From a virus (lineage: Duplodnaviria > Caudoviricetes), in the IMG/VR virus record IMGVR_UViG_2547132519_000001, positions 1 through 64,000 of that record: a DNA stretch of 64,000 nt. One strand, given 5' to 3'. How positions within the stretch are numbered: position 1 is the stretch's first letter; every line of letters begins with the position of its first letter. The notes beneath the pieces were generated by a model. The model was not told the DNA's origin. It did no database searches and was given only the letters and a program-made list of their open reading frames with translations. The position numbers were made by a program, and so were the translations under genes. Shown here in pieces: positions 1 through 64,000 of this stretch.

Positions 1-11
1 GGAGTTATAAT

Positions 12-323
12 ATGGGGAGTTTTGGTATAGGTATTAATGTTAAGGATATAGATAGTGGTCAGATAAAAGGGAAAATGTATAATGTTGCCTGTAAGACTTG
101 GTTCACTTCTAATTGCAATCCAATACCTTTAAGCTTTAAATATGAAGCCGAAGATGGGACAATTCAAAGTGTTGTAAAATTATCGGTCAAAACTACAGAA
201 GATAAGAGGTATGCAGGAGTTGCTACAAAAGAATATAAATGTGAAACCATTATTGAAGGAAAATGTCATAATTTTAAACTCATATTCTATTTAGAGGCTT
301 GTAAATGGGTTTTGGTGTTATAA
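12..323 (+). CDS. Hypothetical protein (103 aa)
   Basis: ORF with GGAG RBS, followed by a terminator. Confidence 0.7.
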   Translation: MGSFGIGINVKDIDSGQIKGKMYNVACKTWFTSNCNPIPLSFKYEAEDGTIQSVVKLSVKTTEDKRYAGVATKEYKCETIIEGKCHNFKLIFYLEACKWVLVL

Positions 324-377
324 TGCTAATTAGTATAATTCTGCATGTAGGCATGGGGAAATAAGTGGTAGCAATTA

Positions 378-413
378 GAAACAAGCCGCATGGAGGTATA
401 CGGCTTGTTTTTT
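378..413 (+). terminator. Intrinsic terminator (probably bidirectional)
   Basis: AAACAAGCCG...CGGCTTGTTTTT between convergent genes. Confidence 0.75.
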
Positions 414-440
414 ATATAATTAAGATGACAGATTAAACAC

Positions 441-947
441 TTAATATTTTATGGAGTTAACTGTATCTCCAATCTTTAAATCTATATCTCCACATTTTAC
501 GTTTAATTGCAAACTATAATCGAGTGTTCCATTTTTAGCACATATAAATATATCTTTTAAATATATAGTGTATTCCATATCTTTTTCAGGCAAGAACAGT
601 GGTAGATCGCGAAATGATTTGCAAGAATTCAGATCAAGTTCTATATGATCTCTATAGCTCTTGTATATTATATTAAAGTACACCGTCTGATTCTTTATAT
701 GTGCATCGAATCTAAAATCCTCCATTTGAGGGATTCGAGTACTAGAGAAGTTATTTTTCTCGATATCAAAATATATATCATCATATTTTACTTCGATGTG
801 TGGTGCTACCTCTAGCAAAATGTAATGCTTATCGTTCCTGTCAAAGGATATTACTATCTCATTTTTTACTTTCATAAGCGGCCGAACCTCCATTTTAATA
901 ATAATAATGGTCTCCAAAAAACACTTTATAATGCATAATAAAAACAA
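441..947 (-). CDS. Hypothetical protein (true start probably downstream, e.g. MKVKNE)
   Basis: 168-aa ORF; GGAGG lies inside the annotated N-terminus. Confidence 0.6.
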   Translation of the reverse strand: MFLLCIIKCFLETIIIIKMEVRPLMKVKNEIVISFDRNDKHYILLEVAPHIEVKYDDIYFDIEKNNFSSTRIPQMEDFRFDAHIKNQTVYFNIIYKSYRDHIELDLNSCKSFRDLPLFLPEKDMEYTIYLKDIFICAKNGTLDYSLQLNVKCGDIDLKIGDTVNSIKY

Positions 948-983
948 TTTATCACAACACTAATTAAAAAAGGAGGCTATATT

Positions 984-1760
984 ATGGCGATAGCGCATAA
1001 AAGTGCAATAAGTGTTGGTATGCTATACATTCCTGTGGGATTATATAAAACCACCAAAGATATATCTGTGAGTTTTAATCAACTTTGTAAAGATACTCAC
1101 GAGCGTGTTAAATATAAGAAAATTTGTCCATCGTGTAACAAAGAAGTTAGCAGTGAAGATATCATTAAGGGATATGAATATGAAACTGGAAAATATGTCA
1201 CCTTTACTGAAGACGAACTAGAAAAAATTAAAACTAAGAAAGATAAAACAATACACATTGAACATTTTGCAAAGATGACAGATGTAGATCAGATTTATTA
1301 TGAAAAGAATTACTACATTGTGCCAGAGCCAGGAGCTGAAAAAGCATGTGAATTATTAAGGCAAGCTATGTTATTGCAAAAAAAGGTGGGTATAGCAAAA
1401 ACCGTAATTGGTACTACCGAAAAACTAATGGTTTTATATCCAACTAAAGATGGGATTATTGCCAAGACACTATTTTACCAAGCAGAGATACAGGCCTTAC
1501 CAGTTGCAGTAGCAAAAGCTGATGTAACTAAACCAGAAGTGGATATGGCAAAAACTATGATCGATACTATGACTGAGACTTTTGATCCTTCTATCTATCA
1601 CGATAATTACCAAGGACGAGTACGTCAGGCAGTCGAAAGTAAAATTGCAGGTAAAGAAATGGTAAGCGCTGATACTGGAGTGCAAAATAATATCATTGAC
1701 ATTATGGAAGCAATGACGAAAACCGTTGAAATGGTAAAAGGAAATAAAGGACTAGCATAA
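984..1760 (+). CDS. ku: Ku protein (NHEJ DNA-end binding)
   Basis: Prokaryotic Ku motifs: ISVGMLYIPVGLY, FNQLCKD...RVKYKKICP, IIKGYEYE..KYV; AGGAGG RBS. Confidence 0.92.
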   Translation: MAIAHKSAISVGMLYIPVGLYKTTKDISVSFNQLCKDTHERVKYKKICPSCNKEVSSEDIIKGYEYETGKYVTFTEDELEKIKTKKDKTIHIEHFAKMTDVDQIYYEKNYYIVPEPGAEKACELLRQAMLLQKKVGIAKTVIGTTEKLMVLYPTKDGIIAKTLFYQAEIQALPVAVAKADVTKPEVDMAKTMIDTMTETFDPSIYHDNYQGRVRQAVESKIAGKEMVSADTGVQNNIIDIMEAMTKTVEMVKGNKGLA

Positions 1761-2683
1761 TGGATATATTTGATACAAAGACAATTAGCCCTATGCTAAT
1801 ATCTGAAATGCAAGATCCCTTTGACTCGCCCGATTATATTTATGAAATAAAATGGGACGGGATTAGATGTGTATCTTTTCTAAGTGATCAAACAGATATG
1901 CGCAATAAGCGAAATAAGCTTATGACACCCATTTTTCCTGAATTAGAAAACTTGCATAAGCAAGTAAAGACCAAATGTATACTTGATCATGAATTACTTG
2001 TATTGAAAAATGGAGTACCAGATTTTTATGAAGTGCAAAAGAGGTCGTTAATGACTAACTCCTTTAAGATCCAGTTAGCGGCAGATCGGTATCCTGCATG
2101 TATTATAGCATATGATATCTTATATTATAAAGATAAGGAAATAACAATGCTTCCACTTATGGAACGGAAAAAATATCTAGAAGACGTTGTACAAGAAAAT
2201 AATTTAATATCTGTATCTAGATACATTGAAAATGATGGGATTAAATTGTTTGAACTGGTAAAAGCCAAGTCACTTGAGGGGATAGTTGCTAAAAGAAAAG
2301 ATAGCTTATATTGGCAGGGCAAGAAAACAAAAGACTGGATTAAATGCAAGGTGATGTCTACTGAGGATTGTATAATTTGCGGTTATATTTTAAAGGCTAA
2401 TAATATGACAAGCCTTGTATTAGGTCAATATGACGGGGATACTCTAATATATCGGGGGCATGTGACACTGGGGGCCAGCCTCAGAATATTAAACCAGCAT
2501 AAATACAAGGTGATTGATTACTCTCCTTTCGGATATGTGCCAGAAGGCAATAATGACGCTGTATGGTTGAAACCAGAGTTGGTTTGCATTGTTGAGTCCA
2601 TGCCCACTGAAAAAGACAGTTTTCGTCAACCGGTATTCAAAGGAATTCGCGACGATAAATCAGCAATAGAATGCAAAATATAG
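1760..2683 (+). CDS. ATP-dependent DNA ligase (LigD ligase domain only)
   Basis: Motif I EIKWDGIR, EGIVAKRKDSLY, WIKCK, LKPELVC, FRQPVFKGIRDDK; TAATG coupling to ku. Confidence 0.92.
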   Translation: MDIFDTKTISPMLISEMQDPFDSPDYIYEIKWDGIRCVSFLSDQTDMRNKRNKLMTPIFPELENLHKQVKTKCILDHELLVLKNGVPDFYEVQKRSLMTNSFKIQLAADRYPACIIAYDILYYKDKEITMLPLMERKKYLEDVVQENNLISVSRYIENDGIKLFELVKAKSLEGIVAKRKDSLYWQGKKTKDWIKCKVMSTEDCIICGYILKANNMTSLVLGQYDGDTLIYRGHVTLGASLRILNQHKYKVIDYSPFGYVPEGNNDAVWLKPELVCIVESMPTEKDSFRQPVFKGIRDDKSAIECKI

Positions 2684-2831
2684 GCAATGAAATTGCTCTT
2701 ACATTGCGTAATTTCCGAATCAATAAGTTTATGTAAACCTTCATACTGATGTAAAATAAAATTACTTAGTCTGGAGGTTTTATTTTATTGCATAAAGAAG
2801 AAGGGTTAATCATCATTAGGTAATGGTTAAT

Positions 2832-4163
2832 TTATGTTTCTGAAGGTTCGTTATTGGATATTTTATTTTCATCATTTAAGCATTTGCAATTACAACAAAA
2901 CATTTTTTGTAAAAATTCAGCTTTTGTTAATATATCAATTTTTGAGCTGTTAATTACATCTTGGGCTAAATCTTGAACTAGCCTTTCTCTATCATTCAAT
3001 AGCTCTATCTGGTTATTTTCTAATTGTTTTAATCTAATATCTTCATCTCTAGTTTTTAGTAAATAATCTTCTAAAGCAGGATTGTTCCCTAATACGGTCT
3101 CTGCAACAATACCATTTGCACCCATAGTAATTGTATCTGCACTTAATATATATCCAGGTACAGTTATAGTTTCTTGACTGCCATCCGGATTTACATGTAT
3201 ATAATCCGTGTTAGTTTTAAGGAATCTCCGATAAATACCATTAGGCAAAACAACAATTTCATATATTTGCTTAGATTCATTAAGATAATCATAAAAATGT
3301 AGCTGTGCTAATAAAGTATCTTTAACTTTTTCTTTTTTTTCTTCTTTTATAAAATCCTTTAGTAAATTATCTAATTGTTGTAATGAATATTCATATAGTT
3401 TACCTTTTGTGTGGTCAGAATTATCTAAATCCCAGATGCAAAGTTTAACGTCTATAAGATGTTCTATAATTAAAAAATGTTGCGTAAGTTGGTGAAAAGT
3501 AAAATTCAATGTGCAATTAATATTAGGGTTTTTAATTTTTCTTAACACGGTTTCAGAGGTATTAGTTATAACTCTTTCATTTTTCATATCAACTTTTACT
3601 ACACGACTGGCAGAGGCCGTAGATGCATGTTTTTTTATGGAATTTTTCATTTTTTCGGAAAAATTATCCCTTGACGCTTGCATACTATAATTGAATGATC
3701 CAGATCCTTTTGCGTTACCTAAACCCCAATTTGCACGTGCTTTCGCCGCACCATTCATAGTTTCTATTTCTACATTTTTGCTTTCGTCAGTTTCTTGCTC
3801 GTTAACAGTTGTTTCAAATGATTTTTTACTGTTATCGGAGTATGAATCAAGTATTGATTCATATTCTAAACTTGTTGTCATAGAAGATGATATAGTTATT
3901 TCAGTTTCTTCCCCAGGTAATAAAGTAAATGTATTTAATATTTTACCTGTTCCGAAGCCCAATGAAAATATTGATTTGTTATAAATTTCTGTTATCATAA
4001 GATTTCTTGTTGAATTATTAGGTTGCGAATTAAATATATCATTATCAACATGTTCAGTAGTATTGTCTTGTAATATTTCGATTTTGGTATTATTAGCTTC
4101 TACGAAGATATTCGGTTGCGCAACTTTTTTTAGAGGTCCTTCATATTTAATATAATTAATCAT
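2832..4163 (-). CDS. Hypothetical moron protein, Ser/Thr-rich with coiled-coil C-terminus
   Basis: 443-aa ORF with AAAGGAG RBS, outside the terminator that ends the tail operon. Confidence 0.8.
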   Translation of the reverse strand: MINYIKYEGPLKKVAQPNIFVEANNTKIEILQDNTTEHVDNDIFNSQPNNSTRNLMITEIYNKSIFSLGFGTGKILNTFTLLPGEETEITISSSMTTSLEYESILDSYSDNSKKSFETTVNEQETDESKNVEIETMNGAAKARANWGLGNAKGSGSFNYSMQASRDNFSEKMKNSIKKHASTASASRVVKVDMKNERVITNTSETVLRKIKNPNINCTLNFTFHQLTQHFLIIEHLIDVKLCIWDLDNSDHTKGKLYEYSLQQLDNLLKDFIKEEKKEKVKDTLLAQLHFYDYLNESKQIYEIVVLPNGIYRRFLKTNTDYIHVNPDGSQETITVPGYILSADTITMGANGIVAETVLGNNPALEDYLLKTRDEDIRLKQLENNQIELLNDRERLVQDLAQDVINSSKIDILTKAEFLQKMFCCNCKCLNDENKISNNEPSET

Positions 4164-4250
4164 TCTTCTTACTCCTTTCGAATAGAAATAGTATTTACGT
4201 AATTAATAAAAAAATACTTAACACCTATAATTAGAACAGAGTATCACGTA

Positions 4251-4292
4251 AAAAATAGGGAATATAAGAGTAGACCCCTCATATTCCCTAAA
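4251..4292 (-). terminator. Intrinsic terminator at end of late tail operon
   Basis: Minus strand TAGGGAATAT...ATATTCCCTA followed by T-run. Confidence 0.7.
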
Positions 4293-4298
4293 TAGTTT

Positions 4299-4445
4299 TT
4301 ATACTTCAATTCCCTTAGTAACTAAAATTTCTTTAACTTCTTTTTTGATTTTTTCAGGTACTTGTTCAAATGTCTTGTATGTAATTCCTGTCTTTAAGCT
4401 TGCTTCAATTAAGTCAGCGTATACATAAGAAATAGGTGTTGTCAT
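4299..4445 (-). CDS. Small phage tail-operon protein (48 aa, CD1375-like); not in ORF track
   Basis: MTTPISYVYADLIEASLKTGITYKTFEQVPEKIKKEVKEILVTKGIEV; TAATG overlap with upstream gene. Confidence 0.75.
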   Translation of the reverse strand: MTTPISYVYADLIEASLKTGITYKTFEQVPEKIKKEVKEILVTKGIEV

Positions 4446-4828
4446 TATTTATTTCCCTCCATTTTTTCATATAGATCAGCTATGATCTGCTGTAGTGTTA
4501 TAATTTTTTCTTCGAGTGTTATTTTGTTTTCGTATGTTTCAGTTATAACTAGTTGAGATTGTATTAATTTTGACTGTAGATCAGCAATATTCTCCCTTTC
4601 AGTGGGGATATACATTACTTCTTCCAAAGAACCATCTTCTAAAATATGATAAAAAATACCATCCTCATACTTATCTCCGATATTAGTAGCATATCTTGTG
4701 GACTCCACAGCAAATGCTTTTTCACCAAACGATGCTCTTGCTAGTAGATTTGCAAGTTCATAATTTTCGCATTCAAATCTATTTTTTACAAATCCATCGT
4801 ATATAAGTGCATATCTTAATTCATTCAT
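4445..4828 (-). CDS. Phage tail-associated hypothetical protein
   Basis: 127-aa ORF after the glycine-rich tail gene, coiled-coil C-terminus. Confidence 0.75.
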   Translation of the reverse strand: MNELRYALIYDGFVKNRFECENYELANLLARASFGEKAFAVESTRYATNIGDKYEDGIFYHILEDGSLEEVMYIPTERENIADLQSKLIQSQLVITETYENKITLEEKIITLQQIIADLYEKMEGNK

Positions 4829-4839
4829 TCAAATCTCCT

Positions 4840-6426
4840 TTACCCAATATATCTAATAATACAGATTCCAGAGCCACCAGCGCCGCTATACCTCTTTGCA
4901 CCTGAAGATTGCCGACCGCCACCGCCACCGCCACCACCGCCAGAATTAGGTGTTGCATCTTGCCCATTGTTTGAAGTGCTAGCTGTGCCTCCAGGACCTC
5001 CTCCATAATATCCTCCTTGACCACCACCACCATCATATGTTTGATGAGAACCATTCTTGGAGAATGTCCAATGACCACCGCCACCGCCACCGCCACCGCC
5101 AGAGTAAACTGTTCCGGTACCAAAGGCTTGAGTTGAAAAACCTTGTCCTCGACCACCTTCTTGTTTCCACGCCCTTACTTGATTACTATATCCATATTCA
5201 TCATGTTCGTCGCCGTCGTTGTCACGATGCTCACCGGTTTTTATAATACTGTATAACGCCGATTGCCCGCCATTATTACCATTTGATCCACCATTTGCGC
5301 CCCATGGCGTACTATATAAATGATCTCTAGTATCTGGTTCGAATCCACCACCGCCACCGCCACCGGAGCCACCATTCCCATATGTATAATATGCGCTTTC
5401 TAGTTGTTTAGGAGTTTCTTTTCCTGTTGGAGTATAATGTTTCAATATGTCTCCATATCCGCCGTAGCCTCCTTTAGCTACAATAGAGCCAAAAGATGTT
5501 GAGCTTCCATTTCGTTGAAGACTATACGAACTTCCTAAGTAACCTTCTCCTCCCAAACCTATGATTATTGGTATTTGTTGTCCTGATGTGACATTTATCG
5601 TTTGAGTAGTCGTATATCCGCCGCCACCACCAGATCCAGTAGCAGATTCGTTTGTATCCCATGAACCATCACCGCCTCCACCGCCGCCACCTACACAAAA
5701 AACTTCAACTTGGTTTATTCCATTAGGAACAGTCCATGTCGTACTTGTAGTAAAGACTTGAGTTACAAGGTTTATATATACATTTTTAGTATAACTTGAG
5801 CTACCTAACCATTCTTGCCCATTAATAGTCGCGTAACTAAAAGCTCTAAAGTAATAATTAATACTTGTACTAAATCCTCCAACTATAGCATTAGAAACTC
5901 CCCAAGCGTTTGTATTGTTACCAAAACCTTTATAAAATCTTGTTCCATCGTTTATATTTGCAGGATAGCCCCCTGTTTTTCCTACAATTATTACTCCTGA
6001 AAATGGGCCATAAGAAGGATTCTGCCAAGTAAATATAATCTGCGAAAAGGAGTAGGGGGCGCAACTAAAAGACAATATACTTTGTACGTTCATTGTTCCT
6101 GTAACTTTATTACCATTTGTCCAATATGTTTCTCCATTTAAAACATGAGTGGGTATTGCCGTACCAGAGGTCTGACTGGCTAGACTATTTGCTATTACAG
6201 TAAAATCCTGTGCATGATAGCCTTTTTTTATATAAAAAGAACCACCTGCATTCAAACTTTGATTTGCAGTGGTTCCATTGTTCGCCATTTTACCTGTTCC
6301 TATTTCATCGTCTGTGTCTGCACCGACATAAGTCTTACCGTCAAGTACGTATTCTTTTGTAACGGAAACTTCATCAGAACCGATTCCACCTCCGCCAGCA
6401 ACGTTCGTTACACCGCATTTAGCCAT
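4840..6426 (-). CDS. Glycine-rich tail fibre/receptor-binding protein
   Basis: FTTSTTWTVPNG...VFCVGGGGGGG and terminal GAGGSGICIIRY typical of glycine-rich phage tail domains. Confidence 0.8.
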   Translation of the reverse strand: MAKCGVTNVAGGGGIGSDEVSVTKEYVLDGKTYVGADTDDEIGTGKMANNGTTANQSLNAGGSFYIKKGYHAQDFTVIANSLASQTSGTAIPTHVLNGETYWTNGNKVTGTMNVQSILSFSCAPYSFSQIIFTWQNPSYGPFSGVIIVGKTGGYPANINDGTRFYKGFGNNTNAWGVSNAIVGGFSTSINYYFRAFSYATINGQEWLGSSSYTKNVYINLVTQVFTTSTTWTVPNGINQVEVFCVGGGGGGGDGSWDTNESATGSGGGGGYTTTQTINVTSGQQIPIIIGLGGEGYLGSSYSLQRNGSSTSFGSIVAKGGYGGYGDILKHYTPTGKETPKQLESAYYTYGNGGSGGGGGGGFEPDTRDHLYSTPWGANGGSNGNNGGQSALYSIIKTGEHRDNDGDEHDEYGYSNQVRAWKQEGGRGQGFSTQAFGTGTVYSGGGGGGGGGHWTFSKNGSHQTYDGGGGQGGYYGGGPGGTASTSNNGQDATPNSGGGGGGGGGRQSSGAKRYSGAGGSGICIIRYIG

Positions 6427-7063
6427 CTTTTCTCACCACCTCGATTTCTCTTATCACTAAGTCACTTTTTGGTCGCTTGTTTGCTTTTAAGACCACATTT
6501 CCAGCACCGGTATTTTCCTTTACTACGATAAAGGCTTTAGCTGCAAACAACATACTATCAGAGCCAAAATAGACATTTATCCTATCGTTCTCCAATATTT
6601 TGTCTGAGGAATATGTAAATGTTAAATTCTCATCCCATTCACTAACTGGTATCTCAATATCGGTTGCAATGGTCACTCCGGTTAAATAGTCTGTTTTTAG
6701 GGCAGAGTATGCATTTGTTCTTTTATCTTCACCTGTTGCCGAATCATTAATGCCGACAGTATTCTGAGCAACGGTATGTACCATTGTGTCTACTTCTTCC
6801 ATAAAAAACTTCTGTGTTGCTTTGACTCCGTCTAAAAGTACATTGAACTTTTCAGCATTAAATAATGATTTCATTAAGTTGGGGTATTGCTCTTTTATCT
6901 CAATCATTTTATCTGTATCATTATTAAGCCAAGCCTCATTATATTGATCAATAATGGGACGGAGAGTAGAAGTAGCATCTTGCATATTTGGGAGGTCGCA
7001 TATTGCTTCTGGGAATTTACTATGTGGGTATTCTGGATAACTCATGACATCAACTCCTTTCAT
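6419..7063 (-). CDS. Phage tail/baseplate hypothetical protein
   Basis: 214-aa ORF coupled within the tail operon (true start probably MSYPEY). Confidence 0.7.
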   Translation of the reverse strand: MKGVDVMSYPEYPHSKFPEAICDLPNMQDATSTLRPIIDQYNEAWLNNDTDKMIEIKEQYPNLMKSLFNAEKFNVLLDGVKATQKFFMEEVDTMVHTVAQNTVGINDSATGEDKRTNAYSALKTDYLTGVTIATDIEIPVSEWDENLTFTYSSDKILENDRINVYFGSDSMLFAAKAFIVVKENTGAGNVVLKANKRPKSDLVIREIEVVRKDG

Positions 7064-8545
7064 TTATTTTCGATTGTAAACATAAGAAAAACTCTCTAAG
7101 AATTTATAGAGAGTTACTGACATAGTTCCATTACCTGTTGACCAACTTAAATTTTTTACAATATATTGGTTGGTTAAATTGTTGTACTTTGGAGTGAATT
7201 CTATTTTTGTGTTAACTTCCAACCAAGGTACTACCAATGTAGTTAAGTTTATAGTATCCATCATAGCTGTCGATTTGTAAGTAAGGTATTCAGCCTGATT
7301 ATAACAGGCGGCATTATCACTTAAACTGGAATAATCTAATGATTGAGATATCTCATAGCCTAGATTGGTCGTTGAAAATGGGCAATCTGGAGATTCCTCT
7401 ACGTATCTTCCATAGCACTGGAATTGACCTAACAGGAACAAGGCAGTTTGGTCAGGTGTAAGACGTCGGTAACGGAAGACGTAAATATTATCCTTCTTTA
7501 GTACCCCTTGTTTTAATGGATTCCCATCACCGTCATAAATAGGAATGGCGGAAGAGAAGTTGTTGATTGTAAATTTTGGAGCAACAAGATTGTCGCCATT
7601 TACCTTGAATGCAAGTTGTGTTAAATTATCTATACTATCCCAAGACGTATACATATCAAAAGTTATACGATATGTGTTATCAATATATGTAGAGGTTTCG
7701 GCGTAACGGTCATCACTTTCTAATTCTAATACTTTTCCCCATATTTCTGTAACATTGTAGATACCATCAAATTTAGTATCTGCACTTTCGCTAACGACAA
7801 TATCTTGCATAACCGTATCGTTTAAAATGACTGGGTCTTCTAAGCAGGTGGGAATTTGACGCCAGATAAAGGTTCCGTCTGCATCAAAATAAAATTCCCA
7901 GGAATCATATAGATCCCGGATTTTTGTCCAGATGTCAGCATATGTACTTCCCGTTTCAAAGGTTAGATCATAAGGGATTGGTTTACCAATGTCTTCTACA
8001 ATATATCTGTCTATATCTGCATCTTTAAGTATTGCAATGACAGAAGACCGGATATCCTCCCCGGCTGGTATGGTGAGATTCTTGATCGCGTAGTCTGGAG
8101 AATTATTAGAGGAGCCATAACCATGAATTTGTCCATTTAGAGTACCATCATATAGAGCCATAAGGTCAGCACATGCAACAGATAGCTTCTTTTCGGTACT
8201 GGAAAATGTATACTTCATACTGACATAGCAAAACACCCCTAGTTGATACCAAATAATTTCCTTTGTTCTAATAGATTTTATACCGTAGAAAACTCTAATA
8301 CGTTTATCCAGCCATATCTTTTTATCTTTCCCTATAATAAAGGAAGAGCTTAAAACAATAAGATCAAAATTATAGCTTCGACGCTGTATTGATTCATTAT
8401 CTTGGCTGTAATTATCATTTATAATTTGGCCGTCAAGAGAGTCTAATATTTTCATATTAGAATTCAAAAGCTCCACTTTTAAATATATCTCCTGAGTGCC
8501 CTGTCTTAATAGTGATAAGTCAGTCTGTGATATTTCGCGTTCCAT
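7064..8545 (-). CDS. Minor tail/baseplate hub-like protein
   Basis: WEFYFDADGTFIW motif and position downstream of tape measure. Confidence 0.7.
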   Translation of the reverse strand: MEREISQTDLSLLRQGTQEIYLKVELLNSNMKILDSLDGQIINDNYSQDNESIQRRSYNFDLIVLSSSFIIGKDKKIWLDKRIRVFYGIKSIRTKEIIWYQLGVFCYVSMKYTFSSTEKKLSVACADLMALYDGTLNGQIHGYGSSNNSPDYAIKNLTIPAGEDIRSSVIAILKDADIDRYIVEDIGKPIPYDLTFETGSTYADIWTKIRDLYDSWEFYFDADGTFIWRQIPTCLEDPVILNDTVMQDIVVSESADTKFDGIYNVTEIWGKVLELESDDRYAETSTYIDNTYRITFDMYTSWDSIDNLTQLAFKVNGDNLVAPKFTINNFSSAIPIYDGDGNPLKQGVLKKDNIYVFRYRRLTPDQTALFLLGQFQCYGRYVEESPDCPFSTTNLGYEISQSLDYSSLSDNAACYNQAEYLTYKSTAMMDTINLTTLVVPWLEVNTKIEFTPKYNNLTNQYIVKNLSWSTGNGTMSVTLYKFLESFSYVYNRK

Positions 8546-8551
8546 ACCTAC

Positions 8552-9445
8552 CTACCTATCTAAATCAGTATCTATAAAACCATTATCAAATAAATCGCCA
8601 TTACTATATGCATCTCCACATTCAGCAACGCTAAATTTAGTTGTAACATGTTCATAATAATCTGATTCTTCACTTATTTCATTACTAGTCACGCCTACCA
8701 TATACATATTTCCTAAAAAGTCTTTTAAGATTTTTGTGTTTCCATTTGTTAAGAAGTCGTATACGGTATTACGGTATTTCCATGATGTGTTTTTTTGCCA
8801 TAAGCCATTTTTTAATTCGATAAAGGTACATGAGATATCACCAGTAAAATAATTTATTTTACCACCTTTTATAATTACAGGTTTAGCTCTACCCTGTAAT
8901 TCTACTAATGATGTTCTATGTATCATTTTTCTATTAAATGTGGTATCTAAAATCATAGGATATGAGATATCTTTTTCACAAATAAAGTAAGAGTCAAACT
9001 TTGACTCTACCTCATTTATAATGTAATCTCCCTCGCCTCCTGAAATAATTGGCACATAAGCATATTCGATTATACCGATAGGCTCAAAATAATCCATGAT
9101 TTCTATTGCAAAATCACCATTACTGATAATCTGCTTTTCAAATATTGTTCTGAATTTAGCTTCGTTTTTCAATCTTCGTTTTATACGAACGGATTCAACA
9201 ATACTCTCGGTGAAATTAACATTACCTCCGTATAGATTATTTTGGAATAATGCATGTAATCTTGTTTCAAATTCCCACCTAGATGGAATAGTACCATCAA
9301 AATTATTTACCTCAATCAAATCGTTTGAAGAATATATTTCATCGAAGATAGCATTTTCAATACTCAGAATTTCCACTTCTTGTGGTAACACGGGCGAAGA
9401 TGATAATGCACCAATGCTCCCGGAAAAACAACCTCCTATAAACAT
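8552..9445 (-). CDS. Distal tail/baseplate protein (putative)
   Basis: 297-aa ORF, FLTNGNTKILKD motif, tail-operon synteny. Confidence 0.65.
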   Translation of the reverse strand: MFIGGCFSGSIGALSSSPVLPQEVEILSIENAIFDEIYSSNDLIEVNNFDGTIPSRWEFETRLHALFQNNLYGGNVNFTESIVESVRIKRRLKNEAKFRTIFEKQIISNGDFAIEIMDYFEPIGIIEYAYVPIISGGEGDYIINEVESKFDSYFICEKDISYPMILDTTFNRKMIHRTSLVELQGRAKPVIIKGGKINYFTGDISCTFIELKNGLWQKNTSWKYRNTVYDFLTNGNTKILKDFLGNMYMVGVTSNEISEESDYYEHVTTKFSVAECGDAYSNGDLFDNGFIDTDLDR

Positions 9446-9456
9446 TTATTATCACC

Positions 9457-10518
9457 TCACTTTTTATTTACATATATAACTTTTAAATCATAGTAACTAC
9501 CTATACGATTTACACATAAGGCAAACTGTTGAGCTTCATTATTTGGCAAATCTATGTAATTACTAAAAAGTACATAGTTAAATCCGCTTGAGATTGCATT
9601 TAATTCAAAAAATGCTTTTTCTCCATTAGAATCTGAAAAGCTGCCTTTGCGATAGAAGATATCTACGTTGAAGTTCTTCCCATCTTCTAGGTGTATGATT
9701 CTATTATTTTGTTTAGGCTCATAAAAAACAAATACTTTAGTAAAGTTTCCCTCTGTTTTAAAACCTACATCATAAGTGACTTTATTATCTCTTAAATCTA
9801 CGTACTCATTATCAATATATATAACATCTTTTTCTGGAATGCCAACTGAAGATACGATGTTGCTTTTTATCTCAATACAACCATGTTCAGATTTGTTGTT
9901 TAACTCAAGAGGACTAAAGATTTGAGCGATTTGATAGGAGACGGTTAATAATATATAACCTGTGTCTAAAATCTTGTTGTGTAATGTCTTTCCCGTAGCT
10001 CTTAAATAATATTGCTTTGCATTTTCGAGACCAGTAATCGTATATGACATATCTGAGGTATCATATATATTTCCAGATGATTGTAATTCTGTTTTTTGGT
10101 AGGTATATAGTGTTATACGAAATGAGTTTAGAGGTTCATCTTCCGCTTGGTAGTAATTTAGTCCTACTCTACAAGCAGAAGATTTGAGAATATCACTTTC
10201 CTCCACAGATATTCTGAATGTGGGAGTTGAAAGACAGTAAAAGGGGGTACCAATACCCTGTATACTTGATTCTATATCATTAACGTCAAAAACTGTTATA
10301 TAAGCTATATAATATCCGCCATTCTCCAAACCAGAATTTGACGGAATAACAAAAGATTGTTTCATCGAATCATTAATATGGTCATATATAGTTTCACCAG
10401 ATGCATTATCCTTTACAATGCATCGAACTTTATAAACCTGATTGCCTTGCCATGTAAATTTGATTTCTGTTCCAATAGTCGAATCAAATGGTTCTATGGG
10501 GTGTATTATCGCATACAT
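9457..10518 (-). CDS. Tail protein with fibronectin III/Ig-like segments
   Basis: YTITGLENAKQYYLRAT FN3-like strand pattern; synteny. Confidence 0.65.
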   Translation of the reverse strand: MYAIIHPIEPFDSTIGTEIKFTWQGNQVYKVRCIVKDNASGETIYDHINDSMKQSFVIPSNSGLENGGYYIAYITVFDVNDIESSIQGIGTPFYCLSTPTFRISVEESDILKSSACRVGLNYYQAEDEPLNSFRITLYTYQKTELQSSGNIYDTSDMSYTITGLENAKQYYLRATGKTLHNKILDTGYILLTVSYQIAQIFSPLELNNKSEHGCIEIKSNIVSSVGIPEKDVIYIDNEYVDLRDNKVTYDVGFKTEGNFTKVFVFYEPKQNNRIIHLEDGKNFNVDIFYRKGSFSDSNGEKAFFELNAISSGFNYVLFSNYIDLPNNEAQQFALCVNRIGSYYDLKVIYVNKK

Positions 10519-10528
10519 TTATATCTCC

Positions 10529-11329
10529 TTATACAAGATCTGTAGGTGTATATATTACAAGGAACATTGCCGAAAACAAACCGCCGCAAGAATAATCATT
10601 ATGGTTGAACCACCTTACTCTAAATTCAATTCCGTCAATCTTAGTAATATCAATTGTAACGTTAGCTGTATCGCAACCAATAGGTATAAATATAGCATTG
10701 TTACCTATTCCACTAATATTACAAATGTATGATTCTTCAGTATATGATCCTGGTTCAATAGTATCTACATTATCGTTGACTTGGTATATTTCAAATTTCT
10801 TAAAATAGTTATTAGATACGTTTTTTGTATAATAACGGGAATCGTGATCTTTCGAATCTGCTTTTTTATGTAAGTCAAACACGGAAGATGAGATCTTATC
10901 GTTTAGGGCTGTTTGTTGCTTAATTGAAATAGGCTTATCTTGATCTGATGTATTGTTAACTTTCTCTAAACCAATATTTTCAGCAGTAATATTAACATTT
11001 CCATTTCTATAAGTTGTTTCTGAATTTCCTTTTACTCCAGTAACACCAGACGTTGGTAAGTTATCTTTTGTGTATGTATTGGATTGTATGTACAACTCAT
11101 TCCAATCATTACCTGGAGCACATACCCAGACCATATCTTCGATATTAACATTACCATCACACTTTACAACATAATCTTTGCCCTTGTATAACACCTTACA
11201 CTTCTTGGTTGATAAATTATCAATAACCTTAGCGCGAAATGTTTTGTCATACTTTAATGAGTCTGCTTTTATGCTGAATAAATAATTAAGATCTTCGGCA
11301 ATTTTTTTATATACATCTTGAAAATTCAA
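10529..11329 (-). CDS. Tail protein (OB-fold-like N-terminus, fibre-like repeat)
   Basis: GVTGVKGNSETTYRNGNVNITAENIGLEKVNNTSDQDKPIS fibre-type segment. Confidence 0.65.
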   Translation of the reverse strand: MNFQDVYKKIAEDLNYLFSIKADSLKYDKTFRAKVIDNLSTKKCKVLYKGKDYVVKCDGNVNIEDMVWVCAPGNDWNELYIQSNTYTKDNLPTSGVTGVKGNSETTYRNGNVNITAENIGLEKVNNTSDQDKPISIKQQTALNDKISSSVFDLHKKADSKDHDSRYYTKNVSNNYFKKFEIYQVNDNVDTIEPGSYTEESYICNISGIGNNAIFIPIGCDTANVTIDITKIDGIEFRVRWFNHNDYSCGGLFSAMFLVIYTPTDLV

Positions 11330-11345
11330 TTGTTCACCATCCTTT

Positions 11346-11369
11346 TAAGGGACTCTTATTAGAGTCCCC
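11346..11369 (-). terminator. Hairpin downstream of tape-measure stop
   Basis: GGGACTCT-AATA-AGAGTCCC perfect stem; weak U-tract. Confidence 0.45.
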
Positions 11370-11371
11370 AA

Positions 11372-14300
11372 TTATCTTATTCCTGACTGTTGAATTATTG
11401 CTCTCTTTAATCCTCCGCTTAATATTCCATTTGCCAAGCCCTCAGTATCGTTACACTCTTGTATGTTAATGTTACCAAATTTAAACTCTTGTGTAGTAAT
11501 ATTAGGACGATTTGGAGAGAAAGTAGAGTAGTCTGTTTTAGACGGAGTGATTTTCCAAGCAGTAGCTAAGTTTTTAAGTAGAGTATCTTGCTGTTCTGGA
11601 TTAAACACTGCCTCATTTCTATGAAGGATCGCAGAAATTTCATCTTGATCCATCTTCTTTAGGCCAAGTAACTTCATCTTTGCTTCACGGTCAGAGGTGG
11701 ACGATGTACCAACCAACCCATTCTCTATGCCGTTTTTATATGCTTTGCCACCTACACCTGGGCCACTATTTACGTATCCTGAACTATCTTTACGAAACGG
11801 AGCACCATCTTCATCGTCGTCATCGTCTTCACTTGCGTTTTCGAGATTATCCCTTACCTCTTCCAGAACATCAAGCATAGACGCTACATTGTCTGTAAGT
11901 TGCTGCCAGCTTGAAGTGTACTCAGATATTATTCCGGCATTTTGATTATACTGTTTAAATGAGTCTATAAGTTCAGTAGCTGTATTAGCAAGCCCTTGCT
12001 TTATACCAGAAAGAACATTTTCTGCATTGGCAGCCGTACCATTCATTGCACCTAGATAATCATAGATGTTCTGCAAATTACCTTCAGCTGACATGGTTTG
12101 ATTCATTTGAGCCAATAGATTATTTATGCCGGTTAAAGCCTGATCGTAGGAGAGTGTACCTTCTTTGTAAGAGCTGATATAATCCTCCAATAGAGAATAG
12201 ATATTGTTGGTATTATTAATCTGCTCTTGATACTGCCTCAATTGTTCTGCCGTATTTGCGTACATACCAGAGAAGTTATTAAATAGCTCCACATCTTTTC
12301 CAGATAGAACTTTATCCTTCCAACCAACTCCAAGTAAATCATTGGCTTTTGCTTCATTCTGTGCCTGAGTTATTTTTTCGCTAATTTCAGACCACTTATC
12401 AGATATTTTTTGTAAAGAGTCAATCTGATCCTGGTATTTATCATTTAATCCATCAAGAGTTTCCTGTAATTCATCAATCTGAGTCTGGATTTTATCGGTT
12501 TCCATATCAAATTTTGCACTTTGAACTGCTTCTTGGGCATCTCGAAGTTTGTCTGCATTCTGTTCATAGACAACCTGTCCATCGCGGATTACTTTTTCAG
12601 TTGCCTGTTGATTTGCTTTTTGGAGATTGTAAAGGGCCTGTTCGTATTTTAGCTGTAACTGTAGCTCTTTATTTTGCTTATTCATTAAGTCTAGCTTATC
12701 TTGCAAGGCTTTTTTCTGAGCATTATATTCCTCATTTACAGCATCTTTCTGCTCGTTAATGGCATCGATCTGCTCTTTGATGGCTCCGGTTACGGCACTA
12801 ATAACCGTATCGTATTCTTCTTTAACTCCACTCAGTCCATCAGTAACTTTCTGTAGCTCAGAAGAATAATTGTTGATATTGTCAAGTGGCATCTTTAATA
12901 ACTCTTCATTCCACTTTTTGAGATTTTGTACCATAGATGACATCTCAGAATTAACAGACTGTAACTGACCATATAATTCATTCCACCGAGTGGAACCTTT
13001 TTCTTGCTCATCCATTACATTCTTAATTTCAGAAGCCAAATCCTGATACTGATCAATAGTAGTAGCACCGTTAGAAATCAAAGTCTGGTAATAATCAGCG
13101 CTAAGTTTACCACCTGTTGCTGAAGCCACATCACCCCATTTTTCAATTGCAGAAGAAATATCTTTGTACATAGAAACTATAGTATTTAGATTATCAATAG
13201 GCATTTGCTCTAATGCCTGATTGATTTCTTCCTGCTCAATTCTCAGTCCTTGTATTTCATTCTTTGCAGCTTTTACTTTTGCCTGTAATTCCTTGTAGTC
13301 TTTTGATTTGACAGAAACCTTTGCTGCCCTAAGATCAGCCATTTCAGATTCCCATTCAGCAATATCTTGTTCGTTACCAGATATCAAACCCTTATTATTA
13401 TTTTTTTGTTGCTTATAGAAATCTGCATCAATAATTTCTCCGCGCGCTTCCATAAGTTCCATTTGTGACTTGATAATCTTATTGGATTGCTCTAGCTTTT
13501 CGTTTTCAGTATTAATTGCGCTGATTCTATTCTCATGGAGATCCTTAATAGTTTTAATATGTTCTGTTTCGCCGTCAGCCAATTGCTTTTGAGATGCTTT
13601 CAATTTTTCATTTGCGTCGATTGCCGTTTGGACTTTTTTTCCTAAATCGCTTGGTAAAGATTCAATTTCAATTCCACCATTTTCAATCTTATCTTTGTAC
13701 TCAGATGGGATAGCCTTTAGAGCATCTGCATAAGCTTTTGAATACGCTTCGACTTCTTGCTGATATTGTGGTAGCAATGTCTCTGTCTGCATTTTAAGCA
13801 TACCTTGTAATGCATTTTCTTTTGATGCGCCGGGAGCACCAGATTGAATCATTGTGTATAATTCGCCAAGACTTAATCCTGCTTTATCAGCATAACTTTG
13901 TAACTCAGACAGACCTTCGAATGTATTACCAAGACCATTATCAAAAATTGATTTTGCTTTATCAAATTGCTCTTGTGTTAACCCAAGGTATGCAACAGTA
14001 TCCTTATTAGCCAGTTCCTCAAGCTTAGAATACTCATCTTGCATTAATTTAGTTTTGCGAGCAATCCAGTCAACTTCATTTTGAGAGTCTTCTTTTTTCT
14101 TTTTATCTGAACCTGAACCAGCTTTATTAGATTTATTAGCTCCTGCGTAGTTTGCGCTGGCACCTTTACCTTGGTAATTACGAGATGTATTTATGGCATC
14201 TTGTACTTGTTTATCAGCGTCAGCTTTAAGTTTGTCCATCTTTTCTTGATATGCATTTAACTGATTATCAATTGCCATAGACATTCCAAGTCCGGTTCTC

Positions 14301-16531
14301 TGGGATAGAAGGTTATCTAAATTGGCTTTTTGTGTGTTAGCGTCAAAAATATCGCCAGCTTTGGCTTTATTATAAGCTACAAGAGCACTAGTCGCTGAAC
14401 CAATCGTATTAATTAGTGCTATTGCATTCTCAATGTCACCACTCGTATCTAAGATTGTACCGTTTGCATTAGCTTTTTCCAACGCAAGACCAGCAAGTGC
14501 TACTTTTGCAATATCACTTTGAGTTGCTTCATCAATTAGCCCTGGTATTTCGCTTGCTGTAGCATTAGCAAGTGTGTCACTCATTTCTGCTGTATACGCC
14601 TTTTGTGCTGCTAACTGTTCTTGTGTGAAAGCAAGTCTAGATGCCACAACCTCTTCGGCGTTAGCAACACCCATATTTTTTAGCATTGAGGAAATTAAAT
14701 TAGTGTTTTCTTCTGTATAATCGTTTAGTGCGAGTTTACTATCAATCCATGCAGTAGTCAAATCATCAAAAGCTGATTGTGCACCCTTTATGTCCTTGGG
14801 AGAGTCAGATATCGTTTCGATAAAATTGGTATATGATTCACCTAGTTCACCAAAGCTGTCCTTGAAATTTTTATCATCTAATAAGGCGAAGTCAAATGGA
14901 TTCTTGCCCTTCATACTACTCATTATTTTATCCAAGGACTCAAAACCTTCTGAAAGAGAATTTACATTTGATATTACTTCTTCTTTAGATATAGCTAAAG
15001 ATTTTTGACCTGAGTCGCCAACATCACCTTGTACAATATTTAATTTTATTAATTGATCTATGACTTGATCAACTGATAAACCATACTTATCTGCGGCAGC
15101 TTTTAATTTATTAAATACATCATTATTTTCAGCATCATCCATAGCTAGTATATCTTCTTTAGATTTTCCTCGTAAAGATCCTACTATGGTCATGAGATTA
15201 TCTTTATTAGAATTAAGGTCGTCTGCAAAATCATATATACCTGTGTCAGCCTGATTAAATACTTCATTCATAACACTGGCATATTTCTTCCAGTCGGAAC
15301 TGGTTAAATCTATAGTATCTTTAACTTTATTAAGATCATCTCTTGCAGATAAAATCTTCTTTTCATCTCCAGAAGCAATGGCATCATTATATTTTTTAAC
15401 AGCGCTTGTAGCATCACTATACCCTACCGATAATTTGTCGCTCGTAGCTATTTGTGCCACCAATGCTTTATTATAAGTGTCTCCATAATCAGCAATTAAG
15501 TCTTTGGTTTGATTGAGAGACGAACTTGATATGCCAAGAACAGATTTTATGATAGGATCTTTTTCACCATATTTTTCTTTTAAGCTGTCAACGTAGGTCA
15601 TAAAATCATTGATTGCCTTATTAGCTTCAGTGGGGTCAGCACTAAGTCTCAAAGAAAAGGTGCCAGTAGGTGCATATACATCGGGATTTTCTAAATTTAA
15701 TTCATCCTTGTGTGATCTGGCATAGTCAAAGATTGCTTTTCCTGAACCGGAGAACATACCAATATCCTGAGCCACCATGTAGGTTTTCTTTTTAGTCATT
15801 TTCTTTTGAGCTTTATCAATTGTATCTACATTCTCATTTAAATACTTTTGGGCAGCAATTTTATTTAGTTGCCTGATTGCCTCTGTTTGATCTTTATATG
15901 CATCTGTCACAAGATTAAGCCGACCATATTCGTCTCCATATTTCTCATTGAGTTCTTGCTGAAGGGAGAGGAGATCACTCTTTATTTTATGTTGTTCTTC
16001 TTCTGACGTATTGGCATTTGTTAATTCATCATGTAATTTTGAATATCTATTTGCATAATCATCTATAGAACTTGAAACTTCGCCATATGCTTGCGCTGCT
16101 TCGGCAGTTGCTTGTCGAGCTTCTTCAACAGATTGTTTATACTTACTCCATATACCAATACCAGCAGTTACGGCCATTCCAATTAGAAGTAACGGGTTTG
16201 CCATCATTGTAGCCCAGAGACCTTTTAATGCAGATGTAAAACCAGCGGTAGAGAAGCTTGCGCCCTTTTGAGCAGTAGACAATGATGATGTATTAATTGC
16301 AGCTTCAAGTTCTGCCTTACTTAAACCAGAAACTGTAGTTTTTACACCATTTGCATTTTTCTCGAATATTGTCCCAGATAGTATCAATTCTAACTGTGAT
16401 TGTTTTAACTTTCCGCTAGACAATACGCATTTCTGCATACTTAAATCCAATGAATTAAAATAACTCGCTATATTACTACCACTATTTAATTTGCCTAACA
16501 CATTTGAAAGATTTCCGAGGTCTTTAAGTTG
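11372..16531 (-). CDS. Tape measure protein, 3' exon (1,719 codons)
   Basis: Long helical/coiled-coil ORF with ALKGLWATMMANPLLLIG; no Shine-Dalgarno before the TTG at 16534; in frame with the 5' exon after splicing. Confidence 0.88.
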   Translation of the reverse strand, partial: QLKDLGNLSNVLGKLNSGSNIASYFNSLDLSMQKCVLSSGKLKQSQLELILSGTIFEKNANGVKTTVSGLSKAELEAAINTSSLSTAQKGASFSTAGFTSALKGLWATMMANPLLLIGMAVTAGIGIWSKYKQSVEEARQATAEAAQAYGEVSSSIDDYANRYSKLHDELTNANTSEEEQHKIKSDLLSLQQELNEKYGDEYGRLNLVTDAYKDQTEAIRQLNKIAAQKYLNENVDTIDKAQKKMTKKKTYMVAQDIGMFSGSGKAIFDYARSHKDELNLENPDVYAPTGTFSLRLSADPTEANKAINDFMTYVDSLKEKYGEKDPIIKSVLGISSSSLNQTKDLIADYGDTYNKALVAQIATSDKLSVGYSDATSAVKKYNDAIASGDEKKILSARDDLNKVKDTIDLTSSDWKKYASVMNEVFNQADTGIYDFADDLNSNKDNLMTIVGSLRGKSKEDILAMDDAENNDVFNKLKAAADKYGLSVDQVIDQLIKLNIVQGDVGDSGQKSLAISKEEVISNVNSLSEGFESLDKIMSSMKGKNPFDFALLDDKNFKDSFGELGESYTNFIETISDSPKDIKGAQSAFDDLTTAWIDSKLALNDYTEENTNLISSMLKNMGVANAEEVVASRLAFTQEQLAAQKAYTAEMSDTLANATASEIPGLIDEATQSDIAKVALAGLALEKANANGTILDTSGDIENAIALINTIGSATSALVAYNKAKAGDIFDANTQKANLDNLLSQRTGLGMSMAIDNQLNAYQEKMDKLKADADKQVQDAINTSRNYQGKGASANYAGANKSNKAGSGSDKKKKEDSQNEVDWIARKTKLMQDEYSKLEELANKDTVAYLGLTQEQFDKAKSIFDNGLGNTFEGLSELQSYADKAGLSLGELYTMIQSGAPGASKENALQGMLKMQTETLLPQYQQEVEAYSKAYADALKAIPSEYKDKIENGGIEIESLPSDLGKKVQTAIDANEKLKASQKQLADGETEHIKTIKDLHENRISAINTENEKLEQSNKIIKSQMELMEARGEIIDADFYKQQKNNNKGLISGNEQDIAEWESEMADLRAAKVSVKSKDYKELQAKVKAAKNEIQGLRIEQEEINQALEQMPIDNLNTIVSMYKDISSAIEKWGDVASATGGKLSADYYQTLISNGATTIDQYQDLASEIKNVMDEQEKGSTRWNELYGQLQSVNSEMSSMVQNLKKWNEELLKMPLDNINNYSSELQKVTDGLSGVKEEYDTVISAVTGAIKEQIDAINEQKDAVNEEYNAQKKALQDKLDLMNKQNKELQLQLKYEQALYNLQKANQQATEKVIRDGQVVYEQNADKLRDAQEAVQSAKFDMETDKIQTQIDELQETLDGLNDKYQDQIDSLQKISDKWSEISEKITQAQNEAKANDLLGVGWKDKVLSGKDVELFNNFSGMYANTAEQLRQYQEQINNTNNIYSLLEDYISSYKEGTLSYDQALTGINNLLAQMNQTMSAEGNLQNIYDYLGAMNGTAANAENVLSGIKQGLANTATELIDSFKQYNQNAGIISEYTSSWQQLTDNVASMLDVLEEVRDNLENASEDDDDDEDGAPFRKDSSGYVNSGPGVGGKAYKNGIENGLVGTSSTSDREAKMKLLGLKKMDQDEISAILHRNEAVFNPEQQDTLLKNLATAWKITPSKTDYSTFSPNRPNITTQEFKFGNINIQECNDTEGLANGILSGGLKRAIIQQSGIR

Positions 16532-16557
16532 CAATTAAATTAATTAGTAAGTATAAT
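16529..16557 (+). promoter_or_regulatory. Sigma70/SigA promoter for zinc-ribbon gene, overlapping the 3' splice site
   Basis: TTGCAA (16529-16534), 17-bp spacer, TATAAT (16552-16557). Confidence 0.7.
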
Positions 16558-16577
16558 ATATTCAATATAAAAAATTC

Positions 16578-16994
16578 TTGGAGGAGAAAAATATGGCGCT
16601 AATTGAATGTCCTGAATGTGGAAAGCAGGTTAGTGATACTGCAAACGCTTGTCCTAATTGTGGGTATGATATAAAGAGTTTTGTTGAGTATTGCCCACAT
16701 TGTGAATTACTTGATAAAGAAAAGATACTAATGAGTTTTTCAAGAGATCAAAACGTATACACTTGCCCAAAGTGTAACAGAACAATGGGTGTTGCTTCTC
16801 CAGAAGCAGAAGCTAATTGGGCAGCACAGAGACAAATGGAACAAAATCTTCCCAAATGTCCATATTGTAGTTCTACCAATTTGAAGAAAATTTCTGGTCT
16901 ATCTAAAGCTGGTAGTGTAGCTTTGTGGGGTGTTTTTGCCATGGGTAAAGTAAGCAAGCAATGGCATTGTAATAGTTGTAAATCAGATTTTTAA
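16578..16994 (+). CDS. Zinc-ribbon protein with hydrophobic segment (true start probably ATG 16593)
   Basis: Six CxxC pairs; GGAGGAG RBS before MALIECPECG. Confidence 0.85.
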   Translation: MEEKNMALIECPECGKQVSDTANACPNCGYDIKSFVEYCPHCELLDKEKILMSFSRDQNVYTCPKCNRTMGVASPEAEANWAAQRQMEQNLPKCPYCSSTNLKKISGLSKAGSVALWGVFAMGKVSKQWHCNSCKSDF

Positions 16995-17091
16995 TTTATA
17001 TGATAATTCAATCTATCTGAAGTAAATTAACTTTGCTTAATTCATCTATTTCATTTTGTAGTTTATTTATATTTTTATCTAAAGTTAAGTT

Positions 17092-17134
17092 ATAAAACAA
17101 AAAAGGCCTTATTTAAGACCTTTTTTTGTTTTAT
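17092..17134 (-). terminator. Intrinsic terminator inside the intron (bidirectional, stronger on minus strand)
   Basis: Minus RNA AGGUCUUA-AA-UAAGGCCU-UUUUU within a longer inverted repeat, between convergent genes. Confidence 0.75.
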
Positions 17135-17140
17135 AATATT

Positions 17141-18034
17141 TTATTCGATTTCACTATTTAAATTATCAAATGTCTCCGATCTAACCATTTCTGAGCTTCC
17201 ATCAGCGGACGACATACAATGATATGCTTGATTGTTAGTCATTAATATGAAGCTTATGATGGTTTTCTTATCATAGTATGTACTATTTCCTTCCACAGCA
17301 AAACTCAACATTTTTCTTTCGCCAGGACTGATAGTTATGGAGTCTAAATTTATTACCGATGTTGATCCTGCTTCTACAAGTTTTAAATCGCGATTTAAAT
17401 TACTATAATCATGATTATATAATTTGGCGAATTCACTGTATATAATTACATCATTGTCACTATTATTTTTATATTCCATTACTATGTATTTGGCATTGGG
17501 GTTAGTTTTGGTGTTCATGTATACCTTATACTTAGGTATATTATTTGTCTTGTTAACCCTTGCTCCGTCATCACCATAATAAGCGCTGTCCTTAGCATAG
17601 CAATTACGTAGCATATATCCATCTGTACCTACCCAGTACCATTTTCCATTGACTTTAAGATCTGTATTTTTCGGGTATGAGCCATCTGCATACTGATACC
17701 ACCAACCATTTTCATCTTGTCTCCAGCCGTCAGAATTATAAATAGAAGAGTACATATCATTATTTAAACTGTGTCCCATGATTGCTCCGTCGGAATCAGT
17801 TTGATACCCGTTAAATAACTGTGTATTAGGCAATAAGTATCCATCTTGGTTAGTGTAATATAATTTCCCTTCCTTTATGAAAAAACTACAAGTTGGGTAC
17901 GTTCCATCGTTATATCTATACCATGTTCCAACATTATCTGTTGCCCAAGCCCCCATATATACTGTTGCATAAGAAACTATTGTACAATTAAAAATAAATA
18001 ACATAAAAATAAAGCTAGTTAGTATCTTTTTCAT
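17141..18034 (-). CDS. Secreted protein with cell-wall (choline-binding-type) repeats
   Basis: Signal peptide; GWRQDENGWWYQYADGSY and KWYWVGTDGYM repeats. Confidence 0.85.
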   Translation of the reverse strand: MKKILTSFIFMLFIFNCTIVSYATVYMGAWATDNVGTWYRYNDGTYPTCSFFIKEGKLYYTNQDGYLLPNTQLFNGYQTDSDGAIMGHSLNNDMYSSIYNSDGWRQDENGWWYQYADGSYPKNTDLKVNGKWYWVGTDGYMLRNCYAKDSAYYGDDGARVNKTNNIPKYKVYMNTKTNPNAKYIVMEYKNNSDNDVIIYSEFAKLYNHDYSNLNRDLKLVEAGSTSVINLDSITISPGERKMLSFAVEGNSTYYDKKTIISFILMTNNQAYHCMSSADGSSEMVRSETFDNLNSEIE

Positions 18035-18088
18035 GTAATTTACTCCTTTATCTCTTTCATTTAATAGGATCTACTCTCTGGCGTTCAA

Positions 18089-18775
18089 TTATTCCTCTAT
18101 GTGAAAACGATACAATTTCTTAGCCGGGATTATCCGATAGTATGAATTAACGAAAGAATCGCAGCTAACTGTGAAGTTTAAGGTTGTATTTTCATTGACG
18201 GAAAATTGCTGATATTTACCTACCATAAATATGAAGTCAGTACCTTGGCTGTTTGCTGGAACTATACCATAATCGCAAGGTGTAAAGGTATTCGTATCAT
18301 ACATGAGCAATTTTTTTATCATTCCGTCAGTGTTTACTTCAACAACTGGATCTATAACAATATCCTCTTTCCCTTCATTTATAAATCTACACAGTATTAA
18401 ATCACTAGTTTTTTCTTTTGATCCAGTGGCCCACACAACACTAAAATTTAGACCAGGTGTATTATCTTCAAGTACTCGTCCATCTGCGTCAACTCTGTAT
18501 CCCTCTGGAGTTGTCCAATTATAGGTTAAGCTACCATCAGTGTATAAGTAATGCTTTATGCCATTAACCTCAATAAGTCCGGTTTGCATATATCCATTAG
18601 AATCGAAGTGATATTTTTCTTCGCCAATGGTTAACCAATCGTTCTTAACATAACTACCATCATCATTCTGATACCACCAACCCACACCATCCTGTTTCCA
18701 TTCTCCAGCAAATGATACAATCGTACTGCTTATAGCAATAGTCGCTGACATTAGTAACACAAGTAACTTTCTCAT
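18089..18775 (-). CDS. Secreted protein with cell-wall (choline-binding-type) repeats
   Basis: Signal peptide ending SFA; GEWKQDGVGWWYQNDDGSY, YHFDSNGYMQTG. Confidence 0.85.
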   Translation of the reverse strand: MRKLLVLLMSATIAISSTIVSFAGEWKQDGVGWWYQNDDGSYVKNDWLTIGEEKYHFDSNGYMQTGLIEVNGIKHYLYTDGSLTYNWTTPEGYRVDADGRVLEDNTPGLNFSVVWATGSKEKTSDLILCRFINEGKEDIVIDPVVEVNTDGMIKKLLMYDTNTFTPCDYGIVPANSQGTDFIFMVGKYQQFSVNENTTLNFTVSCDSFVNSYYRIIPAKKLYRFHIEE

Positions 18776-18804
18776 ACAAATCCCTCCTGTAAGCTGTTTT
18801 ATGT

Positions 18805-18813
18805 ATTATAACA
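18805..18813 (-). promoter_or_regulatory. Extended -10 promoter for the cell-wall-binding genes
   Basis: TG-T-TATAAT about 30 nt upstream of the ATG at 18775. Confidence 0.55.
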
Positions 18814-18864
18814 TGGAGAGAGTATTAATTCTATAAAAAGAGAAATTTAAGTATTGGATTTAAA

Positions 18865-19332
18865 CTATGATAACTCTAAACGCTCATATAATTCACATAA
18901 AGCTACTTGGACATTCGTGACTCGATCACTTACTTCGCTAATAGTGATAGGTTTTAAACCATCATTAGAAGGAAACTTTGAAATTAATTCATCAATTTCC
19001 ATCTTTTTAGTATCATCTAACTCATAGTGATATTTGGTTTCATAAGTAATTTTATCTACTGGCTCTATATCGATATAATCAACCATTTCTGTGTTGAATT
19101 CACCAGTTTCAATTTCTGACTCATCTAAAATGGGAATTTTAATTTCTCTTTGTTTTTTGACCTCTTCATTGACTGTTATTTTGTTCTCAATTACTTCTGA
19201 TACAATCTTATATGCAGTGTAATAAATCTGTTCACCTTCTGGTAAATTTTCCATTGGGATCGAATTATCAAGATCACCAACTAAACAATAATTACCTGTT
19301 AAATAATTATTGCTATCTATCTGAACTTTCAT
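18865..19332 (-). CDS. Hypothetical protein following tail fibres (possible assembly chaperone)
   Basis: 155-aa acidic ORF with GGAGG RBS; C-terminal VQVALCELYE. Confidence 0.7.
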   Translation of the reverse strand: MKVQIDSNNYLTGNYCLVGDLDNSIPMENLPEGEQIYYTAYKIVSEVIENKITVNEEVKKQREIKIPILDESEIETGEFNTEMVDYIDIEPVDKITYETKYHYELDDTKKMEIDELISKFPSNDGLKPITISEVSDRVTNVQVALCELYERLELS

Positions 19333-19344
19333 GTTAAAATCCTC

Positions 19345-20928
19345 CTATGATTGATACGTTTTATATTTGATACCTACGACTTTTGTTATATGAGATTGGG
19401 TTTGACTGATAGAGAGACTGGTATGTGTTGAGGTAACAGGAAGAATGTTAGTATAAGCAGGAGAAGTCTGATACCCAAAAAGACATGATATATAAGTATT
19501 AGTTGGCTTTAAATCTATAAGTGGTATTATCTCATCTTTAGAAATTTCCTTATAATCATAATGTTTTGCCGATACATTATTTATACTATAAAAATAAACT
19601 CCCAACTTATCATAATTGTTTATAGAATCTAATAAATTAATTGTATTAGAAACTGCCGTAGTACCATCTGTTCCTATATTGCCTTCAAATAATACTGTTT
19701 CTTCTATTAAGCCTTGAATAGACATGAAATATGTAGGTTCATACTTTATACAAAATAAAACAGCAGTATTCGTGGGTCTGGAGGTGTATACTGTTGGTTG
19801 ATTTATAAACCCGCTAGTGGTTATCCATCTGTTTGATCCGCCTATTTGGGAAATATATATACCTTTAGAGCTGTTAATTGTATTATCAATATTACTAGGT
19901 GCAGCTCCTCCTGTAGTTAAATTTGATCCAATCCAAAAATCATTAAGATTGGCATTTGTTGAAGTATAAAGATAAGGATATATTGTACCACTTTGATGTA
20001 CACCGATCTCCTCAGATAATTTTTCTACTTTATCTCCATGGTAGCCCCGTATAAACTCATTTCTCAAATCTGGCAAAGCAAAGGTCGCGGTTCCATCTCC
20101 GCCAAAGAAGTTAAAAGTGCCAAACTGATCCTTTATATATTGAGATAGGTGTGGATAGTCTGTAATATTGTGAACAGAACCATCGCAAACGAGATAGTGG
20201 CTCGGTGCTGTCTTACCCATTACAGATATAATATTACCAACTGGGGTATCCTCAATGCCTTGGGTAGTGTTAATATAATTTACTGGGTCGATAGTAACGC
20301 TTTCTATGTTTATTCCTTTAATAGAAGTTATGGATACCTTGTCTACCTGTGAGATACTAAAAGGATTATTGACCCCGTCTATATGTATTACAGTAGGAGA
20401 CTTAAACCACGCTCTTATACTCATATGTGCTCCACCCCAAGAGTTAGTAACACTTGTTGTAACGTTATCCATTAAAAAAAGAACTGACCCATCTGACGGA
20501 GAATATGTATTTGTATTATTGTAAACTATTTCAGTAACATTGAGCATATTTAATTCTGACTTAAATTTATAAGTGGAATCTACAGCAAATTGAACACTAA
20601 TTATATTATAGTTTTCTATGCTTTCTTTTAATGGAATATCTATATTAATTGATGTAAAGACAGGAGAACCGTTATTTGCTGGAATTGTAACAGGAAAAGT
20701 AAATGTAGAACTCAATAATTCCTTGATTCCTCTCGTATTTACAGTTTTCTGTGCTATACTTATATCATCCATAGTTTTTACTGCATCTTGTAATCCAGTA
20801 ATAGCTGATATTGGATGTGAATCCTCAGCATCTCTTCCAGGAATAGAATTATGAGTACCTGCTATAGTTTTAACAAATTTTTTAACACTATCAACTGTAA
20901 CACCTAAATTTGTTTTATTGATTCCTAT
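19345..20928 (-). CDS. Tail-collar fibre paralog 3 (frame extends 52 codons upstream of 20772 to an ATA)
   Basis: Tail collar motif PVGNII...YLVCDG...FALPDLRNEFIRG; extension IGINKTNLG...HPISAITGLQ matches paralog 2; RBS GAGGTGAG. Confidence 0.8.
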   Translation of the reverse strand: MGINKTNLGVTVDSVKKFVKTIAGTHNSIPGRDAEDSHPISAITGLQDAVKTMDDISIAQKTVNTRGIKELLSSTFTFPVTIPANNGSPVFTSINIDIPLKESIENYNIISVQFAVDSTYKFKSELNMLNVTEIVYNNTNTYSPSDGSVLFLMDNVTTSVTNSWGGAHMSIRAWFKSPTVIHIDGVNNPFSISQVDKVSITSIKGINIESVTIDPVNYINTTQGIEDTPVGNIISVMGKTAPSHYLVCDGSVHNITDYPHLSQYIKDQFGTFNFFGGDGTATFALPDLRNEFIRGYHGDKVEKLSEEIGVHQSGTIYPYLYTSTNANLNDFWIGSNLTTGGAAPSNIDNTINSSKGIYISQIGGSNRWITTSGFINQPTVYTSRPTNTAVLFCIKYEPTYFMSIQGLIEETVLFEGNIGTDGTTAVSNTINLLDSINNYDKLGVYFYSINNVSAKHYDYKEISKDEIIPLIDLKPTNTYISCLFGYQTSPAYTNILPVTSTHTSLSISQTQSHITKVVGIKYKTYQS

Positions 20929-22189
20929 TTAACTCACCTCCTTAGTTTTGAAAAGTTTTATATTTAATACCTGTTATTTTAGTTACATATGATTGATACA
21001 TTAAGAAATTTAAGTTTGAATAACTAGAAGTTTTTTCTATATCCGCAAAACTGATATGCGGACTTTGCCCCCAGTTAAGAGTTAGATGGGTATCAGGTTG
21101 CAATGATTCTATTAAATCTTTAAATCTTTTTGATGGAAAAGAATTATAATCAAGTCTTACTGCCGTACCTATAGAAGCTTGATAATAAAAACCTATTTCA
21201 TCATATTCCAAAACAGAAGTGGTTAAACTTATAGACCGCGATACTTGAGTTGTACCGTTTGTTCCCACAAGTCCCTCCCATAGAATAGTATCTTCTATAA
21301 GACCTTGTATAGACATAAAATATGTAGGTTCGTATTTAATACAATACAATACCGCTATGTTGGTTGGCCTGGCTGTGTATTTACCAATTCCGGTTGAAGA
21401 CCAATTCTGAGCTGAGGAGTTTACAAGCCACCCTGTATTATTTGTTCCTTGTATTATCGAATCCATATTGCTTGGAAATTGATCTGCGGAATTATAATTT
21501 GAGGTAAAAGCGACTTTAGAGTTACCTGTATATAAAAAAATATTTTCAGTAGGATTTTGATGAATGCCAATCTCACCAGATAATTTCTCAGTTTTACTTG
21601 CATGATATCCACGTAAAAACTCATTTCTTAAATCAGGTACTGCAAAGGTAGAAGTACCGTCACCACCAAAGTAATTAAAGCTTCCAAATTCAATTTTAAT
21701 ATGTTGAGCTAAAAATGGATAATCTGTTATATTATAAATAGCCCCATCACATGTGAGATAGTGAGATGGAGGGGTCGTACCCATATATGAAAGTATATGT
21801 CCTACAGGTGCATCTTCTATGCCCTTATCGGAATTTACGTATTCAACTGGATCTACTATTGTTTTTTCCATTTCTAATATATTCAGATATGATGTATTTT
21901 GAAGTTTTGCTCCTGTTTGAGTTCCTCCTATAACTGTTACTTTTATACCAACTTTAATATCTGTTTTTGGTGTAATAACGCAAAAAGATGGTAATATTGC
22001 TTGATTTATAGTAAGCGCAACATAATCTACCGTCGTGCTAATTGACTTTTTTTGCTGTAAAATAAGGACAGTTGGAGTAATTCACTCTAAGTTCTGTTCT
22101 TGAACAACAAAGGTTGTAGCATTTCACTGCTATTTTACTTCAAACTTTTGTATCATTTTACTCCATATTTTCTTGGAGGATTTTAAAAT

Positions 22190-22555
22190 ATGACAAAAGC
22201 TCAAAAAGATGAATACTGGATGGATTGCATCCAGCAGTGCCGCGTAAGCGGCTTATCTGATTACGCCTGGTGCAGTCAGAATGGTATACCTACCAGCTCT
22301 TTTTATTACAATATAAAGCGGCTGAGGAAGAAAGCCTCTATGATTCCTGACTCTGTTCCAAAAGTTCTAGAGAAAACAGAAGTTGTACCAATTCACTACA
22401 ACGAACTGCAAGAAACAAAAGCAGTTCTTCCTAAAAAACAAACGGATCGGATTGCAATCCATCTGGAATACAATGGCTTTGTTTTGGCTATCAGTAACAA
22501 TGCAGATGCCGCCATTATTACAGCAACATTAAATGCGTTGCGACAACTGTGCTAG
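22190..22555 (+). CDS. tnpA: IS66 accessory protein TnpA
   Basis: SGLS..AWC..NGI..SSFYY HTH; first IS66 ORF. Confidence 0.88.
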   Translation: MTKAQKDEYWMDCIQQCRVSGLSDYAWCSQNGIPTSSFYYNIKRLRKKASMIPDSVPKVLEKTEVVPIHYNELQETKAVLPKKQTDRIAIHLEYNGFVLAISNNADAAIITATLNALRQLC

Positions 22556-22902
22556 GTGATCTCTCCGGCGTGGCAAAGATATTTCTTGTGGCCGGCTACA
22601 CCGATATGAGGCGTAGCATAGACGGTCTTATGGCAATTGTCCGGGATACCTATGAGTTAGATCCTTTCAGTAATTCCCTTTTTCTTTTCTGCGGAAAAAG
22701 ATGCGACAGACTGAAGGCACTGCATTTTGACAAAGATGGTTTTGTGTTACTTTATAAACGGTTAGATTCCGGCCGTTTCCAGTGGCCACGTAATTCAGAA
22801 GATGTTAGAAATTTGACCAGACAGGAATTCCGTTGGCTTATGGAAGGTCTTTCTATTGAGCAGCCAAAGGCAATTAAACCCGTTGCCAAAAAGCCCTTTT
22901 AA
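22549..22902 (+). CDS. tnpB: IS66 accessory protein TnpB
   Basis: TDMRRSIDGL, LFLFCG, DGFVLLYKRL..GRFQWP. Confidence 0.93.
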   Translation: MLGDLSGVAKIFLVAGYTDMRRSIDGLMAIVRDTYELDPFSNSLFLFCGKRCDRLKALHFDKDGFVLLYKRLDSGRFQWPRNSEDVRNLTRQEFRWLMEGLSIEQPKAIKPVAKKPF

Positions 22903-22990
22903 GCATCTGATAAAGTACACGCAGAACCGCTTATTTACTGGCTTTGCGGTCTCCTTTGTGGTATAATAAGTATATCATTCAAGGAGGTAC

Positions 22991-24592
22991 ATGGTCATGA
23001 AAAAGTCTGTTGAAACCGAAGATCTTAACATGAATCTGCTGGTCAGTAATCTGCTCAAACAGCTGGAAGCAAAAGATCATCAGATGGAACAATTAAACCA
23101 GACCATTGCAAACCTCACGGAAACAATTAATGAACTGAAACGAAAAATCTTTGGTATTTCCAGTGAGAAATCATCGAACTTACCTTACATTGACGGACAA
23201 CTCAGCTTGTTCGATCAGTTGGGAATTGATGAACACGTTCACGAACCGGAAATGATCAATGTGACAGCGCATGAGAAGAAAAAATCCCGTGCTACGCATG
23301 ATGAACTTACAAAAAATGTACCGATAAGGACCATTGAGCTTTTACTGGAAGGTGATTCTCGTAACTGCCCTTACTGTAATACTAAAATGGAAGATATCGG
23401 CTCCAAAGTTGTTCGTGAAGAGATTCATATCACTCCAGCAAAAGTGGAACGTGTCCAATACGTACAGCATAGCTATGCATGTCCACAGTGCCGTGAAGAT
23501 GGTGATTCAACCATTGAGAAGGCACCTGTGCCAAAGCCACTCATCAATCACAGTATGGCTTCTGCTACAGCGGTCTCTTACATCATGTATCAGAAGTGTA
23601 CGAACTATCTTCCGTTTTATCGTCAGGAGCAGGATTGGGCACAGCTGGGAGTCAAGCTGAATCGTGGAACCATTGCCAGCTGGTTCAATACATGCGCAGA
23701 AGAATATCTGGAACCCGTTTATGAGAGATATCATGAGTATCTTCTTAGGCAGTCCGTCATTCATGTAGACGAGACGACATGCCAGGTTTTGAATGAAGAT
23801 GGCAAGACTCCAGAATCAAAGTCTTACATATGGTTGTACACCAGCGGTGCATTTGAAGAGCACCGGATTGTGCTTTACGAGTATCAACCATCAAGGGGCG
23901 GCTATCATGCAGCAAAGTTCCTTGCTGATTATCACGGGTTTGTCCATACGGACGGCTTCAGCGGATACAACCGTTTGAGTGACATTACCCGATGCGGGTG
24001 CTGGGCACATCTTCGAAGATATATGTTCGAAGCGATTCCCAAGAAGAAGGGATCATGCTCCGAAAAATCTGAAGCCTACACAGGCTATTCCTACTGCAAC
24101 CAACTCTTTCAGATAGAGAAAGAACTGAAAGACTTAGAACCAGAAGAGCGACAGAAAAAGCGTCTTGAACTGGAGCGACCTGTACTGGATGCATTCTGGA
24201 AGTGGGTGAATGGGATAAATGCCCTTGGCGGATCAAAGCTTGCCAAGGCAATTAACTATGCCCAAAACCAAAAATCGTATATGGAGAATTACCTCCTTGA
24301 TGGAAGATGCTCCATTAGTAATAACGCAGCTGAAAGAGCCGTGAAATCATATGTTATGGGAAGAAAAAACTTCCTCTTTCATGACACTGTAAAAGGTGCC
24401 AAAGCAAGTGCAATTGTTTACACGCTTGCAGAAACAGCCAAAGCAAATGGATTAAACATCCGTCTTTATCTGGAAACAGTTATGACTAAGATGCTGGACT
24501 ACAAAAATGAGCCCGATAGTATCCTGGAAGAACTGATGCCTTGGTCAGAAGCAATGCAAAAATCCTGTGGCTTGAATAAAGGTACTATTTGA
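22991..24592 (+). CDS. tnpC: IS66 DDE transposase TnpC
   Basis: Coiled coil, zinc finger, HVDET, HTDGFSGY, CWAHLRR, SNNAAER. Confidence 0.95.
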   Translation: MVMKKSVETEDLNMNLLVSNLLKQLEAKDHQMEQLNQTIANLTETINELKRKIFGISSEKSSNLPYIDGQLSLFDQLGIDEHVHEPEMINVTAHEKKKSRATHDELTKNVPIRTIELLLEGDSRNCPYCNTKMEDIGSKVVREEIHITPAKVERVQYVQHSYACPQCREDGDSTIEKAPVPKPLINHSMASATAVSYIMYQKCTNYLPFYRQEQDWAQLGVKLNRGTIASWFNTCAEEYLEPVYERYHEYLLRQSVIHVDETTCQVLNEDGKTPESKSYIWLYTSGAFEEHRIVLYEYQPSRGGYHAAKFLADYHGFVHTDGFSGYNRLSDITRCGCWAHLRRYMFEAIPKKKGSCSEKSEAYTGYSYCNQLFQIEKELKDLEPEERQKKRLELERPVLDAFWKWVNGINALGGSKLAKAINYAQNQKSYMENYLLDGRCSISNNAAERAVKSYVMGRKNFLFHDTVKGAKASAIVYTLAETAKANGLNIRLYLETVMTKMLDYKNEPDSILEELMPWSEAMQKSCGLNKGTI

Positions 24593-25110
24593 TTTTTCGA
24601 GAGGTGAAAAATCCAGAAAGATCAATACACTTCTTTATGTAGCGCTTACGATTTATACCATTAGCACATTCACAAACTCCTGCTTTACCAATTACTTTAG
24701 AATTTGTATAATCATATAAACAATAATACATATAGCCTTGGTAAGATATTAGTCTTACCAGGGCTTCTATATTGTAAGTGACATTGGCCTTTAATGTATA
24801 TAATTTAGTAGTTTGATCATAATCAATACCATTATTTACTATTGGAATAAATGGTATTAATAAATTCACTACAGGAGTATAATCTAATGCATCTGTAACA
24901 CTTGATAAACATTGAGAAAGCTTTTGATTTACAGTTCTCTGTGCAACATTAATATCATTAACCTTATTTATTTCGTTTTGCAATCCGGTAATAGCTGATA
25001 TAGGATGAGCATCGATATCATCTCTCCCGGTAATCGCGTTATGAACGCTGGGAATTTTACCTGTAATAAAGCTTTTAATGCTTTCAATCGAAATACCTAA
25101 ATTTGTTTTA

Positions 25111-27504
25111 CTAATTCCCATTTAATATACCCTCCACAAATTCTTTGATTTCTGAATCGGTATATGTGGTATCGTCTCCTCCACCTGTTGAAGAAGTTGA
25201 TCGGTATCTAATTCCAATAACTTTATCTAACCGAGATTGATATTGATTTAAATCTAATCTATGGCTGGTAGAAGTTTTTTGTATATCTGTATAATCAATT
25301 ACATTAGAGTATCCCCAAACTAGCGAAATAGAATGATTTATATTTGTACTATTTTGGCATTCAATGATTTGACTAGGGTATATCTCCTTATATTGTGGAC
25401 GTAAAGAACCATCTGATCTTGTACAAGTGAAGAGAAAACCTAATTTATCATAATTTGTAAAAGAGTCTTTTAAGCTAATTGAATTCGATACAGCTGTTGC
25501 CTTGGTGGTTCCGACGTTACCTTCCCATAACACAACCTCATCCACTAAACCATTAATATTCATAAAGTATGTAGGTTCATATTTAATACAATAAAGTACA
25601 GCAGTGTTCGTAGGACGAGATGTATATAGTTTATTACCTCCACCAGCCCAGTTAGACACAGATCCATTATTAGACCATCCTCTAACCACAGTGGATTTAA
25701 TTAAATTGTCTGGATTTTGAGTAGACAAATATTTTCCATATTCTCCATCCATATATATTCTAGAATTCCCATCAACTAAAAAATTTATATGTTGAGTTCC
25801 GCTTTGATGAATTCCAATTTCTCCAGATAACGGTTCGGTTTTATCTCCATGATAACCACGAAGAAATTCATCTCTTAAATCTGGTACAGCAAATGTGTTA
25901 GTACCATCTCCTCCAAAAAAATTGAATGTTCCAAATTGGTCTTTAATATGTTGAGAAAGATATGGGTAATCTGTGATATTATAAGATTGACCATCACAAG
26001 TGAGGTAATGCTTAGGTGAAGTTTTGCCCATCTGTGGTAGAATACTGCCAACTGGAGTGTCCTCTATGCCTTGTGTGGTATTCACATAATTTACAGGATC
26101 AATGGTGACGTTTTCAATATTAACTCCTTGCACAGATGATAGCACAACATTAGCCCAATCTGTTGCTGTAGATGGAGTGCTTGCATTAAATAAAAATAAA
26201 TGAGTTGCATCTTTAAACCAGAAACTAAAAGACGCACTAAAGCTGCCCCATGCTCCTGCTGTTGTAGTTCCTTGTATTTTATTAACATTCATGGCAGAAC
26301 CATTAGTAAAATTTAAAACCTCAGAATTATTAAAAACTATACTAGATGTTTTAAATGTATAAATAGGATAAGAAATTTTAACAGTATTGGTGTTTACTTT
26401 TAGTTGAATGTTAATCATATCATAATTAAGAATACTATCTTTAAGCGTAATTGTCTGATTTATTGCTGTAAGATTGGCCGTCCCCATGGTTAAAGCTGGA
26501 GTTAGATTAAACGAATATTCTTGACTCAATAGTTCTTTAGTGCCTTTCGTATTTACCGTTTTTTGCGCTATGCTAATACCATTAGTAAGTTCCTCAACTA
26601 CAGCTATATCATATGATATTTTAGTACTGCTCCATGTTTTTGATAATGAAGTTACGCTATCATCTATAACTTCAGAAGTGCCTCCAACGGCACTCAACAC
26701 ACCATTACTATCTACAAATGTGGTTGAATTATCAGGCTTAACACCACCAAGTACATTAGGAGAAGCACTTGGAAGGGTGTAGTTATTTAATCCGGCAAGT
26801 TTCGACTTTTCGTCAGTAGAAAAATTATTTTGAGATAATCCATATCCTGAAACTTTATCTACTTTATTATTTAAAAATGAGTCTGTTTCTACTTTTGAGT
26901 AATAATTGGTTAAATCAATATCTGTGGTACCTATATTTGCCCATTCGTTGTTTATGTAAAGCCACTGGTTGTACGAATTTTTATCGATTTCCTTTTGTAA
27001 GTACATAGTTGTTGCTGAGATATTTTCTGATGGAAGAATCTCTATTACCTCAATAGTCATTGAATTTAAATTTGCAATTAATGAATTAATCTCGGTCTTT
27101 GTATAAGATTCCATCTTACTATAATAGTTCATTAAGTTTGAAGCAGATATTGTAATAAAATCTGAATCGTTAGTTAATTGAGAAATTAGTGTAGGTATTT
27201 TTGGTTTGTCCTTTAAATCATTATAGCTTCCTGTGGAAGCAGCATCAGAAAATCCTAACTGTTTGGATGTTATATTCCCTACCAATTCCACTCCATTGAT
27301 TACCGGCCTGTTATAAAGAGATTCGTAATCACTTGCGCTTCCAGAAACAGTTTTATAAGTTCCATCGTCAAATAACGCTTTGTTTCCTTCGCCATCAGAA
27401 GTAAGCTTTTGAATATTTTCTTTTTGATCTGAGGTGATAATTTCCTCAGCAACTTTGTCTGTATAACTCTTACCCGCGGCTAGAGTTGTTAAATCAATTC
27501 CCAT
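25111..27504 (-). CDS. Tail-collar fibre paralog 1 (797 aa)
   Basis: ASTGSYNDLKDKPKIPT and LPSASPNVLGGVK fibre motifs; collar PVGSIL...LTCDG...FAVPDLRDEFLRG. Confidence 0.85.
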   Translation of the reverse strand: MGIDLTTLAAGKSYTDKVAEEIITSDQKENIQKLTSDGEGNKALFDDGTYKTVSGSASDYESLYNRPVINGVELVGNITSKQLGFSDAASTGSYNDLKDKPKIPTLISQLTNDSDFITISASNLMNYYSKMESYTKTEINSLIANLNSMTIEVIEILPSENISATTMYLQKEIDKNSYNQWLYINNEWANIGTTDIDLTNYYSKVETDSFLNNKVDKVSGYGLSQNNFSTDEKSKLAGLNNYTLPSASPNVLGGVKPDNSTTFVDSNGVLSAVGGTSEVIDDSVTSLSKTWSSTKISYDIAVVEELTNGISIAQKTVNTKGTKELLSQEYSFNLTPALTMGTANLTAINQTITLKDSILNYDMINIQLKVNTNTVKISYPIYTFKTSSIVFNNSEVLNFTNGSAMNVNKIQGTTTAGAWGSFSASFSFWFKDATHLFLFNASTPSTATDWANVVLSSVQGVNIENVTIDPVNYVNTTQGIEDTPVGSILPQMGKTSPKHYLTCDGQSYNITDYPYLSQHIKDQFGTFNFFGGDGTNTFAVPDLRDEFLRGYHGDKTEPLSGEIGIHQSGTQHINFLVDGNSRIYMDGEYGKYLSTQNPDNLIKSTVVRGWSNNGSVSNWAGGGNKLYTSRPTNTAVLYCIKYEPTYFMNINGLVDEVVLWEGNVGTTKATAVSNSISLKDSFTNYDKLGFLFTCTRSDGSLRPQYKEIYPSQIIECQNSTNINHSISLVWGYSNVIDYTDIQKTSTSHRLDLNQYQSRLDKVIGIRYRSTSSTGGGDDTTYTDSEIKEFVEGILNGN

Positions 27505-27559
27505 TTATTATGTTTCACCTATATCTTTCTGGTTTATGATATTTTAAAGGTAAGTTAGT

Positions 27560-28005
27560 CTTCATATCTTATACACGTTGGAACATGCATTAACAGCATA
27601 TGAAATATGGCTTTCATGTACTGCGAGGAATGGTGCTCTCTGAACATTCCCTATCATTAATGACTTTACCCCAACATTGCTTACGCAATTGCTACTATTG
27701 GATTATCTGTCATGACTGTACGTAGATAGGGTTAGCTGCTTCGTTAGTGATTGTAAATCTGTCGGGAATTATGTTTTATCCCTAGAAAACTCACTCCGGT
27801 GTGTTAACCGTTTGACTTATTTGCCTTATTTTTCGGCTTCTCCAAATAGGAGAGTAGTGAGTATTACACTTTCAAGCAATTAATCCTCTTTTTATTTTAA
27901 AACTTTCATCTCTAGGAATTGTTGTGTCGCCATTATGACATTTCCTTCCCCTAGATAGGCCGACTTAAATCCTCGGAAATTTAAGTAACTCGTTTTACAG
28001 AGTTA
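27560..28005 (-). ncRNA. Group I ribozyme core (P1-P9 5' strand)
   Basis: P element AAUUGCUUGAAAG (27881-27869), Q CGAAGCAGC (27743-27735), R GUUCAGAGAGCA (27645-27634), S AAUGCAUGUUCC (27591-27580); P3, P4, P6a, P7, P8 all pair. Confidence 0.9.
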
Positions 28006-30042
28006 ACCGTAGTTTTTTACAAATGATGTGATACCTGCACCAGTTAAAAGCGTTGACAGCACTCCAAAATTCTTTATAACTCCATCTAAGCCACTGGATA
28101 GTGCAGTGCTAGAATCAACAAGGATTTTTAAGAAATCAGAGTTTAAGACAGTTAAAGAAAGTGATTGGAATGAGGCTTCAAATTGCTTGGTCTTTGCATC
28201 TAATGATTCCATCCATCTTTCTTGTTCTTGCTGAGCACTCCCAGCAGAGTTTAATGATTCCTGGAGAGCCTTTCCAACTTGTCCAGATTGAAACGACTGT
28301 AAAAGCGCCATAACTTGGTTACCGCGCTGTTTTCCTGCTATAATTTCCAGCAAGTCTGCTTGTTTAGTTTGACTAATATGATCCCATACTTCTGAAATTC
28401 CTTTAATAATTTCATATGTAGACTTAAAATTACCTTTGTCATCGAAAATATTAACTGCTCCATCAGTACGATTTAAGATTTGAGTCTGTATTTTTGATAT
28501 AGACTCAACGTTTTCGTATTCTTCCCCTAACTCCTCTAGGTTACCTTTCATCCCACGAACACGCATACTTAATACTTTTAAAGTATTTCCCATTTCAGAA
28601 GCGTCTTGTATAATCTCTGAGCCACCAGTTAGCATGGCTAATGTCTGATTAATATCATTTCCAGCCGATTGAAGAGCAGAAGCGGAGTTTTTTAAACCGG
28701 TACCTAAACCTGCGGAATCAACTGCAAATTTGTTTCCTAAAGCATTAAGCGAGTCAACAATATTAATACTATTTGAAGCTTCAATATTAAAAGCTTTCAT
28801 TGCGGTTACTAAATCGGAGACAGCCGTTTTGTCATCAACTTCTCCAACATTCGCATATATAGATGATATTTTAGCTAGTTCAGACGATTCATCTATGTCA
28901 TATCCTAATTTTGCCCAATCAGCCGTCTGCTCTACTAATCCAGATATAGTTCTGCCTAAGTCTTTGGCGTTTTTCTTTGCACCATTTAAGAATTGGGCGT
29001 ATTTGTAATCTGTCTCGTCCGTAACTTTATAAAGATTAGTCATCGCTGTATCTACTTCGTAAACTGACTGATACATCTTATGGAAAGAGTTTGCTCCAGC
29101 CATAATGACGGATGTTATAGACAACCATGAGGTGAACTTAGATCCTGCATCTTTAATTGAGTCCGTAAATGATTTCCCTAACAGCCCGGCCTCTCTTGCG
29201 GAGATTTGAATTCTCATAAATTCAGCTTCGATCTTTTTCAATTCTGGTACCGTCAAATCGTCTGCTGATTTTAGTTTTTCTACCAACTGATTTATATCAG
29301 AGCCGTACTTCTTACTAGCTTTAGAATTGTTTTCCATCCACGTAACTATGTTGCCAGCTTTTGTTAGACGTTGTGTTTCGGAAGCAAAACCTTTAAAATT
29401 AGCTGTTAGGTCTTTGAGTCGATTATTTACTTTTGAATACTCTACATCTAGACTTTTTGCATTAGCAATTAAAGAACTACTGTCGGGGTTTGCTTTTAGT
29501 TTCTCGAATGCAAGATTAACATTTAGTAATTCTTTTTGTATTTGATCTGCCGATAAACCGAGCTGCCGAAAAGATGCAGTCATTGTTGATATTTTTGACT
29601 CGTTCTTTCCAACATCTATTGCCTGGGAAATTTTCGATGCTGAAGCAGCTGCCTTATCTGCTTCTATAGATTCGCGTCTATACATATCAGCCATTTGCTG
29701 TAGCTCTGATGATTTTGACCCAATTGACTGATATGTACTTTTTCTTAAGTCTGCAAAAGATTGTTCAACAATCTTATTTTTTTTAACAACTTTCTTTGCT
29801 TGATCTTCATAAGCTTTAAATATGTCGTTTCCATTTAACTTTGTACCAAATGTTTTATTAAAATCACTTGCTATCTCTTGAGATACTGCTTTCAATTGAT
29901 TGCGGAGAGAAGCGGTTTTTAATTCAGGAATAATATCAATTGAATATTTATTGATAATATTTTGGACTTCCTTCAATTCTGTATTTATACCTGATTTGTC
30001 TAATACTGTCTGTAATAGAACTTTAAAATCAGTATTTGCCAT
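28006..30042 (-). CDS. Tape measure protein, 5' exon (TP901-type core, 679 codons)
   Basis: VDTAMTNLYKVT, MGNTLKVLSMRVRG, FKSTYEII, IAGKQRGN; GAAAGGAG RBS before MANTDF at 30042; ends ...NYG then in-frame TAA as first intron bases. Confidence 0.9.
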
Positions 30043-30091
30043 TACGTTTCTCCTTTCAATGCATAAAAAAAGAACGGAGTTACCGTTCAAA

Positions 30092-30511
30092 TTACAAAGT
30101 GTTAATACCTTGTTTCTTTAATTCTATCTTTAATAACCTTGGTACATTTTCGTTACACCAATTAATAAAATCACTCCAATAGAAGCCTTCTCTAAATATC
30201 TCGATGCTACCATGAAATCCAAAACTGGCTAAATTTGCAACATCTTCACCAGAAATACCTAAGTATTGCATTACATCAGTGTCGATAAAAACCTCAGCCG
30301 TGGTATTTCCTAAAATACTATACTTAGGAGATTTTAGAAAAGCATAAGTCCTTGCATAGAAAAGAGGAGAGTAAGTGTTGTAAAAATCCTCTAAGATAAA
30401 TTCCTCTAATTTATCCCTGACTATTTTTGCTACTTTTTCAATTGCCACATCACATGCTTCTTGGAGGTAATCATCTAAGACGTTTAGATTAGTAGCTATT
30501 TTGACAGGCAT
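30092..30511 (-). CDS. Phage structural/hypothetical protein (tail-completion-like)
   Basis: YSPLFYART motif; just upstream of tape measure. Confidence 0.6.
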   Translation of the reverse strand: MPVKIATNLNVLDDYLQEACDVAIEKVAKIVRDKLEEFILEDFYNTYSPLFYARTYAFLKSPKYSILGNTTAEVFIDTDVMQYLGISGEDVANLASFGFHGSIEIFREGFYWSDFINWCNENVPRLLKIELKKQGINTL

Positions 30512-30512
30512 T

Positions 30513-30731
30513 TTATTCGTCCTTTAGAGTTGATTCGTGAATAATTTTAGCCAAAGATTCAATAAATTTATCTTTTAATTCTTCAATTGGTTCATCTTTT
30601 AACGAGATATAAAGCTTATAGGTTAAATCACATAGACTCTTTTTGTTTTTGATAAATTCATTGATGTATGTATAAAATGTCAATTTCAACTGAACTTCTT
30701 GTCTCTTCATTTTTAACCAATTTCTAATCAT
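30513..30731 (-). CDS. Hypothetical protein
   Basis: 72-aa ORF with GGAGG RBS. Confidence 0.65.
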   Translation of the reverse strand: MIRNWLKMKRQEVQLKLTFYTYINEFIKNKKSLCDLTYKLYISLKDEPIEELKDKFIESLAKIIHESTLKDE

Positions 30732-30800
30732 TATTATTTTCCTCCATAATAAAAGGAGCCATCATTAACGACAGCTCCTATAATATATATAATTTCATAT

Positions 30801-31004
30801 TTATAATTTATAACCCATTAAATGCAATTCCCATTTAGCGTTGGGATACCTTAGCAAATTTTCTTTTACTACATTATGAACAGCCTCAAGACTTTGTTTG
30901 TTTTCATCAATATGTATAATTTTCCCTCCAGTCAAACACATTTCTTCGCAAATTAAATTAAAATACATAGTTTCACCACTCATCGTCATAATAACGTCCC
31001 TCAC
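30801..31004 (-). CDS. Hypothetical protein (start probably MTMSGE)
   Basis: 67-aa ORF in operon orientation. Confidence 0.55.
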   Translation of the reverse strand: MRDVIMTMSGETMYFNLICEEMCLTGGKIIHIDENKQSLEAVHNVVKENLLRYPNAKWELHLMGYKL

Positions 31005-31188
31005 ATTCTATCATTTTATCCATAGAAACTTTTAATGCAGAGCATAGTTTACATATTGTTGTTATTTTAGGATTTGTTTCGTAGTTCTCTATCCTACTAA
31101 TTGTGCCAACCCCCACATGTGACCTATCAGATAATTGTTCAATGGTCAAGCCACTTTCAATTCTTAATTTGCGCAAATTGATTTTCAC
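30973..31188 (-). CDS. XRE-family helix-turn-helix regulator
   Basis: LRKLRIESGLTIEQLS...TISRIEN...PKITTICKL. Confidence 0.85.
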   Translation of the reverse strand: MKINLRKLRIESGLTIEQLSDRSHVGVGTISRIENYETNPKITTICKLCSALKVSMDKMIECEGRYYDDEW

Positions 31189-31338
31189 GTAAGAAACTCC
31201 TGTTGTAATAAGATTTTCTTACATTTTAACCGATATATAGGTACAAGAGAATTGTAACATATTTCCATTTCCATATGTGGAAGCTGTCTTGAGCGTTGTG
31301 TTTTTCTTCCTAAGCGTTGATTTATAGCTGTTTTATTT

Positions 31339-31785
31339 TTACTGATTTAAGTTTACGATTATTTCAGTACGTGGGTTTTCTTTATCAACATAACACTCCA
31401 ATGTTAAAGATGTAATATGTTTATTGTCATCATCAACAATAAAACCACTTTCGGATAATCCATCTAAGATGAATTTAGGACAACCATTATCTATATCGTG
31501 TCTGCGATTAGTTTCATAGTATGTAATAAATTTCATTTCGCATTTTTCTATGTGTAGGTTAGAATAACCTTGGTTTTCAATAAACCATTTTATGAAATCT
31601 TTCCATTTTTGCTTTAATGCATTCATCATAGGTCGCTTCATTATCATCCAAGTATTTATTGTAGGGTGATAGGGCGCATCAATGGGCCTTTTACTTGCTC
31701 TTGAATGTAGTTTGAAATAATATTTTTCGTACTCCGATAGAGTAGAGTTGTCAATTACTAATTTTAGTTTTTGTATATTAATCAC
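31339..31785 (-). CDS. RusA-like Holliday junction resolvase
   Basis: RRHDIDN..KFILDGL....IVDDD, PRTEI motifs. Confidence 0.8.
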   Translation of the reverse strand: MINIQKLKLVIDNSTLSEYEKYYFKLHSRASKRPIDAPYHPTINTWMIMKRPMMNALKQKWKDFIKWFIENQGYSNLHIEKCEMKFITYYETNRRHDIDNGCPKFILDGLSESGFIVDDDNKHITSLTLECYVDKENPRTEIIVNLNQ

Positions 31786-31831
31786 TTCCTTTATAAATAA
31801 TAAAAGAGCGACTTAGAAATCGCTCTTTCTG

Positions 31832-32356
31832 TCAATCTATAACATTTAATTCTCGCATAACTGGCTCAACGATACTGTGCATGAATCCATTGCCACCATG
31901 GGATTCATAACTCTCAAATAAATCCCAAAAGGCTTCTTTTTCCAGTTTGCTCCATTCACCAATGTCTTTGTATTTCTTATAGTAAGTAATTATGGTATCT
32001 TTCAATTTCGCCATTTCTGTTTCATCTATTTTTCGTTGCATAGATGTAATTTGCCTGCTCAATGTATCTATTTTATTGGACACATCATGCAAATCGTTTT
32101 TTAGTCTTTCATCATGTTTGATTGACTGCTCAACATCAACGCCCCTTTGCTTCCACAATTCATCAAGACTCTGTGATGTCTGAACAATGAGCTGCCTTTC
32201 CTCATTTTTTTTTCGTACCCATTTTACAGGTTTACCTATTGTTTCTGAAAACTTTCCTATGATAGTTGCACTTGCATTTATTGCCGATAGAATGAGAAAG
32301 CCAGTCACCAACCATGATATAATATCAATTTTTTGTAATTCTGCTATTTCGTTCAA
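31832..32356 (-). CDS. Membrane protein, holin-associated type
   Basis: N-terminal TM helix, coiled coil, YESHGGNG motif. Confidence 0.7.
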   Translation of the reverse strand: MNEIAELQKIDIISWLVTGFLILSAINASATIIGKFSETIGKPVKWVRKKNEERQLIVQTSQSLDELWKQRGVDVEQSIKHDERLKNDLHDVSNKIDTLSRQITSMQRKIDETEMAKLKDTIITYYKKYKDIGEWSKLEKEAFWDLFESYESHGGNGFMHSIVEPVMRELNVID

Positions 32357-32359
32357 CCA

Positions 32360-32785
32360 TTATATACCATGCCTTTCGTAATATAATGCCTTATTTTTGA
32401 TATCAAATAGAGCAGTGCCAACCAGGGAATCTAAATACTCTTCAAAGTCTGAATTGGCTAATTTTAAACATCTATAAATAGAAGTAGATAACGCTTGGCA
32501 TACTTTAGTTTTAGCCAGTTCTTTTACCTCATTCTGCTTTTCTGGAGTCCAGTCGCCGGTTTTTTTAATATCTTTTACCTCTACTTCATAAACCGATTTC
32601 ACTGACTTGACGACTTCTTCATATAAGATGGAGGCATATTTATCCAGCTTTTTAGTTTCTAGCCAAGCATAAGTCTGTTTCCACGCATAACCCAAGATGG
32701 GTACTAAAACAAGTGTCCAGATAGTTGATAAAACTTCTGAAATGTTTATATTCTGTAATACTTCATTCATGTAGTTTTCTCCCAT
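32360..32785 (-). CDS. Holin-like membrane protein
   Basis: Single N-terminal TM helix then VKSVYE..V..IKK.G pattern. Confidence 0.6.
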   Translation of the reverse strand: MGENYMNEVLQNINISEVLSTIWTLVLVPILGYAWKQTYAWLETKKLDKYASILYEEVVKSVKSVYEVEVKDIKKTGDWTPEKQNEVKELAKTKVCQALSTSIYRCLKLANSDFEEYLDSLVGTALFDIKNKALYYERHGI

Positions 32786-32896
32786 TTTATAAGGATAAAT
32801 GGCAAACCTATCCTGGCTATTGGAAATTTCCTCACAGGTATGTTATCCACTTTTACGCCCATTGTCTTGAGCAACCCATTTATAGTGTCTCTTTCT

Positions 32897-33070
32897 TTAA
32901 GAATAAAATTCGGCTAATGCTCTAAATAATTCTTTATTCTTTTCATATTTATAGGTAATTAGACCGTTGATTTTTTTTACAAATGTATATCTGATACCAA
33001 TTTCGGTCAGATAGTTAATCTCAGCCAGATATTGACTTTGATACTCTTTATCGAATTTTGTTTCGTAAAT
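32897..33070 (-). CDS. Small phage protein (57 codons, probable ATT start); not in ORF track
   Basis: Open frame (I)YETKFDKEYQSQYLAEINYL...AEFYS after a GAAAGGA RBS. Confidence 0.55.
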   Translation of the reverse strand: MYETKFDKEYQSQYLAEINYLTEIGIRYTFVKKINGLITYKYEKNKELFRALAEFYS

Positions 33071-33165
33071 TGTTCTTCATTCCTTTCAGGAGTAAAAAAT
33101 AGGGATATATAGTTTTCTAAGAATAGATTGCTATGTATCCCTTATTTCTACACTAATCTATTCAA

Positions 33166-33357
33166 TCATTTTTCAGGAGCAGAAGCTTCCTTAATCGTAT
33201 ATTTTCCATTATCACAATTTAAATCGACTGTTTTACCGAGATACCGTTCAACATGATCAGATTTGTTAAATACAATCTGTGTTGAGATTTTATCAATATC
33301 TACAACAATACAGTCGTAATCATAGTCGCTAATTACTTCTTTTACTTTTAGTTTCAC
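33166..33357 (-). CDS. Hypothetical protein
   Basis: 63-aa ORF with AAGGAGG RBS and GTG start. Confidence 0.7.
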   Translation of the reverse strand: MKLKVKEVISDYDYDCIVVDIDKISTQIVFNKSDHVERYLGKTVDLNCDNGKYTIKEASAPEK

Positions 33358-33382
33358 TAATAGCCCTCCTTAAAGATGGGAT

Positions 33383-34183
33383 TTAAGCCCATCTTGTCAT
33401 CTGAATCATAGTAGAGCTGTTAGCAGCTTTCATGATTTCACATTCAAATGATGTGGGCTGAGGGTCACCTTCGGCAGAAAAGTCTAATTTCAGGTTACTT
33501 GACCATTTTAAATTCGGAATTACAACCTGAAATGCTTCATCTTTTCCAGTTTCTCTGTTTCTAATAACCGTATTGCCCACAAGTTTATATGTACCACTAA
33601 AGTGAGAAGAATCGATAACATATGTCTCAGTGGACGCAGCACTCGAAAACGTGTAGTAGACCACAAGCTTCTTATCCGCAGCTGCCGGTACTGTCAATGT
33701 TTTGCCAGTTAATGTAGCGTTAGTCATAACAATAGGAGTTCCGCAGTCATTCTCAACTTCATAAACAAGAATTCCAGAAGCCGCCTCTTTTGGTACATAA
33801 GCTAATTCGATTACGCCAGACGGAGATGCGGTAAGTGGGTATAATTCACCCTTATCAACAGGTGTAGTTCCTGTGGTATCGTATGCTGTAGCCTGTCTCA
33901 TATATACAGTCTGAGCACCGGTTACTGTAGCCACGCCTGAGATTAATTCCAATGATTTTGGAGAGAGGAGAGCATCTTCAATTGTAAGTTTACCTTCCTT
34001 ATTTAACTCCCAGGTAATTAATTTAGCATTACCCTTACCTCCTCGCGCGTAAACTTTTTCCGATGTTACCTCAATACTAGATGTTTTTAATGTATCAAAG
34101 AAAATAGATGGTTTATTTGTAGACATATCATATAAGATTACATCCATAACCTCTTTAGCACCAAATTTTGTATTAGCACCCAT
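33383..34183 (-). CDS. Major tail tube protein
   Basis: FGAKEV.DV, ARGGKGN.KLITW, SAEGDP; strong RBS; synteny. Confidence 0.8.
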   Translation of the reverse strand: MGANTKFGAKEVMDVILYDMSTNKPSIFFDTLKTSSIEVTSEKVYARGGKGNAKLITWELNKEGKLTIEDALLSPKSLELISGVATVTGAQTVYMRQATAYDTTGTTPVDKGELYPLTASPSGVIELAYVPKEAASGILVYEVENDCGTPIVMTNATLTGKTLTVPAAADKKLVVYYTFSSAASTETYVIDSSHFSGTYKLVGNTVIRNRETGKDEAFQVVIPNLKWSSNLKLDFSAEGDPQPTSFECEIMKAANSSTMIQMTRWA

Positions 34184-34234
34184 TTTGTTACCTCCTTAAT
34201 TTTTTGCAATAAAAAAGACCAGTAATTTACTGAT

Positions 34235-35017
34235 CTAGTTTTCTTTTTGTTTTATTTTTGAAAGCCAATGCTGAAGATTTACTTCATCACTTTTTGCACC
34301 AGCAAGTAACGCTTGTATATTTACGTGGAAATCGTCCATTATTTTTAGACGATTAAACTGATTGTTAAATTGATATATATCGTATAAATCATAGACATTT
34401 TGTAAAGGCATATGTTCAGCCTCAGCAAAGATACTTATCAAATCAGCCATTGTTAAATCATCATCGTCATCTCCAATGCGTTTTAATTTATTGACCTTTT
34501 CTCTAAGCTTCCGACGTTTCTCCAATAGACTTTTAGCCATATCGTTATCTGGATTATCTACATATTCCATATAATTAATATCAATTAGGCAATTACGGCT
34601 TTTAAGTATCTGTCTGAATTTATCATAGTTTATACTATTTAAGAGGTATTTACTTTCCTCCCCAATAATAAATCCATAATTCGCATCAAAAGTCACCTTA
34701 TTTTTAAAGAATAGACTCAAAAAAGAGGGGACTAGTTCACACATTAAGTCAGTGCTTGACAGTATTTCGCCACTTTCTAATGCTTTGTATTCTTGAAGGA
34801 GATTTAATACAACATACAGGAAAGTTGATGATTGTTCTGCATTAGATAAGTATTCTTTAGCTTTATCATCATCCATACATAACAAAGAGATGATATTTTG
34901 TGCCTTAGTAAAGCCAAAATCGGCCATTTCCCCCAGTGTCACCTTATATGTTGGGATATTATCAAAATATAAAATGCTGCCTCTCTGTAATTTATGTTCT
35001 AGATCATATTTATTCAA
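34235..35017 (-). CDS. Phage tail assembly/hypothetical protein
   Basis: 260-aa ORF, DIYQFNNQFNRL...LLAGAK; synteny. Confidence 0.7.
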   Translation of the reverse strand: MNKYDLEHKLQRGSILYFDNIPTYKVTLGEMADFGFTKAQNIISLLCMDDDKAKEYLSNAEQSSTFLYVVLNLLQEYKALESGEILSSTDLMCELVPSFLSLFFKNKVTFDANYGFIIGEESKYLLNSINYDKFRQILKSRNCLIDINYMEYVDNPDNDMAKSLLEKRRKLREKVNKLKRIGDDDDDLTMADLISIFAEAEHMPLQNVYDLYDIYQFNNQFNRLKIMDDFHVNIQALLAGAKSDEVNLQHWLSKIKQKEN

Positions 35018-35028
35018 AAGACACCACC

Positions 35029-35514
35029 TTATAGTTTGTTTTTTAAGTTGAATTCAGAGCAGCTATATATAAGCTGTTTGCCGTAATATTTATCTCCAAT
35101 AGTTAGATATGTAGCAGAATTTAGGTGAAGCTGTCCAATGCCAAATTCTCTTGAACTCTGTAGCTTTCGATCTAACATATCTGTTAGAATATCAGCTCTT
35201 GTTCCTAAGTAGCCTTTTTTCGAATATCTCATGTAATCTTTATCTTTGTGGCAGTAGCACCAAATTATAATCTTCATATCCTTTACTGAAAAATTTGCCA
35301 CTCTAGGAACATCAACTTCCATACATATATAAGATTTAGTTTCTACTTGCGTATCGTTTACATATAAATATGGAAATACATATTTATATAATAAATCATC
35401 ATAAACAGTCTCTTGATTATAATCCTTACCCAGTAGTAGTTCACATATATCATCTGATTGCGTTATAAATGATATTAGCCTTGATTTATAAATTCCTACA
35501 TCTTTTAAAGTCAT
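35029..35514 (-). CDS. Head-tail connector/tail terminator (putative)
   Basis: 161-aa ORF; position in structural operon. Confidence 0.6.
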   Translation of the reverse strand: MTLKDVGIYKSRLISFITQSDDICELLLGKDYNQETVYDDLLYKYVFPYLYVNDTQVETKSYICMEVDVPRVANFSVKDMKIIIWCYCHKDKDYMRYSKKGYLGTRADILTDMLDRKLQSSREFGIGQLHLNSATYLTIGDKYYGKQLIYSCSEFNLKNKL

Positions 35515-35524
35515 TCAACACCTC

Positions 35525-36562
35525 CTAAAATGCACTTATTAAAACATTGGTCGATGTTGAAAACCCACTGTGTTCATCTTTAACCGAGATTGTTAAATTT
35601 GATTGATCCATATTTTCATCATTACATGAGATGTGCAATTCGTTATTCACAATAACCATTTCTACTAAGCCTACCGGTTCAATAGTCCAGATGGGAGTCA
35701 TATCCAAATAATTACCATCTTTATCGGTTAAAGTAGCGACAAACTTCTTTTTACTACCTCCAATGCGAATAGTACTAGATCCTACATAGTTGATATGTGC
35801 AGATAAATTCGCTGTTTCATCGGGTGGATCTGGGGCCGGTGGGGGAGTAGAAGACGAAATATAACTTGCAATCCAAACCTCAGTACCGTCTATAAGCAAG
35901 ACTCGCTTATCAGTGTCTTTATTGTAGGCATCAAATGATAATGTAAGTGTCATATTGCTACCACGTCCAAAATACTGGTAATTATTTAAATTGACTTTAC
36001 GGTTTGTTAATTTATAAATGTCTGGCTCTTTAGCATCATCTAAATCAATAGGAAAACGCATATCTCTTTTAAGCTGTTTGGTTTCTTCATCAATTGGTAC
36101 TGTAAGTCCATACTGGTTGTCACCAATAGCAATTGTATTATTGCCTGAAATTCCAGAGGAGTATTTGGTGAAATCCTCTGAATATGCCCAGCGCTCAACT
36201 ATTCCACCTTTTGAGTTCTGCCACCTTAAAGGTACAGTGCATAAGTACATATAGCCTGAATGGTAAGCTTTTTCATCTGAATCAATTAGCATTACTAGCC
36301 AGTGTTGATTATTCCATTCTATATAGTCACCTAAATTAAATGGATCAGAATGTTTGGCTTTTATTTTCTTCTTAAAAGTATTTCCCTCTGTATCTTTGAT
36401 TATAATCAATTCATATGGCAGACCATTTCTACTAACAACATGATAATCAATAGTATCAGCAAAATGTTCATCTACATGTTTATTAAGTAAGTATAAATCT
36501 GTTTCCTGTTTACTCGAAGACTTGTAGGTGTTGTTTATTTTCTGAAAATATGTAATATTCAT
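35525..36562 (-). CDS. Head-closure/neck protein with Ig-like C-terminus (putative)
   Basis: 345-aa ORF with Pro-rich linker and beta-rich tail. Confidence 0.6.
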   Translation of the reverse strand: MNITYFQKINNTYKSSSKQETDLYLLNKHVDEHFADTIDYHVVSRNGLPYELIIIKDTEGNTFKKKIKAKHSDPFNLGDYIEWNNQHWLVMLIDSDEKAYHSGYMYLCTVPLRWQNSKGGIVERWAYSEDFTKYSSGISGNNTIAIGDNQYGLTVPIDEETKQLKRDMRFPIDLDDAKEPDIYKLTNRKVNLNNYQYFGRGSNMTLTLSFDAYNKDTDKRVLLIDGTEVWIASYISSSTPPPAPDPPDETANLSAHINYVGSSTIRIGGSKKKFVATLTDKDGNYLDMTPIWTIEPVGLVEMVIVNNELHISCNDENMDQSNLTISVKDEHSGFSTSTNVLISAF

Positions 36563-36572
36563 AAAACACCAC

Positions 36573-37061
36573 CTACTCTAAGCATTGACTATAGTCAATT
36601 AATTTTTTCTTTCCAGTCAACCTGTTTACAGATGCATATTGTGAAATCTTAACTACGTTTTCATTTTTGATTTCTCTCAACATATCGGTAAATGTCTTTC
36701 TTTCTGAAGCTGGAGAAAATTGATTTAGATCACTAGGAGTCATTGATATTTTAAATGCTTTAAGTAAAGATAAATCTCTCTCAAAATAAACTTCTCTCAT
36801 TAAGTCGGATATAATACCCTGTTCTTTTTTTGTTAGATCAAAATTAAACTCTGCTATATCTTCACTATAGTCAAAGAAGTCCACATCAGGAGTACATTCA
36901 TCAACTAATCTTTCGATTGCTTCATACAAATAATTTACCGCCTGACTCCTTGCTAAAATTAAAGCTTCTTCTAATGAGACATTATAATAAGAAAAAAAGT
37001 CTCTATCCTTTTCTATTTTATAAAAAAATTTTTGTATTAAAGAATCAAATGGTGTTGACAA
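36573..37061 (-). CDS. Head-tail adaptor (putative)
   Basis: 162-aa ORF following capsid genes. Confidence 0.6.
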   Translation of the reverse strand: MSTPFDSLIQKFFYKIEKDRDFFSYYNVSLEEALILARSQAVNYLYEAIERLVDECTPDVDFFDYSEDIAEFNFDLTKKEQGIISDLMREVYFERDLSLLKAFKISMTPSDLNQFSPASERKTFTDMLREIKNENVVKISQYASVNRLTGKKKLIDYSQCLE

Positions 37062-37075
37062 TTATGCTCGCCCCC

Positions 37076-37783
37076 TTAATTCTTCTTGGGTCTTCCAGGT
37101 TTCTTAACTGGTTCTTCTTTTACTTCTGCAATATCATTGTTAATCTCGTTAATGGTATCAGCATTAATGGAGGGTAATGCAAGCATTTTTTCCATCATTT
37201 CCTGCATTTTAGTCATCTGTTTTTGTAGAGCAATATTCTGTTCTTTTAAAGCATCTACTTCTTCAGACTGTATTGATGTTGTAACATCTTTTGGCTTAAT
37301 AACAATTTCAGTATTACGAATACCCCTGCGTAGCTCATCTGATCTAGTCTTAATGATACTTTCTATTCGCATAGAAATATCGTTGTCTGTTGAATTCTTT
37401 AAGCGAATGAATACTCCGCGAAGCCTATCGAATGTTCCAATGTCCTTAATTCTAACTAATTTTAGAAGCTTATCCATGCTCGGAGATAAAATAATGTTTT
37501 CCATCTCCTTAATCGTAAGCAAGTCTTTCCAATTTGGAATTCTTAAATAATCCTCATACATTTCTTGTTCAATCTCTTCTGGAAATCTTAGAATTCCGCT
37601 TTTAAAAGCGGCGGAGTTTCCATTAATATAAAGGATTTCTTCTAAATTAAGCGGGAGAATGGTTGGTGTTTCACTATCTACAGCTGGTTCAATAGCATAA
37701 CTATCATGCTTTGTAGATACAACAACGATATTTTCATTGTAATTAAGTAGGTTAATCGTTTTCATATCTTTAATCATATTCAA
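37076..37783 (-). CDS. Hypothetical protein downstream of capsid
   Basis: 235-aa ORF ending KKPGRPKKN. Confidence 0.7.
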   Translation of the reverse strand: MNMIKDMKTINLLNYNENIVVVSTKHDSYAIEPAVDSETPTILPLNLEEILYINGNSAAFKSGILRFPEEIEQEMYEDYLRIPNWKDLLTIKEMENIILSPSMDKLLKLVRIKDIGTFDRLRGVFIRLKNSTDNDISMRIESIIKTRSDELRRGIRNTEIVIKPKDVTTSIQSEEVDALKEQNIALQKQMTKMQEMMEKMLALPSINADTINEINNDIAEVKEEPVKKPGRPKKN

Positions 37784-37833
37784 ATCATCCTTTTAAAATA
37801 GGAGAGGTTTATCCCTCTCCCGTATTTGTTTAT

Positions 37834-38826
37834 TTATTTTGCCATTGTAATTTTAGCTAATTTTTCAATATCAGTAATGCAATAACCATACTCAAAGCCT
37901 GCCAGTTTCACATTGACTTTTTCCTCGTTATTATCCATTGTTTCATAAACCCTAATATCACCCTTCTGGTCAAGAGTACCAATCTTACCAGCAACACCAA
38001 AAATCTTTTTATCTGGGAGGAGATAAGCACCAGAAACAAGTTTCTTCGCACCGGAAATTGAAGCAATATTAATACCGTCGTTAAAACTTACTAGTCCATA
38101 TCTATTGAAGTTATTTTTCATATCATCAGATAAATACTGCGCACGTCCAGACATTCTTCCCAGTGCCTGTGCATACTTAGAAAGAGTTACTGCTACAGGA
38201 GATGAATCTCTATCTAAAAGGTACAAACCAAATTTGTCCCATGAAGTGAGAGAAGGAGCCGCTTCAGTTTCGGCAATAGCCTGTTCTCCACCCGCAATGG
38301 CTGTGTCTATAGTGGTAAAGATATCATAAAACTGCTTATTTCTTAGTGCTTCTACGGCATAGTTGGTAAGAAGTGCAACAGACTTAAATCCATTACGTCT
38401 CATTTCAATGTAAGGGAGTTCAAATTCAACCTGGGCAGTTTTCCAAGTGGGTTTTAAAGAAGCAAAGTCAATATATGACTTATCTACATTACCACCAATT
38501 ACGGCATCGTGTGCTTCCATTGTATTCTTTGGAGTTTTATCTACACTGTAATCATCAAATTCCCCTACCGTACCTCTGTCAAATAATTTGTCCAGTAACT
38601 CGTCTGGGGCATTGTACACTTCATCAGTTACAGTTCTTTTAATAAAAGCTCCAATTTCGCAATCCCTATCATTACCATTGGACGCAATTTCTCTTACCCA
38701 TGCATCACAAATTTCAGATACCTCTTTTTCTTCTGCGGAAAGATTTCTATTATATGTAAGCTTCTGGGCAATATTGAAAACCTGCCCATCTTTATTCATT
38801 AATTCAGCAATTTCTGTTTTTAACAT
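37834..38826 (-). CDS. Major capsid protein (start MLKTEI at 38826)
   Basis: 330 aa, GGAGG RBS, follows protease/decoration genes. Confidence 0.75.
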   Translation of the reverse strand: MLKTEIAELMNKDGQVFNIAQKLTYNRNLSAEEKEVSEICDAWVREIASNGNDRDCEIGAFIKRTVTDEVYNAPDELLDKLFDRGTVGEFDDYSVDKTPKNTMEAHDAVIGGNVDKSYIDFASLKPTWKTAQVEFELPYIEMRRNGFKSVALLTNYAVEALRNKQFYDIFTTIDTAIAGGEQAIAETEAAPSLTSWDKFGLYLLDRDSSPVAVTLSKYAQALGRMSGRAQYLSDDMKNNFNRYGLVSFNDGINIASISGAKKLVSGAYLLPDKKIFGVAGKIGTLDQKGDIRVYETMDNNEEKVNVKLAGFEYGYCITDIEKLAKITMAK

Positions 38827-38900
38827 CTTAATTCCTCCATTCGGTTTTTGAGCATAAAAATAACGGCACCCATATGCCGTCACATTAAAAATATTTTAAA

Positions 38901-39347
38901 TTAGCCAATTACTTCAATAACATGAAGAGTATGAGTATCAACAACTTTGGTTCCACGATATACAAACTTTGTGGCATCAGCAGACTTTGCAAATTTGCCA
39001 TCAATACCAAGTGCTAAATAATCTCCTTTAATTGCTCCAGTAGAAAACTGATCTGTCGCATATCTCTCAGGAAATTCCGGAGGTACAAGTTTTACACCAT
39101 TACCTGTCTTGATTTGCATAAACATTTCTTCATAGTCAGAAAATTCTCCAAGTCCAGCGTAAATTCCATCAGCACGCTTTTCCTTTGTTACAAAAAACAC
39201 TCCTTTATCCGTAGGAGCATCTGGAAATCCTACTTCCCTGTCCTTCGTATAATCTTTTACAACACCCATACCCACAACCAAATCAACAGTAGTAATATTT
39301 GTAGAATCATACACCTTACCAGTATTTGTCTGTAATTCTCTTAACAT
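38901..39347 (-). CDS. Capsid decoration/stabilising protein (putative)
   Basis: 148-aa ORF between scaffold and capsid genes. Confidence 0.6.
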   Translation of the reverse strand: MLRELQTNTGKVYDSTNITTVDLVVGMGVVKDYTKDREVGFPDAPTDKGVFFVTKEKRADGIYAGLGEFSDYEEMFMQIKTGNGVKLVPPEFPERYATDQFSTGAIKGDYLALGIDGKFAKSADATKFVYRGTKVVDTHTLHVIEVIG

Positions 39348-39363
39348 TATTTTATTCCTCCTT

Positions 39364-40830
39364 TTATTTACCTAAATAGCTTTTCATTATAGATTTCACA
39401 TCTAGTTGATCATCCTCTAAATTATTCAGATTTACAGAAGCAGTAGATGTTTTAATCTCATCATTATGTAGATTTTCTGATATTAAAGTCTCCTGACCAT
39501 TTAAGGATTCCATATATCTCTCAGCTAAAATTGCCTTTAGTGATTTATCATCTAGAGTATCAACATACTCCTTTAATTCTTCTGAACTTTCAATCTCTTC
39601 TTTCGTAATTAAACCTGATTTCGTAATAGAAGACACTAGAGTATTTTTCTTTTCCTGCAACTCAGCGGCTACCTTTTCCTGTTCCGCTTTCTCAAATTTC
39701 TCCTTAAACGGAGTAAGAGTACTTACTTCTGCTTTAAGTTTTGAAATTTCTTCTCCTGATTTAATAATAGCATCATCTTTAGTTGAGATTTCTGATTCTA
39801 ATTCTGCTACCTTTGTATTGATTTCAGAAATGCTAACTGTCAATTTTACATTTTCCGGATCAGAAACAGTAATAGTATCGTTGTTTACTTCGTAGGTCAT
39901 GCGCACAAAGTCTAATTCCGATTCCCTGCCATCTACCTCCAACCAAACCTCTTTATCTATTGGAAAATGAAAGGAGATCCAGCACCACTTGTCTAATTTT
40001 GCTCTACAAGCCTCTCGAATCTTTTTTCTTAAATCATATTCAGTAAGCTGAGAAATTTCAGTTGTATCATTATTTGAGGTTGCAACAGGAGTTTCTTCAA
40101 TCGCTCCTTCTGCTTTATTTTCAGCAACCTGCGTTACATTCTTTTTCAGCAAATCATTATCCTCCTTTGCTTTTTTTTCATTATCTAAACCATGACATAT
40201 AATGTCTTGGGATAGTGCCTCTGCAACAAACAATCCATTACTCATATCTGTAGAAAGGGATAATGCTTTTGCATCTACTCCATACGATGGTTTTGCATAT
40301 TCATACCCAAGTAGCGTATTAGCTAAAAACTCATAATCAGCCACTCTTTTAACACCATCTTTATATTCGTATGAAGAGATGACGATTTCCCAACTACCAA
40401 AGAGTTTCCCAATTGAAAAAAGCCGCCTTACGGCAGCTACAACATTTTCATATCTTTTCCATATTCTGTATTTAGCATAAAGACAAGGTAAATTTTTAAT
40501 AACTCCGCGAACATCTACGTCGGCATTTTCTATATATACTTCTGTATGTGTACCTATAGACTGAGTACCAAAAGAAATATTACCATTCTGATCTTTTGAC
40601 ATTTCATGTCCGGAGAATGTTGGTAGGCCCACAATATTAGTTCTATATTTTGCTTGAACTGGCATATTAACCAAGGTCTCTGCTTTCTGTTCAGCTCCGT
40701 CAGATGGGAGGAGTACACCATTTGCATTAGTGTCATCGTAGTAGCAAATTCTACTTGTAAGTTCCAAATAAGTGTTGCTTTCAGATATTTCTATAATTTC
40801 ACTCGCAATAAAAATATTTTCTGTATTCAT
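39364..40830 (-). CDS. Prohead protease/scaffold protein
   Basis: Protease-like N-terminus (GHE..., SWEI) plus long acidic coiled coil. Confidence 0.7.
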   Translation of the reverse strand: MNTENIFIASEIIEISESNTYLELTSRICYYDDTNANGVLLPSDGAEQKAETLVNMPVQAKYRTNIVGLPTFSGHEMSKDQNGNISFGTQSIGTHTEVYIENADVDVRGVIKNLPCLYAKYRIWKRYENVVAAVRRLFSIGKLFGSWEIVISSYEYKDGVKRVADYEFLANTLLGYEYAKPSYGVDAKALSLSTDMSNGLFVAEALSQDIICHGLDNEKKAKEDNDLLKKNVTQVAENKAEGAIEETPVATSNNDTTEISQLTEYDLRKKIREACRAKLDKWCWISFHFPIDKEVWLEVDGRESELDFVRMTYEVNNDTITVSDPENVKLTVSISEINTKVAELESEISTKDDAIIKSGEEISKLKAEVSTLTPFKEKFEKAEQEKVAAELQEKKNTLVSSITKSGLITKEEIESSEELKEYVDTLDDKSLKAILAERYMESLNGQETLISENLHNDEIKTSTASVNLNNLEDDQLDVKSIMKSYLGK

Positions 40831-40845
40831 TTTTTCACCACCTTC

Positions 40846-40995
40846 CTAACCAAGAAGAATATTGTGTTTTTTTAACAATTCTTGCTCTAAAATGGCCTGA
40901 TCATAATTAAAATCATTTTTCTTAGCAATATCACTGACAGGTAAAGTGACTAGTAACTTTTTATTGCAACAGGGACAAATAATTTCTACTATCAT
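40846..40995 (-). CDS. Small Cys-containing protein (49 aa); not in ORF track
   Basis: MIVEIICPCCNKKLL...; ATGA overlap with portal stop. Confidence 0.55.
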   Translation of the reverse strand: MIVEIICPCCNKKLLVTLPVSDIAKKNDFNYDQAILEQELLKKHNILLG

Positions 40996-42614
40996 AATGA
41001 ATCCTGCCTGGTCTGATCGTATTTTTGTTTTGCTTTATTTTTGCTGTCAGTAGGTCGCCCACCCTTATTGCCCTGTGGTTCAGTTATCTCACCTCGTCCA
41101 CTAGATGTATATGCGGTCTGCCTACATTTGAAAATTTTCTCAAATCCCTCGTCGTTCTCTTTGGATCGCTTTGCTTTTTCGTCATTTACATCTATACCAA
41201 GTAATTCTAAGCTTGATGCTAGAGAACCATTAAATATAGTATAAAGAGTAGAAGCTAAATCTTTTCGCATTTCAAAGCTAAGTGCTTCACTGTCAATAAC
41301 TTTAATAGTGGGGCAGAATTCAACAGGGAGATTATTATCTACAAGCACCTGTTTATACCATTTTTGCAAGATATCCTCGACTTGTTCAGAAATCATATTT
41401 ATTGTTCTCATAAGCTGTGTTACGGAGATATCAGAGGTACTTACAGATTGACTACCTGAATCCATTAGAAAACTGATACCAAGAGCAGCCAGAACACGAG
41501 AACGATAATTATTGACAGTTTTTGTATCAGTAAGTTCTATTTTGGGTTCTACATATAATATTTCTTCAACTGTTGGTGGAGTAGTAACTACCACTGTGGG
41601 CTGTTTCCAAGCTGCCATAAAATTTTCGTGTGCGTAACTCATTTCCTCAAATCCCTTTTTATTAAACTCAGGTCCCATTACTTCCCTACGAAGTTTTTGA
41701 TGAATTATCTTTTTGGCTTTAGCCTTGCTATTTACCCTATCAGCATTGTCGAAAGTATCAAGCATAAGTAGATCTTTAAGAGTACGAAAGATTGGAGTAA
41801 GACCGTAACTTCGATTCATATTATTAATTCTAATCACCCCAGTATACTTATGATTTAACTTTGCAAAGTCTTCTTTTGCTATAAAAGCATCGTATACTTC
41901 AATAGGGTAGTTTGCTTTTACCTCTTCTTCCATATTTTCGAAAAATAATGGTTTGTTTTTCTTAGTCTTTTTATATATTTTTTGAAGTCTAGACCGTAGT
42001 TCTCTTATATTTAAAAGAACTACGGGGTCTCCATCTATATCATAGTCTCCAAATACACAAACACTGAGAGGATAATAATCAATTTTATATTTATTGTCTT
42101 CATGTCTTAAATAGCAGATATAAGTACCTTCGTCAAAGGTAGTGGGGATAGAATTACGAATAAATCTTTTGATATTAATTGTTTTATTAAACTCTGTGAT
42201 AAAATTCTTGACTCGCTGAAGTTGTTCGGATTTATTTCTTCCAGATATATCCATATCATAAGACAATTTTGTTTTTGTGTTAATATTAGTGGTTATACAT
42301 TCATGTGTTTTTCCAATAATACCGTCTTTATTTATTTCTTTCCGTACAATAGAATTTATAATCTGTATTTTTTTTAAATCATTCTGCGTTCCATCGGCTA
42401 ACTCATCTATATATTCTGGTGTCAGTTTTTCGGACGATGAATTACCATCTTTTAAATAGACAGAATATTTTTGGTTTGATGGATCATACTTAGCAACCGC
42501 ACTGGCAAGCCATTTGTCTGTAATAGATTCTGAAGAAGTAATAATCTCCGTACCATCATTAGATGTAGAACGAATAATTACTTCGTAATCTTCTTTATTT
42601 AAATTTTCTGACAT
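40992..42614 (-). CDS. Portal protein
   Basis: 540 aa directly after terminase; C-terminal GGRP motif. Confidence 0.75.
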   Translation of the reverse strand: MSENLNKEDYEVIIRSTSNDGTEIITSSESITDKWLASAVAKYDPSNQKYSVYLKDGNSSSEKLTPEYIDELADGTQNDLKKIQIINSIVRKEINKDGIIGKTHECITTNINTKTKLSYDMDISGRNKSEQLQRVKNFITEFNKTINIKRFIRNSIPTTFDEGTYICYLRHEDNKYKIDYYPLSVCVFGDYDIDGDPVVLLNIRELRSRLQKIYKKTKKNKPLFFENMEEEVKANYPIEVYDAFIAKEDFAKLNHKYTGVIRINNMNRSYGLTPIFRTLKDLLMLDTFDNADRVNSKAKAKKIIHQKLRREVMGPEFNKKGFEEMSYAHENFMAAWKQPTVVVTTPPTVEEILYVEPKIELTDTKTVNNYRSRVLAALGISFLMDSGSQSVSTSDISVTQLMRTINMISEQVEDILQKWYKQVLVDNNLPVEFCPTIKVIDSEALSFEMRKDLASTLYTIFNGSLASSLELLGIDVNDEKAKRSKENDEGFEKIFKCRQTAYTSSGRGEITEPQGNKGGRPTDSKNKAKQKYDQTRQDSL

Positions 42615-42629
42615 TTTTCACCGTCCTTT

Positions 42630-44480
42630 CTAATCATAAGATATTGAAGAAGAGCAGAGAGGGGCAGAAGAGTAATCAGTAGGTTGTTCATCTTGAGTAA
42701 TTATTTGTCCTCGTCTTAGTTCATACAACCGATGAGCCAACATAATTAGTACATAGAACCGATCATCATGCATAGAACCCTCTTTGTCTTTTGCCAAAGC
42801 ATAAGTCTTTGTTGTTTTGTCAGCATTCTCATATTTATATATTGACGTGGTTTCAAGCTTCATTAAATCAATGTTTGCTAAAGCAGAAATTTCTTTATCA
42901 GATAGTTCATATTTCTCAATTACCTCCTCATCTGAATCCTCTTGTTTTTTAGCCATCGATATAAATTCTTGTTTGAATTCGTATGGGAACTTTATTACAC
43001 CTAAATCCATCAGCTCTATAAATTCATCAACCATCTGTGTCCTATATTTTTTAGGACTAATCAGTTTCAACTTGTCGATAGCATTAGGGTAAAGTTCCTT
43101 ATATCCAGTATATATATCATGAGAAGCATCAATTAATCCCCTATGATGCCGCCCATCATCACCAGTCCAATCATTAAGTAGACCGTCAGCATACGTTGAA
43201 ACACCACCGCCTCCAGCTCCTTGGTCGATTAATAAGCAATCGATATTTTGATAATCATTATATTGCCCGTTATAAAGAGCAAGATATTTTCTGACTTCCG
43301 CTAACTGCCTGTTTGAATCTAATTTATAGCCTTTTTTACTGGCTTTATCAAATAAATTTGCACAGTTTACAATTTCTCCAATGTACCCGTAATTTGGATC
43401 GTTGACAATATTCATAGCTCCAAGAATTGAATTGTCTAGTGTTCTGGCGGGATCTAAAGCAAGACATATAGAAGTGTTTGGTTTGTATGATAATTGTGGA
43501 AGATAAAAGCATTCATTACGTCGTACCGTACCCCATTTAATAATTTGGTTGACTCCACCATCACGAGTGGGCTGATTATAGTATTCCCTTAATGCTTTTT
43601 CTCTGTTGGCTTTCATGGCTGCATCAACCTTGTCCTGCGTTAGTAGGGCCGTATATGGTTTTCCATCCATAAATGTCTTAATGGCCGTATCACATATCAT
43701 ATCCACAACTATGTAATCTCTGTCGCCAGCTATCATTCGCTTGGTGAAGTTCTTATAATGCTGATAGAAAATTTTACTCATGTCATCTTGTGACGAAGCA
43801 TAGACCAACTGCGTTGGGCATTTTCTTTTCAAGGTGTCAGGATTAAATCCTTTGGCAGTGGAGGTCTTGAATTCCGTATTCTGTGTCGCAAAAGCTTCAC
43901 AAACTGCAATAAGTTCATCTGAAGAGAATGCCGCTTCATCAAAGAATACCAAGGTTGCTCGACGTGATCTGTTATTATCAGGGTTTCCATTTAATGTAAA
44001 TATTTCGCTACCATTGTAAAATTCTACATGGAATCCTGACTGGGCATGTCCAAAACCAGTCTTATTATTACCTGACTTTTTGGTTTCCTTTTCAACAATA
44101 TCTTTGAGAGAATCAATAGATGCCGCTGTTTTACCTATACGAAGAACAATCTCTTCAATTTTTGAAAATGTTTCTTTTGACTGATCACCAACGGAGCTTA
44201 CAATATAAATTGCTTGATTTTCATACAAAATCGCTTTGAGAACCATAAAAATAGCACCCAAAAATGATTTTCCAAAGTTTCGGCTACAACACCACAAAAC
44301 ATGTGGTTTATTCCAACTTGCTTGCAGTATGTACTTCTGGCTATCTATGAGTTTTATACCGAGCAAATCTTCACATGCAATACAGGGGTTTCGTCTATAA
44401 TAAGCAATACTTTTAGCGTCTAACTCACAGATACGCTTTTTTCTCTCTGATATTAATTTATGATAAGCCATCGTCGACAC
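42630..44480 (-). CDS. Terminase large subunit
   Basis: Walker A SRNFGKS, Walker B VFFDEAAF, nuclease LALDPA and HDDRF. Confidence 0.9.
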   Translation of the reverse strand: MSTMAYHKLISERKKRICELDAKSIAYYRRNPCIACEDLLGIKLIDSQKYILQASWNKPHVLWCCSRNFGKSFLGAIFMVLKAILYENQAIYIVSSVGDQSKETFSKIEEIVLRIGKTAASIDSLKDIVEKETKKSGNNKTGFGHAQSGFHVEFYNGSEIFTLNGNPDNNRSRRATLVFFDEAAFSSDELIAVCEAFATQNTEFKTSTAKGFNPDTLKRKCPTQLVYASSQDDMSKIFYQHYKNFTKRMIAGDRDYIVVDMICDTAIKTFMDGKPYTALLTQDKVDAAMKANREKALREYYNQPTRDGGVNQIIKWGTVRRNECFYLPQLSYKPNTSICLALDPARTLDNSILGAMNIVNDPNYGYIGEIVNCANLFDKASKKGYKLDSNRQLAEVRKYLALYNGQYNDYQNIDCLLIDQGAGGGGVSTYADGLLNDWTGDDGRHHRGLIDASHDIYTGYKELYPNAIDKLKLISPKKYRTQMVDEFIELMDLGVIKFPYEFKQEFISMAKKQEDSDEEVIEKYELSDKEISALANIDLMKLETTSIYKYENADKTTKTYALAKDKEGSMHDDRFYVLIMLAHRLYELRRGQIITQDEQPTDYSSAPLCSSSISYD

Positions 44481-45561
44481 CGTCCTCTACAGTGGACAAT
44501 TGCGATTTTAGCTCGTCAACCTGTATAAGTAATTGACGCACTTGTTCTTTTTTGTCGTCTAATTCTTTATATAAATCGTCTATGAGTTTTATTTGTATCT
44601 CGTATACCTCTTTTTTGTCGTTTTCATCAAATAGACAATGATCCAAAAGTGCCTTTTGAGATACTGAAATTGCCCACTGTGTTCCATCCCCGCTTAGTTG
44701 ATCATAATAATCAGCTTCTGCTTTGTCGAAATGCTTTTCTCGTAAATCGCGCATTAAATATGTCAATGTCGATTTGCCCACATCTTTATTAGATCTGTTT
44801 TTTACAGAAATCTCATTTTCTTTTGCGATTTTATCATTGCTAGCAACAAGATCTTTTTTTATAATATTAAGAGTCTTGATATCGTTAGCATCTTTAACAG
44901 GATCTAAATTTGCAATTCGCTTATCACAAACATGAATCTGTTTATTGTTATTGACGATTTGCAATATTTGAGAAAGTTTGTAAGCATCTTCAGCGGAGTC
45001 CTCATCTTCTAAATATGGTGCAAGCTGATTAAATAAGAAGCGTCTGTCTTCTTCTGGATAATCTTCAAATGGATCGTATCCAATAAGTTCAATGGCGTAA
45101 TCTCTATTTTGCTTATCTTGCTTAGACCATTTAACTTCTTTGTCTTGATCAAGTTCAATGGAAGTTTTAGCTATTTCACCTGCTAAAATTGATTGTGAAA
45201 AGTCTTGGTATTGATATTGCCGTCCGTTAATCTGACGCATATAAAGTCCCATACTAAAGTTGTTATTGGCTTTTATAATACTATCAAAAAGAGAGTAATA
45301 GTATGGAATATCAAGTTTATAACACATGAATATACATGCTGACTTAGTGTCGTATTTTTTCTCGTAATATGAAAAAAGTTCATTTACACAGTCTTTGCAG
45401 ATGTGTGTAAATTTTGAGTTTTTTGTAAAAGACTCCGACCATGGAGATTTATAAAATTTACCAACCGGATTCTCATAACTTTTTCCGCAACGTAGGCACG
45501 TATAAACGTGAGAATCGTCAAAGTTATCAGTCAAGTCAGCAACTTTGGGTTTTCTTGCCAT
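44458..45561 (-). CDS. Zinc-finger protein upstream of terminase (possible small subunit)
   Basis: CLRC...CKDC; overlaps terminase start. Confidence 0.65.
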   Translation of the reverse strand: MARKPKVADLTDNFDDSHVYTCLRCGKSYENPVGKFYKSPWSESFTKNSKFTHICKDCVNELFSYYEKKYDTKSACIFMCYKLDIPYYYSLFDSIIKANNNFSMGLYMRQINGRQYQYQDFSQSILAGEIAKTSIELDQDKEVKWSKQDKQNRDYAIELIGYDPFEDYPEEDRRFLFNQLAPYLEDEDSAEDAYKLSQILQIVNNNKQIHVCDKRIANLDPVKDANDIKTLNIIKKDLVASNDKIAKENEISVKNRSNKDVGKSTLTYLMRDLREKHFDKAEADYYDQLSGDGTQWAISVSQKALLDHCLFDENDKKEVYEIQIKLIDDLYKELDDKKEQVRQLLIQVDELKSQLSTVEDGVDDGLS

Positions 45562-45719
45562 TTACAATACCTCCTTTGCTGTTTGTATTAAAATAAGCAC
45601 TCACCGCGAGAGCAGTAGTGCTTGTTATAGTTCCTATATTTGATTTTCAAATGAAAGTGCAGACTCAACCATAAAACAGGAGAGGTTAGAAAGTATACCA
45701 CTCACAATGTAATATTTAC

Positions 45720-45959
45720 TTAGATTTTCTTCCATCCAAAAGAAAATAGCATATAAATTAGGACGTTTTCATTTTCATTTCCTACGCAACAGGTGCTACC
45801 CATAGGAGGATATACGTCAAAGTGTGGATCTCCACTAAATGGTCCACTAGCTTTACGTTTAGTTGTTGGAAGATATTCAATTTCCTCCTCTGTGTCTATA
45901 ACAAATTCACATAGGCTTACATTTGGTTTATCGCCAAATCTTAATAATGTTCCTGCCAT
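45720..45959 (-). CDS. Hypothetical protein
   Basis: 79-aa ORF with AAGGAG RBS. Confidence 0.65.
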   Translation of the reverse strand: MAGTLLRFGDKPNVSLCEFVIDTEEEIEYLPTTKRKASGPFSGDPHFDVYPPMGSTCCVGNENENVLIYMLFSFGWKKI

Positions 45960-45967
45960 AAATCTCC

Positions 45968-46177
45968 TTAATTAAAAACGAGATCGCTAGTAAAAGCAAT
46001 CTCTGTAACAACTTTAAGTTTTGTGATTGGAATTGTTTTCATTAATTCTTTTAATTTTGTCTCAACATCATCAAGAACAGTAGAAGAGAAGTCGGTAGTA
46101 GAAGTTTCATCGACCTTTACAAAAGACCAATATTCATATGCTCCATTTGACGTAGATGTCATAATTTTGTATGTCAT
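45968..46177 (-). CDS. Hypothetical protein
   Basis: 69-aa ORF, ATGA overlap with endolysin. Confidence 0.65.
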   Translation of the reverse strand: MTYKIMTSTSNGAYEYWSFVKVDETSTTDFSSTVLDDVETKLKELMKTIPITKLKVVTEIAFTSDLVFN

Positions 46178-47055
46178 GTTGTGCTCCCGTCTGATAACCC
46201 TTTATAATCTAGGGCTCCGTCCTTCAAAGTTGAAAGTACAATTTCACCAGTCACCATCTTGCCCTCAGCGTCTACGGCATAGATTTTGCCAGAGTTTTCT
46301 ACTAACTGAGATGTGCACAAAGCTCCATCTGGGCCTAAATAATACCATGCACCCTTATGTTTATACCATGTATTTTTAATCATGTTACCGGCACCATCAA
46401 ACCAGTACCATTTTCCATCTGCTTTTACCCAATCATTACAGACAGGTAGCCCAGTATCACCATTATAATATCTCCAGTTGTCACCTTCTTGCTGCCAACT
46501 GAATTTCTTTGAGGGAGCATTAATTAAAGCCGATCTAAAATTACTCCATGTATTCTGTGTGTGATTGTAAACATATGGATTAGGACAAATTTTCCCGGTA
46601 ACGTCGTAATGTCTAATTACACGATCAATTGGGATATTATATAGGTTCATTAAATATCTGGTCAGCTCAATGGTTGATTCAATGGTGGAATCTTCAAAGT
46701 ACCAGTCCCTAGAATCGGCTGCTTTAGAATTACTATTTCTTACGCACATTTCAATGTTAATACAGTTTGCATTTTTAGCAATTCCGTACAGTGATCCACC
46801 TCCAGTAGATAATTTTGAACCTCCAACAGCCCAACAGTATCTTGCGATAGGATCTGGATTATACAGCCAGACATCTCCGGAGAATCCTACAAAAAAATCA
46901 GCAGAAGCATCTGTTGTTGTCCTCTGATTATAGTAATTTATGTTTGCCTTGGCGTCACCAGTGGCACCGACGTAATGTATAACTATGTATTCAATTTTTC
47001 CAGGGCGCACAGATGTATTGTGTGTTCCGAAATTTGGATTTCGATTTATATTCAT
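46174..47055 (-). CDS. Endolysin: N-acetylmuramoyl-L-alanine amidase with cell-wall-binding repeats
   Basis: YIVIHY, INIEMC, VIRHYDVTGKICP; KWYWFDGAG repeats. Confidence 0.9.
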   Translation of the reverse strand: MNINRNPNFGTHNTSVRPGKIEYIVIHYVGATGDAKANINYYNQRTTTDASADFFVGFSGDVWLYNPDPIARYCWAVGGSKLSTGGGSLYGIAKNANCINIEMCVRNSNSKAADSRDWYFEDSTIESTIELTRYLMNLYNIPIDRVIRHYDVTGKICPNPYVYNHTQNTWSNFRSALINAPSKKFSWQQEGDNWRYYNGDTGLPVCNDWVKADGKWYWFDGAGNMIKNTWYKHKGAWYYLGPDGALCTSQLVENSGKIYAVDAEGKMVTGEIVLSTLKDGALDYKGLSDGSTT

Positions 47056-47382
47056 GTTTATTTTACTCCTTTCAATAAGATAGGAGAGTTGTTTGCTCTT
47101 CTTTAATTGGTTTAGGATTTTCCGTTCCTATGGCATAGGTTTAAGTCTCTATACCGACTTAAATTGAATCTGATAGGAATTTAATCGTTAAATACTAATT
47201 CGTATTCGCCACCACATTCGCATATATCATCTTTGGTGCATACACACCAATTTTTATTGCTTTGCTCTTTGTTTCCAGTAAATTTTTTCCCGCACTCTTT
47301 ACATGCGAAATTTAATGGTTCTTTACGTTTTTTCACTTATGTACTCCTTTTTATTTATTGGGTAATCAATGAAAGGCGGATT

Positions 47383-48414
47383 CTATATAAATGCTTCGTC
47401 TGATTCGTCAGACTCATCGTTTTTTATGATATAGTGATTTTTTGTGGTCGTTACATCATTATGACCTAATAATTTCTGCGCTACCTCTGCTGATTTATGC
47501 TCGTAAACCACTAAATTTGTAGCTCTTGACTCTCTAAATAAATGAGGATGCACCCGGCGACCAACAATCTCGGCAAATAAATCTGAACACCACCCATTAA
47601 ATGTAGATTCAGATACTTGCCTAACTGTTCCTGTTTTCTTCACCTTAATAACAAACATATATGGATTGTTGTCGTCTCCGCGTATTTCGAGCCATTTATT
47701 GAAAACTTCCATCACTTCTTGTCCGAATTTTAATTTTCTAGGCTTCCCAATAACAGAGGCTCCTTTACAACGTATAGTATGAGTTAAATATCTTTTAGAT
47801 ATAGCCTTTTGCTCATTACCATCCTCATCAATTACAGTAATTTCTTTTTCTGTTGCAGGATAATTCACAACTTCCTTTAAAAGCTGCCTTGCTTCAGCTC
47901 TACGGCAACCTGTGGAATATGAAAACATAAGATAAGCTAATTTCTCCCATTCTTCACGTTTCTCAAGTTCTTCACAGAGGTTGATATATTCGTCAGGTGT
48001 TAGTGGCTCCTTTGGGTGCACGTAACCAGTCTTGACCACCTTCATCTCTTTTGTGACGAAAGATCTGAATGTAGGATATTCTTCTTCATACATCATCATT
48101 ATGTAGTTACATATATTGCTCACCGCTGATTTCTTAAATTTGATTGCAGAATCGGATAACCCTCGGTTTGTCAACCAGTTCAGATATCTAACAAATTCCT
48201 TTTTCTTAATATCCAAGCAACTTTTATTTTTAAGATTATCTTTAACCCAATAAAAGAATATTTTAAGTGCTGATTCATACCCGATTTTTGATTTTACCGA
48301 CAATTCGGCTTGATTTTCCAGATACTCCTTTACCATTTCTCTGTTAAATTCATTTACCTCTTTCCACATCTCGTCGGTTACGTCGTCACTTCTTTTTGCA
48401 ATTTTGGTTTCCAT
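47383..48414 (-). CDS. Tyrosine recombinase/integrase
   Basis: STGCRRAE, HPHLFRESRAT, LLGH, catalytic Tyr in KNHYI. Confidence 0.92.
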   Translation of the reverse strand: METKIAKRSDDVTDEMWKEVNEFNREMVKEYLENQAELSVKSKIGYESALKIFFYWVKDNLKNKSCLDIKKKEFVRYLNWLTNRGLSDSAIKFKKSAVSNICNYIMMMYEEEYPTFRSFVTKEMKVVKTGYVHPKEPLTPDEYINLCEELEKREEWEKLAYLMFSYSTGCRRAEARQLLKEVVNYPATEKEITVIDEDGNEQKAISKRYLTHTIRCKGASVIGKPRKLKFGQEVMEVFNKWLEIRGDDNNPYMFVIKVKKTGTVRQVSESTFNGWCSDLFAEIVGRRVHPHLFRESRATNLVVYEHKSAEVAQKLLGHNDVTTTKNHYIIKNDESDESDEAFI

Positions 48415-48645
48415 ACATTCATCACTTCCCCTCTTTATTAATAAAAATAAGCCCGTATCCTTTGACAGATACGAACCTTCATATAATCAATCTAGCTTTT
48501 CTAACAATGTTTCAATAGTCATCACTTCACCGATAGATACGCATTTATCTTGGCATGCTTCCAGTGCCTCTTTCAAAATTGAAATCTCATCGTCCGTAAG
48601 ATCGATGGTCTTTGTTGCAATATTATACATTTTTTTCACCACCTA

Positions 48646-48927
48646 TTAGATTTCTTTTACATTACTTGAAACCTTAAAGCGGATTTCATCATGTTCAGGT
48701 GTAGTCCAGGTAGATCCCTTTTTATCTCCAAGCTGTACAATTCCGGTTCTTTCGCTAACATGCTTAACAGAAAATGCTCCAAGTCCTGGTAATGTAACTT
48801 TTTCATCTTTATCAGAAGTTAAAGTTTCTTTTACCACATTTGCATATGCTGCTAAAACATCATCAACATTTTTCTGAGATAATTCGGTAGTTTCTGCAAT
48901 ATTCTTTAATACGTCTGTCTTGTTCAT
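48646..48927 (-). CDS. HU-family DNA-binding protein
   Basis: MNKTDVLKNIAE, VTLPGLGAFSV..VSERTG. Confidence 0.9.
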   Translation of the reverse strand: MNKTDVLKNIAETTELSQKNVDDVLAAYANVVKETLTSDKDEKVTLPGLGAFSVKHVSERTGIVQLGDKKGSTWTTPEHDEIRFKVSSNVKEI

Positions 48928-49026
48928 AAAATAAATCTCCTTATAATTTTAATTTTTAGCAAATAAAATAGAAGAGTAATAAGTACTCTTCCGGTTCAAG
49001 TGTTGTGCAACTGATTTAATAAGTAT

Positions 49027-50226
49027 CTAATCTAATTGAATATCGCACAAAGCCTTTATTTTTTTATTTTCAGTGACGACAGTGACTGTTTGCTCTGGTG
49101 CGCCTACAAAGCGCCCATCAATTGCATAAGAGTCCATACCATCGCAACAACCAGATTGAATCACTTTTACTTCGTCAACGGTAGTTAATCCATTTGTATG
49201 CCTGTGTCCCAGAAAGCATAAATCTGGCAAAGGATATTTAGATCTTCTTGCTAATTTAGTCATATTGTAAACTACAGTTTTAGCGCTATCTTTATCGCCG
49301 TGACTTGCATAAACATTCCAACCTCTTACGTTAAATGTTGCAATATTAACATCTAACGTGTTATTTTCAATAAGCACATTCTTAACATTCTTAAAATCTT
49401 TGAGAAGTACATATGGAATTAGTAAGTCAAAATTTTCCCCACGAGCCGATTCTTCTTTATTAGCCGTTGATCTTGAATGATTTCCTGGTGTTGTATATAC
49501 AAATACATTAGAAAAGGCATATCGCAATTCGTCGATGAAGTGTCCGATGACATCAGATACCATTTTTATCTGTTCAATAATATTTTCTTTAGATTCAAGC
49601 CTTGCATTAGTATGAATAAGTCCATGAATCATATCGCCACCCAATATAACATAGGCATTTTGGGAATTGTAGGTAGCCCTAATATCGAATATTTCATCAA
49701 GGTATTTCTTTAATCGTGCCTGCAAAACTTCAAAATTAAATGTATTGAGTGGACTTACAATATCAACCCCCACATGAACGTCAGTGAGATGAATGATCAT
49801 ATCCGTATCACTATCAATAACAGGAGAGGGCGAGTATTCAAATATAACTGGCTCATATTTTTCAATTGCCCTTTTTACTATATTAAATAATTCCTCTCGT
49901 CTGCTTTGTTCTCGTAATATTTTATTAAGACTGGTACGCTCATCATAGAGCTTTTGTTTTTCCTTTTGGAGTTCCTGTCTCTGAATCTGTAGTTCTTTCA
50001 TATGTTTATCAGAGTCACAAGATTCAGATTTTGCATCTCCATACCCCTCCAGATAACTCTTCATATGTTTCCGGTGAGCAGATTCGTCATAGCACACTCC
50101 AAAAGCTTCGTTACACAATCTCCCAATCTCAGGATTACTTAGCCCGTAGAGATCTTTATTCTTATACAATCTTATCCGGTAAGCCTTTGGTTCTTCGTTT
50201 GGCTGTCTTAATGCCTTACTATTTAT
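49027..50226 (-). CDS. Metallophosphoesterase (probable ATA start at 50226)
   Basis: TDVHVG, GGDMIHG, PGNH, SHGD, GHRH motifs. Confidence 0.85.
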   Translation of the reverse strand: MNSKALRQPNEEPKAYRIRLYKNKDLYGLSNPEIGRLCNEAFGVCYDESAHRKHMKSYLEGYGDAKSESCDSDKHMKELQIQRQELQKEKQKLYDERTSLNKILREQSRREELFNIVKRAIEKYEPVIFEYSPSPVIDSDTDMIIHLTDVHVGVDIVSPLNTFNFEVLQARLKKYLDEIFDIRATYNSQNAYVILGGDMIHGLIHTNARLESKENIIEQIKMVSDVIGHFIDELRYAFSNVFVYTTPGNHSRSTANKEESARGENFDLLIPYVLLKDFKNVKNVLIENNTLDVNIATFNVRGWNVYASHGDKDSAKTVVYNMTKLARRSKYPLPDLCFLGHRHTNGLTTVDEVKVIQSGCCDGMDSYAIDGRFVGAPEQTVTVVTENKKIKALCDIQLD

Positions 50227-50243
50227 ACGTCAGCCCACCTTTC

Positions 50244-50477
50244 TTATTCTTCATCGTTTTCAGATTCAATTAATTCCAGGTCCTCATCGGATTTTAACTG
50301 AACTCCAAATTCGATACTCTGATTTTTAAACGCATTAAGTAAATCAGCAATTTTTACTTCTTGCTCAATGTCGTTTTCGTCAACATATGTAATAACGGTT
50401 CCGTCTTCAGACAAAACACCTTTAACTGATAACTTATCTACGATATTTCTCTTGAATGTTAATTTGCTTTTTCCCAT
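50244..50477 (-). CDS. Small phage protein (YonK-like by synteny and size)
   Basis: 77-aa ORF upstream of the phosphoesterase. Confidence 0.6.
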   Translation of the reverse strand: MGKSKLTFKRNIVDKLSVKGVLSEDGTVITYVDENDIEQEVKIADLLNAFKNQSIEFGVQLKSDEDLELIESENDEE

Positions 50478-50545
50478 TGTTTCATTCCTTTCATTCTCGA
50501 ATTTTTACATAAAAATAGAAGAGTACCTTTTACTCTCCAAAAGAA

Positions 50546-50728
50546 TTACATTACCTGCTTGACAATATTAGATTTTCTAATCCTGTTTAAATCGGATATA
50601 CCTTTTCTGGATTCAGTGAAGTAATACTTTTTGTAACGGCTATAAGTATGATGCAAATCGCCTTCATATCCAAATGAATAGCCTAACTTCTGCAACTCAA
50701 CACTTTCTGATTTTGTAATCTGAACTAT
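50546..50728 (-). CDS. Hypothetical protein (probable ATA start)
   Basis: Track start at 50803 lies inside the tRNA; AAGAAGG RBS precedes an in-frame ATA at 50728. Confidence 0.55.
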   Translation of the reverse strand: MVQITKSESVELQKLGYSFGYEGDLHHTYSRYKKYYFTESRKGISDLNRIRKSNIVKQVM

Positions 50729-50773
50729 TGATAAAACCTTCTTTCTAATATGTATTTCCGTATAGTACGGTAA

Positions 50774-50846
50774 CTGGCCAAGTAGGAATTGAACCCACGA
50801 CACTTTGCTTAACAGGCAAATGCTCTACCAACTGAGCTATTGGTCA
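50774..50846 (-). tRNA. tRNA-Asn(GTT)
   Basis: TGACCAATAGCTCAGTTGGTAGAGCATTTGCCT-GTT-AAGCAAAGTGTCGTGGGTTCAATTCCTACTTGGCCAG; one A-C mismatch in the acceptor stem; no encoded CCA. Confidence 0.92.
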
Positions 50847-50939
50847 ATAAAATACCAATGACACCACCACCAGAACGGTATTGTTGCCATTGGTTTGAAA
50901 GGAAAAGAATGAACTGAATAATATGAAGTAAATGAAAAG

Positions 50940-51248
50940 TTAGTTAACGTCTTTATCAAAATAACCGTTCAGCTTTCTATTATAATATCTAGTAATCTTA
51001 GGTTTTACCCGTATTCTTGATTCACATTTAATATCATCATATGTATGAATTTCTTTTTCTGGAATATAAGTACATTCCAAACTTAATCCATCTAAAACTT
51101 TAATAATTATATTCTCAGTAGGAGTTGTAGAAGATAAGTAATCAAAAATAATATTCTCTGTCGTTTTAAATACATTCCGAACTGTTGACACTTTTATATC
51201 TTCTCTCTTAGCAACCTGCTTAATAATATCTTCTTGTGTAACTAACAA
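50940..51248 (-). CDS. HU/IHF-like DNA-binding protein
   Basis: QEDIIKQVAKRE...IIIKVLDGL...RIRVKPKIT pattern. Confidence 0.65.
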   Translation of the reverse strand: MLVTQEDIIKQVAKREDIKVSTVRNVFKTTENIIFDYLSSTTPTENIIIKVLDGLSLECTYIPEKEIHTYDDIKCESRIRVKPKITRYYNRKLNGYFDKDVN

Positions 51249-51466
51249 ATATTATCCTCCCATCTGAACGAATTCGATTTTCTGAAGACATATCTTGATT
51301 TGTAATAAATAACATTGTATAATCTCCTTTAGTTGATTAAGTTATTTGTGCGATATGTGTTCTCCATATACACACATTTCATAGTCCACTACAAGTGGAC
51401 TATTTTAAATAGTCAAAAATAAAGTAGTCCACTATTAATGGGTTTATTTTTACTACTTTGAGCTGA

Positions 51467-54214
51467 TTACATTTTTTTATTTCTGTATCTTTTAACATTA
51501 TCAGCTATTTTTCGTTTTCGATGTTTTATGTAACAATTCTCGCATCTCTCAGTATTTGTGTCTTTTATGTCTATCTCTATATATTCCCCACAATCAATAC
51601 ATTGAATAAACTTAGTTTTCTTAATCTGAATATTTTTTTCCAAATTATTTACAATGTTCTGTCCATAGCAAAACCAGAGCAGTTGCTTGTATCGTTTTTC
51701 GTGTCCATATAAATATTCCACTAACATATCTGTAATGGTATCTTCCGAATAACCTGTTTTGCAAAACCTATCCCTAATTTTGCAAGCTACATACCTTAAG
51801 TTGTCTACATACTCATCTTTCATATTTATCATATAACGATATTTTCTATTTAGTTCGTCATGTAGATTGGCAACTTCTTCACTACAAATAGTATTTACAT
51901 TACCCATTAACAAATGATAATCAATAGAACCGAGATTTAAGCCTTTTGTGTTAATAGTTTTATTGGGAATTCTATCAAAGATCTTATTAACAAAGCTCTG
52001 ATTTCTTAATTCAACCTGTTCCTTTTCTTTATCCTTAGCATACTTAAAAAAGCCAGGTAGTTTCTTTTTGGTGAATTCTTGAATCTCCTCATTTATATGT
52101 TTTGGGAATTCGGGCTTATATAGAGTTTTTGCGTAATCAATTACAAAGTTGTTTTGACAACATAGTCGTTTAACACAATCGACGGCATGTTGTTTTTCTG
52201 TTTCTGTGCCATGAATAAACACATCATCATTCCATATTTTAGAAATATTATTACTATATATGCCAATGTTGCCTCCGGTAAAGGCCGCATTGAGTCCAGA
52301 GTAAATGTTTTTGCTATTTAATTGCATGGGTTCTGCTTTACGCATATTATAGTAAAGCGGTACAACCCCATTCATATTACGTTCTGCAATTGCTATAAAG
52401 CTAGAATCTGCTACAACCAAACTTTTATCACCGTCAACATCAAACTGGAGAATTTTACTTATTAAATCGTGAACACTGGTATAAATAGCATTAGTGGTAA
52501 ACCATTCTTCAGTTTTCAATACTCGATCCCCATAACCGTCGCTCGCAACATTAAACCTTATAGCATGTTCTTTGTATAAATGTGGACTTCTTAAGCAATC
52601 CAATTTATCACTTTTTTTGAAGAGATTACAAAAAACTTCTTTGTTTGATAACAAACCATTAGGTTGCTCTATACCTTCAAACCAATATTCACATGCCGCA
52701 TAAAAATCTGGAAGTAAAAAAGTATACTTGCCAACCACCTCAAGCTTACCACTACGATATTTCTTTAAAAGACTATCTTTAACCTCACGAATCACATCTT
52801 TTGCATATGTGTCTGATAAAAGAGAAGGATATATCTTGATGGCTTTTTGAAATGGAGTCATTTTTGTGTTGTATGGAGTAACCCCCAATATATTTAACAT
52901 AGTATCTTTTGACGTACATACACTCTCTATTTTTTTAGCAGATTTTTGTACCAACGTATCTATTTCAGAATCACTTATGTTCGTTAGAGTTTGAAGCATT
53001 TGATAATTAATTTTTGCATTCTTAACTCTATCTTCTTCAACATTACAAATACCGGCTGTACAATTATATTTTTTATAAAAGGTTTTATACTCATCCCACG
53101 AATCATAATATTTTTGCATTTTAAATTGGCTTTTTGTAAAGATTACTTGTATATCTTCTTTGATTATATCGTGTTCTTTTCCATAAATATCTTTAATAGT
53201 TGAAGGGCAATGGTTAATTTCAACAAATCTTCTAAAATCAAATACCCCTAGTAAGCCTTTAACCCATGGTGCACGAAACATAAAATTCTTTTTGCTTACG
53301 CTTGGTAACATCATACCTGCACCGTCAGTATGAGGAATTGGGACATAATCTGTTTTTCTGGTAATGGAATAATCAGATTCGTCTATAAAATCAAAAGTGC
53401 CATATACATTCGTTTCAAAATCATCAATTACAATTGATTTATCAATGTCAAATTCTTCCCATAGATCTGTTGCAGAATTAGTGAGAGCCATATATGCAAG
53501 GTGTTTATTAACATTGTTTCCACCTTTGGAGTTGATTTTATCAATAGTTAATCCACACATTACAGTTTTTTCAATACGGTTCCAGATAGAATCTTTTATA
53601 AAAACTGCCTTTTTCTTACGAATCTGACCAGCCGATGAAGTAAAATACTTATATTTTTCACCTTTATATGTAAATCCATAATAAGATAGATCTTTAAATA
53701 CATCAAAATAATATACCTGTATAACCATTAGTGCATCGGTAAGCTCATCTTGCTTTATTCCAATCGTTCTGGTAAGTGCAGAATCGAAAACAGAAATCAC
53801 ATTGTTATCGGTTAAGCAATTATCCCTTATTTCTCGTATATGGTCTTTCCCATTTGTTATTTCATTTTGATAGATCTTATTAGATAGGAGAGAAAGCAAT
53901 TTTTCCTTTGATTCATTCGCTTTCTTTCTTTTATGAATTATAAGTTTATTCCATTTTACATATTCTTTTATAGTTTCCATATGTTCTGGTAATATCTCAG
54001 TTTCAACTTCTTCAGATTTGTTTGACTTTAATAATTTAATATCTTTTTTAGTATATCCATATTCGTTCAACCGTTTTTCTAAATCAGCAAGTTTATTATT
54101 TAAATAATTACGTTCTCTACGATACTTACAGTTCATATCGTGTAAATATTTCTCGTGATTACTATAAAAATGACCAGTATCGACAGAATAAATGTTACAT
54201 TGTTTATCTAGCAA
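51467..54214 (-). CDS. yonO: YonO-like single-subunit RNA polymerase
   Basis: SAGQIR, TDGAG, RAPWVKG, LRSPH and catalytic FDVDGD (DxDGD); C-terminal zinc finger; heads the late region. Confidence 0.88.
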   Translation of the reverse strand: MLDKQCNIYSVDTGHFYSNHEKYLHDMNCKYRRERNYLNNKLADLEKRLNEYGYTKKDIKLLKSNKSEEVETEILPEHMETIKEYVKWNKLIIHKRKKANESKEKLLSLLSNKIYQNEITNGKDHIREIRDNCLTDNNVISVFDSALTRTIGIKQDELTDALMVIQVYYFDVFKDLSYYGFTYKGEKYKYFTSSAGQIRKKKAVFIKDSIWNRIEKTVMCGLTIDKINSKGGNNVNKHLAYMALTNSATDLWEEFDIDKSIVIDDFETNVYGTFDFIDESDYSITRKTDYVPIPHTDGAGMMLPSVSKKNFMFRAPWVKGLLGVFDFRRFVEINHCPSTIKDIYGKEHDIIKEDIQVIFTKSQFKMQKYYDSWDEYKTFYKKYNCTAGICNVEEDRVKNAKINYQMLQTLTNISDSEIDTLVQKSAKKIESVCTSKDTMLNILGVTPYNTKMTPFQKAIKIYPSLLSDTYAKDVIREVKDSLLKKYRSGKLEVVGKYTFLLPDFYAACEYWFEGIEQPNGLLSNKEVFCNLFKKSDKLDCLRSPHLYKEHAIRFNVASDGYGDRVLKTEEWFTTNAIYTSVHDLISKILQFDVDGDKSLVVADSSFIAIAERNMNGVVPLYYNMRKAEPMQLNSKNIYSGLNAAFTGGNIGIYSNNISKIWNDDVFIHGTETEKQHAVDCVKRLCCQNNFVIDYAKTLYKPEFPKHINEEIQEFTKKKLPGFFKYAKDKEKEQVELRNQSFVNKIFDRIPNKTINTKGLNLGSIDYHLLMGNVNTICSEEVANLHDELNRKYRYMINMKDEYVDNLRYVACKIRDRFCKTGYSEDTITDMLVEYLYGHEKRYKQLLWFCYGQNIVNNLEKNIQIKKTKFIQCIDCGEYIEIDIKDTNTERCENCYIKHRKRKIADNVKRYRNKKM

Positions 54215-54226
54215 TTTTTTCCTCCA

Positions 54227-54775
54227 TTAAATACCATTGCATTCCCAAAAGTCTTCCATTGAATCATATCCACAACCAACTATGCAATCACAAAACATCT
54301 CGTAACCGCAAGCGGCATCATTTGCTTTATTTAAACATTCATCGTGATTATCGCAATGTCTGCAAGATGGAATTTTGTCACAATTTTCTTCTGCAAACTT
54401 ACAAGTAGTCCAATTTTTTATAAAATCATCTATGTCGCTTATTTCTTCGTCTTCTGATTCAGTAATCTCTAATCCCTTTTCAAAACAATTAAGCTCGTAT
54501 TCATACCTGTCTATGTATTTCTTGAAGAACCCATCAGTTAGGAGATCCGTTACATATTTTGCCATATCTCGCTTAATAGACTTCATATCAGATTCCATTA
54601 TAACGTTAGCTGCTTCTTCAATCAGGTCCCATTTCTCAACTGTATTATCGCGCAGTCGGAGAGTAGTATAATATTTTTTCTTCTCTTTATCCCACCTTGC
54701 CATAGCGATAACTGTATACCCGTTCTGTAAATCTATTGAAATTATTACGTTTGCCTCCGTTACATATCTAAGCAT
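54227..54775 (-). CDS. Hypothetical protein with Cys-rich C-terminus
   Basis: 182-aa ORF with GGAGGTG RBS. Confidence 0.75.
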   Translation of the reverse strand: MLRYVTEANVIISIDLQNGYTVIAMARWDKEKKKYYTTLRLRDNTVEKWDLIEEAANVIMESDMKSIKRDMAKYVTDLLTDGFFKKYIDRYEYELNCFEKGLEITESEDEEISDIDDFIKNWTTCKFAEENCDKIPSCRHCDNHDECLNKANDAACGYEMFCDCIVGCGYDSMEDFWECNGI

Positions 54776-54977
54776 TTATTTCACCTCCATTTTTTAGTCT
54801 ATCTCTATTTTCATAATTTTTAATACACTGTATATCAAATTTCATATCAGAAATAATCCGTCCTGCAATATCACTCATTGTTGAGAAACCTCGATACTCT
54901 GTATTAAAGCTTTCTACATTAATAACACCTCCATATGTTCTGTGATTTCTGTTTGTATATGTATTTGTTCCTGTCAT
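54768..54977 (-). CDS. Hypothetical protein
   Basis: 69-aa ORF with AAGGAG RBS. Confidence 0.65.
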   Translation of the reverse strand: MTGTNTYTNRNHRTYGGVINVESFNTEYRGFSTMSDIAGRIISDMKFDIQCIKNYENRDRLKNGGEINA

Positions 54978-55088
54978 GTAATTTGTAATTCTCCTTTTAT
55001 ATTTAGTTTTTTGTTATTGTTTCTTTCATCATTGACCGCCTTTCTGGTGATCAGTGATTGATATAACTATGATTGGTTATTCTCTGTT

Positions 55089-56045
55089 TCATGTACTTAT
55101 AAAGTCGTATTTCTCAAAAACATTTACATCTCGTATTTTTTCTAAATAATCGTCGTAACCATCTTTTTCATATAACATTTCATATTTCTTATTCTCTGAA
55201 ACTACATAGTCATATATGGTTTTAATCTCATGCTTTGAATATTTTTTGTCGTTTCCTTTTAATAATTGGACATACATTTGAGCTAGGCGACGATTATTAT
55301 TAACCGTATTGATGTTCCTTTTAACATATTTATAAGACTCTTTGTATTTTTGGCCTTGTAATACGAAACTATCTATGTATTCTCTATCGCACGGTCTACC
55401 ATACGCATTTGATAGTTGACGTATTTTTTTATCATCGGTAATCACAAAATCATTTTGCCTATTGACATAGAGGAGTCCGATGTCTTCAAGAATTTTGTTA
55501 TACTCGACTATAGATCGTTCTGATATTCCTGATATTTGTGATATGTAGTCAATCGTGAAATTTCCAACGACATGATTCTTCGATATATACGGGTCTAGCC
55601 AAACCTCAATTTTTGAGCTGATTGTACTTATGATAAATATGAAATATTTTAATAGAAGAAAGTTATTGGTATTTTCAACATGAAATATTTTACGCACTTC
55701 ATCAAAGGTGATCATTGTATACTTTGAATTTTTAAATTCAATCCAAAGTGGAGAGCAGTCTAATATGTAACACTTGTTTATTTCTCCTATTTGACTAACA
55801 ATTGATTCTTTAATTAGCTCGTCTAATCCACACCTTATAAAATTCACTTTATATTTGGTTGGCTTAACATCTTCAAACAGGTAATAGTAAATTTGTTGCG
55901 GCGTTATACAATGTTTCTTAAATGTAGGTGAGTTTAGTGCTTGCAAAGCACAATAGACTCCTATCGCATAATTGGATATAGCTGGTGAGTTAGAAATATA
56001 GTCCGGTATGAACAGATATTTATCTTTATTGTCATCTTGGTTCAA
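55089..56045 (-). CDS. Hypothetical protein with probable winged-helix segments
   Basis: TIDYISQISGISERSIVEYNKILEDIGLL HTH-like segment. Confidence 0.7.
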   Translation of the reverse strand: MNQDDNKDKYLFIPDYISNSPAISNYAIGVYCALQALNSPTFKKHCITPQQIYYYLFEDVKPTKYKVNFIRCGLDELIKESIVSQIGEINKCYILDCSPLWIEFKNSKYTMITFDEVRKIFHVENTNNFLLLKYFIFIISTISSKIEVWLDPYISKNHVVGNFTIDYISQISGISERSIVEYNKILEDIGLLYVNRQNDFVITDDKKIRQLSNAYGRPCDREYIDSFVLQGQKYKESYKYVKRNINTVNNNRRLAQMYVQLLKGNDKKYSKHEIKTIYDYVVSENKKYEMLYEKDGYDDYLEKIRDVNVFEKYDFIST

Positions 56046-56305
56046 AATGGGATAGAAACTCCTTTCTCCTTATAAAATAAGGATTTAAACTTATCAGGGT
56101 GCAAAAAACAGTCAATTTTGAAAATCTAAGTCCATAGACGTTTGAAAAAAAATTAGCCAAAAGTGACCGAAATTTGCAGTGTATTAATTAGTTACTGAAT
56201 ATTAATTAGTAAATGATTATAAGGCGTCTCTCTATTTAGATTGTTTGGAGAGTGGAATTTAGGTACATGGTTATATTCTCTGTTTAAATATTTCTTCTCT
56301 CTGTA

Positions 56306-56512
56306 TTAGATATTACTGTAATTCTGTAATCCAGTTTTAGTGGAATATACAATTGATCCATCTTTAGTGTATGTAACTCTATCAATGTGGTAATCAAAGC
56401 AATGGTCATAGAATGTGTCACCTGGCTTTGGAGTTGTGTACTTTGGTAAGTTGAGATTAGATGATTGATAATGATATTGCTGTTGTGGCAGCTCTCTAGT
56501 GTAAATCATCAA
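56306..56512 (-). CDS. Hypothetical protein
   Basis: 68-aa ORF with AAGGAGG upstream. Confidence 0.55.
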   Translation of the reverse strand: MMIYTRELPQQQYHYQSSNLNLPKYTTPKPGDTFYDHCFDYHIDRVTYTKDGSIVYSTKTGLQNYSNI

Positions 56513-57622
56513 AATGGTTGTCCTCCTTATAGATATTTTTTTGATTGAGTGTCTAATACTTAGTTCTCTTATGAAAATATAAATCTTTACAAATTTAACA
56601 AAGATACTACCGCCTTACACAATCGTTCCGATTGTTTCAGTTGCTTGGCTTCCATGCTACGCATGTCATCCAGGAATGTTGTTTCTATTGAAAAAACTAA
56701 TAATATATCTCTAGATTAATGGTGAGGCTTGTAGTGCAATATGTATTTATCTATTTAAATGTAAAAGTATGCCCCTCTGTAGTCGTAAGCTTATGTGCTT
56801 CTATAGGTAAGAATTGAAGATTTAGAATTGAATTTTAGCCAATAAAAAATAGGCATGATGATCTATGCCTACATATTAAGGAATGTTCGGTTTGTTTAAA
56901 GTGAGGATAAGGAAAAGTAGATAATCTGACAAATCGGTACTATTTAAAAATGAATTATTATTGAGCTGTATGTTACCACTTCGAGAGAGTGGTATTTTTT
57001 GTGCTGCTAAATATGGGATTCATATTGATTTACTTGAGATATGTGTAATTTGTGTAAATAGGAGATGGGTGATCAGAGATGGTGATTCAGCCAAAATTGA
57101 GCTGAATTCGGGAAAGGCTTGGATTTATAGGGGATTTCTAAGATTTGCGTGATGATATTTATAGATTTGAGAATAATATAAATTATCTGATAATTATTTT
57201 GCATTATATTATAGAGAGAATCGGGATTTTGCTCGAAGTGTGCACCGAAGTGTTTTGATGAATTGTGTGTGTAAAAAATACAATTGTAATGTAAATTTTA
57301 ACATAATGTGTGGATGGAACTGATAGGGGGATAATCGAAAATGAAAACCATTTTCAAAATGTAAACCTACCCCCTATAGCTAAAATGTGCTGTAAATTAA
57401 GGTTTAATTGGTTAATGTACAATTAACCAATTAAATTATGAATCAGCCTAGGACGTGAATGGACGTGACTGTGTCATCGTATACGTTGTGGTAACAAGTG
57501 ATAGTTGTATTGCGTACACAATTGATATGTTCGATTTTCATCAAGTAATCACTTAACGAAAATATATAATATACGATACGTTCAGTATTGATATTTATAT
57601 TACAAAACTATTCTTATTCACA

Positions 57623-57841
57623 TCAATAAAATGTCTTGTGCGTATCTCTGGTCACAATTTGTAAATCACAGTCAAGTAAATCCATCCACTCTATAAAATC
57701 AGCTAAGCTATAAGTCCCACGATTAATCTTGTTTCTAAGTGATTGTGGTTGTATATTCAACTTTGCGGCTAGACCATTAATGTCCATGTTTCTTTCCTCA
57801 AAGACTTGTTTTAATACTTTCTTTGCGTCCATAACGATCAC
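57623..57841 (-). CDS. Small HTH regulator (candidate repressor), divergent from early operon
   Basis: INGLAAKLNIQPQSLRNKINRG HTH; AAGGAG RBS. Confidence 0.75.
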   Translation of the reverse strand: MIVMDAKKVLKQVFEERNMDINGLAAKLNIQPQSLRNKINRGTYSLADFIEWMDLLDCDLQIVTRDTHKTFY

Positions 57842-57959
57842 TCCTTTTAAATATAATATTATTCTATCAGTGCGATATTGTCAAATCAATTATGATTCGT
57901 ACATACTCAAAAACATGATGAAATAAATCGCAAAAGATTTAAAATAAATCAAAAATGTG

Positions 57960-57988
57960 TTGACGGCAACTCGAAAATGAGTTATAAT
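57960..57988 (+). promoter_or_regulatory. Sigma70/SigA early promoter with internal palindromic operator candidate
   Basis: TTGACG-17-TATAAT; AACTC-N6-GAGTT at 57968-57983. Confidence 0.8.
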
Positions 57989-58055
57989 AAGATATAAGAT
58001 AAAGGTAAGGAAACAAACCAATATCTTAAATCATAGGAAAGGAGAAACCTACATA

Positions 58056-58199
58056 ATGGGTAAGGGTAACAAAAAGCTCAAACTCAAAAGCGATAAGGTT
58101 AAACTACTAATAGCATATGCAAGCGTTGTTACAGCAACGGCAAGCCTACTAAAAGTAATATTCGACTTTATCATACAGCTAATGAGTTTGAGACACTAG
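58056..58199 (+). CDS. Small basic-hydrophobic peptide (47 aa); not in ORF track
   Basis: MGKGNKKLKLKSDKVKLLIAYASVVTATASLLKVIFDFIIQLMSLRH; GAAAGGAG RBS. Confidence 0.7.
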   Translation: MGKGNKKLKLKSDKVKLLIAYASVVTATASLLKVIFDFIIQLMSLRH

Positions 58200-58258
58200 A
58201 CTCCTTTGTGGTTTGTGGGATAATTACCCACCGCCACATCTCCATTATAAAACATGAT

Positions 58259-58384
58259 ATGAAAAAAGTAAACCTAGTATTCATTGTATCGTCAATCATT
58301 TTTTTACTAATTTCACAAAGTATTGTTTCTCTCTTTCTTTTCACCATGAGCCTATCAAATTGGTTTGTGGGAAGCAAAGAGTAA
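58259..58384 (+). CDS. Small hydrophobic peptide (41 aa); not in ORF track
   Basis: MKKVNLVFIVSSIIFLLISQSIVSLFLFTMSLSNWFVGSKE; no clear RBS. Confidence 0.45.
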   Translation: MKKVNLVFIVSSIIFLLISQSIVSLFLFTMSLSNWFVGSKE

Positions 58385-59195
58385 ACAAAAAAAGGTGCGC
58401 GTCTACGAAACGCACACCTGCAAAGGAAAACACATAGATATGTGTCTCACTCCAACAAGTTGAGATTAACACATTTCTAGCATTCTGTCAATTCTGACAG
58501 AGAGTTTTCCCAAATAAATAGAGAATTACAATTTAGTAGCATCATTACCGATTGACAAAGCTACAAGCAGTCGACCGCTTATCTATAACATTTCTTAGAT
58601 AGAACCCAATTTATGAATCGTCTGGCTGATGTGGCACAGATAGGCCGAAAGGCTATAAGGAACATTGAAAATAGGATAAATCCGCAACGTATGAAATATG
58701 TACACGCTATACCTCAAAGGATAGCAGGAAGAAACCAGAAGACGTTAGGCAGGATGAAACAAACCGCTAAAAGACTATAGGCAAGACGGAAGCAACTACC
58801 TATAGAGGCAGAAACAAAGCGGTATATAAATAAATAAGCGATAATATAGAATCAAAGCCGTAAGGCTTAATTATAGAATTGCAGTCAATAGCAAATAAAA
58901 AAAGAATGTGATGTAAGCGAAAAGTAATACATTTTTATCAGTTTTACAATGCAAACGAAAATACACCATTGCAGTATATAGCAAAAGGGTTTTGATGAAG
59001 TCGGGCAAAAGTGAAAAGCTTGTACCTGATTAGCAAGTAGTAGACAGAATCAAAATAGATATGCTTTCCCTGTCTGTAATACCGTATAGAAGCAAGTTGT
59101 TTAAGTAGTACGTAAGTATGAAATAACAGCTTGCTTTCTCGTTTGTATGAATATCTGATAAAGATAATAAATTAATGTAGGAGGATATAAACAAT

Positions 59196-60089
59196 ATGAT
59201 AAAAGAAACTGATCTATTAGAAAACAAAGAGTACAGAGAAAGACTAGTCGTTAAAGTGGAAGTTTTGGAGAAGGTAAAGAAGTTGCTTCTTATTCCAGGC
59301 ACAGAATTGGCAACAGTCAGACAAGTGGCAAATTATTACGAGGTAGGAGAGGAGGCAATAAAATCATTAGTATATAGAAGTCGTGATGAATTAGAAAAAG
59401 ATGGTATTTCATCAATGACAGGCAAGGAAACCAAAGGCTTTTTAGAAAGTTGCAACTTGCAACCTTCTAACTTTCGCGGTGGGTTTGAAGCGGACGGTAT
59501 GCGTTTTAGTAACAGAGGCAACACTTTATTCCCTCGTCGAGCTATCCTTCGTATAGGTATGCTGCTTAGAGATTCAGAGATTGCAAAGGAAATCCGCACA
59601 CAGCTTCTTAATATAGAAGAAAAGGCAACACCGGAAGTCAAAACGGCAGATATTACAGAGGAGCAGACTCTTGCGCTTTCCGTTGGTATGGCCTATGCAA
59701 GCGGTGATCCTACGGCTATTATGATTGCAACCACTAAAATGATGGACTATAAAAACCGTCATATCGCCAAATTAGAAGAGTCAAAGAAGGCCCTTGCTAA
59801 TGGTATTCTGGAATGGGAAGATAGAAGCCGTATTAATTTTGCAGTCCGTAAGATGGCTATTTTTGCTAGAATCACAACGGGTCAGGCGTGGAACGAACTG
59901 TACAAACAGCTGAAAAATAAGTATCATATTGATTTACCGAGTAGAGGTAAAAAGCCCTGGGTACAACATGTAACTGAAAAAGAATGGCAATGCGTTGTCA
60001 AAGCATTCTCTGCACTATGTGAATATTATGAGTTGGAACCAAGCGAAATGTTTCACGATTTAAAAATTTTCGAGGAAGTAGAAGCTTAA
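59196..60089 (+). CDS. Antirepressor-like/DNA-binding early protein
   Basis: ATVRQVANYYEV, LFPRRAILRIGMLLRDSEIAKEIRTQLLNIEE; AGGAGG RBS. Confidence 0.75.
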   Translation: MIKETDLLENKEYRERLVVKVEVLEKVKKLLLIPGTELATVRQVANYYEVGEEAIKSLVYRSRDELEKDGISSMTGKETKGFLESCNLQPSNFRGGFEADGMRFSNRGNTLFPRRAILRIGMLLRDSEIAKEIRTQLLNIEEKATPEVKTADITEEQTLALSVGMAYASGDPTAIMIATTKMMDYKNRHIAKLEESKKALANGILEWEDRSRINFAVRKMAIFARITTGQAWNELYKQLKNKYHIDLPSRGKKPWVQHVTEKEWQCVVKAFSALCEYYELEPSEMFHDLKIFEEVEA

Positions 60090-60154
60090 AATTAGGACTT
60101 ATAGCGGTCAAATGTTATGAGTCCTTTTTGATACCATAAAATAGGGAGGTTTTC

Positions 60155-60322
60155 ATGAAAAGGAAACTATTAATTATAGCACTTGTCATAAGTGCTTTTT
60201 TATTTGGACGTTTTGGTAACATGAACACCATAGACATGAATAGAGTAACAAATATCCAAGGAGACGCAAAAGGCGCACAGATCACTCTTGTAGACGGGTC
60301 TGGCTACTATTGGGAAAGGTAG
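60155..60322 (+). CDS. Small secreted/membrane peptide (55 aa); not in ORF track
   Basis: MKRKLLIIALVISAFLFGRFG...; GGGAGG RBS. Confidence 0.7.
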   Translation: MKRKLLIIALVISAFLFGRFGNMNTIDMNRVTNIQGDAKGAQITLVDGSGYYWER

Positions 60323-60332
60323 GGGAATTACA

Positions 60333-60635
60333 ATGAGTAAAGTATATTTAGACAATGGATTATATGTGAAGACACCTAGCAATCTTATTTATAAAACCGA
60401 ATCAATCGAAATGTACGACTCCACATCATATCTCACAATCAACTTAATATTAGTTGCAGGATACAACTATATTAATACAGATGAAAATGATATTCAAGGA
60501 TATGTTTCAGCGAGCAATTTCGTTGACGGCGTTCAAGACGAAACTGTCGTTCAATACTTCATGGTGGAGAGTATGAAACAGTGTTTAATTGATAATGGAT
60601 ATGAAATACTAGACACTTTGCCAATGATTCATTAA
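60333..60635 (+). CDS. Hypothetical early protein
   Basis: 100-aa ORF with RBS. Confidence 0.7.
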   Translation: MSKVYLDNGLYVKTPSNLIYKTESIEMYDSTSYLTINLILVAGYNYINTDENDIQGYVSASNFVDGVQDETVVQYFMVESMKQCLIDNGYEILDTLPMIH

Positions 60636-60669
60636 AGATAAAATATCCATTTCATAGGGAGGTAGAAAG

Positions 60670-60840
60670 ATGAAACCAGTTGATTATTTAATTACAGATT
60701 TACAGAGAATGAAAGATAAAAGAGAAAATATCTGTAAGGAACTTGGAAACGGATATGACTGGCAGTTGGTAGAAAGCTTAATTGCTATTGAGAACAAGAT
60801 TAAGCAGACCGCAGATAGAATTGCAGAAATGATGAATTAA
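60670..60840 (+). CDS. Hypothetical early protein (56 aa); not in ORF track
   Basis: MKPVDYLITDLQRM...; GGGAGG RBS. Confidence 0.7.
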   Translation: MKPVDYLITDLQRMKDKRENICKELGNGYDWQLVESLIAIENKIKQTADRIAEMMN

Positions 60841-60887
60841 CTAAAACAGAATACAATCAATCGATTATTTTATGAGGAGAAAACAAT

Positions 60888-61271
60888 ATGCTGCAAGAAT
60901 TGAAAATTGGAAAATGTATCGTCAATTCTGATGGAGATATTATTGAACTAGAACGCGAGTTTTACGGTCAAGGAATGATTTTTAAGGATGAACACGCATT
61001 TCGATACGAAGAAAAGATCCCGTGTTATGTGCCAGAATTATCTGACACAGTGTATACAAGGGAGGATTTTCTACGAATGTGTAATAATCAAGAAGATATA
61101 GCAAATGTGTTATTTGAATCCGTTGACTGGCAACACCCGGAAACATATTTAGATGAACAGTTTAAAGAAGAAGAAATGAACATTTGTAAGACTTGCGGAA
61201 AAATATTTCTTAGTTCTGAGGTTGAGAATTGCCCATATTGTGGAATTCTGGTGGCAGAAGAAATCTCATAA
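60888..61271 (+). CDS. Hypothetical early protein with C-terminal zinc ribbon
   Basis: CKTCG...CPYCG; GAGGAG RBS. Confidence 0.75.
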   Translation: MLQELKIGKCIVNSDGDIIELEREFYGQGMIFKDEHAFRYEEKIPCYVPELSDTVYTREDFLRMCNNQEDIANVLFESVDWQHPETYLDEQFKEEEMNICKTCGKIFLSSEVENCPYCGILVAEEIS

Positions 61272-61308
61272 AATTATTCTTTCTTTTGAAAATTTGGAGG
61301 TAATCAAA

Positions 61309-61521
61309 ATGGTTAAATTAACAAGAACAGAATTAACATGGATTATTGGCGAAATAGATAAAAGTGTATCAAGTATTACAAATGACCTAAGTCGCTTTCA
61401 AAAAATGAGCACCATAGAAAAAGGCTTATTAGAACTTAAATGCGAAAATTTGACTACTATTTCAAATAAGCTACAAAAAGTGCTTAATGAAAAAGGCAAG
61501 CGAATTGCTATAGAACAGTAG
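61309..61521 (+). CDS. Hypothetical early protein (start MVKLTR)
   Basis: GGAGG RBS precedes ATG at 61309. Confidence 0.7.
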   Translation: MVKLTRTELTWIIGEIDKSVSSITNDLSRFQKMSTIEKGLLELKCENLTTISNKLQKVLNEKGKRIAIEQ

Positions 61522-61597
61522 AAAGAGGTATTTTATTACGGTATATCTCTTTTTTAATAGAAAAAGTTTAAACACTTCCAAGGCAAGAGGTGACACA

Positions 61598-61795
61598 GTG
61601 AAGAGAATTAAGAAGCTTAAAGGCTGGGGAATTTACCAGAACAATAATAAGGAGATAGAAGAACACAGATTCAATATAACAGTCTTACACCCGGATAATA
61701 TGGAATATGCTTATATGTGCAGCCCTTCAGACTCTGACATGGAATTCGATACGGTAGAAGCAGCTGAATGTTGGATCAATAACTATGATAAATGA
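61598..61795 (+). CDS. Hypothetical early protein
   Basis: 65 aa, GAGGTG RBS. Confidence 0.7.
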   Translation: MKRIKKLKGWGIYQNNNKEIEEHRFNITVLHPDNMEYAYMCSPSDSDMEFDTVEAAECWINNYDK

Positions 61796-61842
61796 ATTGA
61801 GGATTTTAAATCTATATAGACAAGATAGAAAGAAGGAATATA

Positions 61843-62103
61843 ATGATAGCATATAGAAAAGGAAATGGAAAAATAAAAGAATTATTTGGATACGGAATCA
61901 TTGCAGATGATGTAATTAAAAACAATGGATATCAAAAAGTCGATGTCTTAGACATAGAAAATTATAAAGATATTCAATGGGAAGGAATTGAATTTAATCG
62001 TTTATTTATGAAAAATAATGTACTATACCGATTTAATGAATGGAATGTACTATATCCGTATAAAAGCTTGAATATTCAAGAGATAGGATTGATATCTGAA
62101 TAG
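61843..62103 (+). CDS. Hypothetical early protein
   Basis: 86 aa, AAGGA RBS. Confidence 0.7.
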   Translation: MIAYRKGNGKIKELFGYGIIADDVIKNNGYQKVDVLDIENYKDIQWEGIEFNRLFMKNNVLYRFNEWNVLYPYKSLNIQEIGLISE

Positions 62104-62131
62104 AATAGTACTTTCAAAGGAGGTTATAAAG

Positions 62132-62323
62132 ATGAGTTATGATATACAATTAACCGACAAGGAAGACATAAGAATAGGTGACACGATTTTGTGCAATGAC
62201 GGAAACATAAGAACAGTATGCCGTAATAATATAACAAGAGGATTTACGGGGTTGTGTATTTTTGGCGATCCTTACCGACTGGGATATGAAAAAGTTAAGA
62301 AAGTTATCAATTTAAAATTTTAA
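62132..62323 (+). CDS. Hypothetical early protein
   Basis: 63 aa, AAGGAGG RBS. Confidence 0.7.
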   Translation: MSYDIQLTDKEDIRIGDTILCNDGNIRTVCRNNITRGFTGLCIFGDPYRLGYEKVKKVINLKF

Positions 62324-62403
62324 TAAACGAATAATTTTATCCCCAGTTTGAAGCCATTGGACAGCGTTCCGGTGGCTTTTATAGTGGGAATAAATGAAAA
62401 TAT

Positions 62404-62994
62404 ATGGAGGATTATATTATGAGAAAAGAATATACGATAGAACAGATGGCTGAAACAAGATGGTTTTATAGATTCACAGAGCCAAACGCAAAGGGCGAAA
62501 CACTTACAATCGAAATGTCCTTATGCACTAATAGTGGCGGAAGTCATGCGCTTCCGGTTTTATGGAAACAGCATGGATATATAGATAGAGTTTTAGAGAC
62601 ATACTGGAGTATATCAACGTATGTAAGAGACACAGAGGGCGCTTGTTATGGTCGCTATAATCCACAGCATAAATTAAGAGAAGATGGTAAAGGAATGGTA
62701 ATAAATTTTGATTGGATGTTTGATGCCACAGAAGATAATAAAGAAAGGTTATTTGATGAAGTGTATAGGTTATTTTCATCAGTAAAAGGTGAAACAGCTA
62801 CAGAAGAAAAGGTTAGAAAAGTAAAAGAATTTGCGAAAGAAAGAAATATTGAAGTTATGACAGAAATGCCAGAGGGATGGATTGATTTGGGTTATCGTAC
62901 GGCCCCAATTGGTTCAACTTATATGGGCAATATGAAATCTAATCGTCATAATCTTAGAGACGCAAACAGAAGAGAAGCACTACTATTAGTTTAA
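62404..62994 (+). CDS. Hypothetical early protein (start probably MRKEY)
   Basis: 196-aa ORF. Confidence 0.75.
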   Translation: MEDYIMRKEYTIEQMAETRWFYRFTEPNAKGETLTIEMSLCTNSGGSHALPVLWKQHGYIDRVLETYWSISTYVRDTEGACYGRYNPQHKLREDGKGMVINFDWMFDATEDNKERLFDEVYRLFSSVKGETATEEKVRKVKEFAKERNIEVMTEMPEGWIDLGYRTAPIGSTYMGNMKSNRHNLRDANRREALLLV

Positions 62995-63009
62995 GGAGGT
63001 AAATAACAC

Positions 63010-63255
63010 ATGCAAACTATCATTAAATATATAGAAGAAAAAACAAAAGTTTCTTTTGGGAGTATAAAAGATAGAGAGTGTTTTTATAGCGGAAGCGTTT
63101 TATATATGAAAATCTTACAGCAGGATTTAGACCATTTCAAAATAGATAATATAAATGCTATAAGCATTATAAATGCCGGTTTGACATTTTTTGATTTAGA
63201 TGAAACAGTATACAGAGCAGTTAGAGAAGTAGTGAAATTTAATAATAAACATTAA
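63010..63255 (+). CDS. Hypothetical early protein
   Basis: 81 aa, AAGGAGG RBS. Confidence 0.7.
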   Translation: MQTIIKYIEEKTKVSFGSIKDRECFYSGSVLYMKILQQDLDHFKIDNINAISIINAGLTFFDLDETVYRAVREVVKFNNKH

Positions 63256-63288
63256 CATTAAGATTATAGAAAGAAATGGGGCAATATT

Positions 63289-63759
63289 ATGAACATGGAT
63301 ATTTTGGCGGTAGATATTAAACATTTATCAACATATGATTTTCTTCAGGACGGAGAAACAGAGGAAGAACTTTTAAAACGTGCCAATGACTATAGACAAA
63401 ACAATATTGATTCATGGAATAAAAATTGCAAAGATTATCCATGCGAACGATTTGATCAGTATTTAAAAGAAGCATTTAACAAGGAATACAGGGTTATGAC
63501 ATGGAGCGAATTTGAACAGCTGCAAAGAGATTCTTATATTAACCAACCACTAGAAGAAACTACAGAGGAATGTTATGAAAATGCTTTGAATGTACTTCCT
63601 CCTTTAAAATGGTGCGCAATAGACGGAGTGGAAATGTTTTGTATGTCTGAAATGTATACGGGAACCTATACAAACCAGTATGCTAGGTATAAAGGGAAAT
63701 ATTATACAAAAATGGTTGATATTATGGATAAAACTACTTGGATTAATAATTATTTATAA
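63289..63759 (+). CDS. Hypothetical early protein
   Basis: 156 aa; ALNVLPPLKW...FCMSEMYTG. Confidence 0.75.
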   Translation: MNMDILAVDIKHLSTYDFLQDGETEEELLKRANDYRQNNIDSWNKNCKDYPCERFDQYLKEAFNKEYRVMTWSEFEQLQRDSYINQPLEETTEECYENALNVLPPLKWCAIDGVEMFCMSEMYTGTYTNQYARYKGKYYTKMVDIMDKTTWINNYL

Positions 63760-63821
63760 GAAGATATAACAGTATAAGCGGATGAAAAGTAAGTTTCATT
63801 TAGAAAGCGGAGGAAAATAAA

Positions 63822-64000
63822 ATGGCCAAATATAAAATGATAATTAATACAGACAGATATGTTTGTAGAAGATGTAGTAAAAAGAATTGGGAACCAGGAA
63901 CAAGAAACGATTATATGCTTGCTATTAATGGTGTTACAAGAATGCTAAACAGCATGAAAGAGGTTATGTGGCAATTAGAATTATTTCATGGAAATTCCTT
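63822..64000 (+). CDS. Hypothetical early protein, runs off the window
   Basis: GGAGG RBS, ATG at 63822, frame open to the end. Confidence 0.6.
   Translation, partial: MAKYKMIINTDRYVCRRCSKKNWEPGTRNDYMLAINGVTRMLNSMKEVMWQLELFHGNS

Follow-up and report, generated by a model that had tools for sequence, protein, structure and literature searches.

A probable 11.5-kb group I-type intron with multi-gene cargo in the tape measure gene of a Clostridia prophage

The minus strand from 28005 to 16532 of the window, the 64,000-nucleotide stretch of phage DNA analyzed here, is probably a single group I-type intron residing in a Clostridia prophage tape measure gene. The gene is split exactly, the insert carries an RNA structure that co-varies together with its guides, and the insertion site is fixed with a variable cargo. 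The preliminary description had read the insert as a cargo-carrying group I intron, and this reading is supported by homologous cores at the identical codon in 39 other phage or Clostridia contigs, by compensatory changes in 41 of 79 modeled base-pairs, and by covariation of P1 and P10 with the exons.

Results

The insert splits a tape measure gene in frame

Homologue alignment indicated that two minus-strand reading frames together make up a single tape measure gene of TP901 type, separated by an insert of 11,474 bp that occupies 28005 to 16532 of the same strand.

28006..30090, minus strand: tape measure exon 1 (ORF list; Pfam PhageMin_Tail, E 4.4e-22; collinear with long homologues)
11372..16531, minus strand: tape measure exon 2, 1,719 codons plus stop (ORF list, homologue alignment, guide pairing)

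Exon 1 comprises 695 codons from its listed TTG start, or 679 from an ATG at codon 17, and its C-terminus (...NYG) is followed by a stop codon at 28003-28005, while the frame of exon 2 opens at 16531 and reads QLKD.... Four uninterrupted tape measure proteins (P0002, P0003, P0008 and P0064) were matched by BLASTP up to residue 694 of exon 1 and from residue 2 of exon 2, and in the coordinates of these proteins the two alignments are separated by precisely the two joint residues, with none missing or added. Five other long homologues (P0005, P0006, P0023, P0024 and P0025) matched exon 2 by BLASTP only from residue 44-67 and were collinear in MAFFT. The coordinates and in-frame junction proposed earlier are thus borne out by the reading frames and by the alignment with uninterrupted homologues that had been suggested as a check, in which those four ran through the joint collinearly and without a gap. 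The proposed length of ~2,398 amino acids stands for translation from the ATG at codon 17 (679+1719), with the listed TTG start giving 2,414 amino acids instead. Because contigs from the source run cross both intron ends with zero differences, the split is not a misassembly.

The 5' end of the insert folds as a group I core

An RNA of ~430 nucleotides with group I architecture occupies the 5' end of the insert, and its helices are listed below with window position equal to 28006 minus the intron nucleotide.

27580..28005, minus strand: ribozyme core, intron nucleotides 1-426 (helix model, covariation and homologues)
28004-27987, minus strand: P1 hairpin (helix model)
27986-27961, minus strand: P10 guide (helix model)
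27960-27958, minus strand: P1 guide G-C-C (helix model)
27955-27911, minus strand: P2 (helix model)
27888-27884 with 27629-27625, minus strand: P3 (helix model)
27878-27875 with 27740-27737, minus strand: P4 (4 firm pairs, UGCU/AGCA)
27869-27747, minus strand: P5 domain (helix model)
27736-27644, minus strand: P6 domain (helix model)
27640-27634 with 27585-27580, minus strand: P7 (bulged A; invariant G-C)
27624-27593, minus strand: P8 (helix model)
27505..27579, minus strand: post-P7 stretch, the site of P9 hairpins in relatives (fold z-scores)

The covariation model was built by hand and tested on 22 distinct sequences with the window copy as reference row, and its 79 pairs in 14 helices, P3/P7 pseudoknot included, follow the canonical core order P3-P4-P5-P6-P7-P8. 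These pairs were 96.2% paired in the 22 homologues, compared with 85.7% in column shuffles (0/500 as high), a control that overstates significance because the sequences are related, and with 37-44% when partners were slid, a control free of this weakness. The 41 pairs with compensatory changes carry double changes, and the covariation score was 0.375 versus 0.18. RNAalifold recovered P2, P3, P4, P5, the P6 arm and P8 unaided, and P7 was added by hand. The P7 G-C pair beside the bulged base (alignment columns 439/497), the predicted guanosine-binding site, was found in 22/22 sequences, and the first P7 pair co-varies (GC in 13 and AU in 9), with one bulged base between it and the invariant G-C. 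All family-invariant core pairs are retained in the window copy. Of the helices drawn in the preliminary description, P3, P4, P7 and P8 are upheld by covariation, and P6a less cleanly, since the P6+P6a helix was 79.8% paired in a MAFFT alignment that is gapped there.

No stable hairpin was predicted in the post-P7 stretch of the window (z = 0.40), the corresponding values being −0.95 for L003, −3.7 for L008 and −3.1 for L010 among relatives. An Infernal search against Rfam, another check suggested earlier, did not bear the assignment out: RF00028 reached 10.9 bits in the window (E = 8.2), below the gathering score of 50. No match attained that score in the window, in 7 loci with the core or in 7 other interrupted loci, and the 542-nucleotide copy, the last of these 15 related loci, gave none even in a permissive scan.

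Predicted splice sites are marked by P1 and an unusually long P10 guide

According to the available excerpts of PMC3984707, group I introns are defined by a 5' splice site following a U in a U.G wobble with an internal guide. The U at 28006 that ends exon 1 pairs U.G with G 27960, and the U.G was found in 22/22 sequences. P1 contains only 3 exon pairs, the middle one being matched between exon and guide as AU in 16, GC in 3, CG in 2 and GU in 1 of 22. The other end of the intron is as follows.

16532, minus strand: intron terminal G, with the 3' splice site between 16532 and 16531

A terminal G was present in 10/10 relatives whose 3' ends were mapped without requiring G; nine further 3' ends came from a scan that looked only after G and do not represent a test of the terminal G. 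Both the U.G exon end and the terminal G had been predicted beforehand, and both predictions held in these comparisons.

The first 21 nucleotides of exon 2 pair with a guide at 27980-27961. Such guides are 21-26 nucleotides in length, far longer than the short P10 described in the excerpts of PMC3984707. The window guide/exon-2 duplex had an energy of −21.5 kcal/mol versus −5.9 +/- 2.1 in 2000 shuffles, none of which reached it, and a chance origin of the pairing is excluded. The guide co-varies with exon 2: in a comparison of three clades, duplex energies were strong for partners from one clade and weak for partners from different clades. When the guide was compared with the whole 64-kb strand, the top 11 of 63,974 positions all overlapped the 3' splice site. 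Compared with its closest relative L003, the window guide has one mismatch and one bulge more (−21.5 versus −27.3 kcal/mol). The copy of 542 nucleotides and copies of 0.8-1.1 kb have the long guide as well. Finally, neither inverted nor direct repeats are present at the insert ends, apart from four bases that the ends share and that P1/P10 pairing explains.

Cargo genes occupy the intron downstream of the core

[quoted passage not shown] Among its genes are three tail-collar fibre paralogues, of which one is split by IS66, together with two genes for choline-binding-repeat proteins and, in antisense orientation, one for a zinc-ribbon protein.

25111..27504, minus strand: 797-aa tail-collar fibre protein (Pfam Collar, E 1.2e-13; PHROGs tail fibre families)
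24650..25121, minus strand: split fibre paralogue, N-terminal piece, 157 codons, open up to the IS66 border
22003..24650, plus strand: IS66-family element, three plus-strand ORFs (Pfam TnpB_IS66, E 3e-39; DDE_Tnp_IS66, E 5e-90)
20942..22002, minus strand: split fibre paralogue, C-terminal piece (Pfam Collar, E 1.3e-14)
19345..20772, minus strand: 475-aa fibre paralogue, 48% identical to residues 310-772 of the 797-aa fibre (Pfam, PHROGs)
18865..19332, minus strand: 155-aa protein, weak DUF2977 match (Pfam, E 6.4e-4, below the curated cut-off)
18089-18775, minus strand: 228-aa choline-binding/cell-wall-binding-repeat protein (Pfam Choline_bind_1, E 1.7e-6)
17141-18034, minus strand: 297-aa choline-binding/cell-wall-binding-repeat protein (weak Pfam match only)
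17099..17126, minus (sense) strand: terminator-like hairpin and U-run, ~560 nucleotides before the 3' splice site
16578..16994, plus strand: antisense 138-aa multi-zinc-ribbon gene (Pfam, PHROGs, copy comparison)

The 797-aa fibre gene starts 502 nucleotides into the intron on the tape measure strand. The C-terminal piece of the split paralogue is 51% identical to residues 461-769 of this fibre and remains open for 43 codons upstream of its listed ATG to the IS66 border, the reading-frame relation of the two pieces across IS66 being computed from coordinates. The body of the IS66 element spans about 22011-24642 with an 8-bp target duplication, and its depth was ~4x in the source run. A metagenome contig from a second sample contains the cargo without IS66 and links positions 22002 and 24650 through 8 letters common to both. 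IS66 is thus a later, secondary insertion within a cargo gene.

The 228-aa and 297-aa proteins have hydrophobic N-termini, and PADLOC gave no match for the choline-binding-repeat proteins (17141..18775). Terminator-like sites in the region show no excess overall (7 found versus 5.9 expected in shuffles). The zinc-ribbon protein, without a nuclease match, is the sole ORF common to the 8/8 intron copies compared, all of which keep its C-terminal module of ~45 amino acids, and a promoter-like site (10/12 match) is located near its gene at 16529-16557. No LAGLIDADG, GIY-YIG, HNH, PD-(D/E)xK or EDxHD endonuclease was detected by Pfam and PHROGs in the window cargo ORFs searched, in agreement with the earlier remark that no endonuclease ORF is apparent. 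As a separate observation, the zinc-ribbon part of this protein in L010 gave one weak PHROG HNH match (E 0.0013).

A family of introns shares one codon

The core directly follows the shared codon in 12/34 related tape measure loci. All 29 pattern matches in viral contigs hold a full core, 28 of them (all but L064) being seen at that codon, and all 10 matches in Clostridia genomes are at the identical codon. Mapped introns of relatives range from 542 nucleotides (without an ORF) to 5,735 nucleotides, and the window copy is therefore the largest found here and the largest of 19 mapped copies. Cargo in relatives varies and includes NYN, YbjQ, a GmrSD/NsnA-like nuclease and an S24 repressor-like protein, the gene load across the family ranging from 0 to about 10 unrelated genes. 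This variety is the one observation that points to the 'safe landing site' role proposed in the preliminary description, and it would be consistent with such a role. No DNA similarity of the intron family to the phage collection was found, no recombinase or transposase is common to the family, and family copies share no conserved terminal intron element near the 3' end that is able to dock in trans.

Discussion

In the model we favor, late transcription would run through the entire insert, with the 5' splice site being chosen by a 3-bp P1 with its U.G pair. The distant 3' splice site would be drawn to the core by the unusually long P10 between the 21-nucleotide guide and the first 21 nucleotides of exon 2. 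Two transesterifications would then link ...NYG to QLKD... for a tape measure protein of ~2,400 amino acids, and sense-strand cargo could be translated from the precursor or the excised intron. We infer that the core is catalytic, that the internal terminator-like site is read through, and that the 11.5-kb copy continues to splice.

An alternative that we consider rather unlikely is that the intron lineage is real and this 11.5-kb copy no longer splices, leaving a split non-functional gene in a decaying prophage as a consequence of cargo growth, IS66 insertion, the internal terminator and loss of P9. Against splicing stand the terminator-like hairpin 560 nucleotides before the 3' splice site and an IS66 in the transcript path that has already broken one cargo gene. 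The P9 region without a stable fold, a guide weaker than that of L003, and the size of this copy, the biggest of the 19 mapped, point the same way. The prophage could be defective because the provirus record is rated 82% complete, and no sequence joining 28006 to 16531 was found in four runs, of which the two RNA runs consist of sparse contigs barely covering the locus. However, the exons have stayed open over 695 and 1,719 codons, every family-invariant core pair is kept, and the guide picks the true site uniquely in 64 kb. In addition, closely related DNA, including the IS-free cargo stretch, occurs in an independent metagenome, and a strong P9 is missing as well from L003, which belongs to the same clade.

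Natural trans-spliced group I introns are known in organelles, as described in excerpts of PMC2731911 and PMC3873408. By analogy, a transcript of exon 1 and the ribozyme could end at the internal terminator, with a promoter in the intron's 3' part driving exon 2 and the guide keeping both RNAs together. The sense-strand terminator-like site at 17126-17099 and a 21-nucleotide, −21.5 kcal/mol duplex that far exceeds the need of cis-splicing would fit such a pathway. We nevertheless find it improbable, because the long guide is shared by the 542-nucleotide and 0.8-1.1-kb copies, for which a trans mechanism is unnecessary, no convincing sense promoter was found between terminator and splice site (candidates of 9/12 were as common in shuffles), and the 3' end lacks a conserved terminal element for docking in trans. 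That the insert is instead a DNA element (a transposon, an integrative island or a guide-RNA-directed insertion sequence) whose structured RNA serves DNA mobility can be given hardly any credence: it contains IS66, and its guide, complementary to flanking target DNA, is reminiscent of RNA-guided insertion elements, whose guides are complementary to target DNA, but the family has no common recombinase or transposase, IS66 is missing from a relative and sits within a cargo gene with an 8-bp duplication of its own, one 542-nucleotide copy is devoid of any ORF, the ends lack repeats other than the four bases explained by P1/P10, and the group I splice-site features (U.G pair, terminal G, P7 G-C with its bulge) are all kept.

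Given a splicing intron, we tentatively suggest that the family may act as a portable cargo bay for swappable accessory modules, including defence nucleases in relatives and alternative receptor-binding fibre cassettes in the window. The very long 3'-exon guide might free the 3' splice site from proximity to the ribozyme and so admit unlimited DNA into an essential late gene free of cost, and the fibre cassettes might be co-expressed with tail genes from unspliced precursor. If this proposal is correct, the window copy, of special interest for its cargo of tail fibres rather than defence genes, would be the first phage intron with virion structural genes and would be able to alter host range. 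A family of 0.5-11.5 kb at a fixed codon with lineage-specific cargo would mean that a ribozyme can make an essential structural gene a neutral storage site for accessory genes, and would account for many of the tape measure genes that appear 'split' when gut phages are annotated. The long co-varying P10 guide would represent a natural way to select a splice site kilobases off, with a bearing on engineered trans-splicing and circular-RNA ribozymes.

Comparison with known systems, for which we refer to excerpts of the cited papers, locates what is new. According to these, group I introns of bacteria and phages contain no cargo beyond a homing endonuclease gene, the exception being IStrons with transposase genes (PMC3984707, PMC2504315), and we did not find multi-gene intron cargo of 11.5-kb scale in the published literature. 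Because tape measure group I introns have been published (PMC2504315, PMC10448857), the novelty lies in size, cargo and the long guide and not in location. Tape measure genes in prophages of the Bacillus cereus group contain the group I introns TMP-IVS1/2/3 (Tourasse and Kolsto 2008, PMC2504315). Like the window intron, these introns are in frame with a stop codon at or near the start, some copies are without a complete homing endonuclease gene, and P1/P10 are fitted to the target site. By contrast, they are described as carrying at most one homing endonuclease gene compared with the 0 to ~10 unrelated genes of the window family, which also differs in reaching 11.5 kb and in its 21-26-nucleotide 3'-exon guide. 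In Vibrio phage ICP1, RNA-seq and RT-PCR demonstrated the splicing of tape measure introns (Barth et al. 2023, PMC10448857), whereas we infer it here. The ICP1 gene is likewise in pieces, with intron content varying among isolates and exons constant, but its reported cargo amounts to one or two genes for HNH homing endonucleases and that of the window is multi-gene and non-endonuclease.

IStrons (CdISt1 and relatives; PMC4227781, PMC3984707) resemble the window intron in having a 5' ribozyme, foreign genes before a distant 3' splice site and Clostridia hosts. According to those excerpts, an IS200/IS605-type element gives them mobility and defines the 3' end, unlike the window family, which has no common transposase, is fixed at one codon and carries IS66 as a later passenger. 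We rejected an IStron identity on these grounds: the sole IS in the window is the IS66 inside a cargo gene, missing from the related contig, and no TnpA- or TnpB-like ORF was seen in the introns of relatives listed or searched. The ND5-717 group I intron of corallimorpharian mitochondria (18.1 and 19.3 kb; PMC6545197) similarly exceeds 10 kb and contains many genes, while the window intron differs from it in belonging to a phage and in carrying its cargo after the core.

A split tape measure gene

On the minus strand, the exon-1 ORF (28003-30090) has 695 codons ending in ...NYG followed by TAA and matches Pfam PhageMin_Tail (E 4.4e-22), and from 16531 onward 1,719 codons stay open, beginning QLKD. 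A search for longer relatives of the first part scored 8,000 candidates, 380 of them passing E <= 0.001. Among the 120 of these that were listed, BLASTP alignments of four homologous proteins (P0002, P0003, P0008 and P0064) reach first-part residue 694 and resume from residue 2 of the second part, with subject coordinates leaving exactly two joint residues between both alignments. The joint region was then aligned by MAFFT with nine long homologues and proved collinear and gap-free at the joint, bearing out the in-frame junction of two tape-measure ORFs put forward in the preliminary description. Given this collinearity and the two joint residues exactly left, the two ORFs are, by sequence comparison, the halves of one tape measure gene, with 11,474 bp (28005..16532) lying between two codons. 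Contigs of the source run, the probable origin of the assembly, span 11000-22036 and 24621-30500 without difference; since they cross both junctions, these are not assembly artefacts.

Distribution of the core

A core at the same codon was found in 12 of 34 viral contigs encoding exon-1 relatives, with 68-89% identity to 27505-28005 (nhmmer E 1e-99 to 6e-12). For a family scan, a degenerate pattern made from the most conserved arm was run on viral contigs and on genomes. The viral contigs yielded 29 stretches, all 29 with a whole core, which was preceded by the ...KN[FY]x codon in 28, the codon being not resolved for locus L064. The genomes yielded 10 stretches, all from Clostridia (Enterocloster, Lacrimispora, [Clostridium] asparagiforme, Ruminococcus, a Lachnospiraceae bacterium and MAGs) and all 10 at the same site. 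Cultured carriers among them include Enterocloster lavalensis, [Clostridium] asparagiforme and Lacrimispora strains. The core is present once in its own genome, and the deposited phages gave no DNA match to the 19.5-kb locus (megablast) or to the 511-nt core (blastn).

Conserved pairing in the RNA core

Twenty-two distinct cores were aligned, and RNAalifold recovered P2, P3, P4, P5, an extended P5 domain, a P6 arm with a GNRA-capped hairpin, and P8, to which P1 and P7, the latter making a pseudoknot with P3, were added by hand. In the resulting hand-written model of 79 pairs, 96.2% of cells are paired, compared with 85.7% in column shuffles (0/500 as high) and 37-44% when partners were slid by 1-3 columns; 41 of the 79 pairs have changes on both sides, and the covariation score is 0.375 against a control of 0.18. 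Two pairs never change (22/22 each), namely U.G at the 5' splice site and the G-C of P7 that adjoins the bulged base, and the first P7 pair is G-C in 13 cores and A-U in 9. Pairing, covariation and invariant-pair counts thus confirm P3, P4, P7 and P8 as first drawn from the single sequence; the P6a drawn with them is supported, with poor alignment in that region. The P10 hairpin (72/127 cells paired), P5b (61/84) and P5c (66/86) were left out of the final count, MAFFT being unreliable there. The strands around P7 resemble what we take to be the conserved R and S elements.

These core features fit the group I intron definition in a review (PMC3984707). Rfam at gathering score reported tRNA and no group I intron over the whole window, and under permissive settings the stretch 27300-28300 scored 10.9 bits for RF00028 (E = 8.2), below the gathering score, so that the Infernal test suggested in the preliminary description failed. 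Seven core-bearing loci and the 542-nt copy L065 likewise had no group I match by Rfam. Because of this sub-threshold score and the lack of matches in related loci, Rfam was not used as support. The one tRNA gene lies inside the provirus at 50774-50846 on the minus strand (65.7 bits).

On the minus strand, RNAalifold also paired the last ~9 exon-1 bases before the P1 triplet (28010-28017) with an invariant stretch, rich in A and U, that separates P2 from P3 (~27890-27905); neither side varies, and the pairing is a possible extra exon-binding helix in the predicted fold.

Guides for both splice sites

Exon pairs in P1 number only three, and the middle one is AU in 16 cores, GC in 3, CG in 2 and GU in 1, the exon being matched to the guide. 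Just 5' of P1, a second guide (P10) is matched to exon 2 over its initial 21 nt through 10 bp, a bulge, 7 bp, a mismatch and then C-G. This duplex has an energy of -21.5 kcal/mol, against -5.9 +/- 2.1 in 2,000 exon shuffles, none of which was as low. When the guide was compared with all 63,974 minus-strand positions, the 11 best windows all overlapped 16528-16538, and the next independent site reached -18.4; shuffles and scan together confirm the guide noted earlier.

Ten introns, their 3' ends placed by eye or with the help of a protein alignment, were used for comparison. Their guides and exons form three clades, with strong pairing within clades (-12 to -29) and weak pairing between most clade pairs. 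Guide-based prediction was tried in 21 further loci and gave an in-frame protein continuation in 11; a plausible in-frame 3' site was absent in seven (L039, L044, L057, L048, L061, L038 and L041), mostly with short downstream DNA, and the head pattern failed in three (L049, L068 and L069). When the terminal 70 nt of 19 introns were read for P9/P9.0, no conserved 3'-terminal element emerged.

Size series and cargo

Lengths of the 19 mapped introns are 542 (L065, no ORF), 826-1,124, 1,558, 1,712, 3,498, 3,857, 4,416, 4,686, 5,453, 5,702, 5,735 and 11,474 nt, the window copy being the largest, and each has its core 5'-most, ahead of the extra DNA. The short copies have an antisense zinc-ribbon ORF as sole content, and its C-terminal module of ~45 aa is kept in all eight copies compared, the window's included. 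Pfam, PHROGs and a protein atlas match this ORF solely to zinc-ribbon families of unknown function, and we do not label it an endonuclease. Among larger relatives, the L003 intron, of the same clade as the window copy, carries NYN and YbjQ proteins, and the L002 intron a GmrSD_N/NsnA-like nuclease, an S24/HTH repressor-like protein and a weak PemK-like protein.

Cargo of the window copy
Start 502 nt into the intron: 797-aa tail-collar fibre
Fibre paralogue, 475 aa: 48% identity to residues 310-772 of the 797-aa fibre
Third fibre paralogue, in two pieces: C-terminal piece 51% identical to residues 461-769 of the 797-aa fibre
22003-24650: IS66 element (Pfam) with 8-bp target duplication, splitting the third fibre paralogue
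After the fibre genes: 155-aa protein, weak DUF2977 match
After the 155-aa protein: two proteins with choline-binding repeats
17126-17099, sense strand: terminator-like hairpin
16578-16994, antisense: zinc-ribbon gene, 138 aa, last in the cargo

Two of the fibre paralogues described earlier are thus intact and the third is split by IS66; its pieces share a frame once the IS is discounted, the downstream piece being open to the IS border. The phage's own tail proteins, encoded downstream of exon 2, are unlike any of these fibres. In the source run IS66 is ~4x as deep as the flanking DNA, hence present in several copies in the host genome, and a contig of another metagenome joins 22002 straight to 24650. 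On the strength of this depth and the IS-free contig, IS66 arrived late, as a passenger, in an intron that then measured about 8.8 kb. The terminator predicted earlier is seen as a terminator-like hairpin, the antisense promoter stands as a consensus match and nothing beyond it, and the cargo ORFs searched contain no homing endonuclease domain, as had been stated. A metagenome contig from run X2 skips 1,601 bases at 20082-21684 and has 37 other letters instead, which suggests recombination between fibre paralogues in a related phage.

Proposed removal at the RNA level and its alternatives

We propose that a group I-type intron makes up the insert and would be removed at the RNA level, with the long P10 guide bringing in the distant 3' splice site and the sense-strand cargo expressed together with the late genes. 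The element is very probably a member of a splicing group I-type intron lineage, and the full statement, that the window copy still splices, is likely. Counted against splicing by this copy are the RF00028 failure, the terminator-like site and IS66 in the transcript path, a clade without stable P9, and a slightly weakened guide. When four sequencing runs were compared with the window at 90% likeness, none contained the 28006-16531 joint and none showed an intron-less DNA form; RNA support for the joint is thus also missing, although the two RNA runs, made up of contigs that reach 15 and 24 of 30 bins and lie for the most part over IS66, weigh neither for nor against splicing. Of the alternatives, a dead intron copy in a decaying prophage is unlikely, two transcripts joined by trans-splicing are very unlikely, and a DNA element instead of an intron is the least probable. 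IS66 had very high depth in one metatranscriptome run. Silage, bird and mouse metagenomes had small shares in the run search, from which no habitat is drawn.

Group I introns are described in prophage tape measure genes of the Bacillus cereus group (PMC2504315), and splicing of tape measure introns is demonstrated in phage ICP1 (PMC10448857). IStrons share the core-first layout of the window family but carry IS200/IS605 genes (PMC3984707, PMC4227781). Multi-gene group I introns of 18-19 kb in coral mitochondria have their cargo in P8 and are removed by back-splicing (PMC6545197). The literature searched yielded no account of this Clostridia intron family, nor of any phage group I intron whose cargo comprises several genes.

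Other interruptions of related tape measure genes

Among 22 related tape measure loci without the ribozyme, the frame stops within 46 codons of the same place in 17 and is followed by non-coding, structured-looking DNA; only L012, L025, L029, L030 and L035 (5/22) read on for more than 800 codons.

Frame-stop loci without the ribozyme
~11000-11250 per locus: L005, L006, L007, L011, L016-L022, L026, L028, L031-L034

The site may be occupied by other intron families in such loci; Rfam on seven of these interrupted loci gave a group I match in none. A second interruption of ~1.3 kb, farther upstream in exon 1, is present at L014:10640-11926 and also in L015, with similar breaks in L029 and L032-L034. 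The L014 copy contains an ORF of 345 aa that matches the treble-clef zinc finger family DUF4379 (E 1.2e-10) and, weakly, DUF2726; the copy looks like an ordinary endonuclease-carrying intron at another site of the same gene. In related phage contigs, Rfam also identified a skipping-rope RNA (L023:7000-7066, 39.2 bits) and a Fusobacteriales-1 RNA (L017:20612-20729, 94 bits).

Follow-up and report, generated by a model that had tools for sequence, protein, structure and literature searches.

A group I intron of 11,474 nt in a prophage tape-measure gene, with cargo probably 3' of a local P9 and a long P10 predicted at its distant 3' splice site

In the 64,000 nucleotides of IMG/VR record IMGVR_UViG_2547132519_000001 analysed here (the window), the tape-measure gene of a prophage whose host is of the Lachnospiraceae type is split by a group I intron of 11,474 nt (28005..16532, minus strand; hereafter W). 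We consider it quite likely that this intron has a local P9, a cargo-holding linker 3' of this P9, and an omega-G together with a long P10 at its 3' end, and that a stem earlier proposed to close P9 around the whole cargo is a chance match. The far 3' splice site appears, from the sequence, to be matched by the long P10, a pairing that was absent from the first-pass annotation.

In the mechanism that we propose, a 428-nt core from P1 to P8 with a P3/P7 pseudoknot would be followed by a local P9, which would be degenerate in W, and the linker from P9 to the 3' splice site would act as the gene-holding site of the intron family. In the small members this linker would contain a single antisense Zn-ribbon gene together with a promoter of its own, and in W some 10.5 kb comprising fibre genes, genes for choline-binding proteins and an IS66 element that was inserted later. 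Exon 1 would be held by a 3-bp P1 with a U.G pair and by a second strand after P2, and the distant 3' splice site would be matched by omega-G and an unusually long P10, in which the first 19 nt of exon 2 are predicted to pair with a hairpin immediately preceding the internal guide sequence (IGS), by way of the loop and 3' strand of that hairpin. The 5' arm of the earlier stem would be part of the local P9, and its 3' arm would fall in the -10 box of the antisense promoter (Table 1).

Table 1. Features of the intron, its exons and its cargo (positions in the window)
Feature	Position	Strand	Remarks
Group I intron, 11,474 nt	16532..28005	-	5' splice site after U28006; omega-G at 16532
Exon 1, tape-measure protein N part, 695 aa	28006..30090	-	PF10145 match; phrog_4211 profile positions 557-948
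Exon 2, tape-measure protein C part	11372..16531	-	phrog_4211 profile positions 955-1674; colinear with intron-less L068
Ribozyme core, 428 nt	27578..28005	-	pair counts on 13 homologues
P1	28008-28006 with 27960-27958	-	
P2	27955-27911	-	
P3	27888-27884 with 27629-27625	-	
P4	27879-27875 with 27740-27736	-	
P5 arm	27861-27790	-	
P6 arm	27731-27649	-	GNRA-type loop (GUAA) at 27684-27681
P7	27640-27634 with 27585-27580	-	G(A)GAGCA with 3' strand UGUUCC
P8	27624-27593	-	
Second exon-1 binding strand (AAGUUU), beyond P2	27900..27905	-	pairs with exon 1 at 28015-28011
Guide hairpin (CUUAAAU-UUCCGAGG-AUUUAAG) and 5' part of IGS	27961..27985	-	predicted P10 with exon 2 through loop and 3' strand
P10, exon-2 side (CAACUUAAAGACCUCGGAA)	16513..16531	-	first 19 nt of exon 2
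Weakened local P9 hairpin in W	27538..27568	-	GAUAU 27568-27564 with AUAUC 27542-27538, plus AAG with UUU
5' arm of the earlier stem	27564..27574	-	overlaps 5' strand of local P9
3' arm of the earlier stem	16551..16561	-	overlaps -10 box on opposite strand
Cargo	17141..27504	-	ORFs in the next three rows
Tail-collar fibre ORFs	25111-27504, 24585-25121, 20942-21871, 19345-20772	-	
155-aa ORF	18865-19332	-	
Choline-binding-repeat ORFs	18089-18775, 17141-18034	-	
IS66-family element, three ORFs (22190-24592)	22010..24650, bounds approximate	+	Pfam; inside second fibre gene
Antisense Zn-ribbon ORF	16593..16994	+	Pfam zinc-ribbon matches; alignment A5
Sigma-70-like promoter of Zn-ribbon gene, TTGCAA-17-TATAAT	16529..16557	+	10/12 matches
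Palindromic terminator-like hairpin	17090..17136	.	between convergent cargo genes and Zn-ribbon gene

The two exon ORFs match a single phrog_4211 tape-measure profile colinearly, exon 1 being open for 695 codons and exon 2 for 1719. The stop of exon 1, TAA at 28005-28003, is the first codon of the intron, and the frame is kept when GGU of exon 1 is joined to CAA of exon 2. The intron-less homologue L068 (L-numbers, G001 and G006 are related records or loci) is colinear over the predicted junction, with 62.6% identity in the N part to residue 694 and 52% in the C part starting at residue 3. P10 pairing, reading frame and this homologue place G16532 as the base preceding exon 2, and the last intron base is G (omega-G) in all 14 introns with a mapped 3' end, a set from which L052, L043, L100, L077 and L080 were left out.

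In the ribozyme core, compared across 13 homologues, 89 pairs in 17 helices are formed in 97.7% of cells, as opposed to 36-45% when slid, and 36 pairs have changed on both sides, values reached by none of 500 shuffles. The helices from P3 to P8 include the P3/P7 pseudoknot, and compensated changes are seen both in a P3 pair (G-C in 7 sequences, A-U in 6) and in the closing pair of P7 (G-C in 8, A-U in 5). The P7 pair G27638-C27581, which is invariant in 13/13 and lies next to a bulged A27639, may be the guanosine-binding site, by analogy with Tetrahymena P7. P1 is only 3 bp long and has its U.G pair in 13/13, while its position -2 covaries (A-U in 9, C-G in 2, G-C in 2); in the second exon-1 binding strand, column pair 41:164 is A-U in 6 sequences and G-C in 6. 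The core of W is not degraded, since 87 of its 89 pairs are intact, compared with 81-89 in relatives. Only 3 nt (J7/3; CCA, 27633-27631) lead from P7 to the 3' strand of P3, and alternative P7 pairings (GGAAUG with a local CAUUCC, GGGAA with UUCC, GCA with UGC) were dropped for being incompatible with the covarying P3 and P6 or for showing no covariation. A gathering-level Rfam scan of the window returned tRNA only and no group I match, the core itself scoring 10.9 bits (E 8.2) against RF00028 (Intron_gpI), whose gathering score is 50; Rfam gave no intron match on 7 related loci, and the core DNA had no match among 50,697 phage records. In a pattern scan of genome contigs, 69 matches were obtained, of which only 11 were true homologues by BLAST and the rest chance.

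The 3' splice site at G16532 lies 11,046 nt beyond the core end at 27580. The P10 duplex of ~17 bp reaches -21.5 kcal/mol, where the 13,000 background positions give -6.4 (sd 2.5), and in W no site in the 13 kb downstream is a better guide target than the start of exon 2, which is also the top target in 12 of the 24 rows scanned. This pairing covaries, in that guides form their strongest duplexes with exon 2 from the same clade and cognate combinations exceed non-cognate ones; L014, L013 and L006 show a weaker duplex with exon 2 (-13 to -16 kcal/mol), which does not rank first among the targets.

Stable hairpins follow P7 in L014, L013, L006, L008 and L052 (z -2 to -4.6), and in the W clade (9 sequences, alignment A4) the local P9 is paired in 86.7% of cells versus 29-46% when slid. 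In W itself this hairpin is weak (5+3 bp) and is not chosen by the minimum-free-energy fold, so that W could need another closure. Since relatives have the local P9 right after P7 and W has a weakened copy of it, the cargo is placed 3' of P9, and not inside L9 as the first-pass annotation had proposed.

Intron lengths across the family run from ~868 to 11,474 nt (0.87-11.5 kb), with members of 3.5 to 6.6 kb, and a 3.5-kb member is carried by the complete phage G006, which has terminal repeats and is rated 100% complete. Cargo varies greatly around an intact core, as had been proposed, and judged from these sequences this variation supports the wider idea that cargo is exchangeable. In G001, related cargo with 76-91% DNA identity lies inside a tape-measure gene whose two parts are both open, and this W-type cargo is found within a 5' non-coding segment that resembles an intron but differs from that of W; Rfam gave nothing for this segment up to E 1, and by its motifs it may be group I. 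G001 suggests that W-type cargo moves between elements, and tape-measure relatives have several insertion positions within the gene. The G001 homologue of the fibre gene split by IS66 in W is uninterrupted, its two alignments overlapping by 8 bp, and IS66 in W is a separate, later insertion; as it splits a cargo gene, the prophage may be decaying. The only ORF common to most members is the antisense Zn-ribbon ORF, whose promoter crosses the splice junction with its -35 hexamer; the same promoter layout is present in L002, L115 and L067, and a promoter of at least 9/12 matches was found in 10 of 12 intron tails. The terminator-like palindrome sits on the path to exon 2. By Pfam, no IS200/IS605/IS607 transposases were found in the linker ORFs of W, L002 and L144-L146 or in the antisense ORFs of L014, L008, L007 and L013; two antisense ORFs of L002 (392 and 180 aa) have IS605-like sizes but no transposase by Pfam.

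The comparison documents the structure of W and its evolution, and we infer from these sequences that the 11.5-kb form splices. It is possible, although we think it unlikely, that W is a real intron that no longer splices, its 10.5 kb of cargo, its terminator and IS66 leaving the gene split and the prophage defective. This would fit the terminator-like palindrome inside the intron, the cargo fibre gene interrupted by IS66, the degenerate P9 and a record rated 82% complete, but the core is intact (87/89 pairs), as are P1, omega-G and the 17-bp P10, and both exons are open over their 695 and 1719 codons. Loss of splicing is also at odds with G001, which keeps related cargo with both gene parts open, and with the existence of 3.5- to 6.6-kb members, of which one is carried by a complete phage.

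In the model of the first-pass annotation, which we now regard as very unlikely, GTATAAGATAT (27574-27564) and ATATATTATAC (16561-16551) pair as a bipartite P9 whose loop contains the cargo, with P9.0 made by AA after P7 and UU at omega-G. Its letters and coordinates are correct (AA 27579-27578, TT 16534-16533, G 16532), the end of P7 at 27580 and omega-G at 16532 are backed by comparison with relatives, and the AA stands directly after P7 because the P7 closing pair covaries. The 10/11 Watson-Crick pairing also exists, with arms close to P7 and omega-G; the weakened local P9 makes a W-specific replacement closure conceivable, and an AU-rich stem enclosing ORFs is described for IStrons in the available portion of Tourasse et al. 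(2014; PMC4227781). However, the pairing does not rise above chance: 14.3% of 300 shuffles reach 10/11 (42 nt after P7, 60 nt before omega-G), its duplex energy of -10.9 kcal/mol (z -1.3) is equalled by 11% of shuffles, and ~650 of 10,977 intron-internal 30-nt windows are better partners for the 30 nt after P7. The 11.1-kb stretch contains 82 inverted repeats of at least 14 nt, none of the 25 longest of which joins its two ends, and it has no terminal inverted repeat. In 12 relatives, no significant duplex joins the sequences after P7 and before omega-G (fraction of shuffles as good, 0.077-1.0). In L002, as read from the sequences, only 6 of the 11 positions of the homologous arms pair and no compensating changes are seen, and G001 keeps the 5' arm and lacks the 3' arm. 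A duplex search with long windows (122 x 150 nt) gave long loop-filled structures with z from -2.7 to +0.9 and was uninformative. As for P9.0, the AA is invariant in 13/13, whereas UU precedes omega-G in only 3 of 14 introns (W, L002, L055). Most of the supposed 30-nt 3' module is accounted for by the promoter belonging to the antisense Zn-ribbon gene, the 3' arm overlapping a -10 box conserved at promoter spacing. The proposed P9 stem is a chance AT-rich match and ought to be left out of models and constructs, this negative result being its useful part.

It is still less probable that splicing occurs in trans, with one transcript, begun at the gene's own promoter, ending in the cargo, a second carrying the intron tail and exon 2, and the P10 guide joining both. 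Group I P10 pairings are usually much shorter than 17 bp, so that this P10 is very long, and a terminator-like hairpin lies ahead of the tail together with a weak minus-strand promoter-like site (16994-16966, 9/12); promoter-like sites are, however, no commoner than in shuffles (5 versus 3.9 expected, sd 2.2), and the long P10 is also found in members of 0.9-1.9 kb, which need no trans mechanism. That there is no intron at all, but two separate tail genes with an inserted gene block and a conserved non-coding leader between them, is scarcely credible. It is true that Rfam gives no significant group I match and that for several N-part relatives no C part was detected within 10 kb; but the conserved RNA forms covarying pairings with the ends of both exons, its helices contain the P3/P7 pseudoknot, and the intron-less homologue is colinear over the junction.

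Returning to the intron with a local P9 and a distal cargo linker, we tentatively suggest that the tape-measure introns of Lachnospiraceae phages may be a gene-cassette platform, in which the linker swaps accessory genes and the host gene stays functional, a reading with a substantial but not commanding chance of being right. What would make such a platform workable is a guide of ~17 nt, borne on a hairpin, that locates exon 2 over up to 11 kb, and splicing efficiency could then couple tail assembly with cargo expression. The accessory genes of the platform would include receptor-binding fibres, an NYN nuclease, an antirepressor and cell-wall-binding proteins. At 11.5 kb, W would far exceed the IStrons in length, which reach 2.6 kb in the available text of PMC4227781. 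If the 11.5-kb form splices, what would be new is a bacterial or phage group I intron tolerating cargo ~25 times its core, a long-distance choice of the 3' splice site by guide-exon pairing and not by P9/P9.0, and introns through which phages exchange accessory and host-range genes.

Phage tape-measure genes are already known to harbour group I introns, and introns with genes 3' of the core are known too. The T4 sunY (nrdD) intron, reportedly treated by Michel et al. in 1992, is said to have an ORF 3' of its core and a remote 3' splice junction, with less than 1 kb between core and 3' site and one homing endonuclease gene. This is like the present intron, in that an ORF-bearing stretch in the P9 region parts the core from the 3' splice site and the 3' end is recognised via short pairings with the core, as opposed to the up to 11 kb, the absence of a recognisable endonuclease and the ~17-bp P10 instead of P9.0 found here. 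In the part of a review available (PMC3984707), sunY is mentioned only regarding the sequences flanking its endonuclease ORF. Another example has been described in prophages of the Bacillus cereus group, where, in the portion of Tourasse and Kolsto (2008; PMC2504315) at hand, group I introns lie in tape-measure genes. As in that case, a group I intron here interrupts the tape-measure gene of a Firmicute prophage, and beside those introns the present family has a linker from P9 to the 3' splice site holding 1 to ~10 genes, W being 11.5 kb long.

The IStron, as described in the available sections of Tourasse et al. (2014; PMC4227781), is a group I intron of 482-2582 nt whose 3' end carries an IS200/IS605 or IS607 element and in which an AU-rich inverted-repeat stem encloses the ORFs, exactly the type of stem that the first-pass annotation had proposed. 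The likeness lies in foreign genes downstream of the P9 region and a 3' splice site far from the core. Relative to what that text reports, the present family differs in having no IS200/IS605/IS607 genes in the linker ORFs examined, in lacking the P7.1/P7.2 hairpins of the IA2-type IStron ribozyme because J7/3 has 3 nt, in showing no significant enclosing stem in W or 12 relatives, in the antisense orientation of its family-shared ORF, and in reaching 11,474 nt as opposed to 482-2582 nt. Very long cargo in a group I intron is likewise tolerated by the giant ND5-717 intron of corallimorpharian mitochondria, which in the accessible part of Chi et al. (2019; PMC6545197) holds many unrelated genes over 18-19 kb, while the cargo described here lies 3' of P9 and in a phage gene.

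The window derives from a provirus record of 134 kb in which the structural genes are encoded on the minus strand, and among these are two ORFs that match successive parts of one profile and therefore look like a single tape-measure gene cut in two, with exon 1 encoding the N part and exon 2 the C part. Between them, in what was proposed to be a group I intron of 11,474 nt (28005..16532, minus strand), are found an ORF-free stretch of about 430 nt and a minus-strand cargo of four tail-collar fibre ORFs, one 155-aa ORF and two ORFs with choline-binding repeats, while the plus strand carries an IS66-family element and a Zn-ribbon ORF adjoining exon 2. A RusA-like Holliday-junction resolvase ORF (31339-31785, minus strand) is also located amid these genes, immediately upstream of those for the tail. 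Elsewhere the prophage carries a tRNA gene (50774-50846, minus strand; 65.7 bits), and the related locus L014 has a match to skipping-rope RNA (7375-7441; 39.2 bits).

Features of the split tape-measure locus and of the related element in record G001 (window coordinates unless stated)
Feature	Position	Strand	Description
Exon 1 ORF	28003..30090	-	695 aa; PhageMin_Tail match and phrog_4211 tape-measure profile positions 557-948
Exon 2 ORF	11372..16534	-	1720 aa; phrog_4211 positions 955-1674
Guide hairpin	27985-27964	-	CUUAAAU-UUCCGAGG-AUUUAAG; directly 5' of the guide's P1 strand
IS66-family element	22010-24650	+	ORFs 22190-22555, 22549-22902, 22991-24592; TnpB_IS66, DDE_Tnp_IS66
Palindrome	17090-17136		Perfect 15-nt inverted repeat around a GC-containing stem; A and T runs on both sides
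Predicted promoter	16529-16557	+	TTGCAA-17-TATAAT, 10/12; 36 nt upstream of the Zn-ribbon start codon (ATG)
Second cargo-laden tape-measure element	L066 (G001:C1:8000-26000), ~4290-13400	reverse	Fibre cargo similar to that of the window's intron

Relatives of the N part were taken from viral contigs, and further copies were obtained by a motif scan. The distance between N and C parts is 4.4 kb in the related locus L002 and 1.1 kb in L007, with the break at the same residues as in the window, and conservation extends through the non-coding sequence that follows exon 1 (88% identity in L002; 69-80% in L014, L013, L006, L007 and L008) up to about 27570, where the similarity ends. In a core model built with RNAalifold on 13 sequences, which gave most helices, with P1 and the pseudoknotted P7 added by hand, the 17 helices are arranged as in group I introns (P1, P3, P4, extended P5/P6 arms, P7, P8) and their 89 pairs are 97.7% paired, as opposed to 36-45% when partners are slid. 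Two-sided changes occur in 36 core pairs, and the observed values were reached by none of 500 shuffles. In P1, exon G-N-U pairs with G-N'-C, with the U.G pair present in all 13 sequences and the middle pair being A-U in nine, C-G in two and G-C in two; P3 (GAGGA with UCCUC) has a pair that is G-C in seven and A-U in six; and in P7, G(A)GAGCA (27640-27634) pairs with UGUUCC (27585-27580), the closing pair being G-C in eight and A-U in five, and an invariant G-C lies beside a bulge. The first-pass annotation had ended P7 at 27580, a boundary borne out by this pairing and by the 87 of 89 core pairs that are intact in the window. Rfam did not recognise the intron when the window, core and related loci were scanned (10.9 bits, against a threshold of 50). 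On this comparative evidence, the intron is real. It was also observed that exon 1 (28015-28011) pairs with a second intron strand beyond the P2 hairpin (27904-27900), with one covarying pair (A-U in six sequences, G-C in six), and the exon-1 binding strand is thus split by P2.

The 3' splice site was located by protein colinearity and by pairing of exon 2 with the guide, a strand borne on a hairpin near the 5' end of the intron. Joining ...AAC UAC GGU to CAA CUU AAA... preserves the frame, and an intron-less relative is colinear through the junction without extra residues (62.6% identity in the N part up to residue 694, 52% in the C part from residue 3). The hairpin loop (27978-27971), the 3' strand of the hairpin and the adjoining UCG (27963-27961) can base-pair with 16531-16513 in exon 2, forming a 17-bp duplex of -21.5 kcal/mol that is the best guide target over the 13 kb that follow the core (background -6.4, sd 2.5); in the whole window only one target scores better, and it is located upstream on the transcript. 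The start of exon 2 ranks first among the targets in 12 of the 24 rows covered (6/13, 3/8 and 3/3), some of which are the same element from two collections and three of which offer too little sequence downstream; L014, L013 and L006 show a weaker duplex with exon 2 (-13 to -16 kcal/mol), which does not rank first. Within the mapped exon-2 set, which leaves out L052, L043, L100, L077 and L080, guides pair best with exon 2 of their own clade, those of the window, L002 and L036 giving -21 to -29 with their own as opposed to -5 to -18 with others. By these comparisons the guide/exon-2 pairing is a covarying P10. At about 17 bp, it is much longer than is usual for group I introns.

At the other side of the core, it had been proposed that P9 is bipartite, with a 5' arm just after P7 pairing to a 3' arm just before omega-G, the last intron base, and that AA and UU form P9.0. 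The bases are as described (AA at 27579-27578, UU-G at 16534-16532), and GUAUAAGAUAU (27574-27564) does pair with AUAUAUUAUAC (16561-16551) at 10 of 11 positions. This match is not unusual: it arises in 14.3% of 300 shuffles of the 42 nt after P7 and 60 nt before omega-G, the duplex has an energy of -10.9 kcal/mol (z -1.3), and about 650 of 10,977 intron windows pair better with the 30 nt after P7 than do those holding the 3' arm. The 11.1-kb stretch has 82 inverted repeats of at least 14 nt, and none of the 25 longest joins both ends. No significant duplex between the two regions was found in 12 relatives with mapped ends; in L002 only 6 of 11 positions of the homologous arms pair, without compensating changes (sequences read by eye), and in the related record G001 the 5' arm is preserved (the surrounding identity is 92%) while the 3' arm is missing. 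For P9.0, the AA after P7 is invariant, but UU precedes omega-G in only 3 of 14 introns, the rest having AU (seven), UA, UC, AC or AG. Judged across relatives, the proposed P9/P9.0 fails.

Instead, the 5' arm has a predicted local P9 partner. Stable hairpins lie 10-16 nt after P7 in the distant relatives L014, L013, L006, L008 and L052 (z -2 to -4.6), and the hairpin of the window's clade, GAUAUCAACGC...GCGUUGGAUAUU, has 10 pairs that are 86.7% paired, as opposed to 29-46% when slid. The window retains GAUAU (27568-27564) with AUAUC (27542-27538) and three inner pairs, and its local P9 is weak. The 3' arm coincides in part with the -10 hexamer of a predicted plus-strand promoter whose -35 hexamer spans the splice junction; the same layout is predicted in L002, L115 and L067, and a promoter-like match of at least 9/12 is present in 10 of 12 intron tails. 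The recurrence of AUUAUAC at a fixed distance from omega-G is explained by this predicted antisense promoter. In short introns an A-run precedes the P9 hairpin (L013, 12388-12416; equivalents in L014, L052 and L006). On the opposite strand this hairpin looks like a terminator for the antisense Zn-ribbon gene, and it may thus have a double role.

The cargo had been placed within L9; in every member the genes lie instead 3' of P9, before a short tail, and not within a closed L9. The introns measure approximately 868, 896, 994, 1088, 1557, 1676, 1866, 3080, 3494, 3624, 3854, 4410, 6579 and 11,474 nt. The smallest members have the antisense Zn-ribbon ORF as their sole gene, and L036 has a sense ORF in addition, with an N-terminus that is similar, by eye, to that of the 228-aa choline-binding protein of the window. 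An NYN-domain gene is present in L002, L144 and L145, accompanied by an antirepressor and an HTH protein in L144 and by a choline-binding protein in L145, while fibre genes make up cargo in the window; a complete phage record with terminal repeats (G006) bears a 3.5-kb member. The antisense ORF (window 16593-16994, plus strand; L014, L013, L007, L008, L036, L067 and L069) terminates in a conserved motif of about 47 aa, CPxCxS..KKIS..K.W.C..C, which surrounds a stretch rich in glycine and hydrophobic residues; this ORF, common to the intron relatives, showed no homing-endonuclease domain. The palindrome between cargo and exon 2 resembles a terminator acting in both directions, placed where the cargo genes and the Zn-ribbon gene converge.

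That cargo could be swapped had also been suggested, and this part is supported by G001. Its element has a 5' non-coding segment unlike the window's core and without an Rfam match, then the last ~55 nt of a core of the window's type, a similar fibre cargo (76-91% identity), a portion of the Zn-ribbon gene and a further two antisense ORFs, and its make-up suggests recombination between two introns. One G001 cargo gene is 88% identical to one in L002, which, together with the shared fibre cargo, indicates that cargo moves between these elements. The IS66 element splits the second fibre gene of the window, whose homologue is whole in G001, and the alignments on its two sides share 8 bp, as expected of a target-site duplication. 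In other N-part relatives (L025, L028, L029, L030, L031 and L066) breaks occur at residues ~392/394, 452/453, 501/502 and 513/530, with gaps of 0.25-1.8 kb, some of which contain ORFs of 282-492 aa; the breaks probably mark additional introns at other sites.

Among genome homologues, 11 of 69 pattern matches were true, in Lacrimispora, Enterocloster lavalensis, [Clostridium] asparagiforme, Lachnospiraceae bacterium, Clostridium sp. and Clostridia MAGs. Cultured carriers among them are Lacrimispora sp. HJ-01 (3.9-kb member), Clostridium sp. HBUAS56010 (6.6 kb) and Lachnospiraceae bacterium 54-53 (3.6 kb), in which the predicted exon junction is GCU|CAG or GCU|CAA. A contig labelled as a Methanobrevibacter MAG (L135, 1154-1272) has 121 nt with 77% identity to the 3' part of a core of the window's type, perhaps because the bin is contaminated, perhaps as a distant relative.

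Splicing of the 11.5-kb form, in cis or otherwise, we infer from its intact signals and the shorter relatives, and it is put no more strongly because a terminator-like palindrome precedes exon 2 and the window's P9 is weak. A remote 3' splice junction is known from T4 sunY. At title and abstract level, no phage or bacterial group I intron of such size or cargo type was found in the literature. Prophages of the Bacillus cereus group are already described as carrying group I introns in their tape-measure genes (PMC2504315), and coral mitochondria as carrying giant ones of 18-19 kb with cargo in P8 (PMC6545197). In IStrons, which are 482-2582 nt in size, the IS is located downstream of P9.2 and is enclosed by an AU-rich stem (PMC4227781).

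Follow-up and report, generated by a model that had tools for sequence, protein, structure and literature searches.

The 64,000-nt stretch of viral DNA analysed here (the window) carries a tape-measure gene that is split in two on the minus strand. The ORFs 28003-30090 (695 aa) and 11372-16534 match consecutive parts of the tape-measure profile phrog_4211, and the gap between them amounts to 11.5 kb. Exon 1 (28006..30090, minus strand, 695 codons) matches phrog_4211 positions 557-948 (E 1e-83) and PF10145, while exon 2 (11372..16531, minus strand, 1,719 codons plus the stop) matches positions 955-1674 of the same profile. Joined in silico, the two give a frame that is open over 2,414 aa. The gene runs uninterrupted across the site in 5 relatives (L008, L023, L029, L030 and L035), and in 4 of these single alignments with the joined protein cross residue 695. 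In many of 34 related viral loci, the tape measure stops at the same residue and resumes 1.1-5.4 kb downstream. No Shine-Dalgarno sequence or ribosome-binding site was found before exon 2 when the upstream sequence was read directly, so that exon 2 could not be translated by itself. A tblastn search with the start of exon 2 gave no match among phages.

The interruption itself (16532..28005, minus strand, 11,474 nt) starts with an in-frame TAA and ends with a G. An RNA of ~470 nt that follows the exon 1 stop shows 68-88% nucleotide identity in relatives, and is conserved even where the flanking protein is only ~33% identical. The ribozyme core, taken with the last 3 exon nucleotides, occupies 27580..28008 (minus strand), with a set of covarying helices running from P1 to P8. 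The elements recognised are P1, a P1 extension, a hairpin carrying a P10 guide, P2, P3, P4, P5/P5a-c, P6/P6a-c, P7, P8 and an L2-L8 loop-loop contact. RNAalifold found compensatory changes in 34 of 71 pairs in an alignment of 12 sequences. With 22 sequences and the full fold, 92.8% of 2,127 cells were paired (vs. 80.2% in shuffles) and 67 of 101 pairs were changed on both sides (vs. 38.7 in shuffles). Neither value was reached in any of 500 shuffles, and controls with slid partners were 38-44% paired. By helix, pairing was 98% for P3, 94% for P4, 100% for P5, 70% for P6 (where the alignment is poor), 99% for P7 and 98.5% for P8, with compensatory changes in all six; the helices follow the canonical order and P3 and P7 cross. 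P1 is formed by the guide and the last three bases of the exon, of which the final U is opposite a G in 22/22 sequences; the middle pair takes four forms (AU 14, CG 3, GC 3, GU 2). A G-C pair beside a one-base bulge in P7 is also invariant (22/22), a geometry that fits the guanosine-binding site. In the window, the core helices are intact apart from one C-A mismatch in P8.

A terminal G marks the 3′ splice site; it is present in 6/6 mapped tails and in 3 more that were read by eye (L009, L024, L026); the mapping of terminal G and size leaves out L012, whose 3′ junction was not located. Except for this final G, the 3′ tails of the introns are not conserved. The P10 guide, formed by the loop and 3′ arm of the second hairpin (27963..27980, minus strand), is complementary to nucleotides 3-9 and 12-21 of exon 2 (16529-16523 and 16520-16511). 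L004 has 21 contiguous pairs, L014 has 15 and L013 has 11; the window and L002 each have one run of 10 and one of 7. The guide covaries with exon 2, the sequences differing among window/L002, L004/L014 and L013. The L2-L8 contact pairs 27929-27933 with 27607-27611 in the window (minus strand); three of its pairs are invariant or compensated, with one G-C to A-U exchange in L024, and the outer two are broken in 8-10 of the 22 sequences. After P7, where P9 is expected, the window sequence is no more stable than its shuffles (z 0.45), and that of L011 is strongly structured (z -4.3).

Judged by sequence and covariation, the interruption is a group I intron, predicted to splice, of a lineage undetected by the Rfam model RF00028. 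This model gave a partial match of 10.9 bits in the window that was not significant (gathering score 50), no match at E <= 10 in 20 relatives and none at the gathering score in 8 loci. A search of the whole window with Rfam at gathering scores did not detect the intron, and blastn with its core found no match among deposited phages. A group II intron, a bridge-RNA/IS110-type element and an omega-RNA-type element were each considered and rejected, there being no matching protein genes and the fold being that of group I.

A profile search with the intron RNA yielded 45 matches at E <= 1e-5, 27 of them distinct, all in related viral loci. These 27 intron variants in IMG/VR (loci L002-L092) always occupy the same tape-measure codon and range from ~0.9 to 11.5 kb. 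The mapped lengths are 1,124 nt (L011), 4,416 nt (L002), 5,453 nt (L014), 5,702 nt (L004), 7,108 nt (L013) and 11,474 nt (window); those of L009, L024 and L026 are ~0.9-1.0 kb by reading. It should be noted that the tape measure also stops near residue 695 in many other relatives (L016-L022 and L025) that lack the intron RNA, so other elements may use the same site. Further recurrent interruptions occur at about residues 452/453 and 511/512 (L014/L015, ~10640-11927; L030; L032-L034; L001). L001, which is Thomasclavelia phage TR-TP1, has two annotated HNH endonuclease genes between its tape-measure pieces. Skipping-rope RNAs (RF02924) scored above the gathering score in L024 (7000-7066, plus strand) and L064 (1-75, minus strand), in both cases no more than a few kb away from the gene for the tape measure.

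The arrangement in the window is not an assembly artefact. The probable source run gave contigs that continue without a gap over 15800-22036 and 24621-28400 and break only at an IS66-type element whose depth is ~4 times that of its flanks, showing it to be multicopy in the source genome. Another metagenome sample contains an IS-less joint, 22002|24650, with 8 shared bases at the joint. Unbroken contigs on either side of a multicopy IS, together with a joint lacking it, led us to reject an artefact.

The cargo of the intron lies 3′ of the core. The smallest relatives have nothing behind the core except an antisense zinc-ribbon gene and a short tail; in the window, an extra 10.4 kb separates the core from this gene. 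The antisense gene (16593..16994, plus strand) has its ATG at 16593 and a strong ribosome-binding site at 16580-16586. A promoter-like site upstream of it (16529..16557, plus strand, 10/12 matches) has as its -35 hexamer a palindrome that spans the 3′ splice junction, as it also does in L002. The gene adjoins the 3′ splice site in most relatives (16554-16841 in L004, 11665-11961 in L009, 11862-12191 in L011, 11669-12082 in L024 and 11671-11994 in L026). Some of the encoded proteins have a common conserved C-terminal end, and no nuclease domain was found in them; homing and regulation are conceivable roles. A helix brackets the antisense ORF in L024, L026 and L009 (equalled in 1, 4 and 10 of 300 shuffles, respectively), a counterpart of which was not detectable in the window.

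On the sense strand, two secreted-protein genes (18775-18089 and 18034-17141; unit 17141..18775, minus strand) encode cell-wall/choline-binding repeats (PF01473 and endolysin-type binding-repeat PHROGs), with N-terminal signal-like segments in the translations. Direct reading revealed an extended -10 promoter element at 18805..18813 (minus strand), consisting of TG, one base and a perfect -10 hexamer, ~30 nt upstream of the ATG at 18775; the promoter scan missed it because its -35 is poor. Further sense cargo extends over 18865..27504. It includes a small ORF (18865-19332, minus strand) and tail-collar fibre genes at 25111-27504, at 19345-20772 and, cut by the IS, at 24585-25121 + 20942-21871 (all minus strand; PF07484 Collar in three ORFs). 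The IS66-family element (22011..24649, plus strand), inserted in the cut fibre gene, has three ORFs that we take to be of IS66 type. Relatives' cargo introns hold unrelated genes in both orientations (for example L014, or 14767-16515, plus strand, in L004); from the impression given by its N-terminus, a 582-aa cargo ORF in L004 may be a defence-type nuclease.

Between the secreted-protein genes and the antisense gene lies a hairpin. The first-pass annotation had reported a hairpin and U-tract at 17092-17134 on the tape-measure strand, and both of our approaches recovered it: a consensus scan found a minus-strand terminator-like site with a stem of 12 pairs (17126-17099), a loop of 4 and a T-rich tail, and the minus strand of 17085-17145 folds as one hairpin, 17136-17090. 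It has a core stem containing G-C pairs, extended by pairing of an A-run with a U-run, and further U's on the 3′ side. Its free energy is -19.5 kcal/mol, compared to -5.06 +/- 1.98 for dinucleotide shuffles (z -7.29), and none of 200 shuffles was as stable. Hairpin and U-tract end ~555-567 nt upstream of G16532, in agreement with the ~560 nt originally given for the distance to the 3′ splice site. The profile matches, the relatives and the joined frame likewise bear out that the hairpin is inside the intron, on the sense strand of the tape-measure gene.

The hairpin starts 14 nt past the stop codon of the minus-strand ORF 17141-18034 and lies ~100 nt past that of the plus-strand ORF 16578/16593-16994. 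Terminator-like sites on both strands of 12000-24000 number 7, vs. 5.9 +/- 2.5 expected; with no excess over chance, the case for a terminator rests on energy and placement rather than on counts. What distinguishes the hairpin at 17090-17136 is its energy, its position behind ORF 17141-18034 and its symmetry, the stem being flanked by an A-tract and a U-tract, which indicates a terminator acting in both directions. A stable G-C hairpin followed directly by a U-tract, just past a stop codon, is what is expected of an intrinsic terminator. Sub-threshold Rfam matches of the hairpin (E <= 10) were to several families of sRNAs that end in terminators and were treated as meaningless. From its fold and placement, we conclude that the hairpin (17090..17136, minus strand) is a genuine bidirectional intrinsic terminator, and RNA 3′ ends are predicted there. 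Promoter, two genes and hairpin make up a promoter-gene-terminator unit, the hairpin being the common end of this unit and of the antisense gene. By sequence, the secreted-protein unit is a classical moron. In two other samples, similarity to the moron genes ends at 17120 and at 17089, i.e. at the hairpin.

The presence of a terminator inside the tape-measure intron means that a full-length tape measure would need read-through, followed by cis-splicing. The first-pass annotation had invoked a YonO-like enzyme for this purpose, and the window indeed encodes one: a YonO-family single-chain RNA polymerase gene (51467..54214, minus strand) matches phrog_8308 (E 3e-249; 1-901 of 915 aa covered) and is 46% identical to yonO of SPBc2 (SPbeta), with 85% of the protein aligned. 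A tRNA gene (50774-50846, minus strand) lies between an exonuclease gene (49027-50169) and the polymerase gene. The available passages of PMC5467207 describe the SPbeta late genes as a single operon transcribed by YonO, an enzyme that pauses little, and state that hairpin-dependent pausing and termination require the flap domain of multi-subunit RNA polymerases. On the strength of these passages, low pausing and the missing flap suggest that YonO would be insensitive to terminators. The gene in the window thus makes the read-through idea plausible.

Profile searches found phrog_8308 in the records of 5/5 intron-bearing relatives and the YonO family in 5/5 relatives with an uninterrupted gene. 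The polymerase is therefore a trait of the clade, and its co-occurrence with the intron says nothing specific. A single-protein search had given 2 weak matches in 5; the apparent scarcity was rejected as a problem of sensitivity in light of the 5/5 seen with the profile. Convincing sense-strand terminator-like sites occur in 3 of the 5 cargo introns scanned (present in the window, L002 and L004; absent from L013 and L014). Further upstream in the late region, terminator-like hairpins on the sense strand also occupy intergenic positions (~33099, 31800 and 30753, minus strand), so late transcription must pass several such sites anyway. A strong sense-strand hairpin at ~4255 (minus strand, -21 kcal/mol) probably ends the tail-gene block.

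We propose, as a somewhat probable account, that the hairpin is a bidirectional terminator closing two convergent cargo units within a group I intron, and that read-through by the YonO-type polymerase and cis-splicing produce the tape measure during lytic growth. Both units, in the 3′ part of the 11.5-kb intron, would be self-contained: the sense moron combines two secreted-protein genes with an extended -10 promoter of its own, and the promoter of the antisense zinc-ribbon gene overlaps the 3′ splice junction. In the lysogen, we infer that host RNA polymerase starting at the moron promoter would stop at the hairpin, so that transcription from this promoter would reach neither the 3′ splice site nor the tail genes. 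In lytic growth, the late transcript would have to pass the hairpin and reach exon 2, most likely by means of the YonO-family enzyme of the phage. From the 5′ end of the intron, the ribozyme core would then find the distant 3′ splice site via its unusually long P10, and the exons would be joined in cis. The earlier idea that the cargo is expressed only in the lysogen suits the two secreted-protein genes, given the extended -10 promoter in front of them; it does not extend to the upstream sense genes for tail fibres, which would ride on the late transcript and for which no separate promoter was noticed.

Read-through could also be achieved without YonO, by host polymerase under the control of a phage antiterminator or because the terminator is leaky, again followed by cis-splicing. 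Late operons of the lambda Q type can accommodate promoter-gene-terminator inserts in this way, being transcribed by antiterminated host polymerase. The late region of the window has several other terminator-like hairpins, and the passages of PMC5467207 available contain no terminator assay with YonO. The window does, however, encode a YonO-family polymerase, and no antiterminator gene was recognised in passing; we give this alternative a low probability.

We attach a comparably low probability to the idea that the copy is crippled, with transcription ending at the hairpin or splicing over 11.5 kb failing, such that only the 695-aa N-terminal piece is made and no infectious particles are formed. 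The record is a provirus with a CheckV completeness of 82% and its cargo contains an IS66 element, so some prophage decay is possible. The P9 region is weak and the intron is the largest of those mapped (11,474 nt vs. 7,108 nt in L013). Against this, all core helices are intact in the window, the P8 mismatch aside, and both exons have remained open over their 2,414 codons. Moreover, multi-kb cargo introns are also found in relatives with a completeness rating of 94-100%, among them L004, which has a sense-strand terminator.

Trans-splicing would make read-through unnecessary. A 5′ RNA comprising exon 1, the core and the cargo down to the hairpin would be joined via P10 to a 3′ RNA starting somewhere in 17090-16532. 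The whole catalytic core is indeed in the 5′ part, the terminator separates the two halves, and P10 is unusually long (10 + 7 pairs in the window and up to 21 contiguous pairs in L004). The trans model had been put forward on the basis of long P10 and P9 pairings. The long P10 is real, but equally present in introns of ~0.9-1.1 kb that have neither cargo nor terminator and must splice in cis. The P9-type pairing was not confirmed: the stretch after P7 and the last 70 nt of the intron do not pair clearly beyond shuffles (23 of 300), and their exact runs are only 10-12 nt and A/U-rich. The 3′ tails are not conserved except for the final G. The sole sense promoter-like site in the gap has 9/12 matches, in a scan that yields 56 sites vs. 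52.2 in shuffles. We consider trans-splicing unlikely, and decidedly so. Finally, it is very improbable that the hairpin has no terminator function and is due to chance or to folding of the intron RNA, for while terminator-like sites in the region are no more numerous than in shuffles (7 vs. 5.9), this one has a z of -7.29 with 0/200 shuffles as stable, sits exactly between two convergent stop codons with the A-tract/U-tract symmetry typical of bidirectional terminators, and is missing at the same place in the introns of relatives, with contigs of other samples diverging there.

Phage group I introns such as those in td, nrdB and sunY of T4, bnrdE and bnrdF of SPbeta, and in Twort typically carry homing-endonuclease ORFs and measure ~0.25-1.3 kb. 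[quoted passage not shown] It differs in its size of 11.5 kb in the window, in having no recognisable homing endonuclease but an antisense zinc-ribbon gene instead, in a cargo made up of fibre genes, a promoter-gene-terminator unit and an IS, and in escaping detection by RF00028.

Morons in the late operons of temperate phages are promoter-gene-terminator units that are read through by antiterminated polymerase. The secreted-protein unit is similar in that it is autonomous, has its own promoter and terminator, is predicted to be expressed in the prophage and lies within late structural genes. In contrast to other morons, it is located inside an intron, and the late polymerase is probably of the YonO type. 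Because of this embedding, read-through would be required not only for downstream genes but also to complete one protein. The new point is that the moron terminator sits between a ribozyme and its splice site.

The IStrons CdISt1 and BcISt1, as presented in the available portions of PMC4227781, also have a 5′ ribozyme with foreign DNA downstream of the core, close to the 3′ end, and a 3′ splice site distant from the core. By comparison with these portions, the window cargo lacks an IS200/IS605 element, the insertion is at one fixed tape-measure codon, and the core lacks the P7.1/P7.2 hairpins of an IA2-type core, P8 starting one base after P3′. No IS200/IS605 transposase or TnpB was found among the cargo ORFs with PHROGs and Pfam, which returned fibre, binding-repeat, zinc-ribbon and IS66-type matches. 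In the mitochondria of mushroom corals, the ND5-717 group I intron is 18-19 kb long, has genes in P8 and, in a circular genome, is removed by back-splicing from a small permuted transcript, according to the parts of PMC6545197 available. Set beside these parts of the account, the window intron is similar in having ordinary genes inside a group I intron of >10 kb, and different in that its cargo is 3′ of the core and that nothing suggests a permuted transcript. Within the accessible parts of the literature, this coral intron was the only published group I intron of comparable size that we found, and no cargo-carrying group I intron was described for a phage tape-measure gene in the open-access literature searched.

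If splicing works, no bacterial or phage group I intron known to us would come near the one in the window in size, and complete transcription units with sense-strand terminators would lie between a ribozyme and its 3′ splice site. This raises two testable questions, namely whether YonO-class polymerases ignore intrinsic terminators, and how a group I ribozyme chooses a splice site at a distance of 11 kb. The tape-measure intron is also a candidate site for the swapping of fibre genes and lysogen-expressed genes while leaving an essential gene unharmed. More tentatively, the tape-measure introns of YonO-encoding SPbeta-like phages could constitute a distinct, Rfam-invisible group I lineage of cargo bays, in which autonomous genes amounting to 1 to >10 kb build up between the core and a 3′ splice site held by a P10 of 15-21 bp. 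Such loads might be tolerable only because the late polymerase ignores hairpin terminators, in which case cargo capacity and polymerase would be functionally linked. Among the cargo would then be fibres for receptor binding, secreted proteins made in the lysogen, antisense units and candidate defence genes, along with promoters and terminators on the sense strand.

At one end of the window, a Ku-like gene is paired with an ATP-dependent ligase gene (984-2683, plus strand). In several Bacillus SPbeta-like phages (H29 and others), the annotation of yonO itself is split in two by a small gene, which suggests an intron in the polymerase gene.

Follow-up and report, generated by a model that had tools for sequence, protein, structure and literature searches.

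The 11,474-nt insert (28005..16532, minus strand) that parts the tape-measure gene of a Lachnospiraceae-type prophage at 28006/16531 is most probably a group I intron in which the 3' splice site is specified by P10, here a long pairing between a guide close to the intron's 5' end and the first bases of exon 2. The window, by which we mean the whole stretch of 64,000 nt that was analysed, comes from an IMG/VR provirus record of 134 kb with a completeness estimate of 82%, and its features are collected in Table 1. As a mechanism of the intron family the proposal is held with slightly greater confidence still. On present-day splicing of the 11.5-kb copy in the window we are about evenly divided, because of a terminator-like hairpin, the antisense genes of an IS66 element, defects in the guide and the absence of a spliced form from assembled contigs.

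Table 1. The split tape-measure gene and its insert, in window coordinates, listed from exon 1 to exon 2
Feature	Position	Strand	Remarks
Exon 1	28006..30090	-	N-terminal tail tape-measure, 695 aa; C-end ..FVKNYG, last codon GGT; PF10145 (phage minor-tail domain)
H1 hairpin	27986..28005	-	intron nt 1-20; begins at first intron base; in-frame stop TAA here
H2 hairpin = extended P10 guide	27961..27985	-	intron nt 21-45; loop UUCCGAGG 27978-27971; 3' strand 27970-27961
P1 internal guide GCC	27958..27960	-	G27960.U28006, C27959-G28007, C27958-G28008
Ribozyme core	27580..27957	-	intron nt 49-426; P2, P3, P4, P5 + extension, P6-P6c, P7 bulged A, P8, L2-L8 loop-loop pairing
Cargo	16995..27579	-	sense-strand tail-fibre-like genes, small ORFs, choline-binding-repeat genes
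Tail-collar-domain fibre-like genes (three)	27504-25111, 21871-20942, 20772-19345	-	inside intron
IS66-family insertion sequence	22011..24649	+	three ORFs, 22190-24592; antisense to intron, 2.6 kb
Choline-binding-repeat genes	18775-18089, 18034-17141	-	inside intron
Bidirectional terminator-like hairpin	17099..17126	.	12 pairs, A-run + T-run; ~570 nt upstream of 3' splice site
Antisense zinc-ribbon ORF	16578..16994	+	conserved C-terminal module accompanying intron family
Last intron base G, omega-G position	16532	-	G here in 18/18 mapped loci
P10 target, first 21 nt of exon 2	16511..16531	-	pairs with guide 27980-27961; unique in window
Exon 2	11372..16531	-	C-terminal tape-measure, 1,720 codons; begins QLKDLGN, first codon CAA

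On the evidence of sequence comparison, the two ORFs on either side of the insert are one interrupted tape-measure gene, since they represent consecutive parts of a single tape-measure profile (phrog_4211, positions 557-948 for the exon-1 ORF and 955-1674 for the exon-2 ORF) and since uninterrupted homologues exist. The exon-1 ORF (695 codons, minus strand) runs on to 28003 and the exon-2 ORF opens in frame at 16531; inspection by eye for a start codon or ribosome site belonging to exon 2 itself revealed none. All 120 long homologues that were fetched match the end of exon 1 and 31 of them match both halves, and in three (P0002, P0003 and P0017) the halves adjoin directly, the projected gap being 0, as in ..AFVKSFQ/NLKMAG... 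The placement of the junction by reading frame and pairing agrees with these intron-less proteins. Intron-less alleles were met only among the long proteins, a motif search of the fetched loci giving 0 matches, and neither junction region had a blastn match among 50,697 phage records.

The end of exon 1, used as a query, brought up 34 viral loci and 15 genome loci, the named genome records being mostly Lachnospiraceae (Roseburia, Lacrimispora, Enterocloster, [Clostridium] asparagiforme), and in many of these loci the gene halves lie 0.9-7 kb apart. Twelve of the 34 viral loci keep the initial ~430 nt of the insert, the intron RNA lies at the same tape-measure codon across relatives, and the core in the window is 89% identical to that of L003. 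Searching with the tail pattern yielded 51 stretches, 19 of them matching the profile, of which 7 were new contigs with the conserved RNA; the intron RNA profile recognises L088, L094 and L095 strongly and L089 and L090 weakly, and L096 was recognised by eye. Both junctions were mapped in 18 loci, with inserts of 864-11,474 nt, and in each of the 18 the final base is U for the 5' exon and G for the insert. A second type of intron, missed by the family profile, is present at the same codon in L005/L087, L028, L091, L093, L097 and L100. Within this type L087 has a 6-bp P1, and L028, a multi-kb insert dissimilar in sequence from the family, has a similar long hairpin guide that matches its own 3' exon over roughly 13-18 bp (one case). 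The tape-measure codon looks like an intron hotspot.

The complementarity of a guide at 27980-27961 to the first 21 nt of the 3' exon (16531-16511) was originally noticed in a sequence-only reading, and both the letters at these places on the minus strand and the layout of the duplex hold up: ten uninterrupted pairs, a bulge of one base, a further block of 7 bp, an A.C mismatch and a terminal G-C pair. The guide also lies, as claimed, directly beside the U.G pair of P1, G27960 pairing with the last base of exon 1 (U28006) before two further G-C pairs. Its strand is unbroken, passing from H2 to G45, which pairs with the first base of exon 2, and then to G46-C47-C48, which pair with the U-G-G of exon 1. 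RNAduplex joins guide and exon in the window by 17 pairs at -21.5 kcal/mol, an energy reached by 0 of 500 shuffled exons, and omits the terminal G-C pair because the A.C mismatch precedes it. The guide 10-mer has two occurrences in the window, exactly at guide and exon (0.11 expected), and the 21-nt exon word has no second match in the window when up to 3 mismatches are allowed. P1 itself is a helix of merely 3 bp, paired in 20 of the 20 rows with letters, with the U.G wobble in all of them and with covariation at its middle pair (AU 14, CG 3, GC 3). That this P10 is extended agrees with the comparison at hand, the 17 pairs far exceeding the 4 bp given for the P10 of one phage intron (PMC3428280). 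Relative to L003 and L088, the guide in the window has a 1-nt deletion and the A.C mismatch (-21.5 versus -27.3 and -25.3 kcal/mol), and these changes, together with the single C.A mismatch found in its P8, could reflect early decay.

The sequence-only reading had looked to covariation between guide and 3' exon across homologous loci for confirmation, and this was found: 10 of 12 guide types pair best with their cognate exon. Summed over the 12 types the cognate energy is -218 kcal/mol, which 0 of 20,000 permutations reach (mean -120). The exceptions are L008, whose guide prefers the L002 exon, and L010, a near tie with the similar exon of L024. Cognate duplexes range from -11 to -29 kcal/mol, and in 9 of 14 loci not one of 500 shuffled exons matches the cognate. 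Between the window and L002, three pairs within the 10-bp block are doubly changed and compensated. The pairing to the 3' exon comprises 8 to 22 pairs family-wide, with 21 uninterrupted pairs in L002, 22 with one bulge in L089 and 8+9 in L083. The guides of L008 and L009 (= L094, L095) pair with an exon of the L002 lineage at -29.5 kcal/mol as against -16.5 and -18.7 with their own exons, and this poorer fit suggests that the intron moved laterally, and recently, between tape-measure alleles. One part of the original proposal fared less well, namely that the length of the guide is tied to the 11-kb distance to the exon; the tie is weak because a long guide is a family trait that is also present in 1.1-kb introns (L089, 22 bp), and insert length and pairing energy are not significantly correlated over the 12 guide types with duplicates removed (rho -0.48, p 0.11).

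The changes in the stem of H1 are compensated between the window and L002, and H1 stays folded in 18 of 18 cofolds. For H2, the earlier proposal was right that the guide would form a hairpin, which folding predicts, but not in drawing it with an 8-nt loop: in the minimum-energy fold, two U.G pairs extend the stem to 10 bp and close the loop to 4 nt. When leader and exon are cofolded, H1 is retained and H2 is opened wherever its stem complements the exon, and trading the hairpin for the duplex is energetically favoured at each of the 18 loci (-4 to -24 kcal/mol). Loop bases are among the paired bases in every family member, and in five short members (0.86-0.99 kb) the pairing consists of a few proximal pairs and 7-8 pairs to the hairpin loop alone. 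Such constant participation of the loop in the modelled duplexes fits the idea that the loop nucleates pairing, without proving it.

Covariation supports a model in which the first ~430 nt of the insert form a structured RNA of group I topology. In this model P3 and P7 cross, P6-P6c has a GNRA loop, there is a large P5 extension, P4 and P5 are joined by A-rich strands, and P3-P8 follow in the canonical group I order; the helix names are given by analogy with the textbook group I scheme, their support being the covariation. From 11 sequences RNAalifold predicted 72 pairs, and compensated changes mark 34 of these. In the core model of 83 pairs scored over 21 sequences, 88.6% of cells are paired compared with 39-43% when partners are slid by 1-3 columns, changes on both sides occur in 52 of the 83 pairs, and the observed score is reached by 0 of 500 shuffles. 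Every cell of P3 (100%) and 96% of those of P7 are paired. A column-by-column covariation scan was uninformative because of the small number of clades (1,140 candidate pairs).

The register of P7 was fixed by aligning the divergent members L089, L090 and L096, which by the textbook scheme presumably bear the classical conserved elements of the group I core; initial candidates for P7 had been dropped after failing covariation by eye. The pair flanking the P7 bulge, beyond it, is GC in 12 rows and AU in 8. The bulged base of P7 adjoins a G-C pair that we take to be the guanosine-binding site, and 18 of the 21 rows have G-C there, while G.G stands in L089, L090 and L096 (columns 471 and 532 of our own alignment), where either the alignment register is at fault or the guanosine site is unusual. 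RNAalifold also paired the region of the 5' splice site with the conserved 3' tail, a pairing that was rejected in favour of P1 because members with GCU at the exon end cannot form it yet form P1. In the window a single candidate long-range helix, linking the core's end to the bases ahead of the 3' splice site, was seen and set aside. The P5 extension of ~110 nt, present in all other members, is missing from L013 (11189-11529), which marks this domain as peripheral.

As to class, the exon-terminal U lies in a U.G pair, the last base of the intron is G, P10 lies beside P1, and P3-P8 are in order with a pseudoknot, all of which are group I traits. The Rfam Intron_gpI model gave no match in the window at the gathering score, none in 15500-29000 at E<=10 and none on the compact L013. 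That model is weak on some subgroups, so that the non-match lowers the certainty of the class assignment without excluding group I membership. The sole Rfam match in the window at the gathering score is a tRNA gene at 50774-50846 (minus strand, 65.7 bits).

The pairings and their covariation, the fold of the core and a junction that keeps the reading frame are observed, and from them we infer the following order of events. The entire catalytic core would lie within the first ~430 nt, and all that follows it would be dispensable cargo. The 5' exon would be held by only 3 bp, those of P1 with its U.G pair, and the 3' splice site, which has no conserved intron structure adjoining it, would be set by the terminal G together with the 17-bp P10 (intron nt 26-45 with the first 21 nt of exon 2). 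As P1 and P10 are formed by one continuous intron strand, they would bridge the ligation junction in the manner of a splint. Prior to docking, the guide would be folded as H2 and stacked on P1 as an extension of it; the loop of H2, being complementary to the exon, would nucleate pairing, and the exon would then displace the 5' strand of H2.

Tail fibres, repressors, insertion sequences and a nuclease of defence-like character are all seen among the cargo, which varies by locus, L002 carrying a GmrSD-N/NsnA-like protein and an S24 repressor and L003 NYN and YbjQ proteins. The L002 protein (14767-16515, plus strand, 582 aa) matches the GmrSD N-terminal domain with an E value of 5e-22 and PADLOC NsnA with 1e-28. 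The interior of the intron may, to judge from these genes, serve as an island for defence or accessory functions. An antisense zinc-ribbon ORF lies beside the 3' splice site in the window and in 10 of 12 relatives examined; its C-terminal module has two CxxC pairs flanking a hydrophobic stretch (e.g. L024:11671-11994, minus strand), the relatives of the protein are mostly viral, and a search of the ORF for a nuclease family detected none. No conserved RNA was found next to the 3' splice site among the loci compared. Pfam scans of 28 insert ORFs revealed no IS200/IS605 or IS607 transposase or TnpB genes, and LAGLIDADG, GIY-YIG, HNH and His-Cys box families were not found in the insert ORFs scanned, a subset in which small ORFs are partly covered. 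In the window, further tail genes follow downstream of exon 2. The IS66 element, a separate insertion, truncates the 3' end of a 178-aa ORF (24585-25121, minus strand) and brings further sense-strand hairpins. It is absent from a relative, ~88% identical, that has the same cargo, the joint 22008/24669 being present in one X6 contig, and the insertion is therefore recent; IS66-only contigs, stand-alone and of high depth, occur in X2 and X3.

It is in this cargo that the best-surviving alternative has its footing, namely that the intron in the window is a relic in which IS66, internal terminators and the 11.5-kb span block splicing, so that the tape-measure gene is dead and the prophage defective. 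We regard this as a real possibility, if one we would judge to be the lesser likelihood. The antisense IS66 genes, a recent arrival lacking in the ~88% relative, and the terminator-like hairpins on the sense strand would hinder the making of a single 11.5-kb precursor, the defects in guide and P8 are not found in L003 and L088, and the record is estimated to be 82% complete. Yet both exons are still open (695 and 1720 codons), the P10 duplex still amounts to -21.5 kcal/mol, the core is 89% identical to that of L003, and relatives with inserts of 4-7 kb retain perfect guides. The spliced joint 28006/16531 is absent from the contigs of four runs (RNA-library and DNA), which are silent either way on splicing, as contigs may be DNA and may drop rare forms; an X6 RNA-library contig, from the relative ~88% alike, runs unspliced over the 5' junction.

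A terminator and antisense genes between core and exon 2 speak also for a joining of the two halves in trans, a transcript of exon 1 and ribozyme ending within the cargo and exon 2 being transcribed separately and captured by the guide. An energy of -21.5 kcal/mol, initiation penalty included, suffices for bimolecular capture, and a 3' splice site that has no conserved intron structure adjoining it is in keeping with such a route. However, a promoter scan found 57 candidates where 53.8 were expected from shuffles, an absence of excess that singles out no sense promoter ahead of exon 2, and family members with 0.9-kb inserts need no such route; we consider joining in trans quite improbable as an account of the window.

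About equally improbable, in our estimation, is that the guide chiefly serves the spread of the intron, the 24-nt match formed by P1 and P10 allowing an excised intron to reverse-splice into intron-less transcripts. Intron-less alleles do exist, no homing-endonuclease family appeared in the ORFs scanned, and the better fit of the L008/L009 guide to the exon of another lineage is what would be expected after lateral transfer. But the endonuclease scan covered part of the cargo ORFs, and forward ligation of the exons needs the same pairing, so that roles in spread and in splicing are inseparable with the present data. There is, finally, hardly any likelihood that the complementarity arose by chance, as one of the inverted repeats of AT-rich DNA, or that it marks a DNA transposon's end. 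Imperfect inverted repeats of at least 14 nt are indeed common, with 86 pairs in the same 11.7-kb AT-rich stretch, and the argument accordingly rests on position at both junctions and on covariation. But one arm belongs to the insert while the other lies beyond it, the two adjoining both junctions, none of 500 shuffles attains the energy found here, compensated changes extend over 12 guide types, a recombinase is absent from the inserts of most relatives in the ORFs scanned, and the shuffles, the covariation and the scoring of the core fold already contradict both ideas.

Our verdict is thus for a cargo-tolerant group I intron with a P10 of 17-22 bp. Should the choice of the 3' splice site truly lie with the long P10, then an extension such as engineers give to group I ribozymes already exists in nature, and the covarying pairs of guide and exon, with variants that use the loop only and others that use the full duplex, could guide the design of ribozymes for cis- or trans-splicing or for circularising RNA. 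The tolerance of an essential phage gene for 1-11 kb of inserted accessory genes would also be accounted for, and gut Lachnospiraceae prophages would prove to have an accessory-gene hotspot of a new kind. It is tempting to go further and speculate that this is a natural splint design in which a minimal P1 and a P10 of 17-22 bp free the choice of 3' site from whatever lies between core and exon, that the intron has therefore become a safe harbour where kilobases of accessory DNA gather within an essential tail gene, and that copies with terminators or antisense genes may assemble their mRNA in trans, in which case tail assembly in such copies would be conditional on RNA-RNA capture; taken as a whole we think this unlikely.

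Group I introns with a remote 3' splice site have a precedent in the nrdD (sunY) intron of phage T4, in which an ORF lies 3' of the core and intron-intron helices close to the splice site, together with a short P10, bring the 3' end into place. The family described here differs in having no conserved 3'-terminal intron structure. A literature search, covering mainly openly available articles, found neither an extended P10 nor a giant or cargo-carrying group I intron in bacteria or phages.

The nearest relatives by location are the group I introns carried by prophage tape-measure genes in the Bacillus cereus group (Tourasse and Kolsto 2008, PMC2504315). They share with the present family a group I intron in a tape-measure gene of a Firmicutes prophage and the adaptation of P1 and P10 to the site, but they belong to IA1/IA2, with a P1 formed with the last 4-6 nt of the exon and an ordinary P10 (PMC2504315), whereas here P1 has 3 bp and P10 17-22 bp. 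The present family further differs in that the core is wholly 5'-terminal and is followed by up to 11 kb of cargo. In overall plan there is a likeness to IStrons, which combine a group I ribozyme with an IS200/IS605 or IS607 element (Tourasse et al. 2014, PMC4227781) and likewise place the ribozyme 5' and foreign genes 3', with the 3' splice site 1-2 kb from the core. IStrons, however, carry TnpA/TnpB-type genes and are described there as having target specificity on the 5' side only and variable 3' flanks (PMC4227781), whereas the present family has no TnpA/TnpB-type genes in the ORFs scanned, lies at a single codon of a single gene, and forms an extensive pairing with the 3' exon.

For sheer size the comparison is with the ND5-717 group I intron of corallimorpharian mitochondria, which spans 18-19 kb and encloses many ordinary genes (Chi et al. 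2019, PMC6545197). The intron in the window differs in that its cargo comes after a complete core and in that its host is a bacterial prophage. A functional parallel is to be found in engineered trans-splicing group I ribozymes, for which extended guide sequences are used (PMC6155759, PMC3895272). There as here, pairing beyond the short native helices would hold a distant or separate exon, but the engineered extension, as those reports describe it, recognises the 5' substrate, whereas the natural extension proposed here recognises the 3' exon.
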